A stretch of 64,000 bases of DNA from a virus (lineage: Duplodnaviria; Caudoviricetes): the IMG/VR virus record IMGVR_UViG_2974727065_000001, positions 1-64,000 of that record; one strand, 5' to 3'. Of this stretch, positions 1-64,000 are shown in pieces. Numbering within the stretch: position 1 is the first letter of the stretch; the number at the start of each line of letters is the position of its first letter. The position numbers were made by a program, and so were the translations under genes. The notes under the pieces were generated by a model. It worked only from the letters and a program-made list of their open reading frames with translations. It did not search any database and had not been told where the DNA came from.

Positions 1-1
1 A

Positions 2-424
2 GCTGCTGACCGTGAACACGATCGGTCTGCACCTCGCTACGCCCCTTCTGGATCTGATGGTGATGATCTCTGTGAACAAGAGCATGGTGATGATGCTTGC
101 TATGAGCGTAAAGACTCCAGCGGTAACTCGTTCTGGACTCCCTTCCTCGCTGGATATGTTGTATCGTCGATGCTGAATGATAACGGCCATCGTACTTATG
201 GTTACAGCAAAGCCCAACCGATGTACTACTCGAAGTCTGACAAGAAGATGTACACCGCGAGTGGTTCCTATGGTGCCAAGACCTTTGGTCGTTCCTCAGT
301 AAGCCGTTCTGCTATCAGCCCTGCCAAATCCACTCCGAAGATCACCACACCTACCTCTATCAAGAGCACTGGTGGCTTCGGTCGTTCTGCTACTGCTTCT
401 CGTGGAGGTTCCTTTGGTGGCTAA
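2..424 (+). CDS. DUF1190/YgiB-like protein, 5'-truncated by window edge
   Basis: Open frame from nt 2: EHDRSAPRY...LCEQEHGDDAC...SFWTPFLAGY...AQPMY...GGFGRSATASRGGSFGG, the typical DUF1190 pattern. Confidence 0.65.
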   Translation, partial: AADREHDRSAPRYAPSGSDGDDLCEQEHGDDACYERKDSSGNSFWTPFLAGYVVSSMLNDNGHRTYGYSKAQPMYYSKSDKKMYTASGSYGAKTFGRSSVSRSAISPAKSTPKITTPTSIKSTGGFGRSATASRGGSFGG

Positions 425-575
425 CTCTAACTGTGATATCCGTTTTACTGGTGTTGACATGCACAAAGGTGAATACTGGTATCGTTGTGACTTCTGCGGG
501 CAGACTGATTGGTGCGCCCGTGGAGACTCTTTCTCGAACAATGACCCCTTCCCAAACTGTAAAGGAAAAGACAAG

Positions 576-947
576 ATGACCCAAGAACAATTCTCGAAAG
601 CTGTTGAATCCCTGTTCCTCGAAGCCTCTGAAGCTATCTGCTCTGAGTGGATGAACACTGAGTGGTGTGATGCTAAGGAATATCGTGAGAGCGAGTACTT
701 CGACAAAGAAGAGAATGCTGACTTCCTTGAAGCCTTTGAGGCTCTTGGTGACGTTACTATCAAAGTGGTTGATAGCTTTGGTGGTGAAGGCTCTGGTGAT
801 GATTACTACTGTGTTTATGAGTTCAGTGATGGTATCAACAAAGCCTACCTGAAGTTCGATGGCTGGTACGCCTCTCACTACGGATCGGAATTCCAATCGG
901 TCTTTCTCGTAGAACCTCGTCAACGGATGATTACTGAATATGTATAA
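576..947 (+). CDS. hypothetical phage protein (acidic)
   Basis: AAGGAAA RBS before ATG 576, in frame with ORF 372..947. Confidence 0.6.
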   Translation: MTQEQFSKAVESLFLEASEAICSEWMNTEWCDAKEYRESEYFDKEENADFLEAFEALGDVTIKVVDSFGGEGSGDDYYCVYEFSDGINKAYLKFDGWYASHYGSEFQSVFLVEPRQRMITEYV

Positions 948-1260
948 AGAAGGCGACCCGCAACCGTACATTTCTGACTCAATGATAATCGCGGATGATT
1001 TTGGAGGAGAATCCTTTATGCCGACTGTAAACAACAAGAACTCTGATAAGCAGTATCGTAATGTTACTGTTCATTTCAATGCTGATACCTCGACTTACTT
1101 TGAGGGTCCAGTCTCAGAGTTGTTGGATGACCCTAACGGGACTGTATCGTTCAACTGTCCTGACTTGATGGACAAGACTCGTCTTCGTCGTATTGTCGTT
1201 CACTACCGCAACTTCCTGTACATGGAACGTGGTCCTGTGATTGAGGCTCTGCGTCGATAA
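940..1260 (+). CDS. hypothetical protein (true start may be ATG ~1018 after GGAGGAG)
   Basis: ORF track; coupled to neighbours. Confidence 0.5.
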   Translation: MYKEGDPQPYISDSMIIADDFGGESFMPTVNNKNSDKQYRNVTVHFNADTSTYFEGPVSELLDDPNGTVSFNCPDLMDKTRLRRIVVHYRNFLYMERGPVIEALRR

Positions 1261-1496
1261 TGAAAGGAAACCTCGTTGCTGCTATGGGTGGCGGCGGGTT
1301 TTTCATGATGATCAACGGGAAGGTTCACTTTGTGGACCCTCTCCGTGGTCGTTTTGGACCTACCCGTTTGCCTTACAAAAATCTACACGAAGTGATTGCG
1401 TGTAAAAAGGGCTGCGGTATCAAGAAACCTATCTATGATACATCACCTTACTATCACTTTCTGAACCACATCCTACAATCTAGAGAGGAAAGCTAA
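1260..1496 (+). CDS. hypothetical protein
   Basis: TAATG overlap with upstream stop. Confidence 0.5.
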   Translation: MKGNLVAAMGGGGFFMMINGKVHFVDPLRGRFGPTRLPYKNLHEVIACKKGCGIKKPIYDTSPYYHFLNHILQSREES

Positions 1497-1498
1497 CT

Positions 1499-1969
1499 AT
1501 GCAACTTCAGAAGCTCTGGGAATTCGAAACTCGTATCGGTGATCTTGTTGAATGTCGTCCTTATCCTGACTATGAACAACAGATCTATGAGATCTGTAAA
1601 ACGATCCCTGATGAGAGTACCTTCAACAACTCTTACACAACCGCCTACCAGTTCGCTGAAGGTAAGCGTTACGAGGAAGTGACTGCCCGTCAAGGTGTTG
1701 ATGATAGTTGTGTTCCTCAGTGGCGTCTCTTTCGTCGCTTTGATGAACGTACTGTTGAAGAGAAGCTTGAGTTCTACCACTACCACCTCCGTCAGTATGA
1801 CACCTTCTATGATATCGAACAGGATCCTACTGGACTGTTTCATCTTCTGCAAGGAGATACGAGTGCTGTCAAGGGTTCTCTTCCCTATGAGGGCTTCATG
1901 ACTACTCTCCATGAAGCTATGATGGCCCTCGAAGAAATGAATTACCGTATGGAGTCTCTTGAGAAATGA
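1499..1969 (+). CDS. hypothetical protein
   Basis: GAGGA RBS, 156 aa ORF. Confidence 0.6.
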   Translation: MQLQKLWEFETRIGDLVECRPYPDYEQQIYEICKTIPDESTFNNSYTTAYQFAEGKRYEEVTARQGVDDSCVPQWRLFRRFDERTVEEKLEFYHYHLRQYDTFYDIEQDPTGLFHLLQGDTSAVKGSLPYEGFMTTLHEAMMALEEMNYRMESLEK

Positions 1970-2142
1970 GTGTGATCATCGTCACTATCCTGACCTTCAT
2001 CCTGTTGTTCGCTCTTCTCGCTCTGGATGATAACATCGCTGGTGTTCACCCTCTCGAACCTCACCGACTCTTTATGAAGGTCGTTCTCTCCGGTGGCATG
2101 GCTATCGGTACTGCTCTCTGCTTCTGGTTCATAACCTACTAA
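1966..2142 (+). CDS. small two-TM membrane protein (58 aa)
   Basis: ATGA overlap; MSVIIVTILTFILLFALLALD...VVLSGGMAIGTALCFWFITY; below ORF-track cutoff. Confidence 0.55.
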   Translation: MSVIIVTILTFILLFALLALDDNIAGVHPLEPHRLFMKVVLSGGMAIGTALCFWFITY

Positions 2143-2147
2143 TCCTC

Positions 2148-2230
2148 GCCCCTCCCGATGATCCTTATCTGTTGCTCCTTCGTGGGGTGATGGGTAGGGG
2201 TCATCGGGAGGGGCATCCTCTTATTTTTTT
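2148..2230 (+). terminator. long G.U-rich RNA hairpin followed by U-tract
   Basis: 31-bp fully paired stem 2148-2214 (8 G.U pairs), loop TTCGT, T7 run ending 2230. Confidence 0.7.
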
Positions 2231-2241
2231 GCTTCTGACTG

Positions 2242-2260
2242 ATAGGGTACGTTAAAGAAG
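2242..2260 (+). promoter_or_regulatory. phage RNAP promoter (SP6-like class)
   Basis: ATAGGGTACGTTAAAGAAG. Confidence 0.75.
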
Positions 2261-2332
2261 TGAAGTGATTTCAAGACCCTCTTTCGTACGACCTATCCAA
2301 CAAAACCTATCCATAAAAATAAGGAAGATCTA

Positions 2333-2354
2333 ATAGGGTGCGTTAAAGAGGGGG
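2333..2354 (+). promoter_or_regulatory. phage RNAP promoter (SP6-like class)
   Basis: ATAGGGTGCGTTAAAGAGGGGG. Confidence 0.85.
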
Positions 2355-2490
2355 AACCCCTTCTCTCTCCCTCCCCCGGTTGGGATATCCCCCTTCTTAA
2401 TAGGGATCCCTGAAAGGAACCCTCCTAACCCGAAAGGGGTTCCTCCTGTTGTTGGAGGAAACCCCTCCTAATAGGGAATCCTAAATAAAG

Positions 2491-2514
2491 ACCCTAATAA
2501 GAACCCTAATAAGA
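2491..2514 (+). repeat. tandem 12-mer ACCCTAATAAGA x2 (third copy 2833-2844)
   Basis: Direct inspection. Confidence 0.8.
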
Positions 2515-2534
2515 ACACAAGGAGACGTTATGCA

Positions 2535-2822
2535 ATGCCTACTTCTGCAGGAGACGCTGTGATCGCCTACCGTGTGGAGAGCTTGGAGAAACAACTTGGA
2601 GAACTATCAAAGACTCAGATAGAGCTTCGTGAAGCTGTTCATGCTCTGAATACTAATACGACCCTCATGAACCAGAGCCTTAGTACAATCGCTGCTAGTG
2701 TAGAGAAGAAGGATACCCATTGGACAAAGGTGTATCTCTTGGCTGCTGCTGTAGTCATTTCTCAGGCTATCAACTGGATCTTTGATGGTGGTATGGGAAC
2801 TCCACCTCCCGGTGCTGGCTGA
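2535..2822 (+). CDS. coiled-coil protein with C-terminal TM helix (XhlA/holin-like)
   Basis: AAGGAG RBS; heptad region then VYLLAAAVVISQAINWIF. Confidence 0.5.
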   Translation: MPTSAGDAVIAYRVESLEKQLGELSKTQIELREAVHALNTNTTLMNQSLSTIAASVEKKDTHWTKVYLLAAAVVISQAINWIFDGGMGTPPPGAG

Positions 2823-3109
2823 TAACTATGACACCCTAATAAGAGACTTTAGCCCGGTCTTTTAGAGGGGAAATTATTGGCTTGTGTGAGGGATTTTTTA
2901 GTGAAACTGCAACTACTGGAATACGCCAAAAAATTACCCTGTTTTGTGTCCTTTGTAAAGATGACTGTGTAGAAAAACTTGTGTAGAATCATCGTGTTAG
3001 GGTCAGTTGTTGGGGTAAATATTTGGGTTGTTGGTGTTTTCCAACTTGCACAATTGGGTCCAGAGTGGTCCTATTCAGAAACTTTGCTATAGAAATAAGG
3101 AGGTCGTGT

Positions 3110-3739
3110 ATGGCTGATGAACCAGTGAAGAAGAAACCCGGTAGACCACCACTACCACCTGAAGAGAAAAAGAGGCGTGAACAGGAACGCCAGAAAAAGA
3201 AATATGCTAGAGAAAAAGCTAAACGTGCTGAGAGAGCGGCTCACCGAGAAAGGCTCCAGCCAGAGTTCATAGGTAAGATCACTGATAAGATCAAGGATCA
3301 GTTTGTTGAGGAACCTGTTCAGTATGATGCTCCTGAAGATCCTAACCTGAGAACTCATAACAAGAATCCCGGTAAAGCCAAGGGTGTTAAGAACAAGATC
3401 ATCTACAGTTACCAGTCAAGGAAGAAACTAGAGGCTCTTGGTTATGATCCAATCGAGCGTCAGATTGAGCTTTACTCTCTGATTCTAGATCAACTTGCTG
3501 CTACTGATGAAGAAGGTAAGCAGATCATCAAGGTTGGTTCTATGGCTCATGCTACTATGTTGGGTCACTTGAAGGCTCTTAACAGTGACCTTGCTAAGTA
3601 TGCTTATCGACCGATCCCTGAGAAGCAAGAGATTGAGACTACAGATAAGACTCCTACCCTGATCAACCTCACCCTGAACAAGACTAAAGTAGAGGATCAA
3701 GACAAGGAAGATGAACATGAAGAAGAGGACGACTCCTAA
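3110..3739 (+). CDS. terS: probable terminase small subunit
   Basis: AAGGAGG RBS before ATG 3110; basic N-terminus (KKKPGRPP), LAKYAYRP motif, upstream of terL. Confidence 0.55.
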   Translation: MADEPVKKKPGRPPLPPEEKKRREQERQKKKYAREKAKRAERAAHRERLQPEFIGKITDKIKDQFVEEPVQYDAPEDPNLRTHNKNPGKAKGVKNKIIYSYQSRKKLEALGYDPIERQIELYSLILDQLAATDEEGKQIIKVGSMAHATMLGHLKALNSDLAKYAYRPIPEKQEIETTDKTPTLINLTLNKTKVEDQDKEDEHEEEDDS

Positions 3740-3921
3740 TGATCCTGATCCCTTGCCCTGATACGGGTGATTATGGTATCTTTGCTGATGATGCTATTGT
3801 TGATGCTGAAGATGATTCGATTCTGATTTATGAATCTCCTGTATTAGATGAAAAAGGAAAGCCTTTTATGTTCTACGAAGAAAAACCTGTATTTGGATTT
3901 GATTTAAGGAAACGACAATAA
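3739..3921 (+). CDS. hypothetical protein
   Basis: TAATG coupling. Confidence 0.45.
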   Translation: MILIPCPDTGDYGIFADDAIVDAEDDSILIYESPVLDEKGKPFMFYEEKPVFGFDLRKRQ

Positions 3922-4106
3922 TGTTTGTTTTCCCTGAACCTGATGCAAAAGAAAACTGGCCCCACAACCAAGACTATGTGAATACTAGCTGTTCTGGTTG
4001 TGGTAAGCCTTACTGTGGACCTAAACGAGCACCTAAGTGTTGGTGCTGTCTTGATGCTACTACTAAAGAGTGGTGGCATGAACAAATAAGGAACGTATAT
4101 CAATGA
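3921..4106 (+). CDS. small Cys-rich (zinc-ribbon-like) protein
   Basis: CSGC...CWCC; TAATG coupling. Confidence 0.5.
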   Translation: MFVFPEPDAKENWPHNQDYVNTSCSGCGKPYCGPKRAPKCWCCLDATTKEWWHEQIRNVYQ

Positions 4107-4384
4107 CAACCCCTAACCGCCTTACCCCTGCTGACATCGAAGCTCAAGTTATGTTTGTGGACTATCACCACTTCGAAGAGACTTGTGTTGTTGTCTGCTG
4201 CATCACCTTGAAGAATGGCTACAATACGATTGGTCATGCTGGGTGTGTTGACCCTGAGAACTTCGATTTGGAGATTGGTAAGAAGATTGCCTATGAGAAT
4301 GCTCTGAATGAGATTTGGCAACTTGAAGGTTACATGCTCAAGGAAGCAATGTACCAAGATGCTCTGGATAAAGAAGGAGCATAA
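4103..4384 (+). CDS. N4 gp49/Sf6 gp66 family protein
   Basis: CCITLKNGY..IGHAGCVDPENFDLEIGKKIAYENALNEIWQLEGYML signature. Confidence 0.85.
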   Translation: MTTPNRLTPADIEAQVMFVDYHHFEETCVVVCCITLKNGYNTIGHAGCVDPENFDLEIGKKIAYENALNEIWQLEGYMLKEAMYQDALDKEGA

Positions 4385-4389
4385 CTACT

Positions 4390-5220
4390 ATGGCTAGTGT
4401 AACACTACACGAAGGCCAGTCAGAAATCCTAAACGATCTGTTCATCGAGAGAAATTCTCGGTGGGCAGTCGCCTGTGCTAGCCGTGGTTTCGGTAAGTCG
4501 TTTCTGGCTGGTACTACAGCACTCGTTGCTGCTCAAGAACTCATGCAGATGCCTGCTGACATCCCTAACAAGAACGTTGCTATTATCGCTCCGACTTATC
4601 AACAGGTGACAGACATCTACTACCCTCTGCTTGCTTACCAACTCGGTCTAGAGAAGTTCGCAGAGAAGTCTTCAAGGAGTGCCGGACAGTTCTGGCTCCC
4701 TAATAACACTATCCTGAAGCTTTGGTCTTACGAGGCTTCTGAACGTATGCGTGGTACAGGGCAATACTTTGTTGTTGCTGACGAGGTGTGCTCTTGGAAG
4801 GGTGCTGGCCTGACTCTGAAAGAGAGTTGGGAGAGTATTATCCAACCCTGTGTCACTACCCGTTGGTCTCCTAACAACGCAAGAAAGCTTGGTGCTCCTT
4901 CTCCGGGACGTGCCTTGATCATTTCTACCCCTATGGGGTACAACTACTTCTACGAAATGTTTAACCGTGGTGAAGTAGATCCCTTGTGGAAATCTTACCA
5001 CTATACCTACCGAGACAGTCCTTATCTTGATGATGAAGAGATTGAACGAGCTAAGCTTACCCTAGACCCTCTCAAGTTCGCACGAGAGTATGAAGCTTCG
5101 TTCGAGGACTCCGGTAACAACGTCTTCTATATGTTCAAACGTAAAGAGCATGTGGATAGCTCTCTGCCTGATTTTGAGGCTAAGGAGACTGTTCATGTTG
5201 CTATTGACTTCAACGTGGGT
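4390..5220 (+). CDS. terL: terminase large subunit, exon 1 (ATPase domain and start of nuclease domain)
   Basis: Walker A ASRGFGKS, Walker B FVVADE, ISTPMG, FAREYEASF; ends AIDFNVG at the intron 5' splice site. Confidence 0.92.
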
Positions 5221-5900
5221 TGCTGTATGATAGCCCACTTTAAATCCTGTGAATTCAGGGAAACCCCTAACAGTAACGCTGAGGGCAATCCTGAGCCAAG
5301 CCTCTCCGGAGGAAGGTGCAACGACTATCCCTTTTGGGAGTACGCTCAAGTGAGCGGAAGCGCAGGACACCTTATAGTGAGGTGATGATATAGTCTGGTC
5401 TGTATGGAAACATGCAGCTGTGTTTGTTAGAACCCTGAAAAGGAGACCTAACATGAAACAATGTTGTGTATGCAAAGAGAAGAAGCCTCTCTCTGCTTTC
5501 GGCTCCCACGCCGCTAGAAAAGATGGAAAACAAACCTACTGTAAAGATTGTTCCAAGGAACAGCAAACACGATGGTACTATAAACGTAAGTTTGGTATCA
5601 CACTGGAAGAACGTGATGCTATGTTGTCTGAGCAGGATCATCGCTGTGCTATCTGCGAAGCTCCTATCGAATTTGAAGGTGGACGAGGTAGTAGAACAGG
5701 TGTTTCTGCTTGTGTAGATCACTGTCACGGTAAGGGTCATATTCGTGGTGTTCTTTGTGGACACTGTAATACCGGCCTTGGTGCGTTCAGGGACAACACT
5801 ACTTTCCTTAAGAACGCCATTCGATACCTAATCGAGAACAAGTAAAGAACACAACTAACAAACACGGCTCAGAACTAACGACTCTGAGTGAACACAAACG
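5221..5900 (+). mobile_element. group I self-splicing intron in terL (680 nt)
   Basis: P1 GUGGGU/GCCCAC with U.G at 5220; IGS UAUGAU pairs 3' exon AUCAUG (P10); core elements GAATTCAGGGAAAC, GGCAATCCTGAGCCAAGC, GCAACGACTA, GATGATATAGTCTG; terminal G at 5900; splicing restores IDFNVG|IMASVIG. Confidence 0.92.
5453..5845 (+). CDS. intron-encoded Endonuclease VII-like (His-Me finger) homing endonuclease
   Basis: AGGAG RBS; N-terminal CxxC..CxxC, then QDHRCAIC...VDHCH..GHIRGVLCGHCNTGLG.FRDN; lies in the loop of a stem pairing ~5417-5430 with 5855-5868. Confidence 0.85.
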   Translation: MKQCCVCKEKKPLSAFGSHAARKDGKQTYCKDCSKEQQTRWYYKRKFGITLEERDAMLSEQDHRCAICEAPIEFEGGRGSRTGVSACVDHCHGKGHIRGVLCGHCNTGLGAFRDNTTFLKNAIRYLIENK

Positions 5901-6410
5901 ATCATGGCTTCTGTCATTGGTGCTGTTCGAGGTAATCAAACCCACTGGCTTGACGAAATTTCTGGTCATCCTGATACGGCTGCGGTTGCTAAGACTCTCA
6001 AGGCGAAGTACATTGACAAAGGACATAAAGTGATTGCCTATCCAGACCCCTCTGGTAAGGCTCGTAAAACAAGTGCTGCTGTTGGTACTACTGACTTCAG
6101 CATTCTACAACAACATGGTATCAAGCTTATGGTTCGTCCTAAAGCTCCTCCGATCGTAGACTCTGTTAACGCTGTCAATTCACAGCTAAAGAATGCGAGA
6201 GGTGATATCAACATGTATTTCCACCCACGATGCACTAATACAATCCGTTCTATGGAGCGTACCATCTGGGTCGAGAATAACCCTGACACCGCACAACTAG
6301 ATAAGAAAGAAGGTGTCGAGCACTGGGGTGATGGTATCCGATACTACACCGACTACCGCTTCCCTGTCAAACACAACCGTACAGGGGTCGTGCAAGGGTT
6401 CAACTTCTAA
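5901..6410 (+). CDS. terL: terminase large subunit, exon 2 (RNase H-like nuclease domain)
   Basis: YPDPSGKAR, HWGDGIRY; in frame with exon 1 after splicing (446 aa product). Confidence 0.9.
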   Translation: MMASVIGAVRGNQTHWLDEISGHPDTAAVAKTLKAKYIDKGHKVIAYPDPSGKARKTSAAVGTTDFSILQQHGIKLMVRPKAPPIVDSVNAVNSQLKNARGDINMYFHPRCTNTIRSMERTIWVENNPDTAQLDKKEGVEHWGDGIRYYTDYRFPVKHNRTGVVQGFNF

Positions 6411-6424
6411 CTACTACAACAACT

Positions 6425-6448
6425 GGAAATCCCTTCATTGGGGTTTCC
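6425..6448 (+). terminator. hairpin after terL
   Basis: GGAAATCCC-TTCATT-GGGGTTTCC, weak U-tract. Confidence 0.4.
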
Positions 6449-6579
6449 TCTTAACTGATTGAATTGTAAAGGTTGCACATGATTTTTGTGAGATATTATG
6501 ATTTAAATAATTTCAATAGATTCGCTTACCCTTACTTCGATTGGGTGTCCCACTTGGTTATATCCGTTTTATGACGCGG

Positions 6580-6600
6580 ATAGGTTACGTTAAAGAAGGG
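6580..6600 (+). promoter_or_regulatory. phage RNAP promoter (SP6-like class) for phoH
   Basis: ATAGGTTACGTTAAAGAAGGG. Confidence 0.85.
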
Positions 6601-6664
6601 GATCCCGTTTGGGGTCTCCCACCCTCTTTCCTCTCAACTCTCTCTCCAACACAAGGAGTCTATA

Positions 6665-7408
6665 ATGGCTAAAAATAAAGCACGTCGCAAGGATAATGTT
6701 GTTCCCTTCGAAACTCCCTCGAAAGGTCGAGAAATCAACATCCTTCCCAAAACCCCTAACCAAGATCGTCTGATCAATGCTATCAAAGAGAAATCTCTTG
6801 TATGGGCGAAAGGTTATGCTGGTACTGGTAAGACTTACTGTGCTGTTGGACTTGCTGCTCAAATGTATAAGAACAAAGAAATCAGGAAGATCATTCTAGC
6901 TCGTCCTAACGTCTCCACTGGCCCTTCTCTTGGTGCCTTCCCCGGTGATGTTAATGAGAAGCTATGGAAGTGGCTTGCTGAACCGATTGATGTTCTGAAA
7001 GATCTTCTCGGTAAAGGTGCTCCTGAGTGTATGCTCAAGAAAGAGAACCTTGTACTGGAACCCTTGGAAGTGATCCGTGGTCGCTCTTGGGATAATGCGT
7101 TCATCTTCATTGATGAAGCACAGAACCTTACCTCGGAAGAACTCAAAGCTATCACCACTCGTATTGGTGAAGGCTCTACTATGGTTATTGCTGGTGATGC
7201 TACTCAAGCAGATCGGCGTAAAGGAACAGAAGCAGGACAAGACTTCGATAGGATCGTCACTCTTCTGAAACAAGTGTCAAAGGAACAACCTGATGCCTTC
7301 CCATACCTCGCTAACGGCTTCGATGCGGTGGAACTCGGAGAAGATGACATCGTTCGTTCTGGTATCGTAAAAGACCTCGTCAAGGTCTATAACAAATACG
7401 GAATCTAA
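6665..7408 (+). CDS. phoH: PhoH-family ATPase
   Basis: GYAGTGKT, ILARPNV, LGAFPGD, IRGRSW, FIDEAQN, GDATQAD, DIVRSGIV. Confidence 0.95.
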   Translation: MAKNKARRKDNVVPFETPSKGREINILPKTPNQDRLINAIKEKSLVWAKGYAGTGKTYCAVGLAAQMYKNKEIRKIILARPNVSTGPSLGAFPGDVNEKLWKWLAEPIDVLKDLLGKGAPECMLKKENLVLEPLEVIRGRSWDNAFIFIDEAQNLTSEELKAITTRIGEGSTMVIAGDATQADRRKGTEAGQDFDRIVTLLKQVSKEQPDAFPYLANGFDAVELGEDDIVRSGIVKDLVKVYNKYGI

Positions 7409-7429
7409 TAGGTTACGTTAAAGAGGGGG
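7408..7429 (+). promoter_or_regulatory. phage RNAP promoter (SP6-like class) for tail-tip operon
   Basis: ATAGGTTACGTTAAAGAGGGGG overlapping the phoH stop. Confidence 0.85.
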
Positions 7430-7475
7430 AGCTGTTGTGGTTCTCCCTTTTCCATTAAACTAAGGAGGTTTTCAA

Positions 7476-8087
7476 ATGGCCTACAAATGGCTCGACTATG
7501 ACATCCTCGCTCCGTTGACTATCCGGTCGAATCAGACTGTATGGACTGTTGAGAAACTCGATAAAAGTATTGATCGAACCACTCATCCTTCTCAGCGGTG
7601 GGAGTTGGAATTCAGCATCCTGAATGATGATGGTGATGACCGTCTCTTCTGGGAAACAACAACTAAAATGGGCAACATTCGAACTATGATGATGCCTTCT
7701 ACTGTTCACAACATCGGTATCACTGATAAACCTGATGCTACTCAGCTTAAAGTGAGTACAACTAAACCGATCAACAGCCAAACAATTGCTATCAATAATA
7801 CAGGTGCTACTCCTGCTCGTCTTCGTCGTTCTGGTTTCCTTCAGTTTGCAAACCATAACAAGGTGTACGCTTTCACTAACTCGAAGGTCTTAGCTGCTGG
7901 ATCAACAAACACGAACATGAACATCTTCCCAAGACTCCGTCAGAGTGTCCCTGCTGGCACCAACATCAAAGTCTATGATGATGTCACCTTCCATTACTAC
8001 ATGGATGACACCATGATGAAAGGGATCACCTACCAAGATGGTATTCTTTCTGGTGTTGATCGTGTTGCTCTCTGGGAGGCTGTGTAA
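7476..8087 (+). CDS. probable distal tail protein
   Basis: AAGGAGG RBS; QRWELEF, FANHNKVY, IFPRLR motifs; first gene of tail-tip cluster. Confidence 0.6.
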   Translation: MAYKWLDYDILAPLTIRSNQTVWTVEKLDKSIDRTTHPSQRWELEFSILNDDGDDRLFWETTTKMGNIRTMMMPSTVHNIGITDKPDATQLKVSTTKPINSQTIAINNTGATPARLRRSGFLQFANHNKVYAFTNSKVLAAGSTNTNMNIFPRLRQSVPAGTNIKVYDDVTFHYYMDDTMMKGITYQDGILSGVDRVALWEAV

Positions 8088-8647
8088 TGAAAGGCAATGC
8101 AAGCGAAATCCTTAGCATCCTTGCTCAAGATAACGTAGGGTTCTTCTCTCTGGTGGAACTAAACTGGAACCAGAACTACTACTTCACCGACTTTGGTGCT
8201 AACATCACTTGGAATGGTAAAACATTCCTTTCTAATAACCCGCTCGTCTCCTCTGACCCGATTAGGTATTCTAACGTGGTTGACAGGGAATCTTTCCGGT
8301 TCTTCCTTTCTGGTGTAGATGCAGCAATCAACAATGAACTTGATGCAGGTGTGGTTCACCGCCCTGTAACTCTTAGAATGGCCTTCACTGTCGATGGCGT
8401 ACCTCAACTTGGAGGTAATCAAACTCTTCTCTACTATGATGGTCTTGTCTCAAAGACGGACAAGAAAATCTCGTTGGATGACCGTATAAACGTCATTGAG
8501 TGTACTGCCCCGCTTTCCGATTTGGATGCGATTGGGACTATGTTCACCACTAAGGACGGTATGAAACGGTTCGATCCCACAGACACATCTTTTGATGCGA
8601 TCTTCGAGGGTAGTGAAGAAACAAGTCTGAAATGGGGTAAACTCTAA
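8087..8647 (+). CDS. tail tip/hub protein
   Basis: YFTDFGANITWNGKTF, YYDGLVS, DTSFD, C-terminal LKWGK. Confidence 0.65.
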   Translation: MKGNASEILSILAQDNVGFFSLVELNWNQNYYFTDFGANITWNGKTFLSNNPLVSSDPIRYSNVVDRESFRFFLSGVDAAINNELDAGVVHRPVTLRMAFTVDGVPQLGGNQTLLYYDGLVSKTDKKISLDDRINVIECTAPLSDLDAIGTMFTTKDGMKRFDPTDTSFDAIFEGSEETSLKWGKL

Positions 8648-11600
8648 TGATCTTTCCTTTCCTCGCAGCGATTGGGGCGTTCCTTGCAGCTAATGCTGTG
8701 GCGATCGCCTTTACCTTCGCTAGTATGCTCTATCAACGTCGGCGTCAAAAGAAGCTGGCAGCAGAGCTTGATAAACAAAAGGGCTTCGATCTCGTCGTTG
8801 ACGGGGAGCCTATCAACCTTCCTCTTACTTATGGTGCTCAGAAAATCGCTGGTGTGCGGACTATCCATAAGACATTCAACAATGTGAAACAACGTAAGAA
8901 TCCCGCTAACTCTGGCTGGGTACAGTTTAACTATCCTTTGAGTAGCTGGCCTTTGGACACTGACAAAGACCACTCTTCCAGCAAGAACCAGTATCTCTTG
9001 ACTCAACAAGCCCTCTGTTTTGGTGGTATTGATGAATTCATCGATATTGAGGTCAACAGCCAAAGCTGGGACAAAGGTAAGTTCAGTCACATGCTCGAAG
9101 CACACCTTGACGGTGGTGTAGATAACATCTCTGCAACTGCTTCTGGTATTGCTGATACAAACAAGTTTACGAATGCAGCTTGGATCAATGCGATCTTCTG
9201 GCTGAACCGTAACGATTACAACTACCAAGGTGTCCCTAATATCTCGGCCTATGTTAAAGGTCAGCGTATTTGGTCCTTGAAAGAGAACAATGGTGTTATC
9301 TCGCTCGACACCAAAGCTTACTCCAACAACAACTCGTATGTTCTGATGGACTACCTCCTGAGACCCCGTGAACTCGGTGGTGTGGGTCTTGGTAATCTGA
9401 ATGCACAACAGTGGTTGGCTGGTGATCAGCCTGATCTGTCTCGTATCAACCTTGGATCGTTCTATAATGCTGCTCAAATCTGTGATACTACTGTTGAGAC
9501 TATCACTGGTACTGCCCGTGGTCGTGTTAATGGTGTTCCTCCGGTTGACCGCCGTGTGAAAGAACTCTCTGATCGCGGTAACGGTAAAGAGAACGGTGAA
9601 TTGGTTTATGTTGAAGACATTAAACAGATCTTCGAATGGTCTGGTGGTGCTTGGGCAGAACTCCTTGCTGACCGTACTGTGAAGCTCTATGAGTGTAACA
9701 TTACTATCGACACTTCTCGTGACTTCCGTGACAACATCGAACTTCTCCTTGAAACTATGGGTGAGTCTGAAATGACTTTCTCGGAAGGTAAGTATAAGCT
9801 TCTGCTTGACTACCCTGAGAATGAGGTCGAACAAGACCAACTCATCGCTATGGAGATCGATGATAGTTACATCGTTTCTGAAGATGTGACCGTTTCCTAT
9901 CCGGGTTCGGCAGATCGTCTCAATCGTGTGACTGTAAAGTTCAAGAACGAAGAGCATGACTTTGTGATGGACTCTGTTAGCTGGCCTCAGTGGGGTGATG
10001 CTAACCATCAGAAACTTATGTCGGAAGATAATCAGGTTCCTTCTGAACAGGAAATCTTCTTTCCGGGTTGTTCTATTCGTCATTTGGCTCTTGCCAAGGC
10101 TGAGAACATGGTTCGCCAGTCGCGTATCTATGTCGGTGATGAGATCGAGAACCCCGGTTCTGGTCATTCTTTGAACCAACAGATCGTGAGCTTTACACTT
10201 GATCGTCGTGGTATCGTTCTTGAAACAGGTGACTTGATCAAGCTCAATAGTGAAGCTGCTGGAATCTCTAACCGGGTGTTCCGTATCGAGACCTTGAAGT
10301 ACACCAATCGTATGAACGTGGAGCTTACTGCTTCTCAATTCAACTACACGAACTTGGCTTACTCTTCAAAGGACTCGGTGATCCCGGATCCTCGTACTGT
10401 CTATGACAACTCGGTTGCCAACGTTCGTAACTTGGCTTATAACCAAGGGATCCGTAACGGTTCTCCTATTGACAGCAACGGCTATCTGAACTGGAACCAT
10501 CCTCTGGATGAAGAAGTTCGCCAATACATCATCAGCACCAGTACCAACAATGTTGATTGGGAACAACTTGGAACTACTCGTCGTAGGTTCTTTGACATCC
10601 CTGCTGAGTATGATGATGGTGCAGATCGTTTCTTCAATGTTCGCGTTGAGAGTACTGCTCGTATCATGAACGATGGTGTTACCGTCTTTGTGAACAACCT
10701 CCAAACTGTTGCTCCGATTAGCAGCTTCTTTGGCGAGTCTCGTACTAATGGTGCTAACCTGAACTGGTCTAACCCGGCTGCGGACATTACTCGTCGTTAT
10801 GAAGTCTACTGGTCTAAGTCGGCTACTAAACCTAGCACTCCTAACCAAGTCACACGGGAAACCTATCTTGAGGTGACTGGTCTTGACGGTGACACTGATT
10901 ACCGTTTCTGGGTGGATGCTGTAGGTTATAGTGGTACTCGTGGTGACATGCTCACCCCGATCGTTGTCCGTCCTACTTCTTCTGAAGTGGACCCTGATGA
11001 TGTCTTCGGTGATCCGGCTGACCCTACAAACCTTCAGTTGTCGTCCACTCTAGACGATGATAACGGTAAGGCTAACTTCTCTGTATCTTGGACTAACCCT
11101 GCTGATATGGGTTATGTTGCTGGTTTCCGTGTGAAGATCACTGATGTGAATGCTGGTGAGACTCGTATCTTTGATGCTCCTGCTTCTCCCTTTGAGCGTG
11201 ACTATCCTCGCGGAGTCTTGCTAGAGGCTACCGTAGAGAGCTACAACGGGGCTGCTAAAGGGGGTGGGTATCTAACTCCTCAACAGCACACCACAGCGGC
11301 AGACTCTGTACCTCCTGCGGTACCTCAGAACCTCAGTGGTACTGGTGGTTTCAATACCGTCTGGTTGGAGTGGAGTAAAGTTGGTGACACTGACCTCGCT
11401 TACTATGAGGTTGTTAAACGGACTGTGGGCGCTTCTGCTCCGGGTGTAAATCCGTCAAACGTCAAACAAGCAACTGACAACAGCTATGCTTATCTTGGGC
11501 TTCCTGATAATCACAACCGTGACTACTACGTCCGTGCTGTGGACACTTCGGGTAACAAGTCTGCATGGTCTACTAAAGTGAACGTCGTAACTAAAGATCC

Positions 11601-14600
11601 TGCTCTGACGGGTGTTACAAGTGACGATATCGCTGGGATCGTTCGTGAGGACTCTTTTGTTCTCGGCCTCGAACCGATCAAGACTGTGAATACACTTCCT
11701 GACCCTAATGGTTATACGGGTTCTAGTGTTGTCCTTCTGACGACTGATGGCAAGACTTATAGGTATCACAATGGCGCTTGGACTGCTGAAGTCCCTGCTG
11801 TAGATATCTCCGGTCAGATCCAGAATAATCAGATCAATACTGTGAATGCTGCCAAACTGACGGGAACGATCAATGAAGCTCGTATCGCTGGTCTCGCTGC
11901 AAGCAAGATTACGGGTGAACTCACAAGTGACCAGATTGCTGACTTGGATGCTGCAAAGATCGCTGGACAACTCACGGATTCTCAACTTGCTGGTATTAGT
12001 GCTGGTAAACTTGTTGGCAATATCGTATCTAGCCAGATTGCTTCTATTGATTCAGCTAAACTGACGGGAACGATCAATGAAGCTCGTATTGCTGGCCTCG
12101 CTGCAAGCAAGATCACTGGCCAACTGACTGACGGTCAAATCGCCAGCGTAGCCACGGCTAAACTTACCGGGGAAATTGTAGCAAATCAGCTTGCTCAAGG
12201 TGCGACTCTGAAGGACCAACCTGTATTCACTATGGATCAGGACTCTCCTTATACGATCACACCAGCAAATGGTTCGGTTAGCTATGACTCGACGGATAAG
12301 TACTCTGGTACTCATGCTGCACTGATCACCTTCACGGATGCGTCAAACCCCAGTGGGGGTGGCAATACAGGAGCACCCTTTATCACGATCCCCGATCTGG
12401 TTGCTCTTCGCTTCGGCGGTAAGAGGATCCGTATTAGTGGTTATGCGAAAGCTCCTTCCACGAATGCAGCTTCTGAATTTGGTGTAGCGTACTCTACCTC
12501 TGACAATGGTAACTCTGGTTTCCAGAAGTTCACACCAACATCGTCTTGGAAGGAATTCTCTTTCACTTACGATGTACCAACCCCTGTTGCGGGCGGTAGT
12601 GACTACCTCGGGTTCTGGGCTGACACATCAAACTCTGGTAAAGGTACTCTGTTCGACCAGTGGTCTATTGAGATTATTGAGGATCTCGGCTTGGCGTCAG
12701 GTCAGATCACTGAGACTCAGATCTCGGATGATGCCATTTCTACACCTAAACTGAAGGCAAATGCAGTAACAGCGAGTATCATCGCTGCGAATGCTGTGGT
12801 CGCTGATAAGATCGCTGCGAATGCTGTGGTCGCTGATAAGATTGCTGCGAATGCAATTACTGCTGGTAAGATTGCTGCTAATGCGGTAACTGCAAGTGAG
12901 ATTGCCGCTGGAGCCGTGACAGCTAGTGAGATTGCCGCTGGAGCTGTGGTTGCTGACAAGATCGCATCTAATGCTATTACAGCAGAGAAGATCGAAGCAG
13001 GAGCTATCACGGCGGCTAAGATTGCGGCTAACACAATCGGTGCAGGTCAGATTGCAGCTAATGCTATCACTGCAAGTGAGCTTGCATCAAACTCGATCCA
13101 GTCGGGGCACATCACCTCAAATGCTATCGTTGCAGCGAAGATTGCATCTAATGCTATCACATCTGTGAAGATCAATGCTGGTGCTGTAAATGCCGATAAG
13201 CTTGCTGCTAATGCTGTGACTGCTGGTAAGATCGATGCAGGAGCGGTAACTGCTGGGAAGATTGCATCCAACGCTGTAACTGCCAACAAGATCGCAGCTA
13301 ACGCTATCACTGCTGGTAAGATCGATGCAGGAGCAGTAACGACTGCCAAACTTGCTGCGGGTTCTGTTGAAGCCTCGAAGATTGCTTCTGGTGCTGTGAC
13401 TACTGCTAAATTGGCAGTGGGTAACGGCGGGAACATGATTGAGAACTCTAACTGGACTGCTGGTCTTTCTACCGTAGCCAACTATTCAAATGATAGTACG
13501 ACCTTCAAGAATCAACACTCTTGGCGGATCCGTCCGGGTTCTGAAGGGTGGTCTGGGGGACATGGTGTTCTTGAGATTAGACAGGGAGGTACTGCTTCAG
13601 GGACTATGAACACTTACCTTCATAGGATGGGTGGAAGTAGCACCTACGGTTGGCCTTGTAAACCGGGTGCGAAGTACTCGGCCTCTGTGCAGATGTCTGT
13701 TCACCGTTGTACTGCGAGAGCGGTTGTTGTATTCCGTCGAGCTGATAACTCTTGGATCGATGCCTATGACATTGGGAGTAATAATGGTGCTCAAGGGAGT
13801 TCGGAGGTTATCGATGACTGGCCTATGGTTTCAAACATCGTAACAGCCCCTACTGCTGCACGTTACGCCCAGCTTATCATCTACAAGACTGGTACAAACA
13901 GTGGTTCGGATAGTTATGTGTTTGTTCACAAACCTATGCTTGCGGAAACCCATGCAGAAGCTACTGAAGCGACTCCTTATAGCCCTTCTGGTGCAACTCT
14001 GATCTCTGGTAATGAAATCATGACCGGAGCCATTACTGCTGAAAAGATTGCTGCGAACTCTATCTCGGCAGTCCAAATTGCAGCTAATACGATTGGTGTT
14101 TCTGAACTTTCTGCTAACGCGGTGACTTCGGATAAGATTGCGGCGAATGCTGTGTCTGCTGGTAAGATTGCCACTAATGCGATCTCGGCAGGGAAGATCC
14201 AAGCGGGTGCTGTGAGTGCTGACAAACTGGCTGCGAAATCGATTACGGCTTCAAAGCTTGCTGTTGGTGACTTCACTAACTTGAACCCTGATATGGACTT
14301 CGCTGACCCTGATGGGTGGACGGGTATCACTCGTCGTATCCCTACAGGTGTTGATTGGGGTGGTACAACCGGGGTTGAACTTGATGGTGCTTCTAACACA
14401 CACAAAGTAGCGACTTCCAAGCATATCATTAACTTCGACCCTCTTGGTGAGAAGCTTCGGTTCGAGTACCGTGCAAGGAACCGCTTGGGGAATGCTGGTT
14501 ATGTGTATGCAGATATCCAGATTTCTAAGAATCCTACGTTCACTGGCACTAACGGGACTGATTATACGTTCCGTAGTGTGGGTAACACTGGCAACAACTA

Positions 14601-16374
14601 TAATGCTGTGGACTTCGCTGGGGATATTGACATCCCTGCTGGATTTATCTATGGTCGAATTCGTTTGATCAAAGGTAACAACGGTTCTACTCGTGCTCAG
14701 TTCGGTGTTCCTCGTCTCTACCGTAAGAACGCTGGTAAGTTGATCGTTGATGGCTCTATCAAAGCAAACCATGTTGGTGCCAACGAGATTATCGCTAATA
14801 CGGCGAATATCAAGAATGGTGTCATCACGAATGCTAAGATTGCCAATGCGACTATCGAGAACGTTAAGATCAAAGATGGTACGATCGAGAATGTCAAGAT
14901 CAAGAACTCAACTATTACGGGTTCCAAGATTGCTGGCTCTACGATTGCAGCGTCTAACATCAAGAACTCGACCATCACTGGTGGCAAGATCGCAAACGCA
15001 ACGATCACGGGCGGGAATATCTCGACCAATACAATCGAAGCAACGCACATCAAAGCTAACACCATCACAGGTGACAAGATCAAAGCTAACACTATTTCGG
15101 CTGACAGGCTGAAGATTGGTGTTGGTGGCGGTAACTTGCTCCTGAACACGGACTTTAGCCAAGATGTTGTACACTGGTATCTAAACAAGTCTGGTAACAT
15201 TGGTTCTAGTGGTCGTTACCATATCCGGCCTCCGGGTTCTTGGTCTGGTCGTGACTTCCCTGTTCTGGAAGTAGCTTCGAGCCGTGATACAACTTCGAGT
15301 GGTTATGTTGAGGCACAGCTGCGGGTTCAGAACCCTGATGGAAGCTGGCGTCGTGGTGTCCCTGTAACTGGTGGTAAGTGGTATCAAGCTTCGGCTCGTA
15401 TCAACGCACTCCGGTCTAAACTCTTGATGGAAGTACGATGGTATGATGACTCTGGTAATCAGATTGATCAGGACTCTGTGTCTGATACGAACCCCTTCTC
15501 CTCTTCGAGTGCGGATCCGGGTTCTTGGCGCTTGTACAGCAAGAACTGGCAAGCTCCTTCTGGTGCTGAGTCTGCGGTCATCTGTTTCCGTTTGACTGAG
15601 ACCACAAGTAACTCTGATGGTTACATCTTCGTCCACAATCCCCAACTAGTTGAAGTGGATGGCTCTGCGGTTCAGTATGTTCCGTATGGACCGGGTGGCA
15701 CTACTACTATCAACGGTGGTTCTATCCGTACAGGGTCGATTACTGCTGGTGTGGGTATCTTCCAAAATGGTCTGAAGTCGAGCAACTTTAACGGTGCTAT
15801 GACGTCCAGTGATATCACTAACTATGGTACTGCTGGTTGGGCTATTGCGAGTAATGGTGATGCAGTATTCAATAACCTTGTTGCCCGTTCGTGGGTTCAG
15901 GTTGGTGCTGTGTCGAAAGGTGCTTCTTACAGTGGTTACTCAAGTGCAGGTAAAGTTGATGGTGACGTTGTTACTCGTACAACTGGACCCTTCTCGCTTG
16001 GGGAATTCTGGCAGATTGCGGCTAGGATCGAGTATCGTACTCGTAAACGTACCTCGATCTACTATCAGGGCAAAGGTGGTTCCAGCTACAGTAGGTATCG
16101 TCACAGGACTCGTCCTTACCTCGAATATCGAGAGAAGAACGGTGGGACTTGGAGCGGCTGGACTGTACTTCACCAGTTCCCAGATAGCCCTACTAACGAT
16201 TCTTGGACGACACAGGAAGTTGTGAAGTCTAAGATGGACAGTAACCAAGATACTCAGATTCGTATCCGTGTCCATGTCTACGCCCAAAATGCGGGGGATA
16301 GTAGCAATGGCTGGAACGACGATTGGAAGAACGTCCGTAACGTAACACTCTATTCGCGAGCACTTGTTCGCTAA
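8647..16374 (+). CDS. giant tail tip/central fibre protein (2575 aa; J-like N-terminus, FN3 domains, repeat shafts, carbohydrate-binding-like domains)
   Basis: LPLTYG, PNISAYVKGQ, LMDYL, RLNRVTVKF; FN3 (YYVRAVDTSGNKSAWS); 17-aa and 10-aa (KIAANAVTA) repeats. Confidence 0.85.
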   Translation: MIFPFLAAIGAFLAANAVAIAFTFASMLYQRRRQKKLAAELDKQKGFDLVVDGEPINLPLTYGAQKIAGVRTIHKTFNNVKQRKNPANSGWVQFNYPLSSWPLDTDKDHSSSKNQYLLTQQALCFGGIDEFIDIEVNSQSWDKGKFSHMLEAHLDGGVDNISATASGIADTNKFTNAAWINAIFWLNRNDYNYQGVPNISAYVKGQRIWSLKENNGVISLDTKAYSNNNSYVLMDYLLRPRELGGVGLGNLNAQQWLAGDQPDLSRINLGSFYNAAQICDTTVETITGTARGRVNGVPPVDRRVKELSDRGNGKENGELVYVEDIKQIFEWSGGAWAELLADRTVKLYECNITIDTSRDFRDNIELLLETMGESEMTFSEGKYKLLLDYPENEVEQDQLIAMEIDDSYIVSEDVTVSYPGSADRLNRVTVKFKNEEHDFVMDSVSWPQWGDANHQKLMSEDNQVPSEQEIFFPGCSIRHLALAKAENMVRQSRIYVGDEIENPGSGHSLNQQIVSFTLDRRGIVLETGDLIKLNSEAAGISNRVFRIETLKYTNRMNVELTASQFNYTNLAYSSKDSVIPDPRTVYDNSVANVRNLAYNQGIRNGSPIDSNGYLNWNHPLDEEVRQYIISTSTNNVDWEQLGTTRRRFFDIPAEYDDGADRFFNVRVESTARIMNDGVTVFVNNLQTVAPISSFFGESRTNGANLNWSNPAADITRRYEVYWSKSATKPSTPNQVTRETYLEVTGLDGDTDYRFWVDAVGYSGTRGDMLTPIVVRPTSSEVDPDDVFGDPADPTNLQLSSTLDDDNGKANFSVSWTNPADMGYVAGFRVKITDVNAGETRIFDAPASPFERDYPRGVLLEATVESYNGAAKGGGYLTPQQHTTAADSVPPAVPQNLSGTGGFNTVWLEWSKVGDTDLAYYEVVKRTVGASAPGVNPSNVKQATDNSYAYLGLPDNHNRDYYVRAVDTSGNKSAWSTKVNVVTKDPALTGVTSDDIAGIVREDSFVLGLEPIKTVNTLPDPNGYTGSSVVLLTTDGKTYRYHNGAWTAEVPAVDISGQIQNNQINTVNAAKLTGTINEARIAGLAASKITGELTSDQIADLDAAKIAGQLTDSQLAGISAGKLVGNIVSSQIASIDSAKLTGTINEARIAGLAASKITGQLTDGQIASVATAKLTGEIVANQLAQGATLKDQPVFTMDQDSPYTITPANGSVSYDSTDKYSGTHAALITFTDASNPSGGGNTGAPFITIPDLVALRFGGKRIRISGYAKAPSTNAASEFGVAYSTSDNGNSGFQKFTPTSSWKEFSFTYDVPTPVAGGSDYLGFWADTSNSGKGTLFDQWSIEIIEDLGLASGQITETQISDDAISTPKLKANAVTASIIAANAVVADKIAANAVVADKIAANAITAGKIAANAVTASEIAAGAVTASEIAAGAVVADKIASNAITAEKIEAGAITAAKIAANTIGAGQIAANAITASELASNSIQSGHITSNAIVAAKIASNAITSVKINAGAVNADKLAANAVTAGKIDAGAVTAGKIASNAVTANKIAANAITAGKIDAGAVTTAKLAAGSVEASKIASGAVTTAKLAVGNGGNMIENSNWTAGLSTVANYSNDSTTFKNQHSWRIRPGSEGWSGGHGVLEIRQGGTASGTMNTYLHRMGGSSTYGWPCKPGAKYSASVQMSVHRCTARAVVVFRRADNSWIDAYDIGSNNGAQGSSEVIDDWPMVSNIVTAPTAARYAQLIIYKTGTNSGSDSYVFVHKPMLAETHAEATEATPYSPSGATLISGNEIMTGAITAEKIAANSISAVQIAANTIGVSELSANAVTSDKIAANAVSAGKIATNAISAGKIQAGAVSADKLAAKSITASKLAVGDFTNLNPDMDFADPDGWTGITRRIPTGVDWGGTTGVELDGASNTHKVATSKHIINFDPLGEKLRFEYRARNRLGNAGYVYADIQISKNPTFTGTNGTDYTFRSVGNTGNNYNAVDFAGDIDIPAGFIYGRIRLIKGNNGSTRAQFGVPRLYRKNAGKLIVDGSIKANHVGANEIIANTANIKNGVITNAKIANATIENVKIKDGTIENVKIKNSTITGSKIAGSTIAASNIKNSTITGGKIANATITGGNISTNTIEATHIKANTITGDKIKANTISADRLKIGVGGGNLLLNTDFSQDVVHWYLNKSGNIGSSGRYHIRPPGSWSGRDFPVLEVASSRDTTSSGYVEAQLRVQNPDGSWRRGVPVTGGKWYQASARINALRSKLLMEVRWYDDSGNQIDQDSVSDTNPFSSSSADPGSWRLYSKNWQAPSGAESAVICFRLTETTSNSDGYIFVHNPQLVEVDGSAVQYVPYGPGGTTTINGGSIRTGSITAGVGIFQNGLKSSNFNGAMTSSDITNYGTAGWAIASNGDAVFNNLVARSWVQVGAVSKGASYSGYSSAGKVDGDVVTRTTGPFSLGEFWQIAARIEYRTRKRTSIYYQGKGGSSYSRYRHRTRPYLEYREKNGGTWSGWTVLHQFPDSPTNDSWTTQEVVKSKMDSNQDTQIRIRVHVYAQNAGDSSNGWNDDWKNVRNVTLYSRALVR

Positions 16375-16392
16375 CAAAGGAGAAACTAAACA

Positions 16393-16800
16393 ATGCAAGT
16401 CAAATACCTTCAGCTTGATGCTCAAGGTTTTCTGGTGACGGGAGTGGGCTTCGGCCCCTCCCTACCGGAGAATGCTATCATGGTAATTGAAGGTGTAAAC
16501 CTCGAAGACATCCCAGAAAACTACTACTTTCAGGATGGTATGCTTCACAAGGCACCTCTCTCACCTTCCCCTGAAGAGACCGAAGATGGTTATATCATCC
16601 GTGGACTTATCGCAGGGACATCTATCAACGTAATCGATAACGCAGACGGTTCATCGATTGTCTCCGTAACTACAACCGAAGAGCAGACAGAACTTGAGTT
16701 CGCTCTCGAAGACGAAGGATCTTATACCGTGGAGGTGGATCTTCCTGAACCGTCTCGTATGTCCTCCACTGTAATTGAGGTCTCAAATGCTGAGGATTAA
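16393..16800 (+). CDS. tail fibre-associated protein
   Basis: AAGGAG RBS; directly after fibre gene. Confidence 0.5.
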   Translation: MQVKYLQLDAQGFLVTGVGFGPSLPENAIMVIEGVNLEDIPENYYFQDGMLHKAPLSPSPEETEDGYIIRGLIAGTSINVIDNADGSSIVSVTTTEEQTELEFALEDEGSYTVEVDLPEPSRMSSTVIEVSNAED

Positions 16801-17212
16801 ACGTACTGAGGAAGCTAAACAGGCTCCTCTCAAGAAAGTCAAAACAGAAGCTGTTTGTCGTGTGAACTGTGTAGCTGACGAAGTTCGTCGTCTCTATATT
16901 ACTCCGATCGCAGGGCAAGAGCTTATTTACATGAAGAAAGAGGAAGAAGCTAAAGCGTTCCTCGCTATAGAAACTGAACCTGAAGATCTTTCTGAATTCC
17001 CTTTCATTGGAAGCGAGATTGGTTCTACTGGAATGTCTCCGAGAGAAGTTGCAGAGGTATTCTATGAGCGTTCCCAAGCTTGGAAGTATATCGGGGTTAT
17101 GATCGAGAGGTTGCGGGTTAATGCCCTTTCTGGGATTAAAACTGCTTCCTCGGAAGAAGAAGTGAATCAGCTTGTTGAATTCTATGAAGAAGATATGGAG
17201 GAACTGCGATGA
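16787..17212 (+). CDS. tail fibre assembly-like protein
   Basis: YITPIAGQELIYMKKEEEA...FPFIGSEIG...IERLR pattern of fibre-associated chaperones. Confidence 0.55.
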   Translation: MLRIKRTEEAKQAPLKKVKTEAVCRVNCVADEVRRLYITPIAGQELIYMKKEEEAKAFLAIETEPEDLSEFPFIGSEIGSTGMSPREVAEVFYERSQAWKYIGVMIERLRVNALSGIKTASSEEEVNQLVEFYEEDMEELR

Positions 17213-17715
17213 AATTCAGTTACCACCCTCTCAAAGATCTCCGTCATCGTTTCCGAGAATTGATAGAAATCACTGGTGGTCGTGATCCTGTTGAATACCG
17301 TACAAGACTCCGTCAGATGATGCAGATGGGTCTACACCTGTGGATCGCTGAAGACAATTACCGAATTGTTGGATCTATCGGTTTCATGACTGAACCCGGT
17401 GAAACAGGCTGGACCAAGAGTGAAGCAATGAAAGAGGCCGCAATCGAGAAAGGTATCGACCCTGATACTGTTCAGGTACGCTCCTTGATTTATGTACATC
17501 CTGACTACCGTGGGAAAGGTCTGGCAGATGAACTTGAGAAACGAGCAAACCGTACATCCTTGGAACTAGGTTTCAAATACCGGGCTGCTTTTGCTTACGA
17601 TAATGAAGAGATTTATAAATGGATTCACCGTCACGGGAATGCTATTGATCTTCTTCCTGAAGAACCAACAGGTACGGGTTTTCCGGCCACTCTTGTCCCT
17701 TTGGATAACGTATGA
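17209..17715 (+). CDS. GNAT-family acetyltransferase
   Basis: Acetyl-CoA motif A IYVHPDYRGKGLADEL. Confidence 0.75.
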   Translation: MKFSYHPLKDLRHRFRELIEITGGRDPVEYRTRLRQMMQMGLHLWIAEDNYRIVGSIGFMTEPGETGWTKSEAMKEAAIEKGIDPDTVQVRSLIYVHPDYRGKGLADELEKRANRTSLELGFKYRAAFAYDNEEIYKWIHRHGNAIDLLPEEPTGTGFPATLVPLDNV

Positions 17716-17725
17716 GGTAATGTCA

Positions 17726-18079
17726 ATGTCTCACTTTACAGAACTAAAACACTGGTACTGGCAAGGTCGTAACAAACAGTATATCACAACAAAAGAAGTG
17801 AAGTGGGAAATAGGTGTAGAAGGTTCTAGCCTATGGGTGACAGTACCGAAGGGTTTCAACTTCGATGTATCTGTCCCAAAAGCTCTCACTTGGCTGGTAG
17901 ATCCTCACAACCCGAAGTATTTCAAAGCAGCCTGTCTACACGACTATGCACTACATGAATTGAATTGGGATAGAGTTTCGGCTGCTGCACTCTTCTCAGA
18001 GGCTCTTAGAGCAGAAAAACTTAACTCGGTTCTCCGATTACTGATGGTTTACGCAGTGATTGGATGGAACTGGAAATAG
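17726..18079 (+). CDS. DUF1353 family protein
   Basis: VTVPKGFNFDVSVP...AACLHDYAL...ALFSEAL. Confidence 0.75.
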   Translation: MSHFTELKHWYWQGRNKQYITTKEVKWEIGVEGSSLWVTVPKGFNFDVSVPKALTWLVDPHNPKYFKAACLHDYALHELNWDRVSAAALFSEALRAEKLNSVLRLLMVYAVIGWNWK

Positions 18080-18094
18080 CGAAAGGAGGCCATT

Positions 18095-18619
18095 ATGGCT
18101 GCTAAACGTAAAACTAAATCGAAATCGAAACTTGAGAGCCATGATACGGGCTTTCGTTTGGGTAACCGTTCAGTTCGTAACCTGAAAGGTGTCCACCCTG
18201 ATCTGATCAAGGTCGTTGAGCTGGCCCTGACCCGTTACACTAAGGAAGACTTCACTGTGATCTGTGGTATGCGTACCCGGAAAGAGCAGCGTCGTCTGGT
18301 GGCCAAAGGTGCTTCTAAAACTATGAACAGTCGTCACCTCCCGAATAGCCAAGGTTACAGCCGCGCTGTTGATCTCGGTTGGTGGAAGAACGGCGGAGTC
18401 TCTTGGAAGACCGACAATGTGAAAGCCTTCTATGATATGGACCACTCTGCGGACTATGAAGGTTATCAGGCTATCGGTGTTGCTATGAAGGCTGCTGCTG
18501 AAGAACTGAACATTCCTCTTCGTTGGGGTGCCGACTGGGATGGTGACGGTCAACATACTGACCATACCTTCCTTGACTGGGTTCACTTTGAACTCCCAAG
18601 AGGTCATGGTTATGACTGA
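18095..18619 (+). CDS. endolysin, M15-family (L-Ala-D-Glu) peptidase
   Basis: LKGVHPDL, GMRT..EQ, SKTMNSRHL, AVDL, RWGADW, DWVHFEL. Confidence 0.9.
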   Translation: MAAKRKTKSKSKLESHDTGFRLGNRSVRNLKGVHPDLIKVVELALTRYTKEDFTVICGMRTRKEQRRLVAKGASKTMNSRHLPNSQGYSRAVDLGWWKNGGVSWKTDNVKAFYDMDHSADYEGYQAIGVAMKAAAEELNIPLRWGADWDGDGQHTDHTFLDWVHFELPRGHGYD

Positions 18620-18806
18620 GAACAAGAAACCTCGCACCAAGACCTATAAACGGGAGTTTGCAGTAAGCACCTTCCTTGGTTGTCTCGGTTGGGGTATGTT
18701 CTCTGGCGATGCAACCTTCCTTGAAACGACTTTTATGCCGACCCTGTTTAACGCAGGAGTAGCTTTGGGTCTTCACGAATACTCGGAGAATATGGCAAAC
18801 AGATGA
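18612..18806 (+). CDS. probable holin
   Basis: 64 aa, KTYKREFAV then two hydrophobic segments; between endolysin and spanin. Confidence 0.55.
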   Translation: MTENKKPRTKTYKREFAVSTFLGCLGWGMFSGDATFLETTFMPTLFNAGVALGLHEYSENMANR

Positions 18807-19186
18807 AGAACATTATTTTCCTAGTTCTTGTCGGGACAATCCTTGTGGGTTGTTCCGGCATGGACATCGCTAAGTTTGCTTTAGGCGGCGGCGCAGATAT
18901 CATCCCTGACGTAGCTCAGGTTGGTAAAACAAACACACAAACCCTTGGTACAAATGAAATCACCGAGGTTGTAATCAAAGACGTTACAGGTGGTCAGATC
19001 CGTCCGGTCGTTCGACCTGAAGGTATCACTACAACAGCACCAGTAGAGAACGTCACCCAGACTAACTACAACGTTCCTCCGATCTGGATCATTGCTTTGG
19101 TGGTGTGGAGTATCTTCCTCTGGCAGCTTCCGAGTCCAAGTGAGCTAAGTCGGAAGTTCTGGTCGTTCTTTGGAAAACGTAAGTAA
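18803..19186 (+). CDS. probable unimolecular spanin (lipoprotein with C-terminal TM)
   Basis: Lipobox ILVGC after hydrophobic signal; C-terminal IWIIALVVWSIFLW followed by basic tail. Confidence 0.65.
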   Translation: MKNIIFLVLVGTILVGCSGMDIAKFALGGGADIIPDVAQVGKTNTQTLGTNEITEVVIKDVTGGQIRPVVRPEGITTTAPVENVTQTNYNVPPIWIIALVVWSIFLWQLPSPSELSRKFWSFFGKRK

Positions 19187-19201
19187 AACAAGCACATATA
19201 G

Positions 19202-19347
19202 ATAGGGTGCGTTAAATAAGGGAACCCCCTTGAATAATAGGGTGCGTTAAAGAAGGGAACCCTCCCTTTCCCGAAATTCCACCCTTTCTATGCTCATCTT
19301 TCTTGATGAAAAAGAACAGAAAACAATAGGTGACGTTAAAGAGGGGG
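19202..19347 (+). promoter_or_regulatory. cluster of three phage RNAP promoters (19202, 19237, 19326) ahead of portal
   Basis: ATAGGGTGCGTTAAATAAGGG; ATAGGGTGCGTTAAAGAAGGG; ATAGGTGACGTTAAAGAGGGGG. Confidence 0.85.
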
Positions 19348-19381
19348 CTGACTCGTAACCCTCTATCAGAAGGAGAAATCG

Positions 19382-20995
19382 ATGTCAGAACAGAATATTT
19401 CCGTAGCTGCTGTAAAGAAAAGTGTAGCTACTCCTTCTCATGAGTATGAATCCATGAGAGACGTTTGGGCGAAGTGTCGAGCGATCATTCGAGGTCAAGA
19501 GTCTGTTAAAGCTCATGATGCGATAGTGAATGATTATGATGAGAACGGTAACAACCGTAATCTACTGCTCCCCTTCAGTCCTTCCATGACTCAAGCTCAG
19601 TATGACTTCTATAAGGATGAAGCTGAACTTCCCGGTATTACTTCTCAGTATGCTAAATCAATGATTGGTGCTCTTCTCCGTAAGGACGCTGATATTGAGC
19701 TTCCTGAAGAACTTCCTGAAACACAACGAGAGGAAATCACTGAATGGCTTCGATCGAAGTTCACTTCAGATAACCGTTCTCTCTTCCACTTCCTAGACAA
19801 TGCTCTTTGGGAGGAAATGCAAACCTCTTCTGCGTGGGTTTATGTTGATGTACCTGATGTCGATGAAGATATCATTGATCAGCTAACACCAGAACAGAAA
19901 GAGCTTATCAAACCCTATCCTACCTTGCTTAGTGGTGAGAGTGTGATTAACGTGATTCACGGTATTCATCCTGTAACGAAGGTTCCTTCTATGGTTCGTT
20001 TCGTAACACGGCAACTCAAACCTCACTTCACAAGTGATAACCCTTGGCATCCTAAACTGGTAGACACTGTACGTGATCACTATTTGGATGAAACAGGATT
20101 GCTTGTCGTTGACGAGTGGGTATTGGATAACAGCGGAACTCAAGCTTCTTCCGAAAACGGTAAGATCCGTCATGGTGAACTTGAACCTGAAGCCGCTGGT
20201 AAGGATGCACCTCAGTTTGAGAAGAAACAGTCTTACTTCCCGGAGAAATTCGGCAAACGACTTACACAAATCCCTGCTTGGCCTCTTGATGGAGAATCTT
20301 TCATTGAGGAGCCTATCTTGCTTACCTTCGTCAATCGCGAGGTTGGCCTTTACAATAAGGTATCTCGTCGTAACCACTTGATGTATGGTGCTGCAACCTA
20401 CACACCTATCATCATTGGTGATACTGATGAAGAAGCTCAAGCAAAGATCCTTTCCTCTGGTCTTGGTTCTATCTGGTTCCTTGAAGCTAACACTACTGTT
20501 GATACTCTGGCTCCGCCTACTGAATCCCTTACAGACATGCAGAATGCTATCTCCGCTACAATGGATGAACTTGCACGTATGGGTATTCGTATGCTGGCCC
20601 CGGATACCGCAGAATCAGGTGTTGCTCTTGAACTTCGTAATGCTGGTCAGACTGCCTCTCTAGGTACTCTGAACCAGAAGATTTCAACCACAATGCGACA
20701 AGTGTTCGCCTTCATGATCAACTGGCGTTATGATATGGAACTCACAAGTGAAGATATCAAATTCACTATGTCGAGTGACTTTAGCCCACAAGCTCAAGGT
20801 GAAGCGGGTATGCGTCTTGTTGGGGAGTGGTATCAGATGGGTCTTATCCCTCGTTCTGTCTTCCTTGACATGGCGAAGAAGAATGACTATATCCCGTCTG
20901 AGTATGATGATAATGAAGGTCAAGAAGAAATGGAGAAAGATCCAGTTCAGATGGCTAATGCTCAAGCAGAGCAGGATGTGACAATCCAAGAATAA
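19382..20995 (+). CDS. portal protein (DUF4055-like)
   Basis: 537 aa; WAKCRAIIRGQESVK, WVYVD, MARMGIRML-like, ESGVAL; first gene of head module. Confidence 0.85.
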   Translation: MSEQNISVAAVKKSVATPSHEYESMRDVWAKCRAIIRGQESVKAHDAIVNDYDENGNNRNLLLPFSPSMTQAQYDFYKDEAELPGITSQYAKSMIGALLRKDADIELPEELPETQREEITEWLRSKFTSDNRSLFHFLDNALWEEMQTSSAWVYVDVPDVDEDIIDQLTPEQKELIKPYPTLLSGESVINVIHGIHPVTKVPSMVRFVTRQLKPHFTSDNPWHPKLVDTVRDHYLDETGLLVVDEWVLDNSGTQASSENGKIRHGELEPEAAGKDAPQFEKKQSYFPEKFGKRLTQIPAWPLDGESFIEEPILLTFVNREVGLYNKVSRRNHLMYGAATYTPIIIGDTDEEAQAKILSSGLGSIWFLEANTTVDTLAPPTESLTDMQNAISATMDELARMGIRMLAPDTAESGVALELRNAGQTASLGTLNQKISTTMRQVFAFMINWRYDMELTSEDIKFTMSSDFSPQAQGEAGMRLVGEWYQMGLIPRSVFLDMAKKNDYIPSEYDDNEGQEEMEKDPVQMANAQAEQDVTIQE

Positions 20996-21062
20996 ACCTA
21001 CCGGCGTCTAGGTAAAGCCCCGTAAAACGACCTCAAGATGAGGTTGGGGCAGACGCCTCTTT

Positions 21063-21138
21063 TCCCCTGTAGTTCAGTTGGTAGAACACCGGACTGTTAA
21101 TCCGTATGTCGCTGGTTCGAGTCCAGCCGGGGGAGCCA
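21063..21138 (+). tRNA. tRNA-Asn(GTT)
   Basis: Canonical cloverleaf TCCCCTG...CGGGGGA-G-CCA, anticodon loop CTGTTAA, GGTTCGAGTCC T-arm. Confidence 0.95.
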
Positions 21139-21142
21139 ACTA

Positions 21143-21216
21143 TGCGCGGTAGTGTCAAGTAACACGGTAGGTTCATTACCTACAACTGGTGGTGTCAAGT
21201 CCACCCGGCGCAACCA
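21143..21216 (+). tRNA. tRNA with CAT anticodon (Met or Ile2), atypical
   Basis: TGCGCGG/CGGCGCA acceptor (one G.G), GTAGG/CCTAC anticodon stem with TTCATTA loop, GGTGG/CCACC T-stem, encoded CCA. Confidence 0.7.
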
Positions 21217-21241
21217 ACTAACCAATCAGGAGATTGCTAGA

Positions 21242-24200
21242 ATGGACATCAATCAGAAGATTTTTGATCAGATCGTTGATCATATGGGTGATGTACGTCT
21301 CTTTGAGGAGAGCGTTCAAATCGGCAATCGCCGTATCATCCGTCGCCATAGAGAGCGCCTACGAGACCTTCTCCGTAGAGACCTCAAAGAACGAACACGT
21401 TCTAATGAACCTCTGCGTCGAGAACAATCACGTTTCGCTACAGAGCTTTTCTCATGGCAGAAAACAAACCTTATGGAATTGAGCACCGCTGAAATTGACT
21501 TTATCAGTGATGCGATCTATAAGCAAACAAGAGATTTTTACCGTACACGGAAGCCTTCCACAAGGGAACTCCTTGCTGAGATTACAGGTCCGGGTATGGT
21601 GGGTGAGAAATCACTCAAAGGGAACATCAGAAACATTTCTTCTGGTGAACTCATACGTATTCAAACAAAGGTAAAGGCAGGTCTCGCTGCTGGTGCTAAG
21701 CCTGATCAGATCATTCAGGAAGTCATGAAGACTACCAAGATCACTCAGCATCAAGCAGCCACACTCACGAGAACTTCAATCACCAGCACCCAAAGGGAAG
21801 CTGTAATGTCGGTCATGGAGAACAATGATTCTCTGATCAAAGGTTACATGTTCTCCGCTATCCTTGATAGCCGGACTTCTGGTATTTGCCGTTATCACAA
21901 TGGTAAGATGTATCCTATCTCCGAGAAACGCTACAGGCCACCACTCCACTTCAACTGTCGTTCTACGATGGTTCCTGTTCTCAAAAGCAAGTCTGAATTG
22001 GCTGCTTCTAAGTCTACTCGGATCAACAAAGATGCTCTTGCAAAGAAACAACCCCAAAGCCTTTCCGGTAAAGCTCCACCTAAAGAATCCTTTGGTGAAT
22101 GGCTGAAGCGTCAAGTTTTTGATGTCCAAGTGAAGATGCTTGGAAGTGAAACTAAAGCGAACCTCTTCCGAGAAGGTAAGTTGAAGGCTGAACAGTTCAT
22201 CAATGCTGCAGGGGATGCACTATCGATTACTGCTCTCCGCCGTAGGGCTGCCCTCGCTACAGAGGTATTCACGCCACGTCAGAAGATGCGTTCTGTTGAT
22301 GTTGATATCCGGGTGTCTCGTCCGAGTACTCTGGTCAACAATCCTAAGTTCCGCACTGAGGTAAGAAACCTGTATGTACTCGACTCTGATGACTGGAACA
22401 AGACTTTCGCTCTGACTGACTTCAAAGGTACAACCCTTCAAGGTAAGCAAACGGCTCGTCGGCGTGTTGGTAATCAATTCGATGAGAGTAACCACAGCTT
22501 TGATCCCTTGACTGGTGAAGCGAAGAATAACAACCTCTATGATCCCAACTTCCAGTTGTATCAGGAGCGTCTTGACTTCATGCGTAACTCCAAGATCCTT
22601 CGTCCAGAGCACAAAGGTTTCATCCAAAGCGTATCAGATAGTCTTGAAGATAAGGTGTCGGTGAACCAACAGACAGTTGTCGTTGAGAACCTCCGTGTTG
22701 TCCTTGAACGTGCTATCAAAGATGGTAAGCCTTGGGAAGACTTTGCTTCTGTACTCCGGGCTGAGAACCGTTTTGCAGTTCAGAACGTCTCACGTCTTCT
22801 GGACACTCGCCAAAGGAAACGTAACAATCTGTTCGCTCGTTTCTTCGGTTCTAAGGACAAACCTGAGATCCAGATCATGGGTAAGTACTACACCTTGGAC
22901 CAGTTGAACGCTGATATCTTGAAAGACCAGAGAGAGATTGACTCTTTCCGTCGCAAGTATGGAACCAAACTCGCGGCTGATCTTTACCTCAAAGGTAAGG
23001 CTCCTGCTCGTGCCTACTTCCACGGTCTTGCAGGGAAGTTCCCAACCAAGAAGAAGATCAAGAAACGTCTTCTGGAAATGGTTCCTTTCAAGAAAGAGTA
23101 TGACGCTTACGTCAAGAAACGTGGTGAACCTAAAGATGAATGGTGGATCCGTCAAGCTGCTAAGTTCAATGAAGCCTATCGAAATATCATTGATGCTGAG
23201 TGGGCAACTCTGAGTAAGAAACCTTCAACAGCACTGCTGGATGATAAGGTGATCAACTCTCTGTCTAAGTCTGTCAAGCTTGTGGCTTCTGGTCAGATGA
23301 CTGACTATGATGGTCTCGCTATTGCTATCGGTAAACAGATGGCGAAAGACTTCGAAGACATCCTTCCTTTCACAAAGCATACGCTTCAGAGCTACCACAA
23401 AGAAGGCTCTCGTATCCTTGATTACATGGTAAAGCGACGTCTGATCCGAACTAATTTCCGTGGTAAAACCCGCCGTGGTGTCTATGATGTGGACACTGGT
23501 AGAGCCTCTGGCTCGTGGGGTGATACTGTATCCCGTGAGGTTGAGATTCTTGATAAAGACATGTTGAAGCTACAAGAAGCAGAACGCCGTGTGACTATCG
23601 CTCGTCGTCTCGGTGTAGTGAATCCTCGTGATCGTCTTTACGTCCGTGCTAACAAGAAAACCTACGTTGACTCTCGTGGTAACGACACTGGTATTCCGAT
23701 TATCTCCCGTAGTAAAGCCGCGAGCTATGATCCGAAACAGATCGACCATGAAATAGCTAACATGATGAACCATGCAATGAACGTCGAGTATGAGGTTGAT
23801 AATCAGTTTGTTGACTTCATGGATAGTGTTGTTCGCTTCCGTGACCCTCGTGGTAATGCGAAGTACTATGACTCTATCAACGAGTTCCGTCATGACATCC
23901 TGAAACGTGGTGATGCTGGTTATGGTCTTATGACTACAGCTAAGTGGCACGCTCAAAGAGGTAAGCCCTTCAAGACCTATGTGTACATTGACTCTCGTGG
24001 TCGTGTATATCATCGTGGTTACTTGACACCTACTGGTGGTGAAATGGTCCGTCCTTTCTTGAACGACTCGAAAGCTACTCCTATGAATTTCCGCGCTCTG
24101 GAAGAGTTGAGACTTCAAACAGGTGCCTTGATCGGTCCCGGTACAGAGGCTCTGACTCACCAAGGTCGTATGGAGATCTTCAAAAGGCATAAGAAACAAA

Positions 24201-25633
24201 TACTTGAACTCGGTGAAATCCTACTGCAAACTACTCAGAGAGATCGTCGCATCCGTGAGTTCCTTGAGCATCCGCTAATCCGTAGTACGGAGGGTGTAGA
24301 GGTTCCTAAGATGGCCCGTCTCGCTATGGAGTATGCGCGTATTCATCGACACACAAAAGGTGACATCAACAATGATCGTCTCCTGAAAACTTACAAAACC
24401 AAACTGATGGTAGAGAACGATGCTTCGGCATCTGGTGCTCAGATTATCGGACTCTCAACAAGGGACCGTGATATCTCCTTCGCATCCAATGTTGTTCCTA
24501 CCCCTCAGAAGAACCGTCTGTATGACCTCGTTGCTATGGACACTATTGATGACCCTGAGTTTAGAAAGATCCCGGCTCTTCGTGATGCTGGATTGACTTG
24601 GGAAGACCTTGCTAAAGGCGCTAAGGCGGCTAACATGGTTACATTCTATGGTGCTGGTGCTGCAACTCAGGCTGCAAACGTAACAAACAAAATGGTGAAA
24701 GTCCTTCAAGGAAAGGGATTTATCACTGTGACCAAAGATGAGCTTACGAACCAACTTCGTATCATCGACGGTAAAATCAAGGTGGCTGATCGTATCGGTG
24801 CCTCGGTGACTGTTGATGAGCTACGAGCATTCCGTTCAGAACTCATTGATATGGTCAATAACCAACAAAGCACTGGAATCAAACTCCTGAAAGAAGCTGA
24901 AGACATTCACCCTGATACTGCTGAATTCGTTAGAAAACTAACTGATCGCCGTAAGGGTCTTGTCGGGCCGAAGGACTTTGAACGAGTTGCTGAGATTATG
25001 GCTAAGAACCTGAATGCCCGTGCTCCTGTTACGGGAAAGTTCATTCAGTTCTGGAAGAAGGTCGCGAAAACGTATGTGAATGACTCTCAAAGCGTAGATA
25101 TCCCGTGGGTAACGTTTGATGGGAAAACCATGATGCAGCGTTATCGTCCTCAACTCCAACAGAGGATCGATTTTACTGATCCTGTTTCTGGCCGAAAGAT
25201 TATGAACATTTATCAAGCGGAAGCCGAAGACGGTAAACTACTTGGTAAGGGTTCGGTTGCAGACGCCTCGATTGGTCTTGGTGTTAACGGCAACCACTCC
25301 AACGATGCCGTGATCGTTCGAAGGTTCCACTTGTGGGGCCGGAAGGAAGGTATCTCTACTGGAACCATCCACGATGCTTTCTTTACAAACGTCGCGGAAG
25401 CTGATCGTGCTGTTTATAAACTGCGAGAGATTTACGCAGATGCTATGGAGAGCAACACGATTGCAAATACCCTGAAGGCTATGCGTAAGCATGGTATGTC
25501 AGAAAAGAACTACAGAGCATTGCTCCGTGAGGCGAAGGAACTCGGTCTGATCAACCCTGCTAATCCTGTGCGCCGTGAGGAAGTGCTCGCCCCGATCCCG
25601 GAAGGTCAAACCTACTATGGGATTGGTCCGTAA
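21242..25633 (+). CDS. MuF (Phage_Mu_F) minor head domain fused to a T7-family single-subunit RNA polymerase; putative virion RNAP (1463 aa)
   Basis: AGGAG RBS at 21228. MuF: YMFSAILDSRTSGICRYHNG...PPLHFNCRS. RNAP: YIDSRGRVY, motif A ENDASASGAQ, motif B KAANMVTFYG, NGNHSNDA, motif C TIHDAFFT. Confidence 0.88.
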   Translation: MDINQKIFDQIVDHMGDVRLFEESVQIGNRRIIRRHRERLRDLLRRDLKERTRSNEPLRREQSRFATELFSWQKTNLMELSTAEIDFISDAIYKQTRDFYRTRKPSTRELLAEITGPGMVGEKSLKGNIRNISSGELIRIQTKVKAGLAAGAKPDQIIQEVMKTTKITQHQAATLTRTSITSTQREAVMSVMENNDSLIKGYMFSAILDSRTSGICRYHNGKMYPISEKRYRPPLHFNCRSTMVPVLKSKSELAASKSTRINKDALAKKQPQSLSGKAPPKESFGEWLKRQVFDVQVKMLGSETKANLFREGKLKAEQFINAAGDALSITALRRRAALATEVFTPRQKMRSVDVDIRVSRPSTLVNNPKFRTEVRNLYVLDSDDWNKTFALTDFKGTTLQGKQTARRRVGNQFDESNHSFDPLTGEAKNNNLYDPNFQLYQERLDFMRNSKILRPEHKGFIQSVSDSLEDKVSVNQQTVVVENLRVVLERAIKDGKPWEDFASVLRAENRFAVQNVSRLLDTRQRKRNNLFARFFGSKDKPEIQIMGKYYTLDQLNADILKDQREIDSFRRKYGTKLAADLYLKGKAPARAYFHGLAGKFPTKKKIKKRLLEMVPFKKEYDAYVKKRGEPKDEWWIRQAAKFNEAYRNIIDAEWATLSKKPSTALLDDKVINSLSKSVKLVASGQMTDYDGLAIAIGKQMAKDFEDILPFTKHTLQSYHKEGSRILDYMVKRRLIRTNFRGKTRRGVYDVDTGRASGSWGDTVSREVEILDKDMLKLQEAERRVTIARRLGVVNPRDRLYVRANKKTYVDSRGNDTGIPIISRSKAASYDPKQIDHEIANMMNHAMNVEYEVDNQFVDFMDSVVRFRDPRGNAKYYDSINEFRHDILKRGDAGYGLMTTAKWHAQRGKPFKTYVYIDSRGRVYHRGYLTPTGGEMVRPFLNDSKATPMNFRALEELRLQTGALIGPGTEALTHQGRMEIFKRHKKQILELGEILLQTTQRDRRIREFLEHPLIRSTEGVEVPKMARLAMEYARIHRHTKGDINNDRLLKTYKTKLMVENDASASGAQIIGLSTRDRDISFASNVVPTPQKNRLYDLVAMDTIDDPEFRKIPALRDAGLTWEDLAKGAKAANMVTFYGAGAATQAANVTNKMVKVLQGKGFITVTKDELTNQLRIIDGKIKVADRIGASVTVDELRAFRSELIDMVNNQQSTGIKLLKEAEDIHPDTAEFVRKLTDRRKGLVGPKDFERVAEIMAKNLNARAPVTGKFIQFWKKVAKTYVNDSQSVDIPWVTFDGKTMMQRYRPQLQQRIDFTDPVSGRKIMNIYQAEAEDGKLLGKGSVADASIGLGVNGNHSNDAVIVRRFHLWGRKEGISTGTIHDAFFTNVAEADRAVYKLREIYADAMESNTIANTLKAMRKHGMSEKNYRALLREAKELGLINPANPVRREEVLAPIPEGQTYYGIGP

Positions 25634-25710
25634 TAACCTGAAGCTGGCTGTCTGTGATGGTCATGCAATTTAAACTTTCGTAAGTTGTACTTACAAGGAG
25701 AAACTATACA

Positions 25711-26457
25711 ATGGCAAAAACTGCTGAAGAACTCGAAGCTGAACTGGAACGTCTGCGCAAGCAACTCGCTGGAGAGGAGTCCAATGAAAACGGTGAAACA
25801 AGCGAAGAAGAAACCAATGAGGACGAAACCGAAAACGAAGACAACGGTGAAGCCAACGAGGAAACCAACGAAGAGACCGAAAACAAGCAACTGACCGAAG
25901 AAGAAATCAAGGTCGCTGCTCTGAAAGAGTCCCTGAACAAACTGGACAAGAAACTCAAGGAAGAAGCCAAAGCTCGCGCTGCTGCTGAGAAGAAACTCAA
26001 AGATGCTGAGATTGAGCGTCTGCGTAGCGAAGGTAAAGAGGCGGAAGCTCTCAAAGCTCAAATGGAGCAGCTGGAAGCTGAGCTTGCTGTATTCCGTGAT
26101 GAAAACACTGCTCTGAAACGTGACCGCGTTCTGGACGATGCTTTGTCTGGTGTTGAATTCCGTAATGACCGTAGCCGTGCTATGGCTCGTCGGGAGATCG
26201 TTGAAAATCTCACTCAAGATGAGAATGGTAGCTGGGTATCGAAAGATGGATCCTCGATCGATGACTATGTTACCGCCTATACTGAGTTGGAAGATAATAG
26301 CTTCCTGTTCAAGCAAAAGACTAACCGTGGTTCGCAATCGCAACCCGGATCAACCCCTAATACGGGTGATGAGACACCCAAATCTATTCTTGATGTTCCG
26401 CAAGATCAATTTATGAAACAAATCGAAAAGAAACTGCGGTCTCAAGGACTCCGATAA
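25711..26457 (+). CDS. capsid scaffolding protein
   Basis: Acidic N-terminus, long coiled coil, SFLFK motif; directly before capsid gene. Confidence 0.8.
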   Translation: MAKTAEELEAELERLRKQLAGEESNENGETSEEETNEDETENEDNGEANEETNEETENKQLTEEEIKVAALKESLNKLDKKLKEEAKARAAAEKKLKDAEIERLRSEGKEAEALKAQMEQLEAELAVFRDENTALKRDRVLDDALSGVEFRNDRSRAMARREIVENLTQDENGSWVSKDGSSIDDYVTAYTELEDNSFLFKQKTNRGSQSQPGSTPNTGDETPKSILDVPQDQFMKQIEKKLRSQGLR

Positions 26458-26472
26458 GAAGGAAAATAAACA

Positions 26473-27594
26473 ATGACTATCTCTACTTCCCAATTTCAGG
26501 TAATCGAAGAAGTCGTGCGCCAGTACGCGCATGAAGCCTACACCAACTCGAAGAAACTGGTCGGCACTGGTATCGTGGGTCAGCGTTCCGACGTTGATGG
26601 CGATGTTGAATCGTACATCGGTCAGTTCCGCTGGTACAAACCCCTGAACCCGACCGTTAACGTTGCCTCGGCTACCGATGCGACTGACGGTACCCTGACC
26701 GACATCAGCACCGACAAAGCCAAGTACGTGAAGACTGTCCGTACCTTCGGTGGTGAACAGGTGAACGTTGCTGAAGTGATCACCAAAGAAGATGGCCTGA
26801 AGAAACTGGCTCGCGATCTGGCCCAAGTCCAAATGGACGACCAAGGCGAAGCTCTGATGGCTGTTCTGAAGGGTGTCGCTGCTACCGAAGTTGAAGCAGG
26901 TAATGCTGCTGGCGGTGGTAACGGTGGTATCGTTGACTTCGACACTGACGCTGATGCTGCTAACACTGGTATGTTCGTTGACATCAACGCTGACTCGCCC
27001 GTGTTCGGTTCCGCTGCAACTGGTGCTAACGACGCCCGTAAACTGTTCGACTCGAACGGTATCGGTGCTGCTCGTGGTGAGCGTCTGTTCCAAGCTCTGG
27101 GTATGGGCTTCAAGGACCATGAACCGAACTTCATGTATATGGCTGCTTCTCCGCAGACTATTGCTGAACTCCGTGCTGCTAACCTCGTGGACGAAACGAA
27201 GGTGACTGACGGTGAACTCGAATTCACCACTGTCTTTGATGGTAAGTTCCGTCTCCTGCCGACCCGTCAAGGTCAGATGGCTGGTGGTCTCACCGCTGGC
27301 AACCTGAACGCTCAGTCCACCAAATGTACCTTCATTATGAAGCCGAATGCTGTGTCGTTTGCTCCGGTTCAGGCTCCGATGCCTGTTGAACTGGATCGGA
27401 ATGCTGCTGCTTACCGTGGTTCGGGTAAAACCCAACTGTGGTACCGCTGGGGCTTCGTGTTCCACCCCGAAGGTTACACTTGGGCAGGTAGCGAGAACGA
27501 GTTCGCAACCAACGCTGCTTATGGTGCTGCTGCTTCGTGGACCCGTAAAGTGTCGGCTCTGAACCTGCCGATCCTGCCGATCTTCCACGCGTAA
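26473..27594 (+). CDS. major capsid protein
   Basis: 373 aa, strongly biased codon usage; VELDRNAAAYRGSG..QLWYRWGFVFHPEGYTW. Confidence 0.85.
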   Translation: MTISTSQFQVIEEVVRQYAHEAYTNSKKLVGTGIVGQRSDVDGDVESYIGQFRWYKPLNPTVNVASATDATDGTLTDISTDKAKYVKTVRTFGGEQVNVAEVITKEDGLKKLARDLAQVQMDDQGEALMAVLKGVAATEVEAGNAAGGGNGGIVDFDTDADAANTGMFVDINADSPVFGSAATGANDARKLFDSNGIGAARGERLFQALGMGFKDHEPNFMYMAASPQTIAELRAANLVDETKVTDGELEFTTVFDGKFRLLPTRQGQMAGGLTAGNLNAQSTKCTFIMKPNAVSFAPVQAPMPVELDRNAAAYRGSGKTQLWYRWGFVFHPEGYTWAGSENEFATNAAYGAAASWTRKVSALNLPILPIFHA

Positions 27595-27612
27595 TAGAAG
27601 GAGAAAGAGCTA

Positions 27613-28122
27613 ATGGCACTAACTGTAGGAACAAACAGCTATGTAACCGTCGCTGAGGCAGATGCCTACTTCGGTGATCGGCTCAATGCCGACAGCTGGA
27701 CTTCTGCAAGTGTCGCTATCAAAGAACAAGCACTGGTTACGGCCACTCGCTTCGTTGATGAGCGGTCTTGGATTGGTCAGGCTGTTAGCTCTTCCCAGAA
27801 ACTAGGGTGGCCCCGCAATGGGGCTACCTACCTCGACCCTAAACTTGGGGTTCAAATTTCCGTACCTAATGATGAAGTCCCTGAAAGGGTCAAATCTGCT
27901 GTGTTCGAGCAGGCACTCCATTTCATCAATAATGGTGCAGTTCTCGGTAGTTCATCGAATGTCTATGAGTCTATTACGGTAGGCTCTATCTCTCTAACTG
28001 ATGCAAACTCAAAGTCTAAAGTTTCCAAAACAGCTTCCTCAGTTATTTCCTTGGTCGGTCCTCTGGTCCGCTTTGGTTCTAACGGCTCTGGTGGGGGTAA
28101 CACTTGGTGGAGGGCTTGGTAA
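27613..28122 (+). CDS. head-tail connector (DnaT-like family)
   Basis: TNSYVTVAEADAYF, ALVTATRFVD, QKLGWPR, VPERVKSA. Confidence 0.8.
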   Translation: MALTVGTNSYVTVAEADAYFGDRLNADSWTSASVAIKEQALVTATRFVDERSWIGQAVSSSQKLGWPRNGATYLDPKLGVQISVPNDEVPERVKSAVFEQALHFINNGAVLGSSSNVYESITVGSISLTDANSKSKVSKTASSVISLVGPLVRFGSNGSGGGNTWWRAW

Positions 28123-28461
28123 ATGAGTTTGAGGAAAACACTGAACGACGCTGTAGATCAAGCTTTCCTAGCTTGTGGTGATCTTGTCCGAAGTGTGACT
28201 CTCAATGCTGAAGATGTAACTGGTTTTGATAATGCAACACAAACCGTTATCAGTACACCACAAACTGTTACAGCAGATGCTATCCTTCTGAAACGCTTCA
28301 TTAATGGAGAAGGTCAGATTGAGGCGCATTTTATCTTTAAAGCAAGAGAAGTTCCCCTGAACAAGTACATCGATCTCGTTGTTGGTTCTGAGACCTTCCG
28401 CATCGTCAGCTTTGACTCGAATGAGTTCTCGGTTGATGTTATCGCTAAGAAGGAGAACTGA
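28123..28461 (+). CDS. head closure/head-tail joining protein
   Basis: Position and size. Confidence 0.55.
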   Translation: MSLRKTLNDAVDQAFLACGDLVRSVTLNAEDVTGFDNATQTVISTPQTVTADAILLKRFINGEGQIEAHFIFKAREVPLNKYIDLVVGSETFRIVSFDSNEFSVDVIAKKEN

Positions 28462-28463
28462 TA

Positions 28464-28859
28464 GTGGCAAACAAGTTTGAGAAAGTAGTCTCTGATATTG
28501 GTGAAGTCCTTGGTGGCATTGCTAGTGTAGAGATCTATCCTGATGACTATCAAGGTAACATTCAAAATGAGACCCGCTTTGTTCGGTACTCTATTCTTTT
28601 CGGTGTCTCAGATGATCTGGATCATCAACGAGCGACAGAGCTTTCTGGCTATCTCGTGATGCGAATTTTCTCTGAGAAGGGCTACGCAGGAAAGACAGGG
28701 TACAGTATCGCAGGTGATCTTGATGACGCACTTGAAGGTAAGAAACTCCAAAGAGGTACAACTCTGGGAAAATCCACTCTAACACAACCTATGGAAGATG
28801 AAGGTAATAGCACTTTGATTATGATGCAGTACCTCCTTCCTTTCACGCTATTTACGTAG
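28464..28859 (+). CDS. tail terminator-like protein
   Basis: Position before tail tube; FVRYSIL, GYLVMRIF. Confidence 0.55.
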   Translation: MANKFEKVVSDIGEVLGGIASVEIYPDDYQGNIQNETRFVRYSILFGVSDDLDHQRATELSGYLVMRIFSEKGYAGKTGYSIAGDLDDALEGKKLQRGTTLGKSTLTQPMEDEGNSTLIMMQYLLPFTLFT

Positions 28860-28871
28860 GAGAATCACACA

Positions 28872-29396
28872 ATGGCACATATTTCCACTCTCGACTCTGG
28901 GGTATTCTCGTACCTCGACATCTTTAAAGGCAACATTTCCGCACTCCCTGCTGCTCCGGCTGCTGGTGACTTTGCGGCTCTGTTCAACGGTGGCGCGGCT
29001 GATACAGTCCGTATGCCTTCGGTTCGGGAATTCCCCGCAATCGGTAACGCTGCTAACATCACCAACGTTCCTGTCTTCGGTCAGAAACAGAGTTCTCAGG
29101 TGTCCGGTCAGGCTGATGCCCCGACTATGGACGTTACTGTCAACTACGTTCCTTCCGAAATGGAAGAGATCGAAAACCTGAAGAAGCAACGTGTGGCATT
29201 CCGCTTCATGATGGCTCGTGAAGAGGTCACTGTTGCCGAAGGTGCTGGTGCAACTCTGTCCAAAGAGAACACCGAGTTCTACTTTGTTGGTGTTATCGAA
29301 GCTGTTCAGGTTACTCCGTCGCTGACGGATGCTAACACTGCGGTGGTTAACATCTCGATCAAGGGTGACTTTGTTGGCCCTGCAACTATCGCCTAA
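28872..29396 (+). CDS. major tail (tube) protein
   Basis: VREFPAIG, QVSGQADAPTMDVTVNYVP. Confidence 0.8.
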   Translation: MAHISTLDSGVFSYLDIFKGNISALPAAPAAGDFAALFNGGAADTVRMPSVREFPAIGNAANITNVPVFGQKQSSQVSGQADAPTMDVTVNYVPSEMEEIENLKKQRVAFRFMMAREEVTVAEGAGATLSKENTEFYFVGVIEAVQVTPSLTDANTAVVNISIKGDFVGPATIA

Positions 29397-29417
29397 TAGG
29401 TTACGTTAAAGAGGGGG
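29396..29417 (+). promoter_or_regulatory. phage RNAP promoter (SP6-like class)
   Basis: ATAGGTTACGTTAAAGAGGGGG overlapping the tail tube stop. Confidence 0.85.
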
Positions 29418-29452
29418 AGTCCTTCGGGGTTCCTCCTCCCTATGAGGTATAC

Positions 29453-29683
29453 ATGAAAAAGAACATGAAATTCAGTAAGGCATTCGTGATGGATGCTACC
29501 TTGACCCACTCTCTCCGAGCGATTGAGATTAGCCGTAAGAAGGTTTATGCTCGTCTGAGTGAGCTTGAAGGGTCAAATGATCCTGCAACCGCAGGTGAAG
29601 TATTAGAAACACTTTCTATCCTTGAGGGATGGAAGCGAACACTTGAGAAATGGCGCGATGATAATCCGCAGCTGTTCAAATAA
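29453..29683 (+). CDS. hypothetical helical protein
   Basis: GAGGT RBS, 76 aa. Confidence 0.55.
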   Translation: MKKNMKFSKAFVMDATLTHSLRAIEISRKKVYARLSELEGSNDPATAGEVLETLSILEGWKRTLEKWRDDNPQLFK

Positions 29684-29695
29684 GGAGAAATAAGA

Positions 29696-30019
29696 ATGAA
29701 AAATCTGGTTGGTAAGCGAGTCGAGAAATCGGTAGACTTCGTTGGTGATCAAGTTGTGATCCGTAAGCTTTCGGTATCGGAAGTAATGGAAGTCCAGAAA
29801 CTCGTTGCTGAACACGGTGGTGTCAAAGAAGGTGATGATCCTTCGAACCCGATGGCACTGGTCCGTGGCGTTATCCGCCTTGGTGTCAATGGTGCTGATG
29901 AACTCACTGATGAGGACTTCGACACATTCCCGATTGACGAACTGAACACTCTCGTTTCTGCTGTTCTTGCCTTCTCCGGTATTGGAGAGGAAGCAGCAAA
30001 GGAAGCTGAGGGAAACTAA
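29696..30019 (+). CDS. tail assembly chaperone (G-like)
   Basis: VVIRKLSVSEV...EL..LV..VL; ends EGN* on slippery site. Confidence 0.8.
   Translation: MKNLVGKRVEKSVDFVGDQVVIRKLSVSEVMEVQKLVAEHGGVKEGDDPSNPMALVRGVIRLGVNGADELTDEDFDTFPIDELNTLVSAVLAFSGIGEEAAKEAEGN
30010..30016 (+). other. -1 programmed ribosomal frameshift site GGGAAAC
   Basis: X XXY YYZ heptamer just before the stop; -1 frame open to 30402. Confidence 0.8.
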
Positions 30020-30402
30020 CCGACGATGAGTTAGCTATCTACGATCTGGCTATGATGCTAGGGATTCCTGTTTACCAGATCGTAGATGAAATGCCCTATT
30101 CAGAACTGCAAGGATGGTTCAAGTATTTGAAAGTACGTCCTTACGGCTGGAGAGAAGACTACCGAGCGTGGTCCATCATGTCCAGTGTTAGTATGAATGG
30201 TGGTAAGCAGAAACCCGAAGAAGTATTTGATAGCTTGAAAGCTGTCTTCAATCACCAACGTTCTAAGAAACTTAAACTCGCTGAAGGTGCAGTCCCGCAA
30301 GGGGTATTCCTTCAGAAGATCCTCACCGCGAAGGGTGGTGATGGTCATGACTTCGCAAAAGTTATGTCTGATGCCATAGGAGGTGAAAAGAAAGATGTTT
30401 AA
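30010..30402 (+). CDS. tail assembly chaperone frameshift extension (GT-like)
   Basis: GKLTDDELAIYDLAMMLGIPV...MPYSELQGWFKY..RPYGWRED. Confidence 0.75.
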   Translation, partial: GKLTDDELAIYDLAMMLGIPVYQIVDEMPYSELQGWFKYLKVRPYGWREDYRAWSIMSSVSMNGGKQKPEEVFDSLKAVFNHQRSKKLKLAEGAVPQGVFLQKILTAKGGDGHDFAKVMSDAIGGEKKDV

Positions 30403-30703
30403 CGTAAGTTTGGATGTTGTTGACTTCCACAAGGAAATCAGGGCTGCTGCTGAAGAAGCCGAACTCATCGCTGAAGAAGATGTACAAGGTCGTATTGATC
30501 TTGCTGTAGATCTCTTGAGAAAAGTTACACCTGTTGATACAGGTTACGCACGTAGTCGTTGGAAAGTGAAACGATATCTGCTCGTTCCCGGAGGAGAGAT
30601 CACCAACGATGCTGACTATATCTTGAGACTAAACCAAGGGCATAGCCAACAGGCTCCTAAGTTCTTCATTGAACAGGCGCTTATTGCTGCTCGAATAATC
30701 TGA
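30395..30703 (+). CDS. HK97 gp10-like tail completion/neck protein
   Basis: TPVDTGYARSRW, NDADYILRLNQGHSQQAP. Confidence 0.75.
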   Translation: MFNVSLDVVDFHKEIRAAAEEAELIAEEDVQGRIDLAVDLLRKVTPVDTGYARSRWKVKRYLLVPGGEITNDADYILRLNQGHSQQAPKFFIEQALIAARII

Positions 30704-30707
30704 ATCC

Positions 30708-30751
30708 GCCCAAGATGGCCCCACTAACCGGGACTGTCTTGGGCATTTTTT
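30708..30751 (+). terminator. intrinsic terminator before tape measure gene
   Basis: GCCCAAGATGG...CTGTCTTGGGC then ATTTTTT. Confidence 0.7.
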
Positions 30752-30767
30752 ATAAAGGAGAAACCGT

Positions 30768-33700
30768 ATGGTTGATACACCGAACCGTAAAGGTGTTCGC
30801 ATCAAGGTTACTGCGGATACCGCAAAGGCCCGTGCTGACATCAACAAACTTAACGGCACGTTTCGGACGGTAGAAACGGGTGCTGCCCGTGCTGCTAATA
30901 ACATCAAACGAATTGCGGTCTCTCTTGGTGCTGCTTTTGCTGGCGGCGCTGCTGTACGTGGGATTAACCGCGCTACTGACAGCTTCGTTGATATGGAGAA
31001 CCAAGTCGCTCTCGTTGTAGGGCGTACTGACCAACTCCAAAAGCAAATGGATGAGATTTACAAGATCTCTTTGAAGACCAAAGCTCCGGTATCTGCTACG
31101 GCAGAATCCTTCTCGCGTATGGGCCGTGCTCTCGCTGACTCTGGTGCCTCGATTGAGGACATCAACAAAGCGGTTGTCACCCTGAACAAAGCCTCGACTA
31201 TCTCTGGTGGTTCTGTAGAATCCCAGAAAGCAGCTATCTTCCAGCTGGGTCAGGGTCTTGCTTCGGGTACTGTTCGTGGTCAGGAACTTAACTCGGTGAT
31301 GGAACAGCTTCCTCGTGTCGCTAAAGCTATCGCTGATGAGTTGGGTGTCGGTCTTGGTGGACTCCGCGCTCTCGCTGAAGAGGGTGAGGTGACTACTGAG
31401 GTTGTCTTCAAAGCTATGTTGAATCAGGCTGAGAAAGTGAACGCTGAATTCGGAAACATTCAGTTGACTTCCTCGAAAGCAATGGTTCTTCTGATCGATC
31501 AGGTCAAACGACTGACTGCTGACATTAGTAAAGCTACTGGCTTCACTGATGCCTTCACTCAACGGATTGTCAAGCTGACTGACTATCTGGCTGGGAACCG
31601 GGAAAGTATTGTTTCTGGTGTGGTCGAAACCCGTGACAAAATCAAAGAGCTTATCGGAAGCTTCAAAGAACTAGCTACCCTTGATGTTGCCCGTTCTTTT
31701 GCTGTTGATACGTTCTCGTCCGTGCGTAGTCTCGCACAACAGTACCTTGGAGACGCTGAAGACTATATCCGTGGTTGGTCTCAACGGATTACTAACTACT
31801 TCTTTGAAATCTATGATGAAGTGATTGGTAACTCGTGGTGGACTGATACAGTAATCGAAACCTATGAACTCGCCCAGACGTACTTGTCCAAAGCTGATGG
31901 TGTTGTCGGAAAGTTCCGTGACTCTGTAATCAGTAAGTTTGAGGACATCTATTCTAGTTCCTCTCGTGGGTTCAACTTTAACGTATCAGCTACGATCGAA
32001 TCGGCTGGTAGCTTGCAAAACAAGATCATTGAGGTAGTTGCAGAAGGTATCCGACGTGGTGCTGCTGCAATCTCAAGTATCGCTCCTACTATTCGGAAGT
32101 CTATGGAAGTGGCCCTCGCTGGTGCTTTCGTTGCTGTGTTCTCTACTGGGAGTATCACAAAGAGCCTTTCGAAACTCGCTAACAAACTCTCCCCTCTGTT
32201 GTTCCTCGGTCTGGCTGCAAAGTTGGTAGAAGCAGTTGGTTCACCTTCTGTGTTCGCTGCCTTTGGCTTCCTTGCGGGTGAATTCACAGGTCAGGTTGTA
32301 AACACCTTTATCTCCGCAATCCCTGAGATTGTCACAGGTCTGGTGTCCGGTCTGGCAGGTGGTATCTATGGTTTGGTAAGTGAAGCAGGTGTACTTGGTG
32401 GTACGGCCTTCGCTGTAACTGCTGGTCTCATTATGAGCAAATCCTTCCGTGGTCTGGCTGTTGATCTGACTAAAGCCTTCGCTGGTGGTACAGGTTTCTT
32501 CGGAAACGGTAGCAGTGCTGCGGCTCGTCTCTTTGATCCAAAGGCTCGAAAGGAAATGTTCAAAGACCTTGGTGGGGCTTTCCGTAACCTGACCTTTAGC
32601 TCCATCCTGATTGCAGACAATGCTCTTGGTGCCTTGGCAGACACTTCTGCAAGGACTGCCCGGATCAATAATGCAACTTTGGCTCCGTCCTTCAACACGA
32701 TCGGTCGCGCGGCTAACTTTGCTCGTCTCAAGACTCTTGGTCTTGCTGCGGCAATCACTCTCGCTGCTACTTCGGCTTTTGCTGGAACTGGTGGTGAAGG
32801 TGGCGGTGGCGGTCTTACTGAAGTCGCCCTGTTGATCGGCTCTTCGCTGATCGGGCCTGAGATCGTTAACCTTGTAGGTAAAGGGTTCCGGCTCCTTGGT
32901 CGTACTGCAGCTTTCTCTTTCGTTGGTGGCCTCCTGACTTCCATCGGGACTGCTATTGCGGGGGCTGTCGCTGGGATCGTTGCTGCGATCACTGCACCAA
33001 TTACCCTTGCTATTGCAGGTATTGTGGCTGCTGGTGGTATCGCTTATGTGATGCTCTTCGGTGAAGGTGACAGCTTCATGGCGAAAGTCAAGGACGTGAT
33101 CAATGATGTGAAAGCAGAGTTCAACCTCTTGAACGTCTCTACGTTTGCTGCATCGAAAGATTTCAGTTCTCGTATTGGTCGCTTGGGTAATCAGGGTCAA
33201 CTCGGCTCGAACCGTTTCTTGAACAATCGGACTGAAGATCGTTTGCAGAACCTCAACTTCTTGTCTCTTGACGACTCTACCGCTCGTGAGCTTCTGGAAG
33301 CTACCTCTCGACTTGAGCAGGTGTCCCAGAAAGCAGCACAGGAGGAGGCTCGTTACAACCAGGTAAGTGAGGGTACTCGGAAGCAGATCCTTGCTGCGCA
33401 GAGAGCACTCTTGGAGGCTACGGAAGCGGCAGAGGGCAACCAAGCAACACTTGGTCAGACCTTCTCTGATTCTCTCAGCCAAGCTATTGCAAGTGAACAA
33501 GGTGCGCTGAACCTCACTTCGGAGGCTATCACAAGTGCTTTCCTTCCGTTCCTGCTCAACCAAGAGTCTCGAAACCGTAGGGAAATCATGGATCTTGTAC
33601 AAGGGAACAACCTTGAGACGATGGATGATATCCGGGTTCTCTTGGATAACCTTGCTGTTCAAGATCCTGCTCAACTGGCAACGATCATGGGTGAGAATGT

Positions 33701-35735
33701 AGCGAATGCTGTTCTTCAACTCCGTGGACAGACTCTTGATAAACAGTCTCTTGATGCGTTCTCTTCGCTTGTTGCTGCCCAATCTACGGGTGATGCAAAG
33801 CTGATCGAGCGTGCTGTTAAAGACTTTAACGATACGATGGCTGAGGCTCCTCAAAGGTTTGCTGCCGCTGTGGAGGAACGTTCGATTGATACACTGCGGA
33901 ACTTCCGTGATGTGTCTAACCAAGAACTGGCTAACATCGATCGTGGTGAACTCTTCAACATCACTAAGCTGATCAACCTGTTGTCTGGTGCTGAACGCCA
34001 GCTTGAGAATGCTATCAACAACCGTACTCAGTTCTCGGACCAAGAACGGGCTGATCGTGCTCAACGGGTGCAAGCTCTGGAAGCAGAACTCAGCCTTGCC
34101 TTTGAACGGGCTGTTCAGACCGGGATTGACTCTGCGGACTTCACTGACTTGACCAACCGTCTTCTTGATGCTGGTTTGGATGAAGGTCTTGCTAACCGTC
34201 TTTCCTTCTCTGGTCAAACAGATGAGATTGGTATCTTGTCTGGTGCTCTCCGTGAAGTTGAGAAACAGATTGAGGACATCGAGTCTGGTGCAGTAAAGTG
34301 GAACAAAGCTACTGAACAACAGTTGGCGGTTCTGAAGCTCACTCAGGCAAGCCTCCAAGACCAGTTCACAGCCATTGCCTCTATCAAGGAAATTCAAGAC
34401 ATCAAACCTGATGAGATTGAAGATCTCTTGGCAGAAGCTATTGCGATCTCTGGTCTGGATATCGACCTCGACCAACTGTTCAAGGTTGATCCTAACACCC
34501 GTAAAGAGATTGCTGAACTGGCTGCTAACGTTCTGGCTCTTCGTGTTGCTGCGAATGCAAACACTGAAGGTACTCTTGGCGCTGCTGGTGCTGACTCACA
34601 AGTTGATGCTGTAGCTCAAATCGAAGCTGCCTCGGCTCGGATCAAAGGTATCTTCAAGGGTCTGGGTAACTCTATCACTAAAGGTGTTGGTGGTGCAGCT
34701 AAAGCTATGACTGACTTTGAACGCCTTGTTCAAGGTACTGGTCTGGCGATCGAGTCGGCTGTACAACTTGGTGCGAAAGAGGCCTCGAACATTGTTTCCT
34801 CGCTGAAGCAAATCGAGACTGCTGAGAAAGCGATCAACAAGCTCGCCCTGAGCAACGTTGAAGCGCGTCGTCAACAGTATGCTCTGATTGAGAAGCAACG
34901 CCAAGCTATCTCGGATATTCTTCTGAGTGGTAACGTTGGCCAAGCCCAAGCTGGTCTGTCGAGTCTGGGTCTTGATCCAGAGGTTGCCTTCAGAGGTCCA
35001 GAAGCGATCAACGAAGCACTTCGCTTGAATGAGTTGTACCGTGAACGGAATGAGCTTGATGTGAACAACGTCGAAGCAATCCGTCAGAAAACTCGTGAGA
35101 TCGAACGCCAAGAAGAACTCTTGAAAGGATTGGTGGAGAACACTAACGAAATGAAAGAGAACTTCGGCCAGAGCCTTCAAGAAAGCATTTCGAGTGTACT
35201 CAAAGGTGGAAGCCTGAAAGACGCATTCTTCAGCTTGCTTGATGGTCTCACCAATGACATCATCGATAACTTTGCTCAAGGACTTGCTGACTCCCTCATG
35301 GACTCCGACATGTTCAAGAACTTGTTTGACAGTCTCCTCAACCCGGATACCTTCAAGGGTCTTGGTGAAGGACTGATGAACATCTTCAAAGGCATCGGTG
35401 GAGGCGGTGGAGGTGGTCTCTTCAGCTTCCTTGGTAGCCTCTTCGGTGGCTTCAAGTTCTTTGATGTAGGTGGTACGGTTCCGTTCGTACCCGGTGCTCA
35501 ACACGGTAAAGACTCTGTCCCTGCCATGCTGAAACCCGGTGAACGTGTTCTGTCCAAGAATGATATCAGGAATGGTCAACGTGGTGCTCGCGGTGGTTCC
35601 AACACCTCTACCTTCAACATTGAAGTTACTGGTGACATCACCCGTCAGACGCGTCGTGAGATCATGGATATGATTCCTCAGATTGCTCAAAGCGTGAATG
35701 CTGAGAACAAAGAACTCAACTACCAATATCGGTAA
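30768..35735 (+). CDS. tail tape measure protein
   Basis: N-terminal tape-measure domain (QLGQGLASGTVRGQELNSVMEQLP), central hydrophobic region, C-terminal GG.VP...DSVPAMLKPGERVL. Confidence 0.93.
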   Translation: MVDTPNRKGVRIKVTADTAKARADINKLNGTFRTVETGAARAANNIKRIAVSLGAAFAGGAAVRGINRATDSFVDMENQVALVVGRTDQLQKQMDEIYKISLKTKAPVSATAESFSRMGRALADSGASIEDINKAVVTLNKASTISGGSVESQKAAIFQLGQGLASGTVRGQELNSVMEQLPRVAKAIADELGVGLGGLRALAEEGEVTTEVVFKAMLNQAEKVNAEFGNIQLTSSKAMVLLIDQVKRLTADISKATGFTDAFTQRIVKLTDYLAGNRESIVSGVVETRDKIKELIGSFKELATLDVARSFAVDTFSSVRSLAQQYLGDAEDYIRGWSQRITNYFFEIYDEVIGNSWWTDTVIETYELAQTYLSKADGVVGKFRDSVISKFEDIYSSSSRGFNFNVSATIESAGSLQNKIIEVVAEGIRRGAAAISSIAPTIRKSMEVALAGAFVAVFSTGSITKSLSKLANKLSPLLFLGLAAKLVEAVGSPSVFAAFGFLAGEFTGQVVNTFISAIPEIVTGLVSGLAGGIYGLVSEAGVLGGTAFAVTAGLIMSKSFRGLAVDLTKAFAGGTGFFGNGSSAAARLFDPKARKEMFKDLGGAFRNLTFSSILIADNALGALADTSARTARINNATLAPSFNTIGRAANFARLKTLGLAAAITLAATSAFAGTGGEGGGGGLTEVALLIGSSLIGPEIVNLVGKGFRLLGRTAAFSFVGGLLTSIGTAIAGAVAGIVAAITAPITLAIAGIVAAGGIAYVMLFGEGDSFMAKVKDVINDVKAEFNLLNVSTFAASKDFSSRIGRLGNQGQLGSNRFLNNRTEDRLQNLNFLSLDDSTARELLEATSRLEQVSQKAAQEEARYNQVSEGTRKQILAAQRALLEATEAAEGNQATLGQTFSDSLSQAIASEQGALNLTSEAITSAFLPFLLNQESRNRREIMDLVQGNNLETMDDIRVLLDNLAVQDPAQLATIMGENVANAVLQLRGQTLDKQSLDAFSSLVAAQSTGDAKLIERAVKDFNDTMAEAPQRFAAAVEERSIDTLRNFRDVSNQELANIDRGELFNITKLINLLSGAERQLENAINNRTQFSDQERADRAQRVQALEAELSLAFERAVQTGIDSADFTDLTNRLLDAGLDEGLANRLSFSGQTDEIGILSGALREVEKQIEDIESGAVKWNKATEQQLAVLKLTQASLQDQFTAIASIKEIQDIKPDEIEDLLAEAIAISGLDIDLDQLFKVDPNTRKEIAELAANVLALRVAANANTEGTLGAAGADSQVDAVAQIEAASARIKGIFKGLGNSITKGVGGAAKAMTDFERLVQGTGLAIESAVQLGAKEASNIVSSLKQIETAEKAINKLALSNVEARRQQYALIEKQRQAISDILLSGNVGQAQAGLSSLGLDPEVAFRGPEAINEALRLNELYRERNELDVNNVEAIRQKTREIERQEELLKGLVENTNEMKENFGQSLQESISSVLKGGSLKDAFFSLLDGLTNDIIDNFAQGLADSLMDSDMFKNLFDSLLNPDTFKGLGEGLMNIFKGIGGGGGGGLFSFLGSLFGGFKFFDVGGTVPFVPGAQHGKDSVPAMLKPGERVLSKNDIRNGQRGARGGSNTSTFNIEVTGDITRQTRREIMDMIPQIAQSVNAENKELNYQYR

Positions 35736-35744
35736 AACTATTGT

Positions 35745-35773
35745 GGTCATCCCTTCGGGGGTGGCCCTTTTTT
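35745..35773 (+). terminator. intrinsic terminator ending the late region
   Basis: GGTCATCCC-TTCG-GGGGTGGCC then CTTTTTT. Confidence 0.85.
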
Positions 35774-35789
35774 ACCAAAAACGCACCCA

Positions 35790-35821
35790 AAAAAGTGAGA
35801 AAACTAAGGCATCTATAATGA
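35790..35821 (+). promoter_or_regulatory. early promoter-like 32-bp repeat, copy 1
   Basis: AAAAAGTGAGAAAACTAAGGCATCTATAATGA, identical to 36237-36268. Confidence 0.75.
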
Positions 35822-35843
35822 AGAAACCATGAAAGGAAGTAAT

Positions 35844-36245
35844 ATGAACTTCGCAATTCGTCACCCTCAAATCCAGAACCTCATTGACCTTGCAATGGCT
35901 TACGGTGCCGGAGACAAGAAGATCCTCGAACTCCAACTGGACATTGTTCGTCGATCTTGTATGATGGAGTGTGAACCCCATGCAAACCTGATTGTACTTC
36001 CGGGCTGTGAACTCGGTTACATGGAAGGTATTCCGGGCGTCCTTCAGAAGTATCGGGAGAACATCCGGTATGCTGATGCAGTTGTTCTGGACCAAGGGGA
36101 TCTGTGGTACGTCATCAAAGATCGTTTTGCTGGACGCCACGGGCCTATCTCGGACGACTACTTCCGTCGTCTTTTTGTACGAGAGTGTAACAACGCTCTG
36201 CGCCAACGTCAAGAACTTTGGAGGGAAAAGACCCAGAAAAAGTGA
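35844..36245 (+). CDS. first early hypothetical protein
   Basis: AAGGAAG RBS before ATG 35844. Confidence 0.6.
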   Translation: MNFAIRHPQIQNLIDLAMAYGAGDKKILELQLDIVRRSCMMECEPHANLIVLPGCELGYMEGIPGVLQKYRENIRYADAVVLDQGDLWYVIKDRFAGRHGPISDDYFRRLFVRECNNALRQRQELWREKTQKK

Positions 36246-36268
36246 GAAAACTAAGGCATCTATAATGA
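36237..36268 (+). promoter_or_regulatory. early promoter-like 32-bp repeat, copy 2
   Basis: Identical to 35790-35821. Confidence 0.75.
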
Positions 36269-36373
36269 TAGAATGAAATCTATCAGCAACAAAACCTGAT
36301 CACAAGAGCACAGAACAAGAATCTACAAAAAGAAGTTGTGCCAAGTGGATCTATCAAACCAAAGGAACTCGAA

Positions 36374-36676
36374 ATGAAAAAGATCCTCGCAGTCGTGAAA
36401 GCGACAGTCACCACCCTCAAGAAGAAGCTCCATGCGGTTCTGATGAAGATCCGCGCCGTGAAGGACCGTGTATTGGACCGTCGCGCTGGAGTTACCGTCG
36501 CTGTAACTCAGTACACCGATGCTCACAAGACACTTCAGGTTCTCGTTGAAGAGCGTAACGCCCGTAACAAGGCTGAGTCTGAAGAACTGAACTGGGCCAT
36601 GCATCACAGCAAGCCTCGTAAACCCCGGAAGACCAAACCTCTTCGTCGTAAACTCAACAAAGGAAAAGCACAATGA
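36374..36676 (+). CDS. basic early hypothetical protein
   Basis: AAGGAA RBS; K/R-rich. Confidence 0.6.
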   Translation: MKKILAVVKATVTTLKKKLHAVLMKIRAVKDRVLDRRAGVTVAVTQYTDAHKTLQVLVEERNARNKAESEELNWAMHHSKPRKPRKTKPLRRKLNKGKAQ

Positions 36677-37113
36677 TCCGTGTAATCAAAGCAATCGCTC
36701 GTGGAATTCGCAAAGTCGGTTCTGCAATCCGTAACAACCGTGTTTCGAAGTTCGTTCGTAGCAAGGTTCGTAACTACCCTGTGATTCGGACAGTTCTCAT
36801 TCTGGCCGCAATCATCGCACCTGTTCTGGGTGGCGTTGCTCTGACCCCTATGATGTTCGATGCAATGCTGAAGTCCTTGCCTTTGGTCGGTATCCTGATC
36901 TCGGCAACCCTGACCTTCTGCATCATCGAAGCAGTTGTGTTTTTCAAGGCTGGTAACATCCGTCTGTGGTGGCTGTATGTCACTGGTTTTGTTCGTCACG
37001 TCCTGACACTCTCAGTGACGCTGATGATCGTAACTCACCTGATGGTTCCCTTCCTGATGATCTTCGGGATGGTAACTCTCGCCTTTTACTTCCTCAACGG
37101 ATTGGTGATCTAA
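36673..37113 (+). CDS. early multi-pass membrane protein
   Basis: Basic N-terminus followed by about four hydrophobic segments. Confidence 0.65.
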   Translation: MIRVIKAIARGIRKVGSAIRNNRVSKFVRSKVRNYPVIRTVLILAAIIAPVLGGVALTPMMFDAMLKSLPLVGILISATLTFCIIEAVVFFKAGNIRLWWLYVTGFVRHVLTLSVTLMIVTHLMVPFLMIFGMVTLAFYFLNGLVI

Positions 37114-37284
37114 ATGTGGAAAATAACGAAATGTATCTTGCTTACGATCTTCATGTTAGGTTGTTTGACAGTTCTTGGCCTCGCTAAGATGTTGGACATC
37201 CTCTTGGGGGTCTTGAGCTGGTGCAATCAAAGAAGGAGACTTTCTATGATTCATCGAAAAGATACCGGAGCGGGGCAATACTGA
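37114..37284 (+). CDS. small membrane protein (56 aa)
   Basis: ATG directly after upstream TAA; CILLTIFMLGCLTVLGL. Confidence 0.4.
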   Translation: MWKITKCILLTIFMLGCLTVLGLAKMLDILLGVLSWCNQRRRLSMIHRKDTGAGQY

Positions 37285-37285
37285 A

Positions 37286-37447
37286 TTGCTTACTCTGGTT
37301 GTTGGATCTCTAATAAAACTCGTCATGGGCGTTCTTGTCAATCTTTTAGCTGAACGTATCATGAAGTTCATCTCACCTATGCTTGAAGCTCTGATCAAGA
37401 GAAGTCTCTGGTGGGCAATGAGAAACGTATCCGCAACCTTTGTTTGA
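37286..37447 (+). CDS. small hydrophobic protein (53 aa, TTG start)
   Basis: GGAG upstream; LLTLVVGSLIKLVMGVLVNLL. Confidence 0.35.
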   Translation: MLTLVVGSLIKLVMGVLVNLLAERIMKFISPMLEALIKRSLWWAMRNVSATFV

Positions 37448-37626
37448 ATGTCGCTGTAGTGCCTATGTGCAGAGCGTAGGATCGGGCATTCTCAAAGATG
37501 ATGGCGCAGGTTCCCTTAGTTGGGTGCCTTAAACTCTATAACACCAAGTGGTAAACGCCAAGCTGGCAACCGTCAAACGACACACCGTAATGGAATCGCC
37601 CTAAGTGGCACTGAAAGGAACTAACT

Positions 37627-37953
37627 ATGACTTACCGTTTTTACCGTGGCTGCAGCATGACTGAAGCAAAAGAACTGGTCGGTGGGATCCAAACTAAGGA
37701 CTTCACCCACTGGACTGACAGCGGAGAAAAGGCTGCGATGTATGCACGTCGCTACAAGGATGGGGCGATCGTCTGCTTTGAAGTTGATGAACTCCCTGTT
37801 CACTGGAATACTCGTAAGAGTGTTGCCGAAGGTGATGCTGTTCACGGGAACATCCCGGAATGGCGTATCCCTCGTCAATATTTCAATCAGGACCGGGGTC
37901 TTTGGTGCATGACCGAAGAAGCTCGTATCTTCCTGCCGACCGACTTCCAGTAA
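37627..37953 (+). CDS. putative ADP-ribosyltransferase-fold protein
   Basis: FYRG...THWTDS.EKAAMYA...GAIVCFEV...IPEW spacing resembles R-S-E ART motifs. Confidence 0.45.
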   Translation: MTYRFYRGCSMTEAKELVGGIQTKDFTHWTDSGEKAAMYARRYKDGAIVCFEVDELPVHWNTRKSVAEGDAVHGNIPEWRIPRQYFNQDRGLWCMTEEARIFLPTDFQ

Positions 37954-37986
37954 GACCCAAACCCAAACCCTAGTAGGAGACAAACA

Positions 37987-38301
37987 ATGTACAACTTCTT
38001 CAACATCATTCGTGCCGAAAACGCAGCCCTGAATCGTGGTCAGTTCCTCGTTGGGATGCTCTATGTCTTCGGTATGATGCTTCTGTTCTTGCTTGCAGAG
38101 TCCGAAGCTTCGGCAATCTCGATCATCGCTGTGCTGGCGGCAATCTATGTCCGCACAGTGATTAGCTTCAAACGACTCAATGATCTCGGACATCATTGGG
38201 CCTTCCTGATTCTCGGCTTCATCCCGATTGTCGAAACTATCTTCCTCGTTTATCTGGCAGCAATGCCCGGTAAAGAAAACAACCGTAGTGTCTTGAGCTA
38301 A
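37987..38301 (+). CDS. DUF805-family membrane protein
   Basis: LNRGQF...SFKRLNDLG..WAFLIL.FIPIV...LAAMPG. Confidence 0.8.
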   Translation: MYNFFNIIRAENAALNRGQFLVGMLYVFGMMLLFLLAESEASAISIIAVLAAIYVRTVISFKRLNDLGHHWAFLILGFIPIVETIFLVYLAAMPGKENNRSVLS

Positions 38302-38313
38302 GGAGAAACACCA

Positions 38314-38709
38314 ATGACACCTACAATGTGCCTTGCAATGGCCCTTTACTTTGAGGTACGTGGCGAAATGAAACATGACCCGGATGCGGGTTATGCAGTC
38401 GCCGAAGTGATCATGAACAGGGTCGAAGATCGTCGTTGGCCTGATAACGTCTGTGCTGTCATCCAGCAGGACAAAGGACCGAAGCCTCACGACTGTCAGT
38501 TCTCATTTTACTGTGATGGGAAGTCTGACAAAATGGGTGACGTTAAAGCCCGTGAGCAGTCGATCGCTATTGCCAAGGATGTCCTTGCAGGTGAACGACC
38601 ACTCGGAATCACTTCCAACCACTACCACACCGACAAGGTGAACCCTTCGTGGAACAAGCGAATGGAGTTTGACGGCCTGATTGGTGGTCATCTCTTCTTC
38701 ACATATTAA
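38314..38709 (+). CDS. SleB-like cell wall hydrolase (Hydrolase_2)
   Basis: CLAMALYFEVRGE, AVAEVIMNRV, WPDNVCAVI, CQFSFYCDG, HYH, IGGHLF. Confidence 0.92.
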   Translation: MTPTMCLAMALYFEVRGEMKHDPDAGYAVAEVIMNRVEDRRWPDNVCAVIQQDKGPKPHDCQFSFYCDGKSDKMGDVKAREQSIAIAKDVLAGERPLGITSNHYHTDKVNPSWNKRMEFDGLIGGHLFFTY

Positions 38710-38734
38710 TGTAACAACTACAGGATAAAGCGAA

Positions 38735-39448
38735 ATGGACTTCCTGAAGAACCTCAACCCCGTCTGGAATGTTTTCATCAATGTTGCTGTGGATGCAGCA
38801 GACCCCTTCCCGGACTTCTTCCAAGAACCCCGTGAGGCTATCGAAGAGTGGAGCAATTCCCTTGGTTGTGGTATGTACTCAGAGGTTTACCCCTCTACCA
38901 AAGAAGACTTCGTCATCAAGATCGGTAACGATATTCACGATGATGGTTGGCTTCACTATGCACTCCGGTGCATTGAAACTAACTCGAAGTACTCCTTCAT
39001 GCCGACGATCAAGAAACTCTTGGTGGACTTCAACAGCAAAGAGTTCTTTGGAGTCATCGAACGGTTGGAGCCTTTGAAGGGTGACTACGAAGAGAAACCA
39101 GACATCTGGATTCAGTATGATATGGGTGATCGGTCGGTCCTCCAATCCAAACTGTACAGTTCAGAACTTCCGAAAGATGTTATGGATGAAATGGTTGAGT
39201 TTCTTGATGGAGAGTCAGAAGCAACCAAACACCATGACCCCTTCCGTTTGGATGCTCACCATGACAACTGGATGACCCGTGAAGATGGGTCGTTCGTCCT
39301 GACAGATCCGTTCTCTCGAACCTCTGTCGGAGAATACACCAAGAAGCTTCTTCGCCAGTTGGCGGAGTCGCACCCTAACCAAGTCCGTGTGATCGAAGAA
39401 GACCACGGTTACTATCCCCCAGAGATCGCTATCGCAGCAGCACAATAA
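38735..39448 (+). CDS. Ser/Thr protein kinase, T7 gp0.7-like
   Basis: LGCGMYSEVY, FVIKIG, ERLEPL, LDAHHDNWM, VLTDPFS. Confidence 0.75.
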   Translation: MDFLKNLNPVWNVFINVAVDAADPFPDFFQEPREAIEEWSNSLGCGMYSEVYPSTKEDFVIKIGNDIHDDGWLHYALRCIETNSKYSFMPTIKKLLVDFNSKEFFGVIERLEPLKGDYEEKPDIWIQYDMGDRSVLQSKLYSSELPKDVMDEMVEFLDGESEATKHHDPFRLDAHHDNWMTREDGSFVLTDPFSRTSVGEYTKKLLRQLAESHPNQVRVIEEDHGYYPPEIAIAAAQ

Positions 39449-39459
39449 GGAACTACACT

Positions 39460-39633
39460 ATGAACACCCAAACTCAGATCTTCACCGCAGACGAAGCCCG
39501 TAAAGTTGAGCGCAAAGCAATCCAGTGGATCTTCAAGAACATCACCTGTTCGAAGACTCCGGTTCAGGATTTCTCGGTTCGGGCCAACTTCAAAGGCGCT
39601 ACGAAAACCATCACTGTCAACTTCAGCAAGTAA
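39460..39633 (+). CDS. small hypothetical protein (57 aa)
   Basis: AAGGAA RBS; MNTQTQIFTADEARK... Confidence 0.55.
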   Translation: MNTQTQIFTADEARKVERKAIQWIFKNITCSKTPVQDFSVRANFKGATKTITVNFSK

Positions 39634-39641
39634 GGAATCTT

Positions 39642-39923
39642 ATGTTGAACAAAATCAAACAAACCGCGAAGGCTGTGAACAACAAACTTGATGCTTGGTG
39701 TGAGCGTTCTCCGAGGCTGGCACTCTCGATCATCGGGCTTGTGATATTCTCATTCCTTGGATTCCTCCTTGGAGTATTTGTGATCGGGTTCCTCTCATTC
39801 CTTCTTTGGGAATTGCCGGTTTCGTCTCCTCTTCTTCTTTTCCGAGGAACTACGGCGCTCGGCTTCATTGTCGGAGTGATCTTCATCCTTGATAAGGATG
39901 GTGCAAATGTCCTTGACCGATAA
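39642..39923 (+). CDS. two-TM membrane protein
   Basis: AAGGAA RBS; hydrophobic segments. Confidence 0.6.
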   Translation: MLNKIKQTAKAVNNKLDAWCERSPRLALSIIGLVIFSFLGFLLGVFVIGFLSFLLWELPVSSPLLLFRGTTALGFIVGVIFILDKDGANVLDR

Positions 39924-40080
39924 ACTAGAAGCTCGCGTTATCGCACCCTATGAAGAACTGGAGTTCTGCCCTGTGCTGGACTTCAAAGATGGTGTTTATA
40001 TCGTCCTGAAAGACCCTGACGGTATCAACCGTTTCATCGACCTGAAAACAACACAAGTGGAAATCCAAAATGTGCAATGA
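39907..40080 (+). CDS. hypothetical protein
   Basis: Part of ORF 39889..40080. Confidence 0.45.
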   Translation: MSLTDKLEARVIAPYEELEFCPVLDFKDGVYIVLKDPDGINRFIDLKTTQVEIQNVQ

Positions 40081-40624
40081 GAAAATCGCTCTCGGCTACG
40101 AACTCTACACCTCTGGTTACGTGAACCGTTACCACTCGCATCCTCACCCTCATCTGCGGAATGCACAAGACCTGACGGACGCTCACAGCAACCGTATGGT
40201 GAAGCTTCTGTATCTGTTCTTCCCCGAACTTGCTCATCGGGGGACTCTGGTGGCTTACATCGTCATGCACGATGCAGGAGAATCGGCTTCCGGTGACAGC
40301 CCGTTCACTGCGAAGATCGCCAATCCGAAGTTGAAGGAAGCTCTGGATGAGGTTGAAGGTCAACGTCTGGCACAGTTCTATGGGCTGTTTCAGAATGATC
40401 TTCGTATCGACCTGACCCAGAAAGAAGAGAACGTGGTCAAGCTGCTGGATCTTCTCGAAAGCTTCTTGTTCCAAGCGATCCACGCACCGGGGCGTATGGA
40501 CGAAGAGCATCACCTCTTTCAGAACATCGAGAAGCGTGCTCGTGAACTGGAAGTCTACCCTGAAGTTCGCTGTATGATGATGCACGCACTTCACCGCAAC
40601 AATGCCGCAACGAAAGGCTACTAA
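40070..40624 (+). CDS. HD-domain phosphohydrolase (YfbR/5'-deoxynucleotidase-like)
   Basis: VNRYH, DAHSNRM, IVMHDAGESASGDSPFTAK, VKLLDLLE. Confidence 0.8.
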   Translation: MCNEKIALGYELYTSGYVNRYHSHPHPHLRNAQDLTDAHSNRMVKLLYLFFPELAHRGTLVAYIVMHDAGESASGDSPFTAKIANPKLKEALDEVEGQRLAQFYGLFQNDLRIDLTQKEENVVKLLDLLESFLFQAIHAPGRMDEEHHLFQNIEKRARELEVYPEVRCMMMHALHRNNAATKGY

Positions 40625-40720
40625 CTATGGAAGAAATGATCATTGAAGGTCTGCAATCACCTTGGTTGATTGTTGTTCCTGTTGTCGCTCTGATTTTGGT
40701 ATGGGTCTTGAAAGGAGATC

Positions 40721-40966
40721 TTGATGAGTAACTTTCTTGTGAAAGCTCTCTCGGAAGCTGATGCAGAAGGCTTCCAAACCTTTGAGGTTCAACGCCGCTC
40801 TCCGTTCAGTGGCAAGATGAACACAATGACTCTGCGTTTCGACGCGGGGTCTCTTGAAGCTTGGCTTCGTGGAGAAATGCTGATTCAAGATGCCTTCCCT
40901 CACCTGAATGCTGATGAACGCGAATTCATCAAGACAGGTATCACCGCCGAAGAGTGGCCTTCATAG
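40721..40966 (+). CDS. conserved phage hypothetical protein
   Basis: SPFSGKMNTM...LIQDAFPHLNADEREFIKTGIT.EEW. Confidence 0.65.
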   Translation: MMSNFLVKALSEADAEGFQTFEVQRRSPFSGKMNTMTLRFDAGSLEAWLRGEMLIQDAFPHLNADEREFIKTGITAEEWPS

Positions 40967-40975
40967 GAGACTACA

Positions 40976-41197
40976 ATGAAAGACGTTCGTATTGACGTTT
41001 TCAAAGCTGAGTTCAATGAAGAGATTCGTGGAGTGAAAGCTTTCGTGGAGGGAGGGATTGAGGTCTCTCTCAACACCTACGAGAACTCTATCGCTATTTT
41101 CGACGATAGCGACGATATCGGCTCAGTGATTGATGTGATCAATGGAGCATCCTACGATGACTTCATCAACAAAGTCGAAGAATACAGAAACCAGTAG
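40976..41197 (+). CDS. acidic hypothetical protein
   Basis: AGGAG RBS. Confidence 0.55.
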   Translation: MKDVRIDVFKAEFNEEIRGVKAFVEGGIEVSLNTYENSIAIFDDSDDIGSVIDVINGASYDDFINKVEEYRNQ

Positions 41198-41210
41198 CCA
41201 AGGAGCTAAC

Positions 41211-41504
41211 ATGACTGACCTCGTAACCCACGCAGTAACCTTTGACAACGGTTCCGATATGTATCTGACGGAGAAACAACTCAAGAAGATGAAAGAAACG
41301 ATCGGTACCAAAGGGTACTTTGTAGAGGGGATTGAACCCCGTGAACCCTCGAAAGAGCTCAAACGGCACAACCTTGCGTTCTCCTCTCTGGTGGGGGCGA
41401 TGAATGCCAAACAAATGGGTGAAGACGCGATCTCTGTTTCGTCTTCTCTTGAAGAAAGCATCATGGAAGATCTTTACGAAGGTCTCATGGAAATCCTCGA
41501 CTAA
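41211..41504 (+). CDS. hypothetical protein
   Basis: AAGGAG RBS before ATG 41211. Confidence 0.55.
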   Translation: MTDLVTHAVTFDNGSDMYLTEKQLKKMKETIGTKGYFVEGIEPREPSKELKRHNLAFSSLVGAMNAKQMGEDAISVSSSLEESIMEDLYEGLMEILD

Positions 41505-41533
41505 ACAACTCTCTGATAGAAGGAAAAGAGAAC

Positions 41534-42343
41534 ATGGAAAATAACTTCAAAGCTGGTGATCTGGTTCGTCTCGTTTGGAATGGTATTCTGGACAAGAAGT
41601 CTGATGAGATTTTGGTGGTCGCTGAAGGTGATACCTTCGTAGTGAACCTGAATGGTCGCGGTGGTCGTATACTCTATGGTATGGATCACAAGTTTGAACT
41701 CATTACCAAAGCTGGTGAGTGGGGAGTCCTGAAAGACCTCAACCTGAAAGAAGGTGATGAGGTTGCGATGGTCTGCAAGCAAGGTCCGAATGTTTGGTGT
41801 TTTCTCCAAGACAAGGTCTCTGTGGTTGGTGTTGACCCTGAATACGGGCTTTCGGTAGATTGTGTTCCGATCAACGGAATTACCACATACGAGCCACCTA
41901 ACCAGATCTTCCGGGTAGTTTCCCGTAAGAAAGTTGAACAACCGAAGAAACAGAAACAGGAGAAGACAATGGACCGTTCTGACAACGGAATGCCGAACTA
42001 CAATGTCACGGGATGGGGTAACACCCTGAATGCGATCCCGCTGGCTGAACAACCTGAAGTAAAGAGCCTCGCAGAACGCCGTAGCTATGATGCTCTGGGT
42101 CGTGAATTTGGTATCGCTGCTTCGACTGCTTGGCGTATTGTCAAGCTGCACACCCAAGGTGATGATCAGATCATTGCACCGCAAGGTGACTACGACAAGA
42201 ACTTCCGTATGCGGGCTTGCATCCTTGCAAATCGCCACGGTGCTCGTCAAGCTGCAGCCATGATGGGTTGTAGCGTTGGTTCAGTTTACAACTGGATCAA
42301 AGCCTATGACATGGCAAACACCTACTTCAACCCCAAACAGTAA
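41534..42343 (+). CDS. protein with C-terminal tandem HTH-like motifs; possible internal start ~41969
   Basis: SYDALGREFGIAASTAWRIV and ARQAAAMMGCSVGSVYNWIK; AGGAG before internal ATG. Confidence 0.55.
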   Translation: MENNFKAGDLVRLVWNGILDKKSDEILVVAEGDTFVVNLNGRGGRILYGMDHKFELITKAGEWGVLKDLNLKEGDEVAMVCKQGPNVWCFLQDKVSVVGVDPEYGLSVDCVPINGITTYEPPNQIFRVVSRKKVEQPKKQKQEKTMDRSDNGMPNYNVTGWGNTLNAIPLAEQPEVKSLAERRSYDALGREFGIAASTAWRIVKLHTQGDDQIIAPQGDYDKNFRMRACILANRHGARQAAAMMGCSVGSVYNWIKAYDMANTYFNPKQ

Positions 42344-42355
42344 GACCTCACCCTT

Positions 42356-42415
42356 GCCCCCTCTGGCTGTCCTTTATGGATGGTTGGAGGGGGCTTCCTA
42401 ACCCTTAATTTTTTT
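42356..42415 (+). terminator. G.U-rich hairpin with displaced U-tract ahead of RNAP gene
   Basis: GCCCCCTCTGGCTGTCC/GGATGGTTGGAGGGGGC, T7 run about 14 nt downstream. Confidence 0.6.
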
Positions 42416-42435
42416 CGAAATGATGAGGAGAAAGA

Positions 42436-44634
42436 ATGGACGCTGAGAAAGTCCTAAGTGAATTGACAGTAGACCTGACTTACCGAATGGATAAGTTGGA
42501 TGCACGAGGGGGTGCCTACTGGATCAAACAAGCGGAACTCGATCCGAGATTCCTTATCGAATTCTCCTACTCTCATGTTCTGAGAGCCTTGGAAAGAAGG
42601 GGTACACTTGTTGAGGTATCTTCCAGTATCGGAAGGCGTCTGAGACAAAAGCTGAAGCTCAAGCAGAACAGTGTTGAGGAAATTCATGGTGGTTGGTTCA
42701 TCCTGATTTCCTTTGTGGACATGGGCCTGATCAGTTATACCAAGGAGAAAACAAAGAAGAACGACACAAGGACTTCGAAACACCGTTCCTTTGTGTTGTT
42801 TGCTCAAGATTGGGATCGCCTAAAGATCCTGATGGACACTATCGACAACGATCACTGTGATATGTTCCCTGTGAAGGTCCGTCCAGCACAATGGGAACCG
42901 GGATACCCTTACCACTCGACAACAGGGACACCGATCGTGAAGAAGGGGTCCAAGATGCAGTTGGATCCTTTCAAAGAACCTGTTCCAGAAATGAACATCT
43001 TGTTTGACACCCTGAACAAGTTGTCCTCAACGGGTTGGCGAATCAACCGTCCTGTATTTGAAGCCTACAAGTTCTTTCAGGATAACCTCGACAAGTTCGA
43101 CAAGTCACCCTTCAAACTGAAGAAGGAACAGGACCAGAAGAAGAAGAAGTCAATGGTGGTTGAAATGGAGGCCATCCGGAGACTTGCTGATAAGAATCTG
43201 GACCATGCTTTCTATCACCTGTACAACTTCGATTTCCGGGGTCGTATCTACCCTAACACAGCCTTCCTCCATGAACAGTCTTCTGATAACGCTAAGGGTA
43301 TCCTGACGTTGGATGAGAAGGTTCCTTTGGGAAAGGATGGAATGAAGTGGCTGTACTTCCATGCCACAAACTCTTGGGGTGAAGATAAACTTGAGCTTCC
43401 TGACCGTGTTCAGTGGGCGAAGGATCACCTCTCTATGATCTGGGCTTGCGCTGAAGACCCTTACAGCAATCAGGAATGGCTCGAAGCAGAAAAAGCCTTC
43501 AGCTTCCTTGCTTGTTGTATCGAGATCAAGGCTGCCCTTGAGTTCGCTCAAGACCATCCTGTATCAGAGTTTGAGTCAGGGCTTCCAATCTACATCGACG
43601 GGACAAACAACGGGGTCCAACACCTTGCTGCTATGTCTCAGGATGAGGAAGTTGCCCCTCTCGTAAACCTTGTACCTCAGAAGAAGCCCGGTGATGTTTA
43701 TATGTTCATCGCTGACAAGGCTTGGGGTCGTATCGAAGGTATGTGCTCGGAGCTTCCTCAGAAGATCTTGAAGAAGTTCGAAGAGACCTTTGAAGAGGGG
43801 AAACGGCTACAGCAAATCTACGCTGATGCCCCACCAAAGAGTGAACGGAAGGCTCTTGCTTATGCTGACCTGAAACACTGGAAACACACCAAGAGGAAAC
43901 TCCGGGAACAACTCTTTCCTGTCTATTGGGCAGGAGTGACAGACCCGAAGATCCGAAGAAAGACCGTTAAAAGGAACACTATGACTCTGGGTTATGGTGG
44001 GACAGAATACGGTATGGGCCAACAGGTGATCGAAGATACTCGCCAGCTTTCTGATTACCTCCGGGATAAAGACTATCTTTGGGGGATCATGATGGGAGAA
44101 CTGGTCTACAACACCTGTTATGCAGAACTTAAAGGTCCAGCGGCTATGTTGCGTATGTTTGAGGCTCTTGCTGACCGTTCCAATGGGAAGAGTGAACCTC
44201 TCGCTTGGCGTTCCCCTTTGACCCGCTTCCCTGTGGTTCAGGACTACCGGAAAGCTAAGAGTGTTCGTCTCAAGCTCAAGCACAATGATCGTACTCTCTG
44301 GACCCAGATTCAGGTCTGGGAAGAGGCAACTCTGAATGAGAGTAAACAAAGAACGGGTGCAGCGCCTAATATCGTGCATAGTCTCGATGCGGTTCACCTC
44401 ACTATCACTGTCTACTATGCTGACTACCCTATGGTAGTTGTTCACGACTCCTTTGGTTGCCATGCAGGTAACATGGAGAAACTGTTCCGCCATGTAAGAC
44501 AAACCTTCGTGGATCTCTATGCAGCGAACCCGCTCGAAGATATCCTCGGACAACTCGACTCTGAAGATCTAATGCCAGAAAAAGGAAACCTTGATGTCTC
44601 TGAAATCCTCTCCTCAGACTTTGCATTCTCTTGA
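42436..44634 (+). CDS. T7-family single-subunit DNA-directed RNA polymerase (non-virion)
   Basis: FDFRGRIYP, motif A IDGTNNGVQH, motif B RKTVKRNTMTLGYG, APNIVHSLDA, motif C VHDSFGCH. Confidence 0.96.
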   Translation: MDAEKVLSELTVDLTYRMDKLDARGGAYWIKQAELDPRFLIEFSYSHVLRALERRGTLVEVSSSIGRRLRQKLKLKQNSVEEIHGGWFILISFVDMGLISYTKEKTKKNDTRTSKHRSFVLFAQDWDRLKILMDTIDNDHCDMFPVKVRPAQWEPGYPYHSTTGTPIVKKGSKMQLDPFKEPVPEMNILFDTLNKLSSTGWRINRPVFEAYKFFQDNLDKFDKSPFKLKKEQDQKKKKSMVVEMEAIRRLADKNLDHAFYHLYNFDFRGRIYPNTAFLHEQSSDNAKGILTLDEKVPLGKDGMKWLYFHATNSWGEDKLELPDRVQWAKDHLSMIWACAEDPYSNQEWLEAEKAFSFLACCIEIKAALEFAQDHPVSEFESGLPIYIDGTNNGVQHLAAMSQDEEVAPLVNLVPQKKPGDVYMFIADKAWGRIEGMCSELPQKILKKFEETFEEGKRLQQIYADAPPKSERKALAYADLKHWKHTKRKLREQLFPVYWAGVTDPKIRRKTVKRNTMTLGYGGTEYGMGQQVIEDTRQLSDYLRDKDYLWGIMMGELVYNTCYAELKGPAAMLRMFEALADRSNGKSEPLAWRSPLTRFPVVQDYRKAKSVRLKLKHNDRTLWTQIQVWEEATLNESKQRTGAAPNIVHSLDAVHLTITVYYADYPMVVVHDSFGCHAGNMEKLFRHVRQTFVDLYAANPLEDILGQLDSEDLMPEKGNLDVSEILSSDFAFS

Positions 44635-44938
44635 AGTAGGTGATACTGTTTTCATCTTGAACAATGTTGATGACGGTGCGTTCGTTCAATCAACTCTCGT
44701 CATTGACTCGATTTTCGATGGGGGTTGGGTAGGAGGTCAAGCCTCTTACCTTTATACCAATGAAGAGACGGGAGAAATCGAAGAGTCTGGCCCTGAACAT
44801 GCTGAGTGGTGTGCAACGGACAACGACTACGACTACTTCCGTGTTTACATGGTTGTGACCAAAGACCAACAAGTGCTTTGCGTTGAACCGGGAAAATCAA
44901 TCTACTGTGGAGTGAAGGAAGAAAATGCAACAGAATAA
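44594..44938 (+). CDS. hypothetical protein
   Basis: AAGGAAA RBS; overlaps RNAP 3' end. Confidence 0.5.
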   Translation: MSLKSSPQTLHSLEVGDTVFILNNVDDGAFVQSTLVIDSIFDGGWVGGQASYLYTNEETGEIEESGPEHAEWCATDNDYDYFRVYMVVTKDQQVLCVEPGKSIYCGVKEENATE

Positions 44939-45173
44939 GATGACCTTCGAAGAGATCATGCCTCAGATCGAAGTTGGGAAGCGTTATAAGATCCTGACCG
45001 AAGATTGGGAGACAGATCCTCATACCACTCTCATTGCAGAATGTGTTGAGAAGTGGGAAGATGCAGTCGGCTTCATGATCATTGATCGTGAGGACATGCC
45101 AAACTACTACGCTGAGATTTATGAGGGGGAGTTGGAGGAGGTATACCGTGGTCCAGCACCCGAATTCCTCTAA
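44925..45173 (+). CDS. hypothetical protein
   Basis: ORF track, RBS. Confidence 0.5.
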   Translation: MQQNKMTFEEIMPQIEVGKRYKILTEDWETDPHTTLIAECVEKWEDAVGFMIIDREDMPNYYAEIYEGELEEVYRGPAPEFL

Positions 45174-45220
45174 GGATGACCCCCATGACAACTGTGAACA
45201 CTGGATAATCTGGATACAAA

Positions 45221-45406
45221 ATGAGCTACGAGAAAAAGCGCGAATCGAAAGGGATCGGGCCGGGAGGTCTTAACTGTGTGTGTTGTGGCCCAGCACCCGG
45301 TCCTGAACGTACCAAGTGGAAACGCCAACAGAAACGTGCTCGGAAGCATGAAGAGAAAATGAAACTCCGGGAACAACTCGCCAACATGGAAAGGGATGAC
45401 GACTAA
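45221..45406 (+). CDS. small basic protein
   Basis: GIGPGGLNCVCC, K/R-rich. Confidence 0.5.
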   Translation: MSYEKKRESKGIGPGGLNCVCCGPAPGPERTKWKRQQKRARKHEEKMKLREQLANMERDDD

Positions 45407-45615
45407 TGCAACTTGCACATCTGAACCGTATCGAATCTGAAGCTGAACGTTTCCTTGAGAGGATCCAACGTTACAAGGATCGTTTGGCAAGGGATCAGTA
45501 CTTCGCTCGTTATCATGACATCAACGGCAGTCCCGAATCTGGGGCTGTCCGAAGGTCCAGTTTGGATCTTTCCCGTGAACTGACTCAATTCCGTAATGGT
45601 TACAGGAGCTACTAA
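45406..45615 (+). CDS. hypothetical protein
   Basis: TAATG coupling; ESGAVRRSSLDLSRELT. Confidence 0.55.
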   Translation: MQLAHLNRIESEAERFLERIQRYKDRLARDQYFARYHDINGSPESGAVRRSSLDLSRELTQFRNGYRSY

Positions 45616-45617
45616 GC

Positions 45618-45917
45618 ATGAAACTTGAACGAATCCCTGAGAGCCACCTCGAACTCCCTCACCTGTTTGCTTACTACGATCGTGAGAAAGAAGAGGTGAA
45701 TTGGGTTCTCGACTCTGCCCAGATCTGGGACATGCCCTGTATGGGTGATGGAACCAACATGTATCAGGTAAGCCGTAACGGAAATGCCTTGATCGTCAGT
45801 GCCACTTGCTGGTATCACTGCAAAGGTGAGTTCTCTGTCAAGGTTACTGATCTGGAACCTGATGAGGCAGTGAAGAAGGTGGATGAAGCGGCCGAACTCT
45901 TTGCCCTTGAATTCTAA
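45618..45917 (+). CDS. hypothetical protein
   Basis: AGGAG RBS. Confidence 0.5.
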   Translation: MKLERIPESHLELPHLFAYYDREKEEVNWVLDSAQIWDMPCMGDGTNMYQVSRNGNALIVSATCWYHCKGEFSVKVTDLEPDEAVKKVDEAAELFALEF

Positions 45918-46231
45918 TGGGAAAAATAGGGTGCGTTAAAGAGGGGGACCCTATCTGGGGTTCTCCTGTGGAGATAGAAAGAAGGAACCGTATCCGTCTC
46001 TCTGTTGCTGCTTATGCTTATGAATACAAAGATGACTCGATCATGTCTGATGCTGAGTTTGATGCTCTCTCCTACAAGATTGATGTTTCTGTAAGTACAA
46101 AGAACAGAAAGATGGACAACTTCTTCAAGAAGAATTTCGAACCCTGTACAGGTATGTGGATCAGAAAGCATCCTGACAAACGTGGTTTGGAAAACATCTA
46201 TCACCGATACTTCAAGAAGGATGAAGCATGA
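45917..46231 (+). CDS. stand-alone NAD+-ligase domain Ia-like protein
   Basis: AAYAYEYKDDSIMSDAEFDAL resembles YY...P.ISD.EYD.L of LigA subdomain Ia; no adenylation domain. Confidence 0.65.
   Translation: MGKIGCVKEGDPIWGSPVEIERRNRIRLSVAAYAYEYKDDSIMSDAEFDALSYKIDVSVSTKNRKMDNFFKKNFEPCTGMWIRKHPDKRGLENIYHRYFKKDEA
45926..45947 (+). promoter_or_regulatory. phage RNAP promoter (intragenic)
   Basis: ATAGGGTGCGTTAAAGAGGGGG. Confidence 0.8.
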
Positions 46232-46554
46232 GTGACTTCATAAACAAGACCAATCAAGGTCGTGTTAAAAAGATGGTTGAACTTGTTGGTTACATGGAGA
46301 AATCAGCAGCAAACAACGATGCTACTCCAGAGGACTGGCAAGAACTACTTGAACCAATCCTTGCTCTGTTGAAAACTAAGGTACCCGAAGAAATAGGGTG
46401 CGTTAAAGATGAACCACCTAAGAAACCCCGCTATGGAACAGCTTCTTGGGCAACCATCCGAGAGATTGCAGAAGATGCTCCTCTCAAAGACCTGACTGTC
46501 GCTATGGCAGTCTACCTCAATCGCATAGATGAGGAACTGCACTCTAAACGATAG
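46228..46554 (+). CDS. hypothetical protein
   Basis: ATGA coupling. Confidence 0.55.
   Translation: MSDFINKTNQGRVKKMVELVGYMEKSAANNDATPEDWQELLEPILALLKTKVPEEIGCVKDEPPKKPRYGTASWATIREIAEDAPLKDLTVAMAVYLNRIDEELHSKR
46393..46410 (+). promoter_or_regulatory. phage RNAP promoter (intragenic)
   Basis: ATAGGGTGCGTTAAAGAT. Confidence 0.7.
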
Positions 46555-46568
46555 GGTGCGTTAAAGAG
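46551..46568 (+). promoter_or_regulatory. phage RNAP promoter for ssb/replication operon
   Basis: ATAGGGTGCGTTAAAGAG overlapping the upstream TAG stop. Confidence 0.85.
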
Positions 46569-46618
46569 AAAACCCTCATAACTACACCATAACGGTATAC
46601 CAAAAAGGAAAACAGCAA

Positions 46619-47248
46619 ATGGCTATCATCAAGAACGTAGAACTGCACTGGACCAAACTCGACCCGAAACGCCCGACCGTCATCAATGAAAAAGACGATG
46701 GTGAGAAAGTTACTGGTTGGGAAGTTGAATGTCGGACCACCGAGAAAGCTCAAGCTCAGGCTTGGAAGAAACTCGTTGGAGCAAAGTCTGTTCGCGCTAT
46801 TCGTGAAGACAAAGATGACGAGGAAAGCCCGATCTTGTACTGGCGTATGAAGCTTCGTAAGAAGCAATTCAATGCTGCTGGTGACGAAAAGGATGCACCT
46901 GAAGTAGTGCGCGGCGATACCCTCGAAGCAATGGATCCGAACATCATCGGGAATGAGTCTATCGCAGACCTGCGTATCTTCCAGTATGATTACTCCTTCA
47001 AGCAAGGTGGTCAACTGGTCGAAGGCGTGGCTTCCGTCCTGATGGGCGTGAAAGTTAAGCGTCTGGTCAAGTACGTCCCGCAAGCTCGTGAAGAGTGGGA
47101 TGAAGACGATAACGAATTCGAAGTTGTAGGCGGTGAAGACGCCGAGAAGGAATGGGACAACAAGGAAGACGAGCAACCGAAAGGTAAATCGAAGTCCAAA
47201 GCAAAACGTCCGTCGAATGACATCGATGACGATGAAATCCCGTTCTAA
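46619..47248 (+). CDS. ssb: single-stranded DNA-binding protein (T7 gp2.5-like)
   Basis: IIGNESIADL, LMGVKVKRLVKYVP, acidic tail ending DDDEIPF. Confidence 0.8.
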   Translation: MAIIKNVELHWTKLDPKRPTVINEKDDGEKVTGWEVECRTTEKAQAQAWKKLVGAKSVRAIREDKDDEESPILYWRMKLRKKQFNAAGDEKDAPEVVRGDTLEAMDPNIIGNESIADLRIFQYDYSFKQGGQLVEGVASVLMGVKVKRLVKYVPQAREEWDEDDNEFEVVGGEDAEKEWDNKEDEQPKGKSKSKAKRPSNDIDDDEIPF

Positions 47249-47266
47249 ATCCAAGTATTGAAAATC

Positions 47267-47296
47267 TTAGGGGAGACTGTAATGGTCTCTCCTTAA
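47267..47296 (+). terminator. hairpin after ssb
   Basis: TTAGGGGAGAC...GTCTCTCCTTAA. Confidence 0.5.
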
Positions 47297-47355
47297 TTAC
47301 CAATTTGGAGACTATCTTGTCCTGTAACCTCTTCTACATCAAAAGGAATGATGCT

Positions 47356-47601
47356 TTGCCTCACAACTACCAACCCGCCGCTACCCGTGAAGATCTTGAA
47401 GAAATGCAGTACTGTTACGATGAACGTGCTGGGATCATCGAATTCGATGGTGGTTCCCCTCGTGAAGAAGCTGAACAACTAGCAGCAGAGTTCATGGGCT
47501 TTCTGAACAAAGATGCTTTCGACTATTTCATCCGGGTTCGCCTCGAAGAGATCGAGTTCAAAGAAGCCACGGGTAAGGATCTTCAAGAGACCTTCCTGTG
47601 A
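47356..47601 (+). CDS. hypothetical protein (YDERAGIIEFDGG motif)
   Basis: AAGGAA then TTG; ERAGIIEFDGG.PREEAE. Confidence 0.55.
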   Translation: MPHNYQPAATREDLEEMQYCYDERAGIIEFDGGSPREEAEQLAAEFMGFLNKDAFDYFIRVRLEEIEFKEATGKDLQETFL

Positions 47602-47633
47602 ACAGAGTACAGAAACGACTGATAAAGGAATTG

Positions 47634-48089
47634 ATGATGCACTCTTGGGACAAACGCTTTATGGAAATGGCTGAGCTTGTCGCTAGCTGGTCCAAAGATC
47701 CCCGTACCAAGGTTGGCTGTGTATTGGCTGACTCAAAGCACCGCGTATTGGGTGTTGGTTATAACGGCTTCCCTCGTGGAGTCAATGATCGGGATGATCG
47801 GTATGCGAACCGAGAAGTCAAACTGGCGATGGTAAAACACGCCGAAGAGAATGCTGTGTTCAATGCAGCGAAACATGATCTGAGTGATGCAGTAGCTTAT
47901 GTTACTCTCGCTCCCTGCTCGTCTTGTGCAGGTACACTAATCCAAGCTGGGGTTCGTCGGGTGGTATTCCCTGAACCGGACCCTGAGCACATGACCCGTC
48001 ACTACGGGAACTACGAACTGATGCTTCAGATGTTGTCCGAGGCACGAGTTCTGAAATCTGTAATCACCAAAGAAGGAGTTATCAAATGA
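47634..48089 (+). CDS. dCMP deaminase
   Basis: SKDPRTKVGC, GYNGFPRG, HAEENA, PCSSCA. Confidence 0.95.
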   Translation: MMHSWDKRFMEMAELVASWSKDPRTKVGCVLADSKHRVLGVGYNGFPRGVNDRDDRYANREVKLAMVKHAEENAVFNAAKHDLSDAVAYVTLAPCSSCAGTLIQAGVRRVVFPEPDPEHMTRHYGNYELMLQMLSEARVLKSVITKEGVIK

Positions 48090-48511
48090 GCAACACTGTA
48101 GATCGCAACAAACTGAACACCGTCCAAGCAAAACATCACCAACTGGTTCCCGGTGAGGAACTGGAACGGGCGCTGGCTGAAGGTCGTGACATCGGCTTCA
48201 ATGATCTGGCTGCTCACATCGGTGCAAAGTGTCACCCCTACCTCGGCCCTACTCTGTCTCATGCTCTGAAGTATCAGACACGGTTTGGACGTAAGGACGA
48301 TGAACGTCAAGAAGTCGAGAAGGCTATCTGGTACCTGATGGATCTTCACAACCGAATTGCTGACCTGAATGGTGAGAAGCGTGACTTCGCTCCTTGGCGT
48401 CACATGGGTAAGCTGTCTCAACTGGATGAGATCAAACGTCAGATGTTTGAAGACTCAAAGTCAGGTGTTGACATTTTCCATGAGTTCTACAAAGACGAGA
48501 AAGGTCAATAA
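48086..48511 (+). CDS. DUF3310-like (T7 gp1.7-like) protein
   Basis: ALKYQTRFGRKDD..QEVEKAIWYL. Confidence 0.6.
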   Translation: MSNTVDRNKLNTVQAKHHQLVPGEELERALAEGRDIGFNDLAAHIGAKCHPYLGPTLSHALKYQTRFGRKDDERQEVEKAIWYLMDLHNRIADLNGEKRDFAPWRHMGKLSQLDEIKRQMFEDSKSGVDIFHEFYKDEKGQ

Positions 48512-48512
48512 C

Positions 48513-50498
48513 TTGACGAAAAAACGCTGTGTATTCGATACTGAATTCGATGGTTTTCTTCGATACCTGACTCAGTTCCACTGCGCCGGGATTATCGATG
48601 CAGACACCGAAGAGGAGTTCTGGTTCTTGCCTTGGCAGTTCCAAGAGTTCCTTGACAAGTTGGAAGAATACGATATCAGGGCCGCTCACAACGGCTCTGG
48701 TTACGACGAGAAAGCGATCGAGATTTACGCGAAGATGCAAGGGATTGACTGGAAAGCTGATCCTGACAAATTCGTTGACACCTTGATCATGTCTCAGGTT
48801 CTCAACTACAAACGCTTCAATAACCTTGATGCAAACTATAAGGAGTACATGCGTTACCGCGAAGGTAAGAAAAACCGTGGAGAGAATCCCGGTAAACTGA
48901 TTATGGCAGAGGGCCACTCTCTGGGTCGTTGGGGTATCTTCTTCAAAGACTTCAAAGGTGAGTTCACTGACTTCTCAGTCTTCACACCAGAAATGTTTGA
49001 CTACATGAAGCAGGACGTCCGTCTTGGACTCCGCATCTACCTTCACTTGATCGATGAACTCAAGGAGTGGATCCGTAAAGCAGGTGACAATCAGATCATT
49101 AGAGCGATCCAGATTGAGACCGACATGAACCGGGTCACCACTGAGCAGCACATCAATGGTTGGCGTCTCGACAAAGAGAAGTTGCCAGAGGTTGTTTCGA
49201 AGATTGAAGCTCGGATGCAAGAGATTGCTGATGATATTAATCCTCGTCTTGGGAAGCTTGTCAGGAAGAAGTCTGGTGACAAGAAAGGTTACGACAAGAA
49301 AGGTGAGTACGCTAAACAGGTCAAGTTCACCAAGTCGGGACAGATGGACCACCATACCCGGAAGTGGTTTGACCTTCCTGATGATGCTACAGTGAAGAAC
49401 AACTATGGTGTTGTTGGTGACTATTGTCGTGTTGAGTTCGAAGATGCTGACCTTGGTAATACCGAGGCAGTGAAATCCTACCTCTACAAACTTGGATGGG
49501 TTCCCGATGAATACAATGGAAAATGGGATGAAGATGAAGACGGAAAGCGGTTCTGGCGGAAAACCTCCGCTAAGATTACCGAGAGTTCCCTCGAACATCT
49601 TGAAGGTGCTGGAGCTATCAACGAGTTCTACACCCTCCGCTCTCGTAAGAGTATCATTGAAGGGTGGTCAGAATATATTGACGACGAGGGACGTCTACAT
49701 GGCGACGCTTTCAATATTGGAACACCCACCTTCCGACAAACACACTCTATCATCGTTAACCTTCCGTCTGGCAAGGCAACTCTTGGCCCAGAAATCCGAG
49801 GGTTGTTCGTCGCATCGGAGGGCTGGCAAATCGTTTCTGCCGATAGCGCAGCTTGTCAGCTTCGCCTACTCTCCCACTACATGAAGGATGATGACTTTCT
49901 GAAAGAGCTTCTTGATGGTGACATGCACCAGAAGAACGCAGACATCTTGACTGCTGCTGCTCGGAAAGTCCTCAAAGATCAGGGTATCACAATCCCACGC
50001 CCTGACGCTAAACCCTTCATCTTCGCCTTCCTGTATGGTGCAGGTGGACCTAAACTGTCTCGTATTCTGGGTCTTCCAGAGCACGTTGGTAACAAGCTGA
50101 AGGATCAATTTCAGGCTGGCTACCCTAGGCTGGACAAGTTGATCAAGCGTGTTAAGTCGATCGTAAAGAACCAAGGTTTTATCATTGGACTTGATTCTCG
50201 ACCGATCTACTGTGAGTCTCAACACAAGGCACTCAACTACTTGATCCAAGGGGCTGAAGCTGTTGTGATGAAGGCGACTGTGGCGATGCTTTGGCGTCGT
50301 CTCAAGGAAGAGAACATCCCTCACCGGATGTTGCTGTTCTATCACGATGAAATGAACTTTGAAGTACCACAGGAGTACGTTGAACGAGCAAGAGAAATCA
50401 CAATGGAGTGCTTCGCCGAAGCTCCTAAAGAATTCGGTGTAGATATCATGGTCTGCGGTGACTGTATCGCAGGGAACGACTACTACGAGGTACACTAA
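48513..50498 (+). CDS. polA: DNA polymerase family A (T7-like, 3'-5' exonuclease plus polymerase)
   Basis: FDTEFDG, AHNGSGYD, YMKQDV, SADSAACQLRLLSHYM, motif B RPDAKPFIFAFLYG (Phe at E. coli 762-equivalent), FYHDE; TTG start 48513. Confidence 0.95.
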   Translation: MTKKRCVFDTEFDGFLRYLTQFHCAGIIDADTEEEFWFLPWQFQEFLDKLEEYDIRAAHNGSGYDEKAIEIYAKMQGIDWKADPDKFVDTLIMSQVLNYKRFNNLDANYKEYMRYREGKKNRGENPGKLIMAEGHSLGRWGIFFKDFKGEFTDFSVFTPEMFDYMKQDVRLGLRIYLHLIDELKEWIRKAGDNQIIRAIQIETDMNRVTTEQHINGWRLDKEKLPEVVSKIEARMQEIADDINPRLGKLVRKKSGDKKGYDKKGEYAKQVKFTKSGQMDHHTRKWFDLPDDATVKNNYGVVGDYCRVEFEDADLGNTEAVKSYLYKLGWVPDEYNGKWDEDEDGKRFWRKTSAKITESSLEHLEGAGAINEFYTLRSRKSIIEGWSEYIDDEGRLHGDAFNIGTPTFRQTHSIIVNLPSGKATLGPEIRGLFVASEGWQIVSADSAACQLRLLSHYMKDDDFLKELLDGDMHQKNADILTAAARKVLKDQGITIPRPDAKPFIFAFLYGAGGPKLSRILGLPEHVGNKLKDQFQAGYPRLDKLIKRVKSIVKNQGFIIGLDSRPIYCESQHKALNYLIQGAEAVVMKATVAMLWRRLKEENIPHRMLLFYHDEMNFEVPQEYVERAREITMECFAEAPKEFGVDIMVCGDCIAGNDYYEVH

Positions 50499-50713
50499 TG
50501 TCTGAACAACAACTTGAACTTCCGCTTGAGGGTCCGCGTCATGAACATGATTGTCGTGGCACTGACTGTTGCCAATACCTTCACACCTACTTCTGTGTGA
50601 GTCGGCAAGTCTGGATGGACGTCTACTTCTCGAAGCACGAAGAGATTTTGATCTATCGCTACAGCAGCGATGGTCCTGATTATATCACTCGTAACGTGAG
50701 GTATCTCCTGTGA
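50498..50713 (+). CDS. hypothetical protein
   Basis: TAATG coupling. Confidence 0.5.
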   Translation: MSEQQLELPLEGPRHEHDCRGTDCCQYLHTYFCVSRQVWMDVYFSKHEEILIYRYSSDGPDYITRNVRYLL

Positions 50714-50757
50714 GCGGACCTGATGTTGTAATCTCAAGAGAACGAAAGGAGGCCCGG

Positions 50758-50982
50758 ATGACTGTCCGGGTTCTCCAAACCAAAGAAGGTAATCCTCTCA
50801 GGGTTACTGTAGACGAGCGGAACCGTATGATCCAGTTCGTCCAATTCAATGATGAGGTCTTCGACGAAGTCCACATGCACATCACAACCTTCGCTGCAAT
50901 CTGCAAAGCTTTCAATGTAGATGAAGCTGAACTCGACAAACTTTACACACTTGAGCCTGTATGGCCTGAAGGAGAACTCTAA
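50758..50982 (+). CDS. hypothetical protein
   Basis: AAGGAGG RBS before ATG 50758. Confidence 0.5.
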   Translation: MTVRVLQTKEGNPLRVTVDERNRMIQFVQFNDEVFDEVHMHITTFAAICKAFNVDEAELDKLYTLEPVWPEGEL

Positions 50983-51233
50983 TGTCCAACCACAAAACCA
51001 AAGAATATCGTCTCGAAATCGAAGCACTGCCGCGTCTGGACAGCATCGTAAAGGATGTCATCGATAGTGTTCAGGACGGAAAAGAGGGTCAGATCGTGAT
51101 CACTCGTCGTTCAGAAGTACACGATGTCGAATTCGAGCGTGATGCCTACGAGGCGTTTATCGGACACGTCTGCCAACAGGTTGTTTCTCAAATGAAATTC
51201 AACTTGAAAGAGGTACGCTCGTATGACAGCTGA
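50982..51233 (+). CDS. hypothetical protein
   Basis: AAGGAG RBS. Confidence 0.5.
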   Translation: MSNHKTKEYRLEIEALPRLDSIVKDVIDSVQDGKEGQIVITRRSEVHDVEFERDAYEAFIGHVCQQVVSQMKFNLKEVRSYDS

Positions 51234-52149
51234 ACCAGAAATCATTGAGTTTGATGAAGCTCCTGAGAAACGTCTCCTGATTGATGGGGACGTTCTTATC
51301 CACATGGCTTGTTGGCAAAAACCTATCAGCAAGAAGAAACAAGAGGAAATGAAAGAAGAGATCGAAGAGATCAGGGAATTCCAAGGTGACAACGAGTTGA
51401 TCGCTCGTCTTGAGAAGAAACTTGAAGACTCGATCCTGACCTACCAGCCGACAATCGAGAAGGCTCAGTCCCGTTTCCGTCACTTCATGCGGCAATCACT
51501 GGAAAGGTCTCACTGTGAAGAATACTCAATGGCGATTGGTGACAGTAAAGATAACTGGCGGCTCGACATCCATCCTGAGTACAAGCTGCACAAAGGACGG
51601 GCTGGTAACAACAAGAAACGAGCACCTTACATTCAAGACCTCCGTATGTGGGCGGTTAAAGAATACGGTGCGCACTACTGTCAAGGTTATGAAGCAGATG
51701 ATGCCATTCGAACTTGGGCTACAAGGTTGGGTATTGGTAATTACGTTGTTTGTTCTGTTGATAAAGACCTCAACCTGATCCCCGGAGATCACTTCGATCC
51801 CAAGACAGATGACAAAGATAAACGGTTCTGGTATATGGAACCTGAAGAGTCGGCGATGTTCTTCTGGGAGCAAATGCTCACAGGTGACTCGATCGATAAC
51901 ATACCCGGTATCAGAGGTATCGGCCCTAAGAAGGCAGCGAAACTACTTGAGCCTTGCGAGAATGAGCAGGACTGTAAGGAAGTTGTCGTACAACAATATG
52001 ACCTCAAATACGGGGAAGAAGGCTACAAAGAACTCCTGTTCAATGGGCAGCTTCTCCACATTTGGCGAAGCAAAGGAGATAATTGGAGCTTTGACCCGAA
52101 AGAATACGAAGAAATCACTGGAACCAAGCCCGTTGTTGGGCGCGAATGA
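51223..52149 (+). CDS. 5'-3' exonuclease (T7 gp6-like)
   Basis: LLIDGDVL, YKLHKGR, YEADDAI, SVDKDLNLIPG, LTGDSIDNIPGIRGIGPKKA. Confidence 0.92.
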   Translation: MTAEPEIIEFDEAPEKRLLIDGDVLIHMACWQKPISKKKQEEMKEEIEEIREFQGDNELIARLEKKLEDSILTYQPTIEKAQSRFRHFMRQSLERSHCEEYSMAIGDSKDNWRLDIHPEYKLHKGRAGNNKKRAPYIQDLRMWAVKEYGAHYCQGYEADDAIRTWATRLGIGNYVVCSVDKDLNLIPGDHFDPKTDDKDKRFWYMEPEESAMFFWEQMLTGDSIDNIPGIRGIGPKKAAKLLEPCENEQDCKEVVVQQYDLKYGEEGYKELLFNGQLLHIWRSKGDNWSFDPKEYEEITGTKPVVGRE

Positions 52150-52615
52150 AATAGGCCATTGGGAGTTCACGAAGAAGTTTCGTGTCTCTGAGTGGTTCGG
52201 CTTTATCTACTGCATCACTCGTAAGTCTGATGGAAAGTTTTACTTCGGTAAGAAACAACTCAGAGTGATGGGAAAGAAACGTAGTGCGAATTATGGGAAG
52301 GAGCATAGCTGGCGCACCTACACAGGTTCATCAGATGTGTTGAACAAGGACATCAAGGCTCTTGGTAAGGATGCTTTCGACTTTGAGATCGTTGATCTTT
52401 ACAAGACAAAAGGTGGTCTGTACTACGCAGAAGCTTATCTGCAAATGGTTAGCAACTCTCTACCTCTGCGCTTGCCCTCTGATCCTGAAAAGTTCGCTTC
52501 TTACAACGCAACAATCGCGGCTGTTCGCTTCATCCCGAAGGAAGAGCCTACCTACAGAACAAAGACTTTCGTATCGAAGGTCAACAAACGTCTAAAGGAA
52601 AGATCACCAAAGTGA
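52133..52615 (+). CDS. GIY-YIG-like endonuclease (T4 EndoII/DenA-like); start uncertain
   Basis: GFIYCIT...KFYFGKK...WRTYTGSS..L..DI..LGKDAF.FEI. Confidence 0.65.
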   Translation: MLGANEIGHWEFTKKFRVSEWFGFIYCITRKSDGKFYFGKKQLRVMGKKRSANYGKEHSWRTYTGSSDVLNKDIKALGKDAFDFEIVDLYKTKGGLYYAEAYLQMVSNSLPLRLPSDPEKFASYNATIAAVRFIPKEEPTYRTKTFVSKVNKRLKERSPK

Positions 52616-52764
52616 AATACATCGTTGCTGCTGTAGCATTCTTATCTCTAATCCTTGTTGGGGTCGGCATCTTTGCTGGCTCCAACGACCTCATCCTGAA
52701 AGGGCTTGTGACTGGCTACCTGAATACGTGGCTTGCCGCAGTCTTTAAACAAATCAAGAAGTAA
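52612..52764 (+). CDS. small membrane protein (50 aa)
   Basis: GTGA coupling; YIVAAVAFLSLILVGVGIF. Confidence 0.5.
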   Translation: MKYIVAAVAFLSLILVGVGIFAGSNDLILKGLVTGYLNTWLAAVFKQIKK

Positions 52765-52773
52765 GGAATCCTA

Positions 52774-54681
52774 ATGCCAAGCAAGATCGTTCTCCCAAAA
52801 CAACCCTGTCCAGTTCACGGTGGATCGGACTCTGTAGCGGTCTACGATGATGGGTCTGCACATTGCTTCAATGGTGAGTGTAACCATCACTGGCGACCGG
52901 GATCGTATGACTTCGACACTGACACTTTTATTGACCCCAAGAAAAGGAAACATGATGACGGGCTTTCTGACGACGATGAAGATGATGATGTTGACATGTC
53001 TCAATTCATTGAAGAAGACGAGGACGAAGCACCTCGACGGAAAACCACAACAAAGCGAACCACATCAAGACGTGGAAAAGCAGTTGAACCTAATCCCCAA
53101 GAAGTCGTCAACAAAATCTTCGACGGTTACGAAGCCGACAAATACAAATATCGCGGCGTTTCGGAGGCGGTTGTTGACTTCTACCGCTGTCGTATCTCCT
53201 ACAACAATGATGGTACCCAGAAGGCGATCTACTACGCTTACAACCTCGACGAAAACCTCCACCCACAAGGATACAAGAAAAGGATCCTACCGAAAGACTT
53301 CTCTGAAGGGTCGGTCGGGAAGGTCTCTGGTACTTTTGGACGAGGCTTGTTCAGTGGCGGAAAGCGGCTCATTCTCACAGAGGGAGAAGATGATACCTTT
53401 GTCATCCAAGAGGCTTACTACCGAAAGTATGGGCGTATGTACCCCGTCCAGTCGCTACGTTCCTCCACTGGGGTCAAAGATCTCGTAGAAGAACGGGAGG
53501 AAATGAGGAAGTTCAAAGAAATCATCCTCTGGCTCGACAACGACTCTGCTGGTGAGAAGGCACTCAAAGAGGCTGCTAAGATCCTTGGCTATGATAAGGT
53601 CAAGGTCGTAAAGTGTGGCTACAAGGATGCTGGTGATGTCGCCCGTGAAGAGGGTATCGAAAGAGTCCTTGGCTACATCTATGATGCCACTGAGTACTCC
53701 CCTGCTGCTATCCTCAACGGCAAAGATCTCTGGGAACGTGTCGTCAACTACAACGAGAAACCAAGTATCAGTTACCCCGCCTTCATGGCAGGTCTGAATG
53801 AGAAACTTGGTGGTATGCGTTTCGGAGAGATCACTCTGTGGACTTCTGGTACTGGTTCTGGGAAGTCAACACTGATGAGGGAGATCATGTATCACCTCAG
53901 TCAGATTGCTAAGTTGATCACGGCTGGTGAAGAGTTCTTCGAAACAGAGAACTACAAGAAGTTGATCGAACTTTGTCCAAGTATGGAGAACTATGAGTGG
54001 GAACAAACACCAAGGATCGGCGTTGTCACCCTTGAAGAAAGTCCAGAAGAGACTGCCCGTAAGTTGGCAGGTATGGCAATCAATCGCAACCCCGCTGCTG
54101 AAGATATCGACATCGATGACCTGAAACCGGGCTTTGATGATGTGTTTGGTGATGGGAATGTTCTCGTTCTTGACCACCAAGGCTCTATCGATGATGGTTC
54201 TATCATGGACCACCTTGAATACATGTGCCTCAAAGGTTGTAAGTGGATCTTTGTTGACCACATCACCATTCTGGTATCTGAAGGTATGGATGGACTCTCA
54301 GGAAACGAGGCGATTGACAAGATCATGAACGACCTGCTGAAGCTGGTCAAGAAGTATGACGTATGGATCGGCTTGATTAGTCACCTGCGTAAAACACCTA
54401 ACGATAAGGTATCGTTCGAGGAAGGCAAGATCCCTTCTCTGGATGATATCAAAGGCTCAGGCTCTATCAAACAGATTGCATTTGACGTGATCGGGTTCGC
54501 CCGTAATCAAGCCTCAAATGATGAAGATGAGCGAAACACAGTGAATACAAAGGTTCTGAAATGCCGCTACACAGGTAAAACAGGACCATCCGGTGCCTTC
54601 CTCTACGACTTCATGACAGGTCGTATGCAGAAAGGTGACGACTCTTTCATGACTGAAAAAGGAGCTTTCGAAGTTGTCTGA
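52774..54681 (+). CDS. primase-helicase (T7 gp4-like)
   Basis: Zn motif CPVHGGSD..HCF..C, TOPRIM LTEGEDD and WLDNDSAG, Walker A SGTGSGKST, FVDHITI, ISHLRK, KGSGSIKQ. Confidence 0.95.
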   Translation: MPSKIVLPKQPCPVHGGSDSVAVYDDGSAHCFNGECNHHWRPGSYDFDTDTFIDPKKRKHDDGLSDDDEDDDVDMSQFIEEDEDEAPRRKTTTKRTTSRRGKAVEPNPQEVVNKIFDGYEADKYKYRGVSEAVVDFYRCRISYNNDGTQKAIYYAYNLDENLHPQGYKKRILPKDFSEGSVGKVSGTFGRGLFSGGKRLILTEGEDDTFVIQEAYYRKYGRMYPVQSLRSSTGVKDLVEEREEMRKFKEIILWLDNDSAGEKALKEAAKILGYDKVKVVKCGYKDAGDVAREEGIERVLGYIYDATEYSPAAILNGKDLWERVVNYNEKPSISYPAFMAGLNEKLGGMRFGEITLWTSGTGSGKSTLMREIMYHLSQIAKLITAGEEFFETENYKKLIELCPSMENYEWEQTPRIGVVTLEESPEETARKLAGMAINRNPAAEDIDIDDLKPGFDDVFGDGNVLVLDHQGSIDDGSIMDHLEYMCLKGCKWIFVDHITILVSEGMDGLSGNEAIDKIMNDLLKLVKKYDVWIGLISHLRKTPNDKVSFEEGKIPSLDDIKGSGSIKQIAFDVIGFARNQASNDEDERNTVNTKVLKCRYTGKTGPSGAFLYDFMTGRMQKGDDSFMTEKGAFEVV

Positions 54682-54934
54682 CTTCCGCTTTAACTCTGTA
54701 GATATGTTGCTCATGGACCCCTTCTTCGTGAAGGGCGTCCTGATGGTGATGTACAACCACACGAACCCAGAAACAATCAAAGAAGAGGAACCTGAGTTGT
54801 TCTCACTGATTACACAGATCTTCGACGAAGAAGCCGTTGAAGTTGAGGAGTCATGGGTGATTCCACACGCGAGCTTTGATTATGCTCAGTCCTTGATGGA
54901 CGAAACCAAAATACCAAAGGAAAGGATAAACTAA
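54674..54934 (+). CDS. hypothetical protein
   Basis: AAGGAG RBS. Confidence 0.5.
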   Translation: MSDFRFNSVDMLLMDPFFVKGVLMVMYNHTNPETIKEEEPELFSLITQIFDEEAVEVEESWVIPHASFDYAQSLMDETKIPKERIN

Positions 54935-54935
54935 C

Positions 54936-55163
54936 ATGAGTTATACACCGAAAGACTATGCGGAATTTCTGAAGACCGCTTACCGAAACAACAAAGATGA
55001 CATGGTGGATCACCTTGATAAAGAAGACATCAAGGCTCACTACCCTGAACACTTCCTAGAAGAGACCCGGAAAATCATTACACCTGATCGAGTTACGATA
55101 GGTGACGTTAAAGCGGGAGCCTCAATCTCTGTCGCTAAACCGAAATCAAAGAAACTGAAATAA
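54936..55163 (+). CDS. hypothetical protein
   Basis: AAGGA RBS. Confidence 0.5.
   Translation: MSYTPKDYAEFLKTAYRNNKDDMVDHLDKEDIKAHYPEHFLEETRKIITPDRVTIGDVKAGASISVAKPKSKKLK
55098..55117 (+). promoter_or_regulatory. phage RNAP promoter for nrdB/nrdA
   Basis: ATAGGTGACGTTAAAGCGGG. Confidence 0.75.
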
Positions 55164-55175
55164 GGAGAATCACCC

Positions 55176-56147
55176 ATGATGTTCGAAGAGCAGATCGCTC
55201 GTAAACCTAACCTCTACCCGTGGACGCAAGAATTCATTGATGCGATCTGGTCTACTCACTGGACTCCTAATGAGTTCAACTTTCTTTCTGACAAGAAGCA
55301 ATTCCATCAAGACCTGACTGATGAGCAGCGTGCGGTTATCACTCGTACACTCTCTGCTATCGGCCAGATTGAGATTGCTGTGAAGACCTTCTGGGCGAAC
55401 CTTGGTGACAACCTCCCTCACCCCGGATTGAAAGATCTCGGTTATGTGATGGCAAACAATGAGGTGATCCATAACCAAGCCTATGAGAAGCTTCTTGATG
55501 TCCTCCGTCTAACTGACGCCTTCGAGGCAAATCTGAAAGAAGATGTGGTAGCTGGTCGTGTTAACTATCTTCGCAAATACAACAAACGAACCTATGAGGA
55601 TGACCGGAAACAATACATCTATGCAATCACACTGTTCACGCTGTTCGTCGAGAACGTGTCCCTGTTCAGCCAATTCTTGATCGTCAACCACTTCAACCGT
55701 TTCCATAACGTGTTGAAAGATACTGCACAACAGGTAGAGTACACTCGTGTTGAAGAACAGCTTCACGCGAATGTTGGCATCCGTATCATCAACACTCTTC
55801 GGCAAGAGTACCCAGAACTGTTCGATGATGAGCTTGTTGCCCGTGTGAAACATGAAGCTCAAGAAGCTCTGATTGCTGAGTCGAATGTTATCCGCTGGAT
55901 CATGGGTGGTTACTCGGAAAAAGGTCTGAGTGATGACATCCTGATTGCTTACATCACCAATCGGATCAATGTGTCGATGCAGGACATTGGCTTCGATGTA
56001 AAACTCCCTCTGGACCGTGGTCTATTGGAGTATACCTACTGGATGGATGAAGAATCTACTGGTACAGGTAACTATGACTTCTTCCATAAGCGAGACATTG
56101 CTTACGGTAAATCCACTCAATCTTTCGCTGACGACGACTTGTTCTAA
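55176..56147 (+). CDS. nrdB: ribonucleotide reductase class I beta subunit
   Basis: WTPNEFNF, QIE, NEVIHNQAY, VENVSLFSQF, EEQLH, YDFF. Confidence 0.95.
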   Translation: MMFEEQIARKPNLYPWTQEFIDAIWSTHWTPNEFNFLSDKKQFHQDLTDEQRAVITRTLSAIGQIEIAVKTFWANLGDNLPHPGLKDLGYVMANNEVIHNQAYEKLLDVLRLTDAFEANLKEDVVAGRVNYLRKYNKRTYEDDRKQYIYAITLFTLFVENVSLFSQFLIVNHFNRFHNVLKDTAQQVEYTRVEEQLHANVGIRIINTLRQEYPELFDDELVARVKHEAQEALIAESNVIRWIMGGYSEKGLSDDILIAYITNRINVSMQDIGFDVKLPLDRGLLEYTYWMDEESTGTGNYDFFHKRDIAYGKSTQSFADDDLF

Positions 56148-56161
56148 GAGGACCAATAATA

Positions 56162-57859
56162 ATGACAAACGAAACTTTCTACTGGAATAACGAAGACACG
56201 AAACGTTTTACTGGCGGTGATTACCTGCGCCACGGTGAAACTCTCGAACAACGAGCACGAGCGATTGCTGATCGCTTGGAAGAAATCACAGGTATCCCCG
56301 GTATCGGTGATCAATTCTATGCTATGTTGGCAAAGAACTGGTTCTCCCTCTCAAGCCCTGTTTGGGCTAACTTTGGTCGTTCTGGTCTGCCAATCAGTTG
56401 CAACAACAGCTACATACCGGATGACATCGCTGGTATGGCGTCCAAGCTTGCAGAAGTCTGGATGATGACCAAACATGGCGCTGGTACTTCTGGCTACTTC
56501 GGAGACATCCGACCTTCGGGTTCTCCAATCGGAGACGATGAAGGAAAAGCGGATGGTCCAGTCCACTTCATGCGACCCTTTGACAACGCTATCGATGTTG
56601 TATCTCAAGGTCAGGTTCGCCGTGGTAACTTCGCTGCTTACCTTCCTCTGAATCATCCTGACATTGATGACTTCCTTGAAGCACGAGAGGAAGGTCATCC
56701 TGTCCAACTCCTGTCCTTGGGTGTTACCGTCACTGACGAGTGGCTTGAGGAAATGGTTGCGGGTGACACTCGTAAACGAAAGATCTGGGCAAGGGTTCTT
56801 CGGAAACGCTTTGAGTCCGGCTTCCCTTACATCGTGTTCCACGACAACATGAACAATGCTGCACCTGAAGTCTACAAGCTGAAAGGTATGGTGATCAATG
56901 GATCGAACCTTTGTTCTGAGATTGCTCTGGCTTCGTCCATGAGGGAAAGCTTTGTATGTGACCTTGGCTCGATGAACCTTGAGAAGTACGATGAGTGGAA
57001 AGATACCAGCGCAGTCTACCTGTACACCATCTTCCTTGATGCCGTGATGAGCGAATACATCGAAAAGGTAAAAGACATTCCTCACATGGAAGCTGCCTAC
57101 AACTTCGCTAAGAACCAACGTGCTCTTGGTGTTGGTGTTCTTGGTTATCACTCCTACCTTCAGAAGAACATGATCCCGTTCGAATCTGAAGAGGCCCGTG
57201 CTATCAATATTGAAATGCACAAACACATCTGGGAAGAGACACAGCGAGCAAGCCGTGATATGGCAAAGCTCTGGGGTGAACCTGAACTGATGAAAGGTAC
57301 AGGTCTCCGTAACGTGACTACGATGGCTATCGCTCCTACCAAGAGTTCCAGCTTCATTCATGGTCAGGTTTCTCCTTCGATCGAACCTTGGCACAGCAAC
57401 TACTTCACTCAGGTCTCGGCTAAAGGGAAGTTCACTGTCAAGAACAAGTGGCTAGAGGCTCTGATCGATAAGAAGGTTCAGTTGGAAGCTGGTTGTGTTG
57501 ATGACTACGAATACCAAGAAACCATCCGTGGTATCTGGGAGCGTATCCTGAAAGATAACGGTTCGGTTCAGAACCTTGAATTCCTTTCGGATCACGAGAA
57601 GGCTGTCTTCAAGACCTTTGGGGAACTGTCTCAACGTGAGATTATCGATCAAGCTGCTGATCGTCAACCTTACATCGACCAAGCCCAATCCCTGAACGTG
57701 ATGATCCATCCAAAGACTCCTGTGAAGGATGTCAATGCGTTGTATCTTCATGCTTGGAAGCGAGGCATCAAGTCGCTCTACTACCAGAAGGGTCAGAACA
57801 TGGCCCAAGAGGCTGTTCGTAATATTATGCAAGTTGATTGCGCGGCTTGCGAAGCCTAA
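56162..57859 (+). CDS. nrdA: ribonucleotide reductase class I alpha subunit (short, no ATP cone evident)
   Basis: SLSSPVWAN, PISC, RRGNFAAY, GSNLCSEI, AIAPTKSSS, KSLYY, C-terminal CAACE. Confidence 0.95.
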   Translation: MTNETFYWNNEDTKRFTGGDYLRHGETLEQRARAIADRLEEITGIPGIGDQFYAMLAKNWFSLSSPVWANFGRSGLPISCNNSYIPDDIAGMASKLAEVWMMTKHGAGTSGYFGDIRPSGSPIGDDEGKADGPVHFMRPFDNAIDVVSQGQVRRGNFAAYLPLNHPDIDDFLEAREEGHPVQLLSLGVTVTDEWLEEMVAGDTRKRKIWARVLRKRFESGFPYIVFHDNMNNAAPEVYKLKGMVINGSNLCSEIALASSMRESFVCDLGSMNLEKYDEWKDTSAVYLYTIFLDAVMSEYIEKVKDIPHMEAAYNFAKNQRALGVGVLGYHSYLQKNMIPFESEEARAINIEMHKHIWEETQRASRDMAKLWGEPELMKGTGLRNVTTMAIAPTKSSSFIHGQVSPSIEPWHSNYFTQVSAKGKFTVKNKWLEALIDKKVQLEAGCVDDYEYQETIRGIWERILKDNGSVQNLEFLSDHEKAVFKTFGELSQREIIDQAADRQPYIDQAQSLNVMIHPKTPVKDVNALYLHAWKRGIKSLYYQKGQNMAQEAVRNIMQVDCAACEA

Positions 57860-57867
57860 GAGAATTC

Positions 57868-57892
57868 TGCTCACCCTGTGATGGGGTGGGCA
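57868..57892 (+). terminator. hairpin after nrdA
   Basis: TGCTCACCC...GGGTGGGCA, no U-tract. Confidence 0.4.
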
Positions 57893-57924
57893 ACCTTACC
57901 AAACATGTAACCAAAGGAAAACAC

Positions 57925-58494
57925 ATGTACGCTACTCACGTCCCTATCATTGCAATGAATGCAAAAGATGACTCTGACTACTTTCTGTCAGTTATCGAGT
58001 TTGTGATGGCAACGATCCGACGACCGTTCTATCTTGTGAAACCCGGTGTGAAATTCTCAAAGGTGCAAGAGAACGGCTTGAATCACGCCTGTGACTACCT
58101 CGACATGTTCCACACCTGTACCTTCGATGACAGACTCTCTTTGGAAGACAAGATCAAGATCCTGATGCAGATCGATGGTCTGAACATCCCCAAAGCTTCC
58201 TTCGTGTTGCAGTTGACAGGCCATGAGATCGGCTGTATCGATACTCACAATGCTACTATCATGGGTGTAGACTCTGATGCGCTGGTTATGAGGAAGACCG
58301 CTAAGAAGTACAACCCAGAAAAGATCTGGCGTTACATCGGCATGTGTCAGTCAACTCAGATGGGCGGCTCACAGAAGATGTGGGACTCGTGGTGTGATTT
58401 TATACACCAGAAATACCCAAAACGTTTCGATAGCGGGCATACTGTATCGCGCTATCACGTTGAAGCAATCAACGCTTTCTTTGAAAGGAAATGA
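57925..58494 (+). CDS. putative HhH-type DNA glycosylase-like protein
   Basis: IDGLNIPKASFVLQL.G..IGCIDTHN resembles the HhH Lys and Asp of Ogg-type glycosylases. Confidence 0.5.
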   Translation: MYATHVPIIAMNAKDDSDYFLSVIEFVMATIRRPFYLVKPGVKFSKVQENGLNHACDYLDMFHTCTFDDRLSLEDKIKILMQIDGLNIPKASFVLQLTGHEIGCIDTHNATIMGVDSDALVMRKTAKKYNPEKIWRYIGMCQSTQMGGSQKMWDSWCDFIHQKYPKRFDSGHTVSRYHVEAINAFFERK

Positions 58495-58835
58495 GAATGA
58501 ACAAGAAACTAAAAAAGTACCTACCCATGTTCCTCTGGAACTTCTATGTGTGCATGGTGATCAAAGAGCTACGTGGGCCAAGTATGAAGTTTTACGCTGC
58601 CGCTTGGACCTACTATCTGAGTATCGTAGTAAGCTTCCCTCTCTGGATCTGGGGTGTGCTGTTCTCTTTGATCCACATCATATCAGAGGCTATCATGGAC
58701 GCTTACGAGAAGTACGTTCTCGGCTATCCCATGCGACCTGTGATCCTACTGAGAAAACGTGCAGAAAGACTTAGAGCGAAATCTTTCCGTGTTCTGAAAC
58801 CTGAAGAAATCCGTAAACGTTTGGAGCTTGAATAA
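58491..58835 (+). CDS. membrane protein
   Basis: ATGA coupling; hydrophobic segment. Confidence 0.5.
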   Translation: MRMNKKLKKYLPMFLWNFYVCMVIKELRGPSMKFYAAAWTYYLSIVVSFPLWIWGVLFSLIHIISEAIMDAYEKYVLGYPMRPVILLRKRAERLRAKSFRVLKPEEIRKRLELE

Positions 58836-59043
58836 CATGCAAATCGTAGCAGATAACACCTACCGCCCTACTACTTCCTATGTCAAGTGCATTGGCGCGG
58901 AGACTCAGTTCTACAAGACCGGACAACGCTACAAGGTCTTCAAAAAGGAAGGTGATGAAAAAGGTCGATACGTCCAAGGTTCTGACGGGATCTTCGATCG
59001 GATCGGTATGACTGTTTCCAAATTCAAAGCAGAGGAGAAGTGA
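58828..59043 (+). CDS. hypothetical protein
   Basis: ORF track. Confidence 0.5.
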   Translation: MNNMQIVADNTYRPTTSYVKCIGAETQFYKTGQRYKVFKKEGDEKGRYVQGSDGIFDRIGMTVSKFKAEEK

Positions 59044-59273
59044 GAGTGCATATCGTTATGAACAACTGTGATGTAGTGATGCGTTATGAAACCAAAGGTG
59101 ACGAGGGTGAAATCGTCGCTCGTCGTATCGACGTGGGAGACCCTGAACCAGATCAAGAACTGATACAGATTACTGAGTCAGCTTACGAACTCTGGATAGG
59201 GTGCGTTAAAGCGGGGGAAACCATTCTGGGCCTCGCTGACTGGTACAACGAAAACAAAGAAACATTGGAGTAA
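59040..59273 (+). CDS. hypothetical protein
   Basis: GAGGAG RBS, GTG start. Confidence 0.5.
   Translation: MRVHIVMNNCDVVMRYETKGDEGEIVARRIDVGDPEPDQELIQITESAYELWIGCVKAGETILGLADWYNENKETLE
59196..59217 (+). promoter_or_regulatory. phage RNAP promoter (intragenic)
   Basis: ATAGGGTGCGTTAAAGCGGGGG. Confidence 0.8.
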
Positions 59274-59280
59274 AGAAAGA

Positions 59281-59700
59281 ATGGCTGCACCTAAGAAAGC
59301 AACCGCAACCCCTGCCAAACGGCGTAAGAAAGTCCTGAAACGGGTTCCTGAAGAGATCGTGAAAGATGCTGCGGTCAGTCTGGGACGCCGGAATGTGAGC
59401 ATTCTGGTTTTCGGTCTGGATGAGTTCAATGAAATGTTCCTTCATCAGTTCATGAAGAACTTGAACAACCGTCTTCGGTTCAGTGCCTTCGATAATAACG
59501 TTGCAAGTCGGATGACGGCAACTATCGGACGTTACCAACACTCCCTTGGTCGAGCAGAGTTCATCAACCCTCAATCAGTGTTCCAAGCAGGTTGGGCTGA
59601 CGTGATTGTCTTTGGCACCGAGGAAAGCTTCGAGCTGTATTCAGAAGGCAAGAAACTACAAGATCTCTACAAAGAGATTGTCGTGTTGGAGAAGTTCTGA
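59281..59700 (+). CDS. hypothetical protein (Rossmann-like alternation)
   Basis: ORF after promoter; SILVFGLD, ADVIVFGT. Confidence 0.55.
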   Translation: MAAPKKATATPAKRRKKVLKRVPEEIVKDAAVSLGRRNVSILVFGLDEFNEMFLHQFMKNLNNRLRFSAFDNNVASRMTATIGRYQHSLGRAEFINPQSVFQAGWADVIVFGTEESFELYSEGKKLQDLYKEIVVLEKF

Positions 59701-59921
59701 TGCAAGACGGTTATGATGAGGTATTCCACCTACAAGGAAATACTGAAGGTGAGTACCTTATGATCAAGGTGACAGGAACAGAAATGTCTCCGGAGAATGA
59801 CTTGTTCTTCTCAGACATCATGCACGTTGAATACAAAGGTCAACCCTACACGATCCATTGGGATGACTATGATGCTTGTTATGCAGGAAGGGTAGATGGG
59901 AAATATGGATACGTATACTGA
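59700..59921 (+). CDS. hypothetical protein
   Basis: TGATG coupling. Confidence 0.5.
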   Translation: MQDGYDEVFHLQGNTEGEYLMIKVTGTEMSPENDLFFSDIMHVEYKGQPYTIHWDDYDACYAGRVDGKYGYVY

Positions 59922-60195
59922 CGGACTTGTGATGATCTCTCGCCGGGAAGGTTGCCCTCACTGTGAGAGTATGAAGATTCATCTTGAGAATGCGGGGTTG
60001 AAACCCCAAGTGGTGTTCTCAGACAACATTCGTGAGCTTTTCGTCGCGAAACATCAAACAGTACCTCAACTGTACTTCCGAGGTGAACTTGTTGGAGACG
60101 CAGCAGCGATCCGGTTGGCACATCAGCTTGGAGGTGATGACGGGGTTCGTCGTAAAGCACTGAAGGAAGATAAGGATGAGTATGGTCTTTTCTGA
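59896..60195 (+). CDS. glutaredoxin
   Basis: CPHC, TVPQLY, LVGD. Confidence 0.88.
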   Translation: MGNMDTYTDGLVMISRREGCPHCESMKIHLENAGLKPQVVFSDNIRELFVAKHQTVPQLYFRGELVGDAAAIRLAHQLGGDDGVRRKALKEDKDEYGLF

Positions 60196-60394
60196 GATCG
60201 GTTGGGATTCTGTTGACTTCAAGAATTGGGAGGCTCTTTATAAGGGTCTCCTTTTTAACATCAAAGAGGATTGGGTCTACGGATACTACTCCCTTTACAT
60301 CAACGAAGAGTTCTACGGTGACTTCACCGATATGAACCAAGCAAAAGAACACGCACGTATTTATGCAGAGGAGCATGGCGCAAATGAAGACTGA
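60176..60394 (+). CDS. hypothetical protein
   Basis: ORF track. Confidence 0.45.
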   Translation: MSMVFSEIGWDSVDFKNWEALYKGLLFNIKEDWVYGYYSLYINEEFYGDFTDMNQAKEHARIYAEEHGANED

Positions 60395-60998
60395 ACAACA
60401 ACCGATCATCATCACCATTGACGAAGAACTGGTGGAAACCTACAACCGCACCTTCCAGTATGAGGAGATTGAACCTTACAAGAACCTTGCTGGTGTCAAC
60501 TTCGCCTTCGAACACGAGAAGGGTCTGAACCTGAGTGGTGTCGGCTACATTCGTTTCTCGGATGGTACAGTGAGCGTCCGCAATCCTAACACAGACGAGC
60601 ACACCCGTGTCCCTATGTCTGAATGCACGATCATGCCTCGTGATAAGAAATCTCGTCGTCACATGGCCGCTGCTGACTTCTGGAAAGAAAACCTGACTGT
60701 CGGCTCTATCATCAAAGAATGGGGTAAGTCTGAGTTCCATGCGATGGTTATGGGGATCGACGGTAACAACTTCCACTGGATTGAAGTGAACTCGAAGGCG
60801 CTCAAAGAAGGTCAAATCTCCTTCCACGGTTCTGCCTCGATTTCTGGTATCGGGAAGATCGAAACGGCTCTGATCGGAGAACTCTCTTGGGGTGCTCGTA
60901 TGCAGAACACTGTTTCAGACATTCCGGTGGTCTACGAAGAGGATGGTGTTATCACTGATGAAGATGGAAATGAAATCATTGAAGGAGAAGTCGAATGA
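60384..60998 (+). CDS. hypothetical protein
   Basis: GAGGAG RBS. Confidence 0.55.
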   Translation: MKTEQQPIIITIDEELVETYNRTFQYEEIEPYKNLAGVNFAFEHEKGLNLSGVGYIRFSDGTVSVRNPNTDEHTRVPMSECTIMPRDKKSRRHMAAADFWKENLTVGSIIKEWGKSEFHAMVMGIDGNNFHWIEVNSKALKEGQISFHGSASISGIGKIETALIGELSWGARMQNTVSDIPVVYEEDGVITDEDGNEIIEGEVE

Positions 60999-61378
60999 AG
61001 GCTGTAGGAACTCTGGCGTCGTTCAACGCTCAAGTTGGTGAGATCTTTGACTACTACGGAGAAACCCGTTGGGAAGTACTTGAGGTGAATCCAGAAGGGA
61101 AGCTTGGTTATAAGATCAAGTGTCTCGATACCGGATTCATCAACCCATGCTACGCTGCTGATGGTGTCTTCTCTCGTGTTGAGAAGAAGGCTGAGAAGGT
61201 TATGATCGGATATATCGGTGTGGATGCGAAGGGTGATCCTGTACGGCCTGTTAAATCAGGTGGTTATATCGGACGCCCTGCAATGAAACTCCCACCACGC
61301 ATCTACACAACAAAGTCGAAAGCGATGCAGTACCACGGTGCTGTTTCTGTGAAACCTGTTTACATGGAGTGGCTATGA
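60995..61378 (+). CDS. hypothetical protein
   Basis: ATGA coupling. Confidence 0.55.
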   Translation: MKAVGTLASFNAQVGEIFDYYGETRWEVLEVNPEGKLGYKIKCLDTGFINPCYAADGVFSRVEKKAEKVMIGYIGVDAKGDPVRPVKSGGYIGRPAMKLPPRIYTTKSKAMQYHGAVSVKPVYMEWL

Positions 61379-61827
61379 AAGAAACACCGAAAGGCTTCAA
61401 GAGACTCAGTGATGGTGTTCTTCACTGGAATCCCGGCTGGGATCGTGTTAGCTACGATGATCCCGGTGAAGCTATCAAACAACATTGGGCAGGTGAGCTT
61501 CGGTTCGCCTGTAATGAACGAAACTTCAGTAACTATCGCTCTCATCCTTGTGGGAACACAGCAAAGTATGACCCTGATGAGAATGGGAATCTGACAAAGT
61601 GCGGCCATCATAGTGCTGCTGCTAAGGCTCGTAAGAAGAAGAAGCAAGAAGAACGGGATGCCGCTCGGAATGCTAAGTGGGACTACGCTCGTTCAGTCCG
61701 AGAACATCAACATCAACTAGAAGCGATTGTTCGTGAGATTGCTCTTGGTCACAATGACCCTCGAACTCTGTGTTCGGATTGGGTAAAACGTAAAGAAGAA
61801 CTCAAAGAGGAGAACCCTGAGAAATGA
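61375..61827 (+). CDS. hypothetical protein with Cys/His cluster
   Basis: FAC...HPC...CGHH; EIALGHNDPR. Confidence 0.55.
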   Translation: MKETPKGFKRLSDGVLHWNPGWDRVSYDDPGEAIKQHWAGELRFACNERNFSNYRSHPCGNTAKYDPDENGNLTKCGHHSAAAKARKKKKQEERDAARNAKWDYARSVREHQHQLEAIVREIALGHNDPRTLCSDWVKRKEELKEENPEK

Positions 61828-62012
61828 TGTATGCTGTAGGAATGGTTATCGGATTCATGTTTTGGATGGTGTGGTCTTTCATTGGACTCATCGCCTTGTT
61901 GAGCTACCTTGATGACTTCAAGAAAATGGAAGGTTGGGATCATATCTCCTTCTGGTTGTTTATGGTCCTTGGTGCTGGCTATACTGACTGGTACTTCGGA
62001 TGGGGGTCTTGA
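61824..62012 (+). CDS. small membrane protein
   Basis: Two hydrophobic segments, GAGGAG RBS. Confidence 0.55.
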   Translation: MMYAVGMVIGFMFWMVWSFIGLIALLSYLDDFKKMEGWDHISFWLFMVLGAGYTDWYFGWGS

Positions 62013-62202
62013 ACTGATGTGGGTAGAGAGTTTTATCCAGCACGTTGAGGATCTGGCCAAAGATAAGTCCAATGTGGTCCTATTAAAGTTCTACGCATGT
62101 GGACAAGAACAAACGATCGCACTTCAACCTGATATGGTTGAGCGCACTGAAGAGGGTGATGTGATCATCCTCGCTGACTTTAACTGAACAAAAGGAAAGA
62201 AA

Positions 62203-62691
62203 ATGTCTGTAGCAAACCAGTGGGATAGCACAACTCGTGGACCTCAGATGGCGGCTCCTGAAGGGATGACCATCTTCAAGTATCGTCTTGATACACAGCA
62301 GCCTGTGTTGAACCTCCCTCGTTATGCGAAGATCATTCGTTGTGAGAAGGATGAAACAGGAGATTGGATCTGGGCTATCGTAGATATTCGTGAGACCCAG
62401 ACAGAGGCGCGGTACTTCGAGCGTCATCGTATCCCTGCTCTCGAAGACTTCAAGGTCTTCATGAACGGTGACTACGACAAGATTCTGAGCATCCAGCACT
62501 ACGAAGGGTTCACCTACATGTGGATCGAAACGGATGAGTCGGTTGAGAACCGTGGGTTCATTCCTTTCAAGGCTTTCAAGACAGGTGCTCAAATGCCGGA
62601 CAACATCTTGGATGAGTATGAGTATGTCGGGTTCTACCCTATCTTCATTCAGATGGAACTCGGTCTGTATGTTTTCAAGGGGTACGAATGA
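62203..62691 (+). CDS. hypothetical protein with internal duplicated beta domain
   Basis: AKIIRC...IWAIVD...E.RYF and DKILSIQ...MWIETD...RGFIPF. Confidence 0.55.
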   Translation: MSVANQWDSTTRGPQMAAPEGMTIFKYRLDTQQPVLNLPRYAKIIRCEKDETGDWIWAIVDIRETQTEARYFERHRIPALEDFKVFMNGDYDKILSIQHYEGFTYMWIETDESVENRGFIPFKAFKTGAQMPDNILDEYEYVGFYPIFIQMELGLYVFKGYE

Positions 62692-62854
62692 TGTCGGAGA
62701 AGCTTTATCATAGCTCAAACAAAGACATCTTGGTCTTGATCCAAAAGACTGCGGTCTCAATGAAGGAACAAGACTTACGAGAGATTGAACTGTCTGTAAC
62801 AGATACAGGTGGCTCCTACACCAACTTCAAACTCGAACTGAGGATCAAACGCTA

Positions 62855-63037
62855 ATGAACAAGACCTACCTGATTTACGAAATGGGTCAAGAAGACCCCA
62901 TCGCAGTCTGTGCAACAAAGATGCTCGCTCACGAGTTCATCGATGAGTACAACAAAGACGGTGACAAAGATGTCTGGTATGACACGGTCTCCGTCATCCA
63001 ATACAAAGACGATGCAGTTTGGAAGGAAGCCCTGTAA
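62855..63037 (+). CDS. hypothetical protein
   Basis: GAGGA RBS. Confidence 0.5.
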   Translation: MNKTYLIYEMGQEDPIAVCATKMLAHEFIDEYNKDGDKDVWYDTVSVIQYKDDAVWKEAL

Positions 63038-63429
63038 TGCAAATCTACATCAACAGCCTGTTCCAACGTTTCACCTACACCCGTGACGTGAAGCACCTTA
63101 TCGACAACTGGAAGTACCCGAAGAAGGGATTCGATCGGGTCTTTGGTGACTGTGAGGACTTCTCACTTCAACTGTTGTATGACCTCGCTGGTCAAAGCAA
63201 CTGGCGTTTCTGGTGGTACCTGATCAGTTTCCAAGCAGTGATCTGGCATGTGACGTCCTACAACGGGAATGGTCATGCAGTTCTCTGGTTCCGTGGTAAG
63301 TGGGCTGACAACATGGAACGCACTTGGTACACTACCGATATAATGCGGCATACGCGCAGGTTCCCTTACCTGTTCCCTCTGGTCGCTCTGAAACTCATTA
63401 TGGCAAGGATTGTACATGGGAAGTCGTAA
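63037..63429 (+). CDS. transglutaminase-like cysteine protease-fold protein
   Basis: GDCEDFS...GHAVLW...WADN catalytic triad pattern. Confidence 0.7.
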   Translation: MQIYINSLFQRFTYTRDVKHLIDNWKYPKKGFDRVFGDCEDFSLQLLYDLAGQSNWRFWWYLISFQAVIWHVTSYNGNGHAVLWFRGKWADNMERTWYTTDIMRHTRRFPYLFPLVALKLIMARIVHGKS

Positions 63430-63976
63430 CTATTGGGTGATCTCAGACACCCACTTTGGTCATGAAAACATCTTGACCTTCAAAGACTCTGTTGGGAAAC
63501 CCCAACGTCCATTCAAAACTGTGGAGGAAATGAATGAATACATGGTTGATCGCTGGAACTCAGTTGTGGCTCCGGGAGATTATGTTTACCACCTTGGTGA
63601 CGTCTTCTTTGGTCCAAAGGAAGATTTCTCGCTGGTATGGTCTCGACTGAAAGGCAAGAAGAGGCTGATCGTAGGGAACCACGATGACATCCCTTGGTTG
63701 GTCACTAACCGAGACAAGAACAATACGAAGTTCTTCCAGAAAATCGCTCTGTGGAGAATGTTGAAAGATTTCAATGCTCTCCTGACTCACGTTCCGGTTG
63801 ACCCTTCAACTGTTCGAGAGAAACGCTTCGAAGGTGTCCGTATGCTTAATGTACACGGGCATATTCATTCAAATCCGTCACCTACTTGGGACCACTACTG
63901 CGTATCGGTTGAGCAGATCAACTACACACCGATGAACCTCGAAGACATCCGCGATATTGCAAAGTACAGGAGCTAA
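63416..63976 (+). CDS. calcineurin-like metallophosphoesterase
   Basis: ISDTHFGH, HLGDV, GNHD, LTHVP, NVHGHIH. Confidence 0.92.
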   Translation: MGSRNYWVISDTHFGHENILTFKDSVGKPQRPFKTVEEMNEYMVDRWNSVVAPGDYVYHLGDVFFGPKEDFSLVWSRLKGKKRLIVGNHDDIPWLVTNRDKNNTKFFQKIALWRMLKDFNALLTHVPVDPSTVREKRFEGVRMLNVHGHIHSNPSPTWDHYCVSVEQINYTPMNLEDIRDIAKYRS

Positions 63977-64000
63977 CGCTATGACCACCATCACCAACGA

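Follow-up and report, generated by a model that had tools for sequence, protein, structure and literature searches.

A MuF head protein fused to a T7-family RNA polymerase: a candidate virion RNA polymerase in a dU-DNA roseophage

INTRODUCTION

Bacteriophage N4 (Schitoviridae) encodes a T7-family single-subunit polymerase, gp50, among its late/virion genes; it also encodes another T7-like RNAP, which serves the stage of transcription that follows. gp50 is a podovirus protein of ~3500 aa that carries ejection and encapsidation domains of its own at the N- and C-termini (PMC13434306, PMC4496689), and Iyer et al. 2017 (PMC5512222) confine N4-like virion RNAP modules to N4-like phages. P23-45, crAss-like phages and phiKZ/AR9 are also described as having their first genes transcribed by a polymerase that arrives with the virion, after which a non-virion RNAP takes over. 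These enzymes are of the two-barrel (multisubunit) type, and are carried on the tape measure, as in P23-45, or as sets of separate subunits. [quoted passage not shown]

SPP1 gp7, of the MuF family, is targeted by the portal to the procapsid interior, where a few copies are placed, and it aids the onset of infection; MuF-toxin fusions are thought to share this route (PMC6316719, PMC5512222). In such fusions the cargo, a toxin accompanied by an immunity gene, sits C-terminal to MuF. For SPP1 assembly gp7 is dispensable (PMC6316719). Membership of the MuF family is therefore no guarantee of ejection.

The window analysed here, a stretch of 64,000 nt, belongs to a cultured-type marine phage, a Noahvirus (Naomviridae, dU-DNA roseophage) with 97.9% identity to DSS3_PM1 and of siphovirus morphotype (PMC8323127). 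As in N4, a T7-family single-subunit polymerase is encoded among the late/virion genes and a second T7-like RNAP is present for the next stage, with a predicted order of packaged enzyme, early genes and second RNAP. The initial annotation, made from the letters alone, had set the enzyme apart from the giant N4 vRNAP, and the two do differ in size, architecture and sequence, the protein here being of 1463 aa, with a MuF module, in a siphovirus. It resembles SPP1 gp7 and Mu F in its N-terminal family and its slot beside the portal, and MuF-toxin fusions in bearing C-terminal cargo. Unlike those toxins, however, the polymerase would work on the DNA of the phage itself, and this phage is lytic, not temperate. 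The uracil-containing genome is shared with AR9; the right-hand, T7-type fold and the MuF carrier are not. The fold and the order of catalytic motifs are those of T7 and SP6 RNAPs (Autographiviridae), but the latter are expressed early, while the fused enzyme is late and is preceded by ~500 aa that make up the head protein and linker. The architecture is not listed in the accessible part of Iyer et al. 2017 (PMC5512222), and 'RNA polymerase' and 'RNAP' are absent from the main texts of three Naomviridae papers. Our literature search found no published description of a MuF-RNAP fusion, consistent with the initial annotation, which knew of no characterised example.

RESULTS

One reading frame carries both domains

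The candidate virion RNAP gene (21242..25633, + strand) is a single ORF of 1463 aa, running from an ATG at 21242, with AGGAG 9–10 nt upstream, to a stop ending at 25633. A longer start at GTG 21152 is unlikely, and would abut a tRNA-Asn (GTT) gene found by ARAGORN (21063..21138, +). The proposal that MuF and a T7-family RNAP share one frame was borne out, both domains scoring above their Pfam cut-offs: Phage_Mu_F (PF04233) with its core at aa 140–243 (21659–21970; E = 1.8e-13, 51.7 bits versus 29.6), and RNA_pol (PF00940) at aa 1049–1422 (E = 2.4e-6, 27.1 bits versus 22). PHROG profiles matched in the same order, with PHROG 241 'head morphogenesis' over aa 3–340 (E = 2.4e-53) and phrog_414 'RNA polymerase' over aa 914–1154 (E = 4.9e-25).

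It is extremely improbable that an assembly or annotation error joined two genes. In DSS3_PM1, which was sequenced independently, the ORF is likewise uninterrupted, its product (DSS3PM1_00060, 99.5% identity) being annotated merely as 'minor head protein-like protein', and hundreds of independent metagenomic assemblies contain the fusion as well. A homologue search returned 435 clusters at E ≤ 1e-3. Among the best 120 of these, from several repositories, nearly all were 1400–1600 aa long with PF04233 and most also had PF00940; five were shorter (817–1180 aa), with PF00940 only. MuF was found in 24 of 25 diverse representatives, the exception being an unrelated peptidase, and RNA_pol in 19, while a full-length ORF (1350–1650 aa) occurred in 48 of the 80 IMG/VR loci kept. 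An artefact would be in keeping with a few shorter database entries (785–1180 aa, RNAP part only) and with the gene of EBPR siphovirus 1, which is in two pieces. However, the two short rows examined (P0131, P0139) nest in the fused clade beside full-length proteins, and the EBPR siphovirus 1 split coincides with a group-I-intron-like RNA and an HNH gene. In the tree, the fused enzymes formed a clade of their own (SH-aLRT 99), apart from canonical RNAPs, which the initial annotation had raised as a question; the fused enzyme is therefore not a recent duplicate of the canonical RNAP.

The MuF module occupies the expected slot

Pfam and PHROG 241 define aa 1–340 (21242..22261, +) as a MuF/SPP1-gp7-like head-morphogenesis module, and the MuF signature noticed at the outset (SAILDSRTS...PPLHFNCRS) lies at aa 205–241. 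No other MuF match occurs in the 75,087-bp genome, so the MuF role must fall to the fusion. The predicted structure of aa 1–560 (pLDDT 86.9) consists of a long helical bundle and a small beta domain. Foldseek comparison of the MuF part with the PDB gave 0 solved relatives at E ≤ 0.001, so portal binding is predicted from membership of the sequence family.

The gene lies between portal and scaffold, as first described. The order is portal (19382..20995, +; phrog_145, E = 6.8e-46; Pfam DUF4055, 1e-9), tRNA-Asn, MuF-RNAP, scaffolding protein (25711..26457, +; phrog_206, E = 4.1e-7; Pfam Phage_scaffold, 4.9e-6, below its cut-off) and major head protein (26473..27594, +; phrog_247, E = 1e-26). Of 27 related loci that could be tested, 24 have a portal-size ORF immediately before the fused gene.

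Downstream of the module, aa ~341–560 (22262..22921, +) contain blocks conserved in 55–57 relatives and were modelled confidently, with no Pfam family and no PDB match at E ≤ 0.001. This region may serve as a linker, as an extension of the polymerase at its N-terminal end, or as both. The ~650 aa of sequence first described as without identity shrink to roughly aa 340 to 450–560, the rest having a polymerase fold in the AlphaFold model.

The polymerase module is divergent and complete

The T7-family module (approximate boundary, 22922..25630, +) was delimited by PDB profile, Foldseek and residue conservation. All RNAP motifs listed in the initial annotation, including both catalytic Asp, were located at the positions it gave: IDSRGRVY at aa 916–923 (23987–24010), with R921; motif A D1060 (24419–24421); motif B K1128-x7-Y1136 G1137 (24623–24652); HSND at aa 1352–1355 (H1352/D1355); and motif C IHDAFF, with H1377-D1378 at 25370–25375 and D1378 at 25373–25375. 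A profile of 57 relatives matched T7 RNAP in the PDB (E = 5.1e-25); the match comprises three colinear blocks, each significant, which map D1060 to T7 D537, K1128/Y1136/G1137 to K631/Y639/G640, and H1377-D1378 to H811-D812. In an E-INS-i alignment of 40 rows, canonical RNAPs among them, R921 and D1060 were invariant (40/40), and K1128, Y1136, D1355 and D1378 were present in 39/40, the exception being a truncated row.

An AF2 model of aa 300–1463 (pLDDT 82.3, pTM 0.75) had T7 RNAP (E = 6.4e-21, TM 0.51–0.59) and mitochondrial RNAPs as its best Foldseek matches in the PDB; ~1000 columns were aligned to T7 RNAP chains of 830–860 residues at 12–15% identity. As this alignment takes in nearly all of T7 RNAP, the polymerase fold begins well upstream of DSRGRVY. 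In BFVD, T7-like phage RNAPs matched at ~1e-20 and N4-like vRNAPs at ~1e-12. The profile of relatives matched the N4 RNAPII subunits weakly (6dt7_B, 1.9e-6; 6dt7_A, 0.0067) and none of the N4 mini-vRNAP chains at E ≤ 0.01. The fused enzyme is closer to T7 and mitochondrial RNAPs than to N4 mini-vRNAP.

Could the module be a catalytically dead relic, kept as structural or DNA-binding cargo? Its low Pfam RNA_pol score (27.1 bits) would suit such a fate, as would the replacement of the motif-B Arg of Rx3Kx7YG by Ala, correctly read at first sight (A1124, T7 R627). This loss also counts against a virion RNAP; conservation is seen only at the adjoining Lys, K1125, which ≥90% of 25 diverse relatives keep. 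However, the metal-binding Asp pair, the motif-B Lys/Tyr and the HSxD His/Asp are kept down to 21–25% identity, and the entire T7 fold is retained in the model. We consider a dead relic very unlikely; with its catalytic signature intact, the divergent yet complete polymerase is apparently active.

Two promoter-like classes and a second polymerase

A class II motif, which we take to resemble the SP6 promoter, was computed to be over-represented: at ≤3 mismatches it has 14 matches where 1.04 would be expected, every one on the + strand, and 0/100 shuffles reached 14. One copy, TAGGTGACGTTAAAG (19327..19341, +; motif families D4/D8), precedes the portal gene by 41 nt, with two further copies at ~19202 and ~19238, and is likely the promoter of the head operon, to which the MuF-RNAP gene belongs. 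The motif varies from genome to genome among relatives. The early block (35.8–45.9 kb) is without class II copies save one intragenic near-match at 38534, and ends with a canonical T7-like RNAP gene of 732 aa (42436..44634, +; Pfam RNA_pol, E = 8.5e-83; phrog_414, 2.6e-132). This second RNAP shares 20% identity with the fused enzyme (E = 0.013), is also found in 5/5 long related records, and is presumed to be the non-virion enzyme reading class II promoters, which would drive middle and late genes, the head operon included.

These observations bear on a reading in which the fusion protein is never ejected. The polymerase would act in the producing cell, in portal-tethered concatemer processing or packaging or as a late-gene RNAP, with MuF a normal part of head assembly. 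The fused gene is indeed expressed with the late genes, and T7 RNAP is documented to take part in concatemer processing and packaging. The gp7 slot also tolerates additions, because SPP1 gp7 is dispensable for assembly (PMC6316719, part available). However, class II promoters of the canonical RNAP already lie before the late genes, our motif search saw no third promoter class ahead of them, and a procapsid-targeting domain would sequester the enzyme from cytoplasmic DNA. We judge this reading quite unlikely. An RNAP made only alongside head proteins has no obvious job within the current cycle, as would suit a virion RNAP.

The late (tail) operon ends in a strong intrinsic terminator (35745..35766, +; 9-bp stem, 6 GC pairs, T-run). 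Behind it, a class I element, AAAAAGTGAGAAAACTAAGGCATCTATAATGA (35790..35821, +), opens the early block; it is conserved in relatives and repeated at 36237..36268 (+), identical over 32 nt. It contains a perfect TATAAT, correctly spaced from an upstream conserved block, AAAAGTGRG. The element recurs in 8/92 related loci (11 matches; 0 in a reversed-sequence control), and no fewer than six records (this genome, G002, G005, L003, L009, L021) have it directly behind the late terminator. Its sequence shows no obvious hairpin such as N4 early promoters have. The element is a candidate promoter, which the virion RNAP would read.

The perfect TATAAT means that host sigma-70 RNAP could read class I and transcribe the early genes, which would make an injected enzyme unnecessary and early expression dependent on host RNAP. 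T7 early promoters are read by host RNAP. The fusion protein might then be packaged and ejected as a genome-entry motor or a maker of replication primers. The genes of the phage are all on the same strand, an arrangement suited to entry driven by transcription; T7 and N4 genomes are partly internalised by transcription, and T7 RNAP primes replication. Against this, the AAAAGTGRG block is unlike the sigma-70 -35 hexamer, the G005 copy reads TATAAC, lacking the critical last T, and the early block holds no excess of sigma-70-like sites (9 found, 9.1 expected). Moreover, motor and expression roles can coexist. A motor or primer role with host transcription of class I is unlikely in our estimate.

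DISCUSSION

We think it probable, with some reserve, that MuF-RNAP is packaged in the capsid and ejected, and that it sets off a polymerase relay like that of N4; its packaging, ejection and activity we infer. The genomic context fits: a head operon behind a class II promoter, a separate canonical RNAP, and an early block without class II. The fusion protein would be made late, alongside portal, scaffold and coat protein, and its N-terminal MuF/gp7-like module would bind the portal, placing a few copies inside the procapsid, by analogy with SPP1 gp7. In the next infection, it would exit the capsid together with the dU-containing DNA or before it. That a folded polymerase of ~165 kDa would have to pass the portal and a long tail tube speaks against this; N4 is a precedent, and we know of none for a MuF cargo of this size. 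The C-terminal polymerase would then transcribe the early block, from the class I elements to the canonical RNAP gene. The canonical RNAP would read ~15 class II promoters before the replication, nucleotide-metabolism and virion genes, and would close the loop, as the head operon under class II remakes the fused enzyme. If this is true, the phage would bring its own transcription enzyme in the capsid, and begin infection with it before a second, ordinary phage polymerase takes over.

Fused gene and its genomic context

A single open reading frame of 1463 aa occupies window positions 21242-25633 (+), with AGGAG located 9-10 nt 5′ of its ATG at 21242 and an alternative GTG at 21152, 14 nt past the end of a tRNA-Asn (21063-21138). 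Pfam placed two domains in this one frame, both above their curated cut-offs: Phage_Mu_F (PF04233; aa 140-243), which scored 51.7 bits where 29.6 are required (E 1.8e-13), and RNA_pol (PF00940; aa 1049-1422), which scored 27.1 bits where 22 are required (E 2.4e-6). Among PHROGs families, phrog_241 ('head morphogenesis') spans aa 3-340 (E 2.4e-53) and phrog_414 ('RNA polymerase') spans aa 914-1154 (E 4.9e-25). All the motifs that the initial annotation had quoted, in describing a MuF minor-head protein fused to a T7-family RNA polymerase (RNAP), were found where it had placed them. Region 15000-35000 shares 97.9% identity with Bacteriophage DSS3_PM1 (MN602267; Naomviridae, Noahvirus), in which DSS3PM1_00060 ('minor head protein-like protein') is 99.5% identical to the fused protein. 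The accessible part of PMC8323127 describes the Naomviridae as lytic roseophages of siphovirus morphotype, growing on Ruegeria pomeroyi DSS-3, with dU in place of all dT in their DNA.

The fused gene lies among head genes. The portal gene (phrog_145, E 6.8e-46) ends at 20995 and is separated by the tRNA-Asn from the fused gene, which starts at 21242; a scaffold gene follows directly 3′ (phrog_206, E 4.1e-7), and then those for the major head protein (phrog_247, E 1e-26) and head-tail adaptor (phrog_477, E 1.2e-32). The order portal then gp7 is the SPP1-like arrangement, according to the accessible part of PMC6316719. Across the whole record of 75,087 bp, whose positions 1-64000 make up the window, the sole match to PF04233 was the fused gene. 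An AlphaFold2 model of the MuF half (aa 1-560) gave a pLDDT of 86.9. Searched against the PDB with Foldseek, it had no match at E ≤ 0.001, the best being a designed helical bundle (E 0.27), and the structure speaks neither for nor against portal binding.

Other genes in the window were also noted. The tRNA-Asn is 89-93% identical to tRNA regions in Aeromonas jumbo phages, probably through mere tRNA conservation. In a 2575-aa ORF at 8647-16374 (+), 'host specificity protein J' in DSS3_PM1, a 30-nt (10-aa) unit is repeated head to tail over 20 times at 12751-14261. This ORF also has an fn3 domain and weak pentapeptide/antifreeze-like matches; it probably encodes a beta-helical fibre or the central tail fibre. 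The large terminase is present as two ORFs, 4390-5385 and 5904-6410 (+), the first matching phrog_2 terminase (E 1.2e-28). A terminase group I intron with a homing endonuclease is reported for one of two isolates in the accessible part of PMC8323127.

Active site and fold of the polymerase

A profile of 57 relatives matched T7 RNAP chains (E 5.1e-25) through three colinear blocks that reached significance and a fourth stretch, in the N-terminal domain, that did not. Mitochondrial RNAPs (E 1e-18 to 5e-14) were also matched by this profile, as were the N4 RNAPII subunits (E 1.9e-6 and 0.0067), but no N4 mini-vRNAP chain at E ≤ 0.01. In the profile alignment, D1060 corresponds to the metal-binding D537 of T7 RNAP, H1377-D1378 to H811-D812 (D812 being metal-binding), and H1352-S-N-D1355 to H784-S-Q-D787. 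Motif B retains K1128, Y1136 and G1137 (T7 K631, Y639 and G640), all conserved and including the ribose-selecting Tyr, while A1124 occupies the position of R627, the Arg of Rx3Kx7YG. Of 25 diverse relatives, at least 90% keep the adjacent K1125. In an E-INS-i alignment that included canonical RNAPs, R921 and D1060 were invariant (40/40 rows), as were K1128, Y1136, D1355 and D1378 in 39/40 rows, the odd one being a truncated entry. The fused polymerase is very probably active.

The AlphaFold2 model of aa 300-1463, built from 57 aligned sequences (mean pLDDT 82.3, pTM 0.75), was compared with the PDB using Foldseek. T7 RNAP was the top match (E 6.4e-21; target-normalised TM 0.51-0.59 over about 1000 alignment columns), followed by mitochondrial RNAPs. 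The matched fold is the right-hand one of polymerases and includes an N-terminal domain of T7 type. Searched in BFVD, the model matched T7-like phage RNAPs at about 1e-20 and, more weakly, N4-like virion RNAP segments at about 1e-12 to 1e-10. Because the T7 match extends across some 1000 columns, the polymerase fold reaches far beyond the C-terminal 600 aa. The stretch of ~650 aa that had been left as unknown sequence is thus reduced to a part without assignment at roughly aa 340 to 450-560, the rest being RNAP fold in the model.

Conservation of the fusion among relatives

The MuF-RNAP fusion is real and conserved. With aa 850-1463 as query, 435 clusters were found at E ≤ 1e-3; among the best 120 of these, drawn from several repositories, nearly all were 1400-1600 aa long with PF04233, and most had PF00940 too. 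With hundreds of clusters, proteins of this design are common in environmental data. When aa 400-1463 served as query in an exhaustive HMMER scan of 1.84 billion representatives, there were 144 matches at E ≤ 1e-3, 62 of them at E ≤ 1e-30; in full-length HMMER matches the query region begins after about 400 N-terminal residues. In IMG/VR, 561 relatives of the MuF pattern were confirmed. An ATG-started ORF of 1350-1650 aa was present in 48 of the 80 loci kept from these, and a portal-size ORF lay directly upstream of the fused gene in 24 of the 27 loci with enough upstream flank.

Among 25 diverse representatives, MuF was detected in 24 and RNA_pol in 19 (E ≤ 0.001). The sole one without MuF, P0259, is an unrelated peptidase/MORN protein. 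It is the source of the Peptidase_M10 and MORN matches in the alignment of diverse relatives and carries neither MuF nor RNAP; a parallel with an N4-like metallopeptidase was dropped because P0259 is a spurious weak match. As for extra effector domains, relatives of 1821-2073 aa showed MuF and RNA_pol only (E ≤ 0.001), and the alignment held two single weak matches, NTP_transf_2 (7e-5) and GNAT (2.9e-4).

Among 50,697 phage records, near-full-length matches occurred only in DSS3_PM1 and the metagenomic EBPR siphovirus 1 (JF412302; 11896-17269). In the latter the fused gene is present as gp47 and gp49 with an HNH endonuclease gene between them, the break falling after the DxRGR motif and before motif A. 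A group-I-intron-like RNA was found by Rfam at the split (15026-15252; E 1.6e-8, its 40.5 bits lying under the gathering score of 50), which points to a mobile intron, rather than two separate genes, as the cause. An assembly error joining two genes, named in the initial annotation as what would undo the fusion, is practically excluded: the intact fusion recurs in clusters from several repositories, in 48/80 IMG/VR loci and in DSS3_PM1. Small shares of the fused gene were present in seven public read runs, the best (0.20) in a run labelled metatranscriptomic. The contigs from these runs (42-562 nt, low depth, mostly 95-99% identical) included none spanning the fused gene and are uninformative on transcription, strand, ends and habitat.

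The terms 'RNA polymerase' and 'RNAP' are absent from the main texts of the Naomviridae papers PMC8323127, PMC12697855 and PMC12669031, and the accessible parts of PMC5512222 and PMC11806420 do not describe the fusion. No published description of a MuF-RNAP fusion was found in the main texts of the openly accessible literature; this agrees with the earlier remark that no characterised example was known.

A second, canonical polymerase

A canonical T7-like RNAP of 732 aa is encoded at 42436-44634 (+) (Pfam E 8.5e-83), and its PM1 counterpart is labelled 'RNA polymerase' in GenBank. It shares about 20% identity with the fused RNAP over short stretches (E 0.013). A canonical RNAP ORF of 735-766 aa was present in 5/5 long related virus records. 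Four of the five also had the RNA_pol match of the fused ORF; the contig of the fifth ends within the fused gene.

In a tree of polymerase cores, 26 fused proteins and two short entries formed one clade (SH-aLRT 99), apart from the canonical enzymes, of which the four from the same genomes clustered at 100. The tree came from a quick search with midpoint root and long branches, the truncated row P0160 being left out; it places the fused enzymes at a distance from the canonical RNAPs of the same genomes and gives no count of fusion events. It is therefore read only as indicating that the fused RNAP is not a recent duplicate of the canonical one.

Two related proteins, P0223 (1264 aa) and P0232 (1307 aa), represent a second kind of MuF-RNAP fusion, 21-22% identical to the fused protein. 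In polymerase sequence they resemble canonical T7-like enzymes far more closely (Pfam RNA_pol 1e-25), and they fell on the canonical side of the tree with unresolved placement. They may have arisen by a separate fusion, or represent a basal lineage. None of 2181 matching phage records reached at least 80% query coverage, and no cultured phage with this type of fusion was found among them.

Promoter-like elements

Two classes of promoter-like element were distinguished. With up to 3 mismatches allowed, class II, an SP6-like motif of middle and late genes (TAGGnnnCGTTAAAG), was found 14 times where 1.04 would be expected, each time on the + strand. One copy, at 19327 (+), precedes the head operon, 41 nt before the portal start, and another, at 29397 (+), the post-adaptor genes; further copies occur before the terminase/tail region and before the replication and nucleotide-metabolism genes past 45.9 kb. 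Within 35.8-45.9 kb, the early block, there was none but an intragenic near-match at 38534. The motif differs in related virus records (...GGGGACGCTAAAGA in G002, AATRGGGCGGAATAATGA in G005), as expected from co-evolution with a T7-like specificity loop. Class II sites at 2243, 2334, 6581, 7409, 19238, 19327, 29397, 45927, 46394, 46552, 55099 and 59197 (+) often have GAGGGGGA and a short hairpin just after them (GGGGGAACCCC is an example), so that middle and late transcripts may share a conserved, structured 5′ leader.

The class I element, AAAAAGTGAGAAAACTAAGGCATCTATAATGA, occurs in two copies, at 35790 and 36237, immediately after a strong tail-operon terminator (35745-35766). A third, partial copy (CACGCATCTATAATGA) lies beyond the window end at 67790-67805 of the genome record, directly 3′ of a terminator-like hairpin, with a 671-aa ORF starting 12 nt further on, and is without the upstream AAAAGTGAG block. 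A two-block form, AAAAGTGRGRAAA-N6-10-TCTATAA, is kept in relatives whose fused proteins are 40-67% identical. It gave 11 matches in 8/92 loci (1.19 Mb), whereas the reversed-sequence control gave 0, and class I lies directly 3′ of the late terminator in the present genome, in G002 and G005, and in three related loci (L003, L009 and L021). In L041, an IMG/VR locus with a 44%-identical relative, class I lies at about 11.9 kb on the opposite strand, close behind the MuF-RNAP gene, which suggests a different module arrangement.

From the placement of class I and the absence of class II, the early block, up to the canonical RNAP, opens with a family-conserved element that is not class II. The fused enzyme may use class I as its promoter, which in T7 style would have TATA at -4 to -1 and an A-rich block near -17. 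The host sigma-70 RNAP may instead read class I, which holds a perfect TATAAT (TATAAC in the G005 copies only). Across the early block, sigma-70-like sites show no enrichment, at 9 against 9.1 expected.

Discussion

Virion-delivered RNAPs are known in few lineages, namely N4-like, crAss-like, phiKZ/AR9-like and P23-45, each of which revealed new polymerase biology and new routes of protein ejection through the tail. The MuF-RNAP fusion is apparently active and would be a variation on this theme. As had been proposed, it is set apart from the giant virion RNAP of N4. The N4-like gp50 of Schitoviridae is a ~3500-aa polyprotein with a central mini-vRNAP flanked by N- and C-terminal ejection and encapsidation domains, whereas the fused protein has 1463 aa and a MuF N-terminus. 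Its family profile finds T7 and mitochondrial RNAPs and N4 RNAPII, with no mini-vRNAP chain at E ≤ 0.01, and N4-like models rank below T7-like ones. The MuF-fusion survey of Iyer et al. 2017 (PMC5512222), in its accessible part, confines N4-like virion RNAP modules to N4-like (pro)phages. MuF polymorphic toxins, for their part, combine a C-terminal toxin with a cognate immunity gene in temperate phages; here, in contrast, the C-terminus is an RNAP, a scaffold gene lies downstream and the phage is lytic (PMC8323127, accessible part).

A route into the virion is offered by SPP1 gp7, which by the accessible parts of PMC6316719 and PMC5512222 is brought inside the procapsid in few copies by portal binding and aids infection at its outset; the same way in is presumed for MuF-toxin fusions. 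By analogy, the fused protein is likely packaged in the virion. The class II promoter before the head operon would drive its late synthesis, after which its MuF module would load it into the procapsid, to be ejected at the next infection. Starting at class I, its polymerase would then transcribe the early block with the canonical RNAP gene in it, and the canonical RNAP would take over at class II. The earliest starts would be expected a few nt past TCTATAA, at 35821 and 36268, and later starts at the G of CGTTAAAG. We judge this chain as a whole moderately probable. It would be N4 logic with another carrier and another branch of the T7 family.

A virion RNAP in Noahvirus would possibly be a consequence of the uracil-DNA genome. 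To our knowledge, all other dU phages likewise use a virion and a non-virion RNAP. For the dU-DNA phage AR9, both are described in the accessible part of PMC5449584.

If this is true, a compact T7-type enzyme carried by the portal-binding MuF module of a long-tailed phage would be a third delivery route, and among the cargoes of MuF would be a polymerase of about 110 kDa, which must cross the tail tube. What the window contributes is a member in culture that is open to experiment, a Noahvirus with Ruegeria pomeroyi DSS-3 as host, together with the connection to uracil DNA. The fused enzyme may explain how a uracil-DNA siphophage genome is transcribed, and could yield a new orthogonal polymerase/promoter pair. 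More tentatively, these features may be read jointly as a host-RNAP-free programme in a global siphophage family, with MuF as a general handle and a double convergence in dU phages. A MuF-tethered T7-type enzyme would fire from the family-wide AAAAGTGRGRAAA-N-TCTATAA on uracil DNA and so switch on a canonical T7-like RNAP with genome-specific promoters, and the cultured dU-DNA Naomviridae would belong to the host-RNAP-independent siphophages. MuF would then be a capsid-delivery handle for enzymes serving the phage genome as well as for toxins, and dU phages would have converged twice on virion polymerases, once of the two-barrel type (AR9/PBS) and once, here, of the T7 type.
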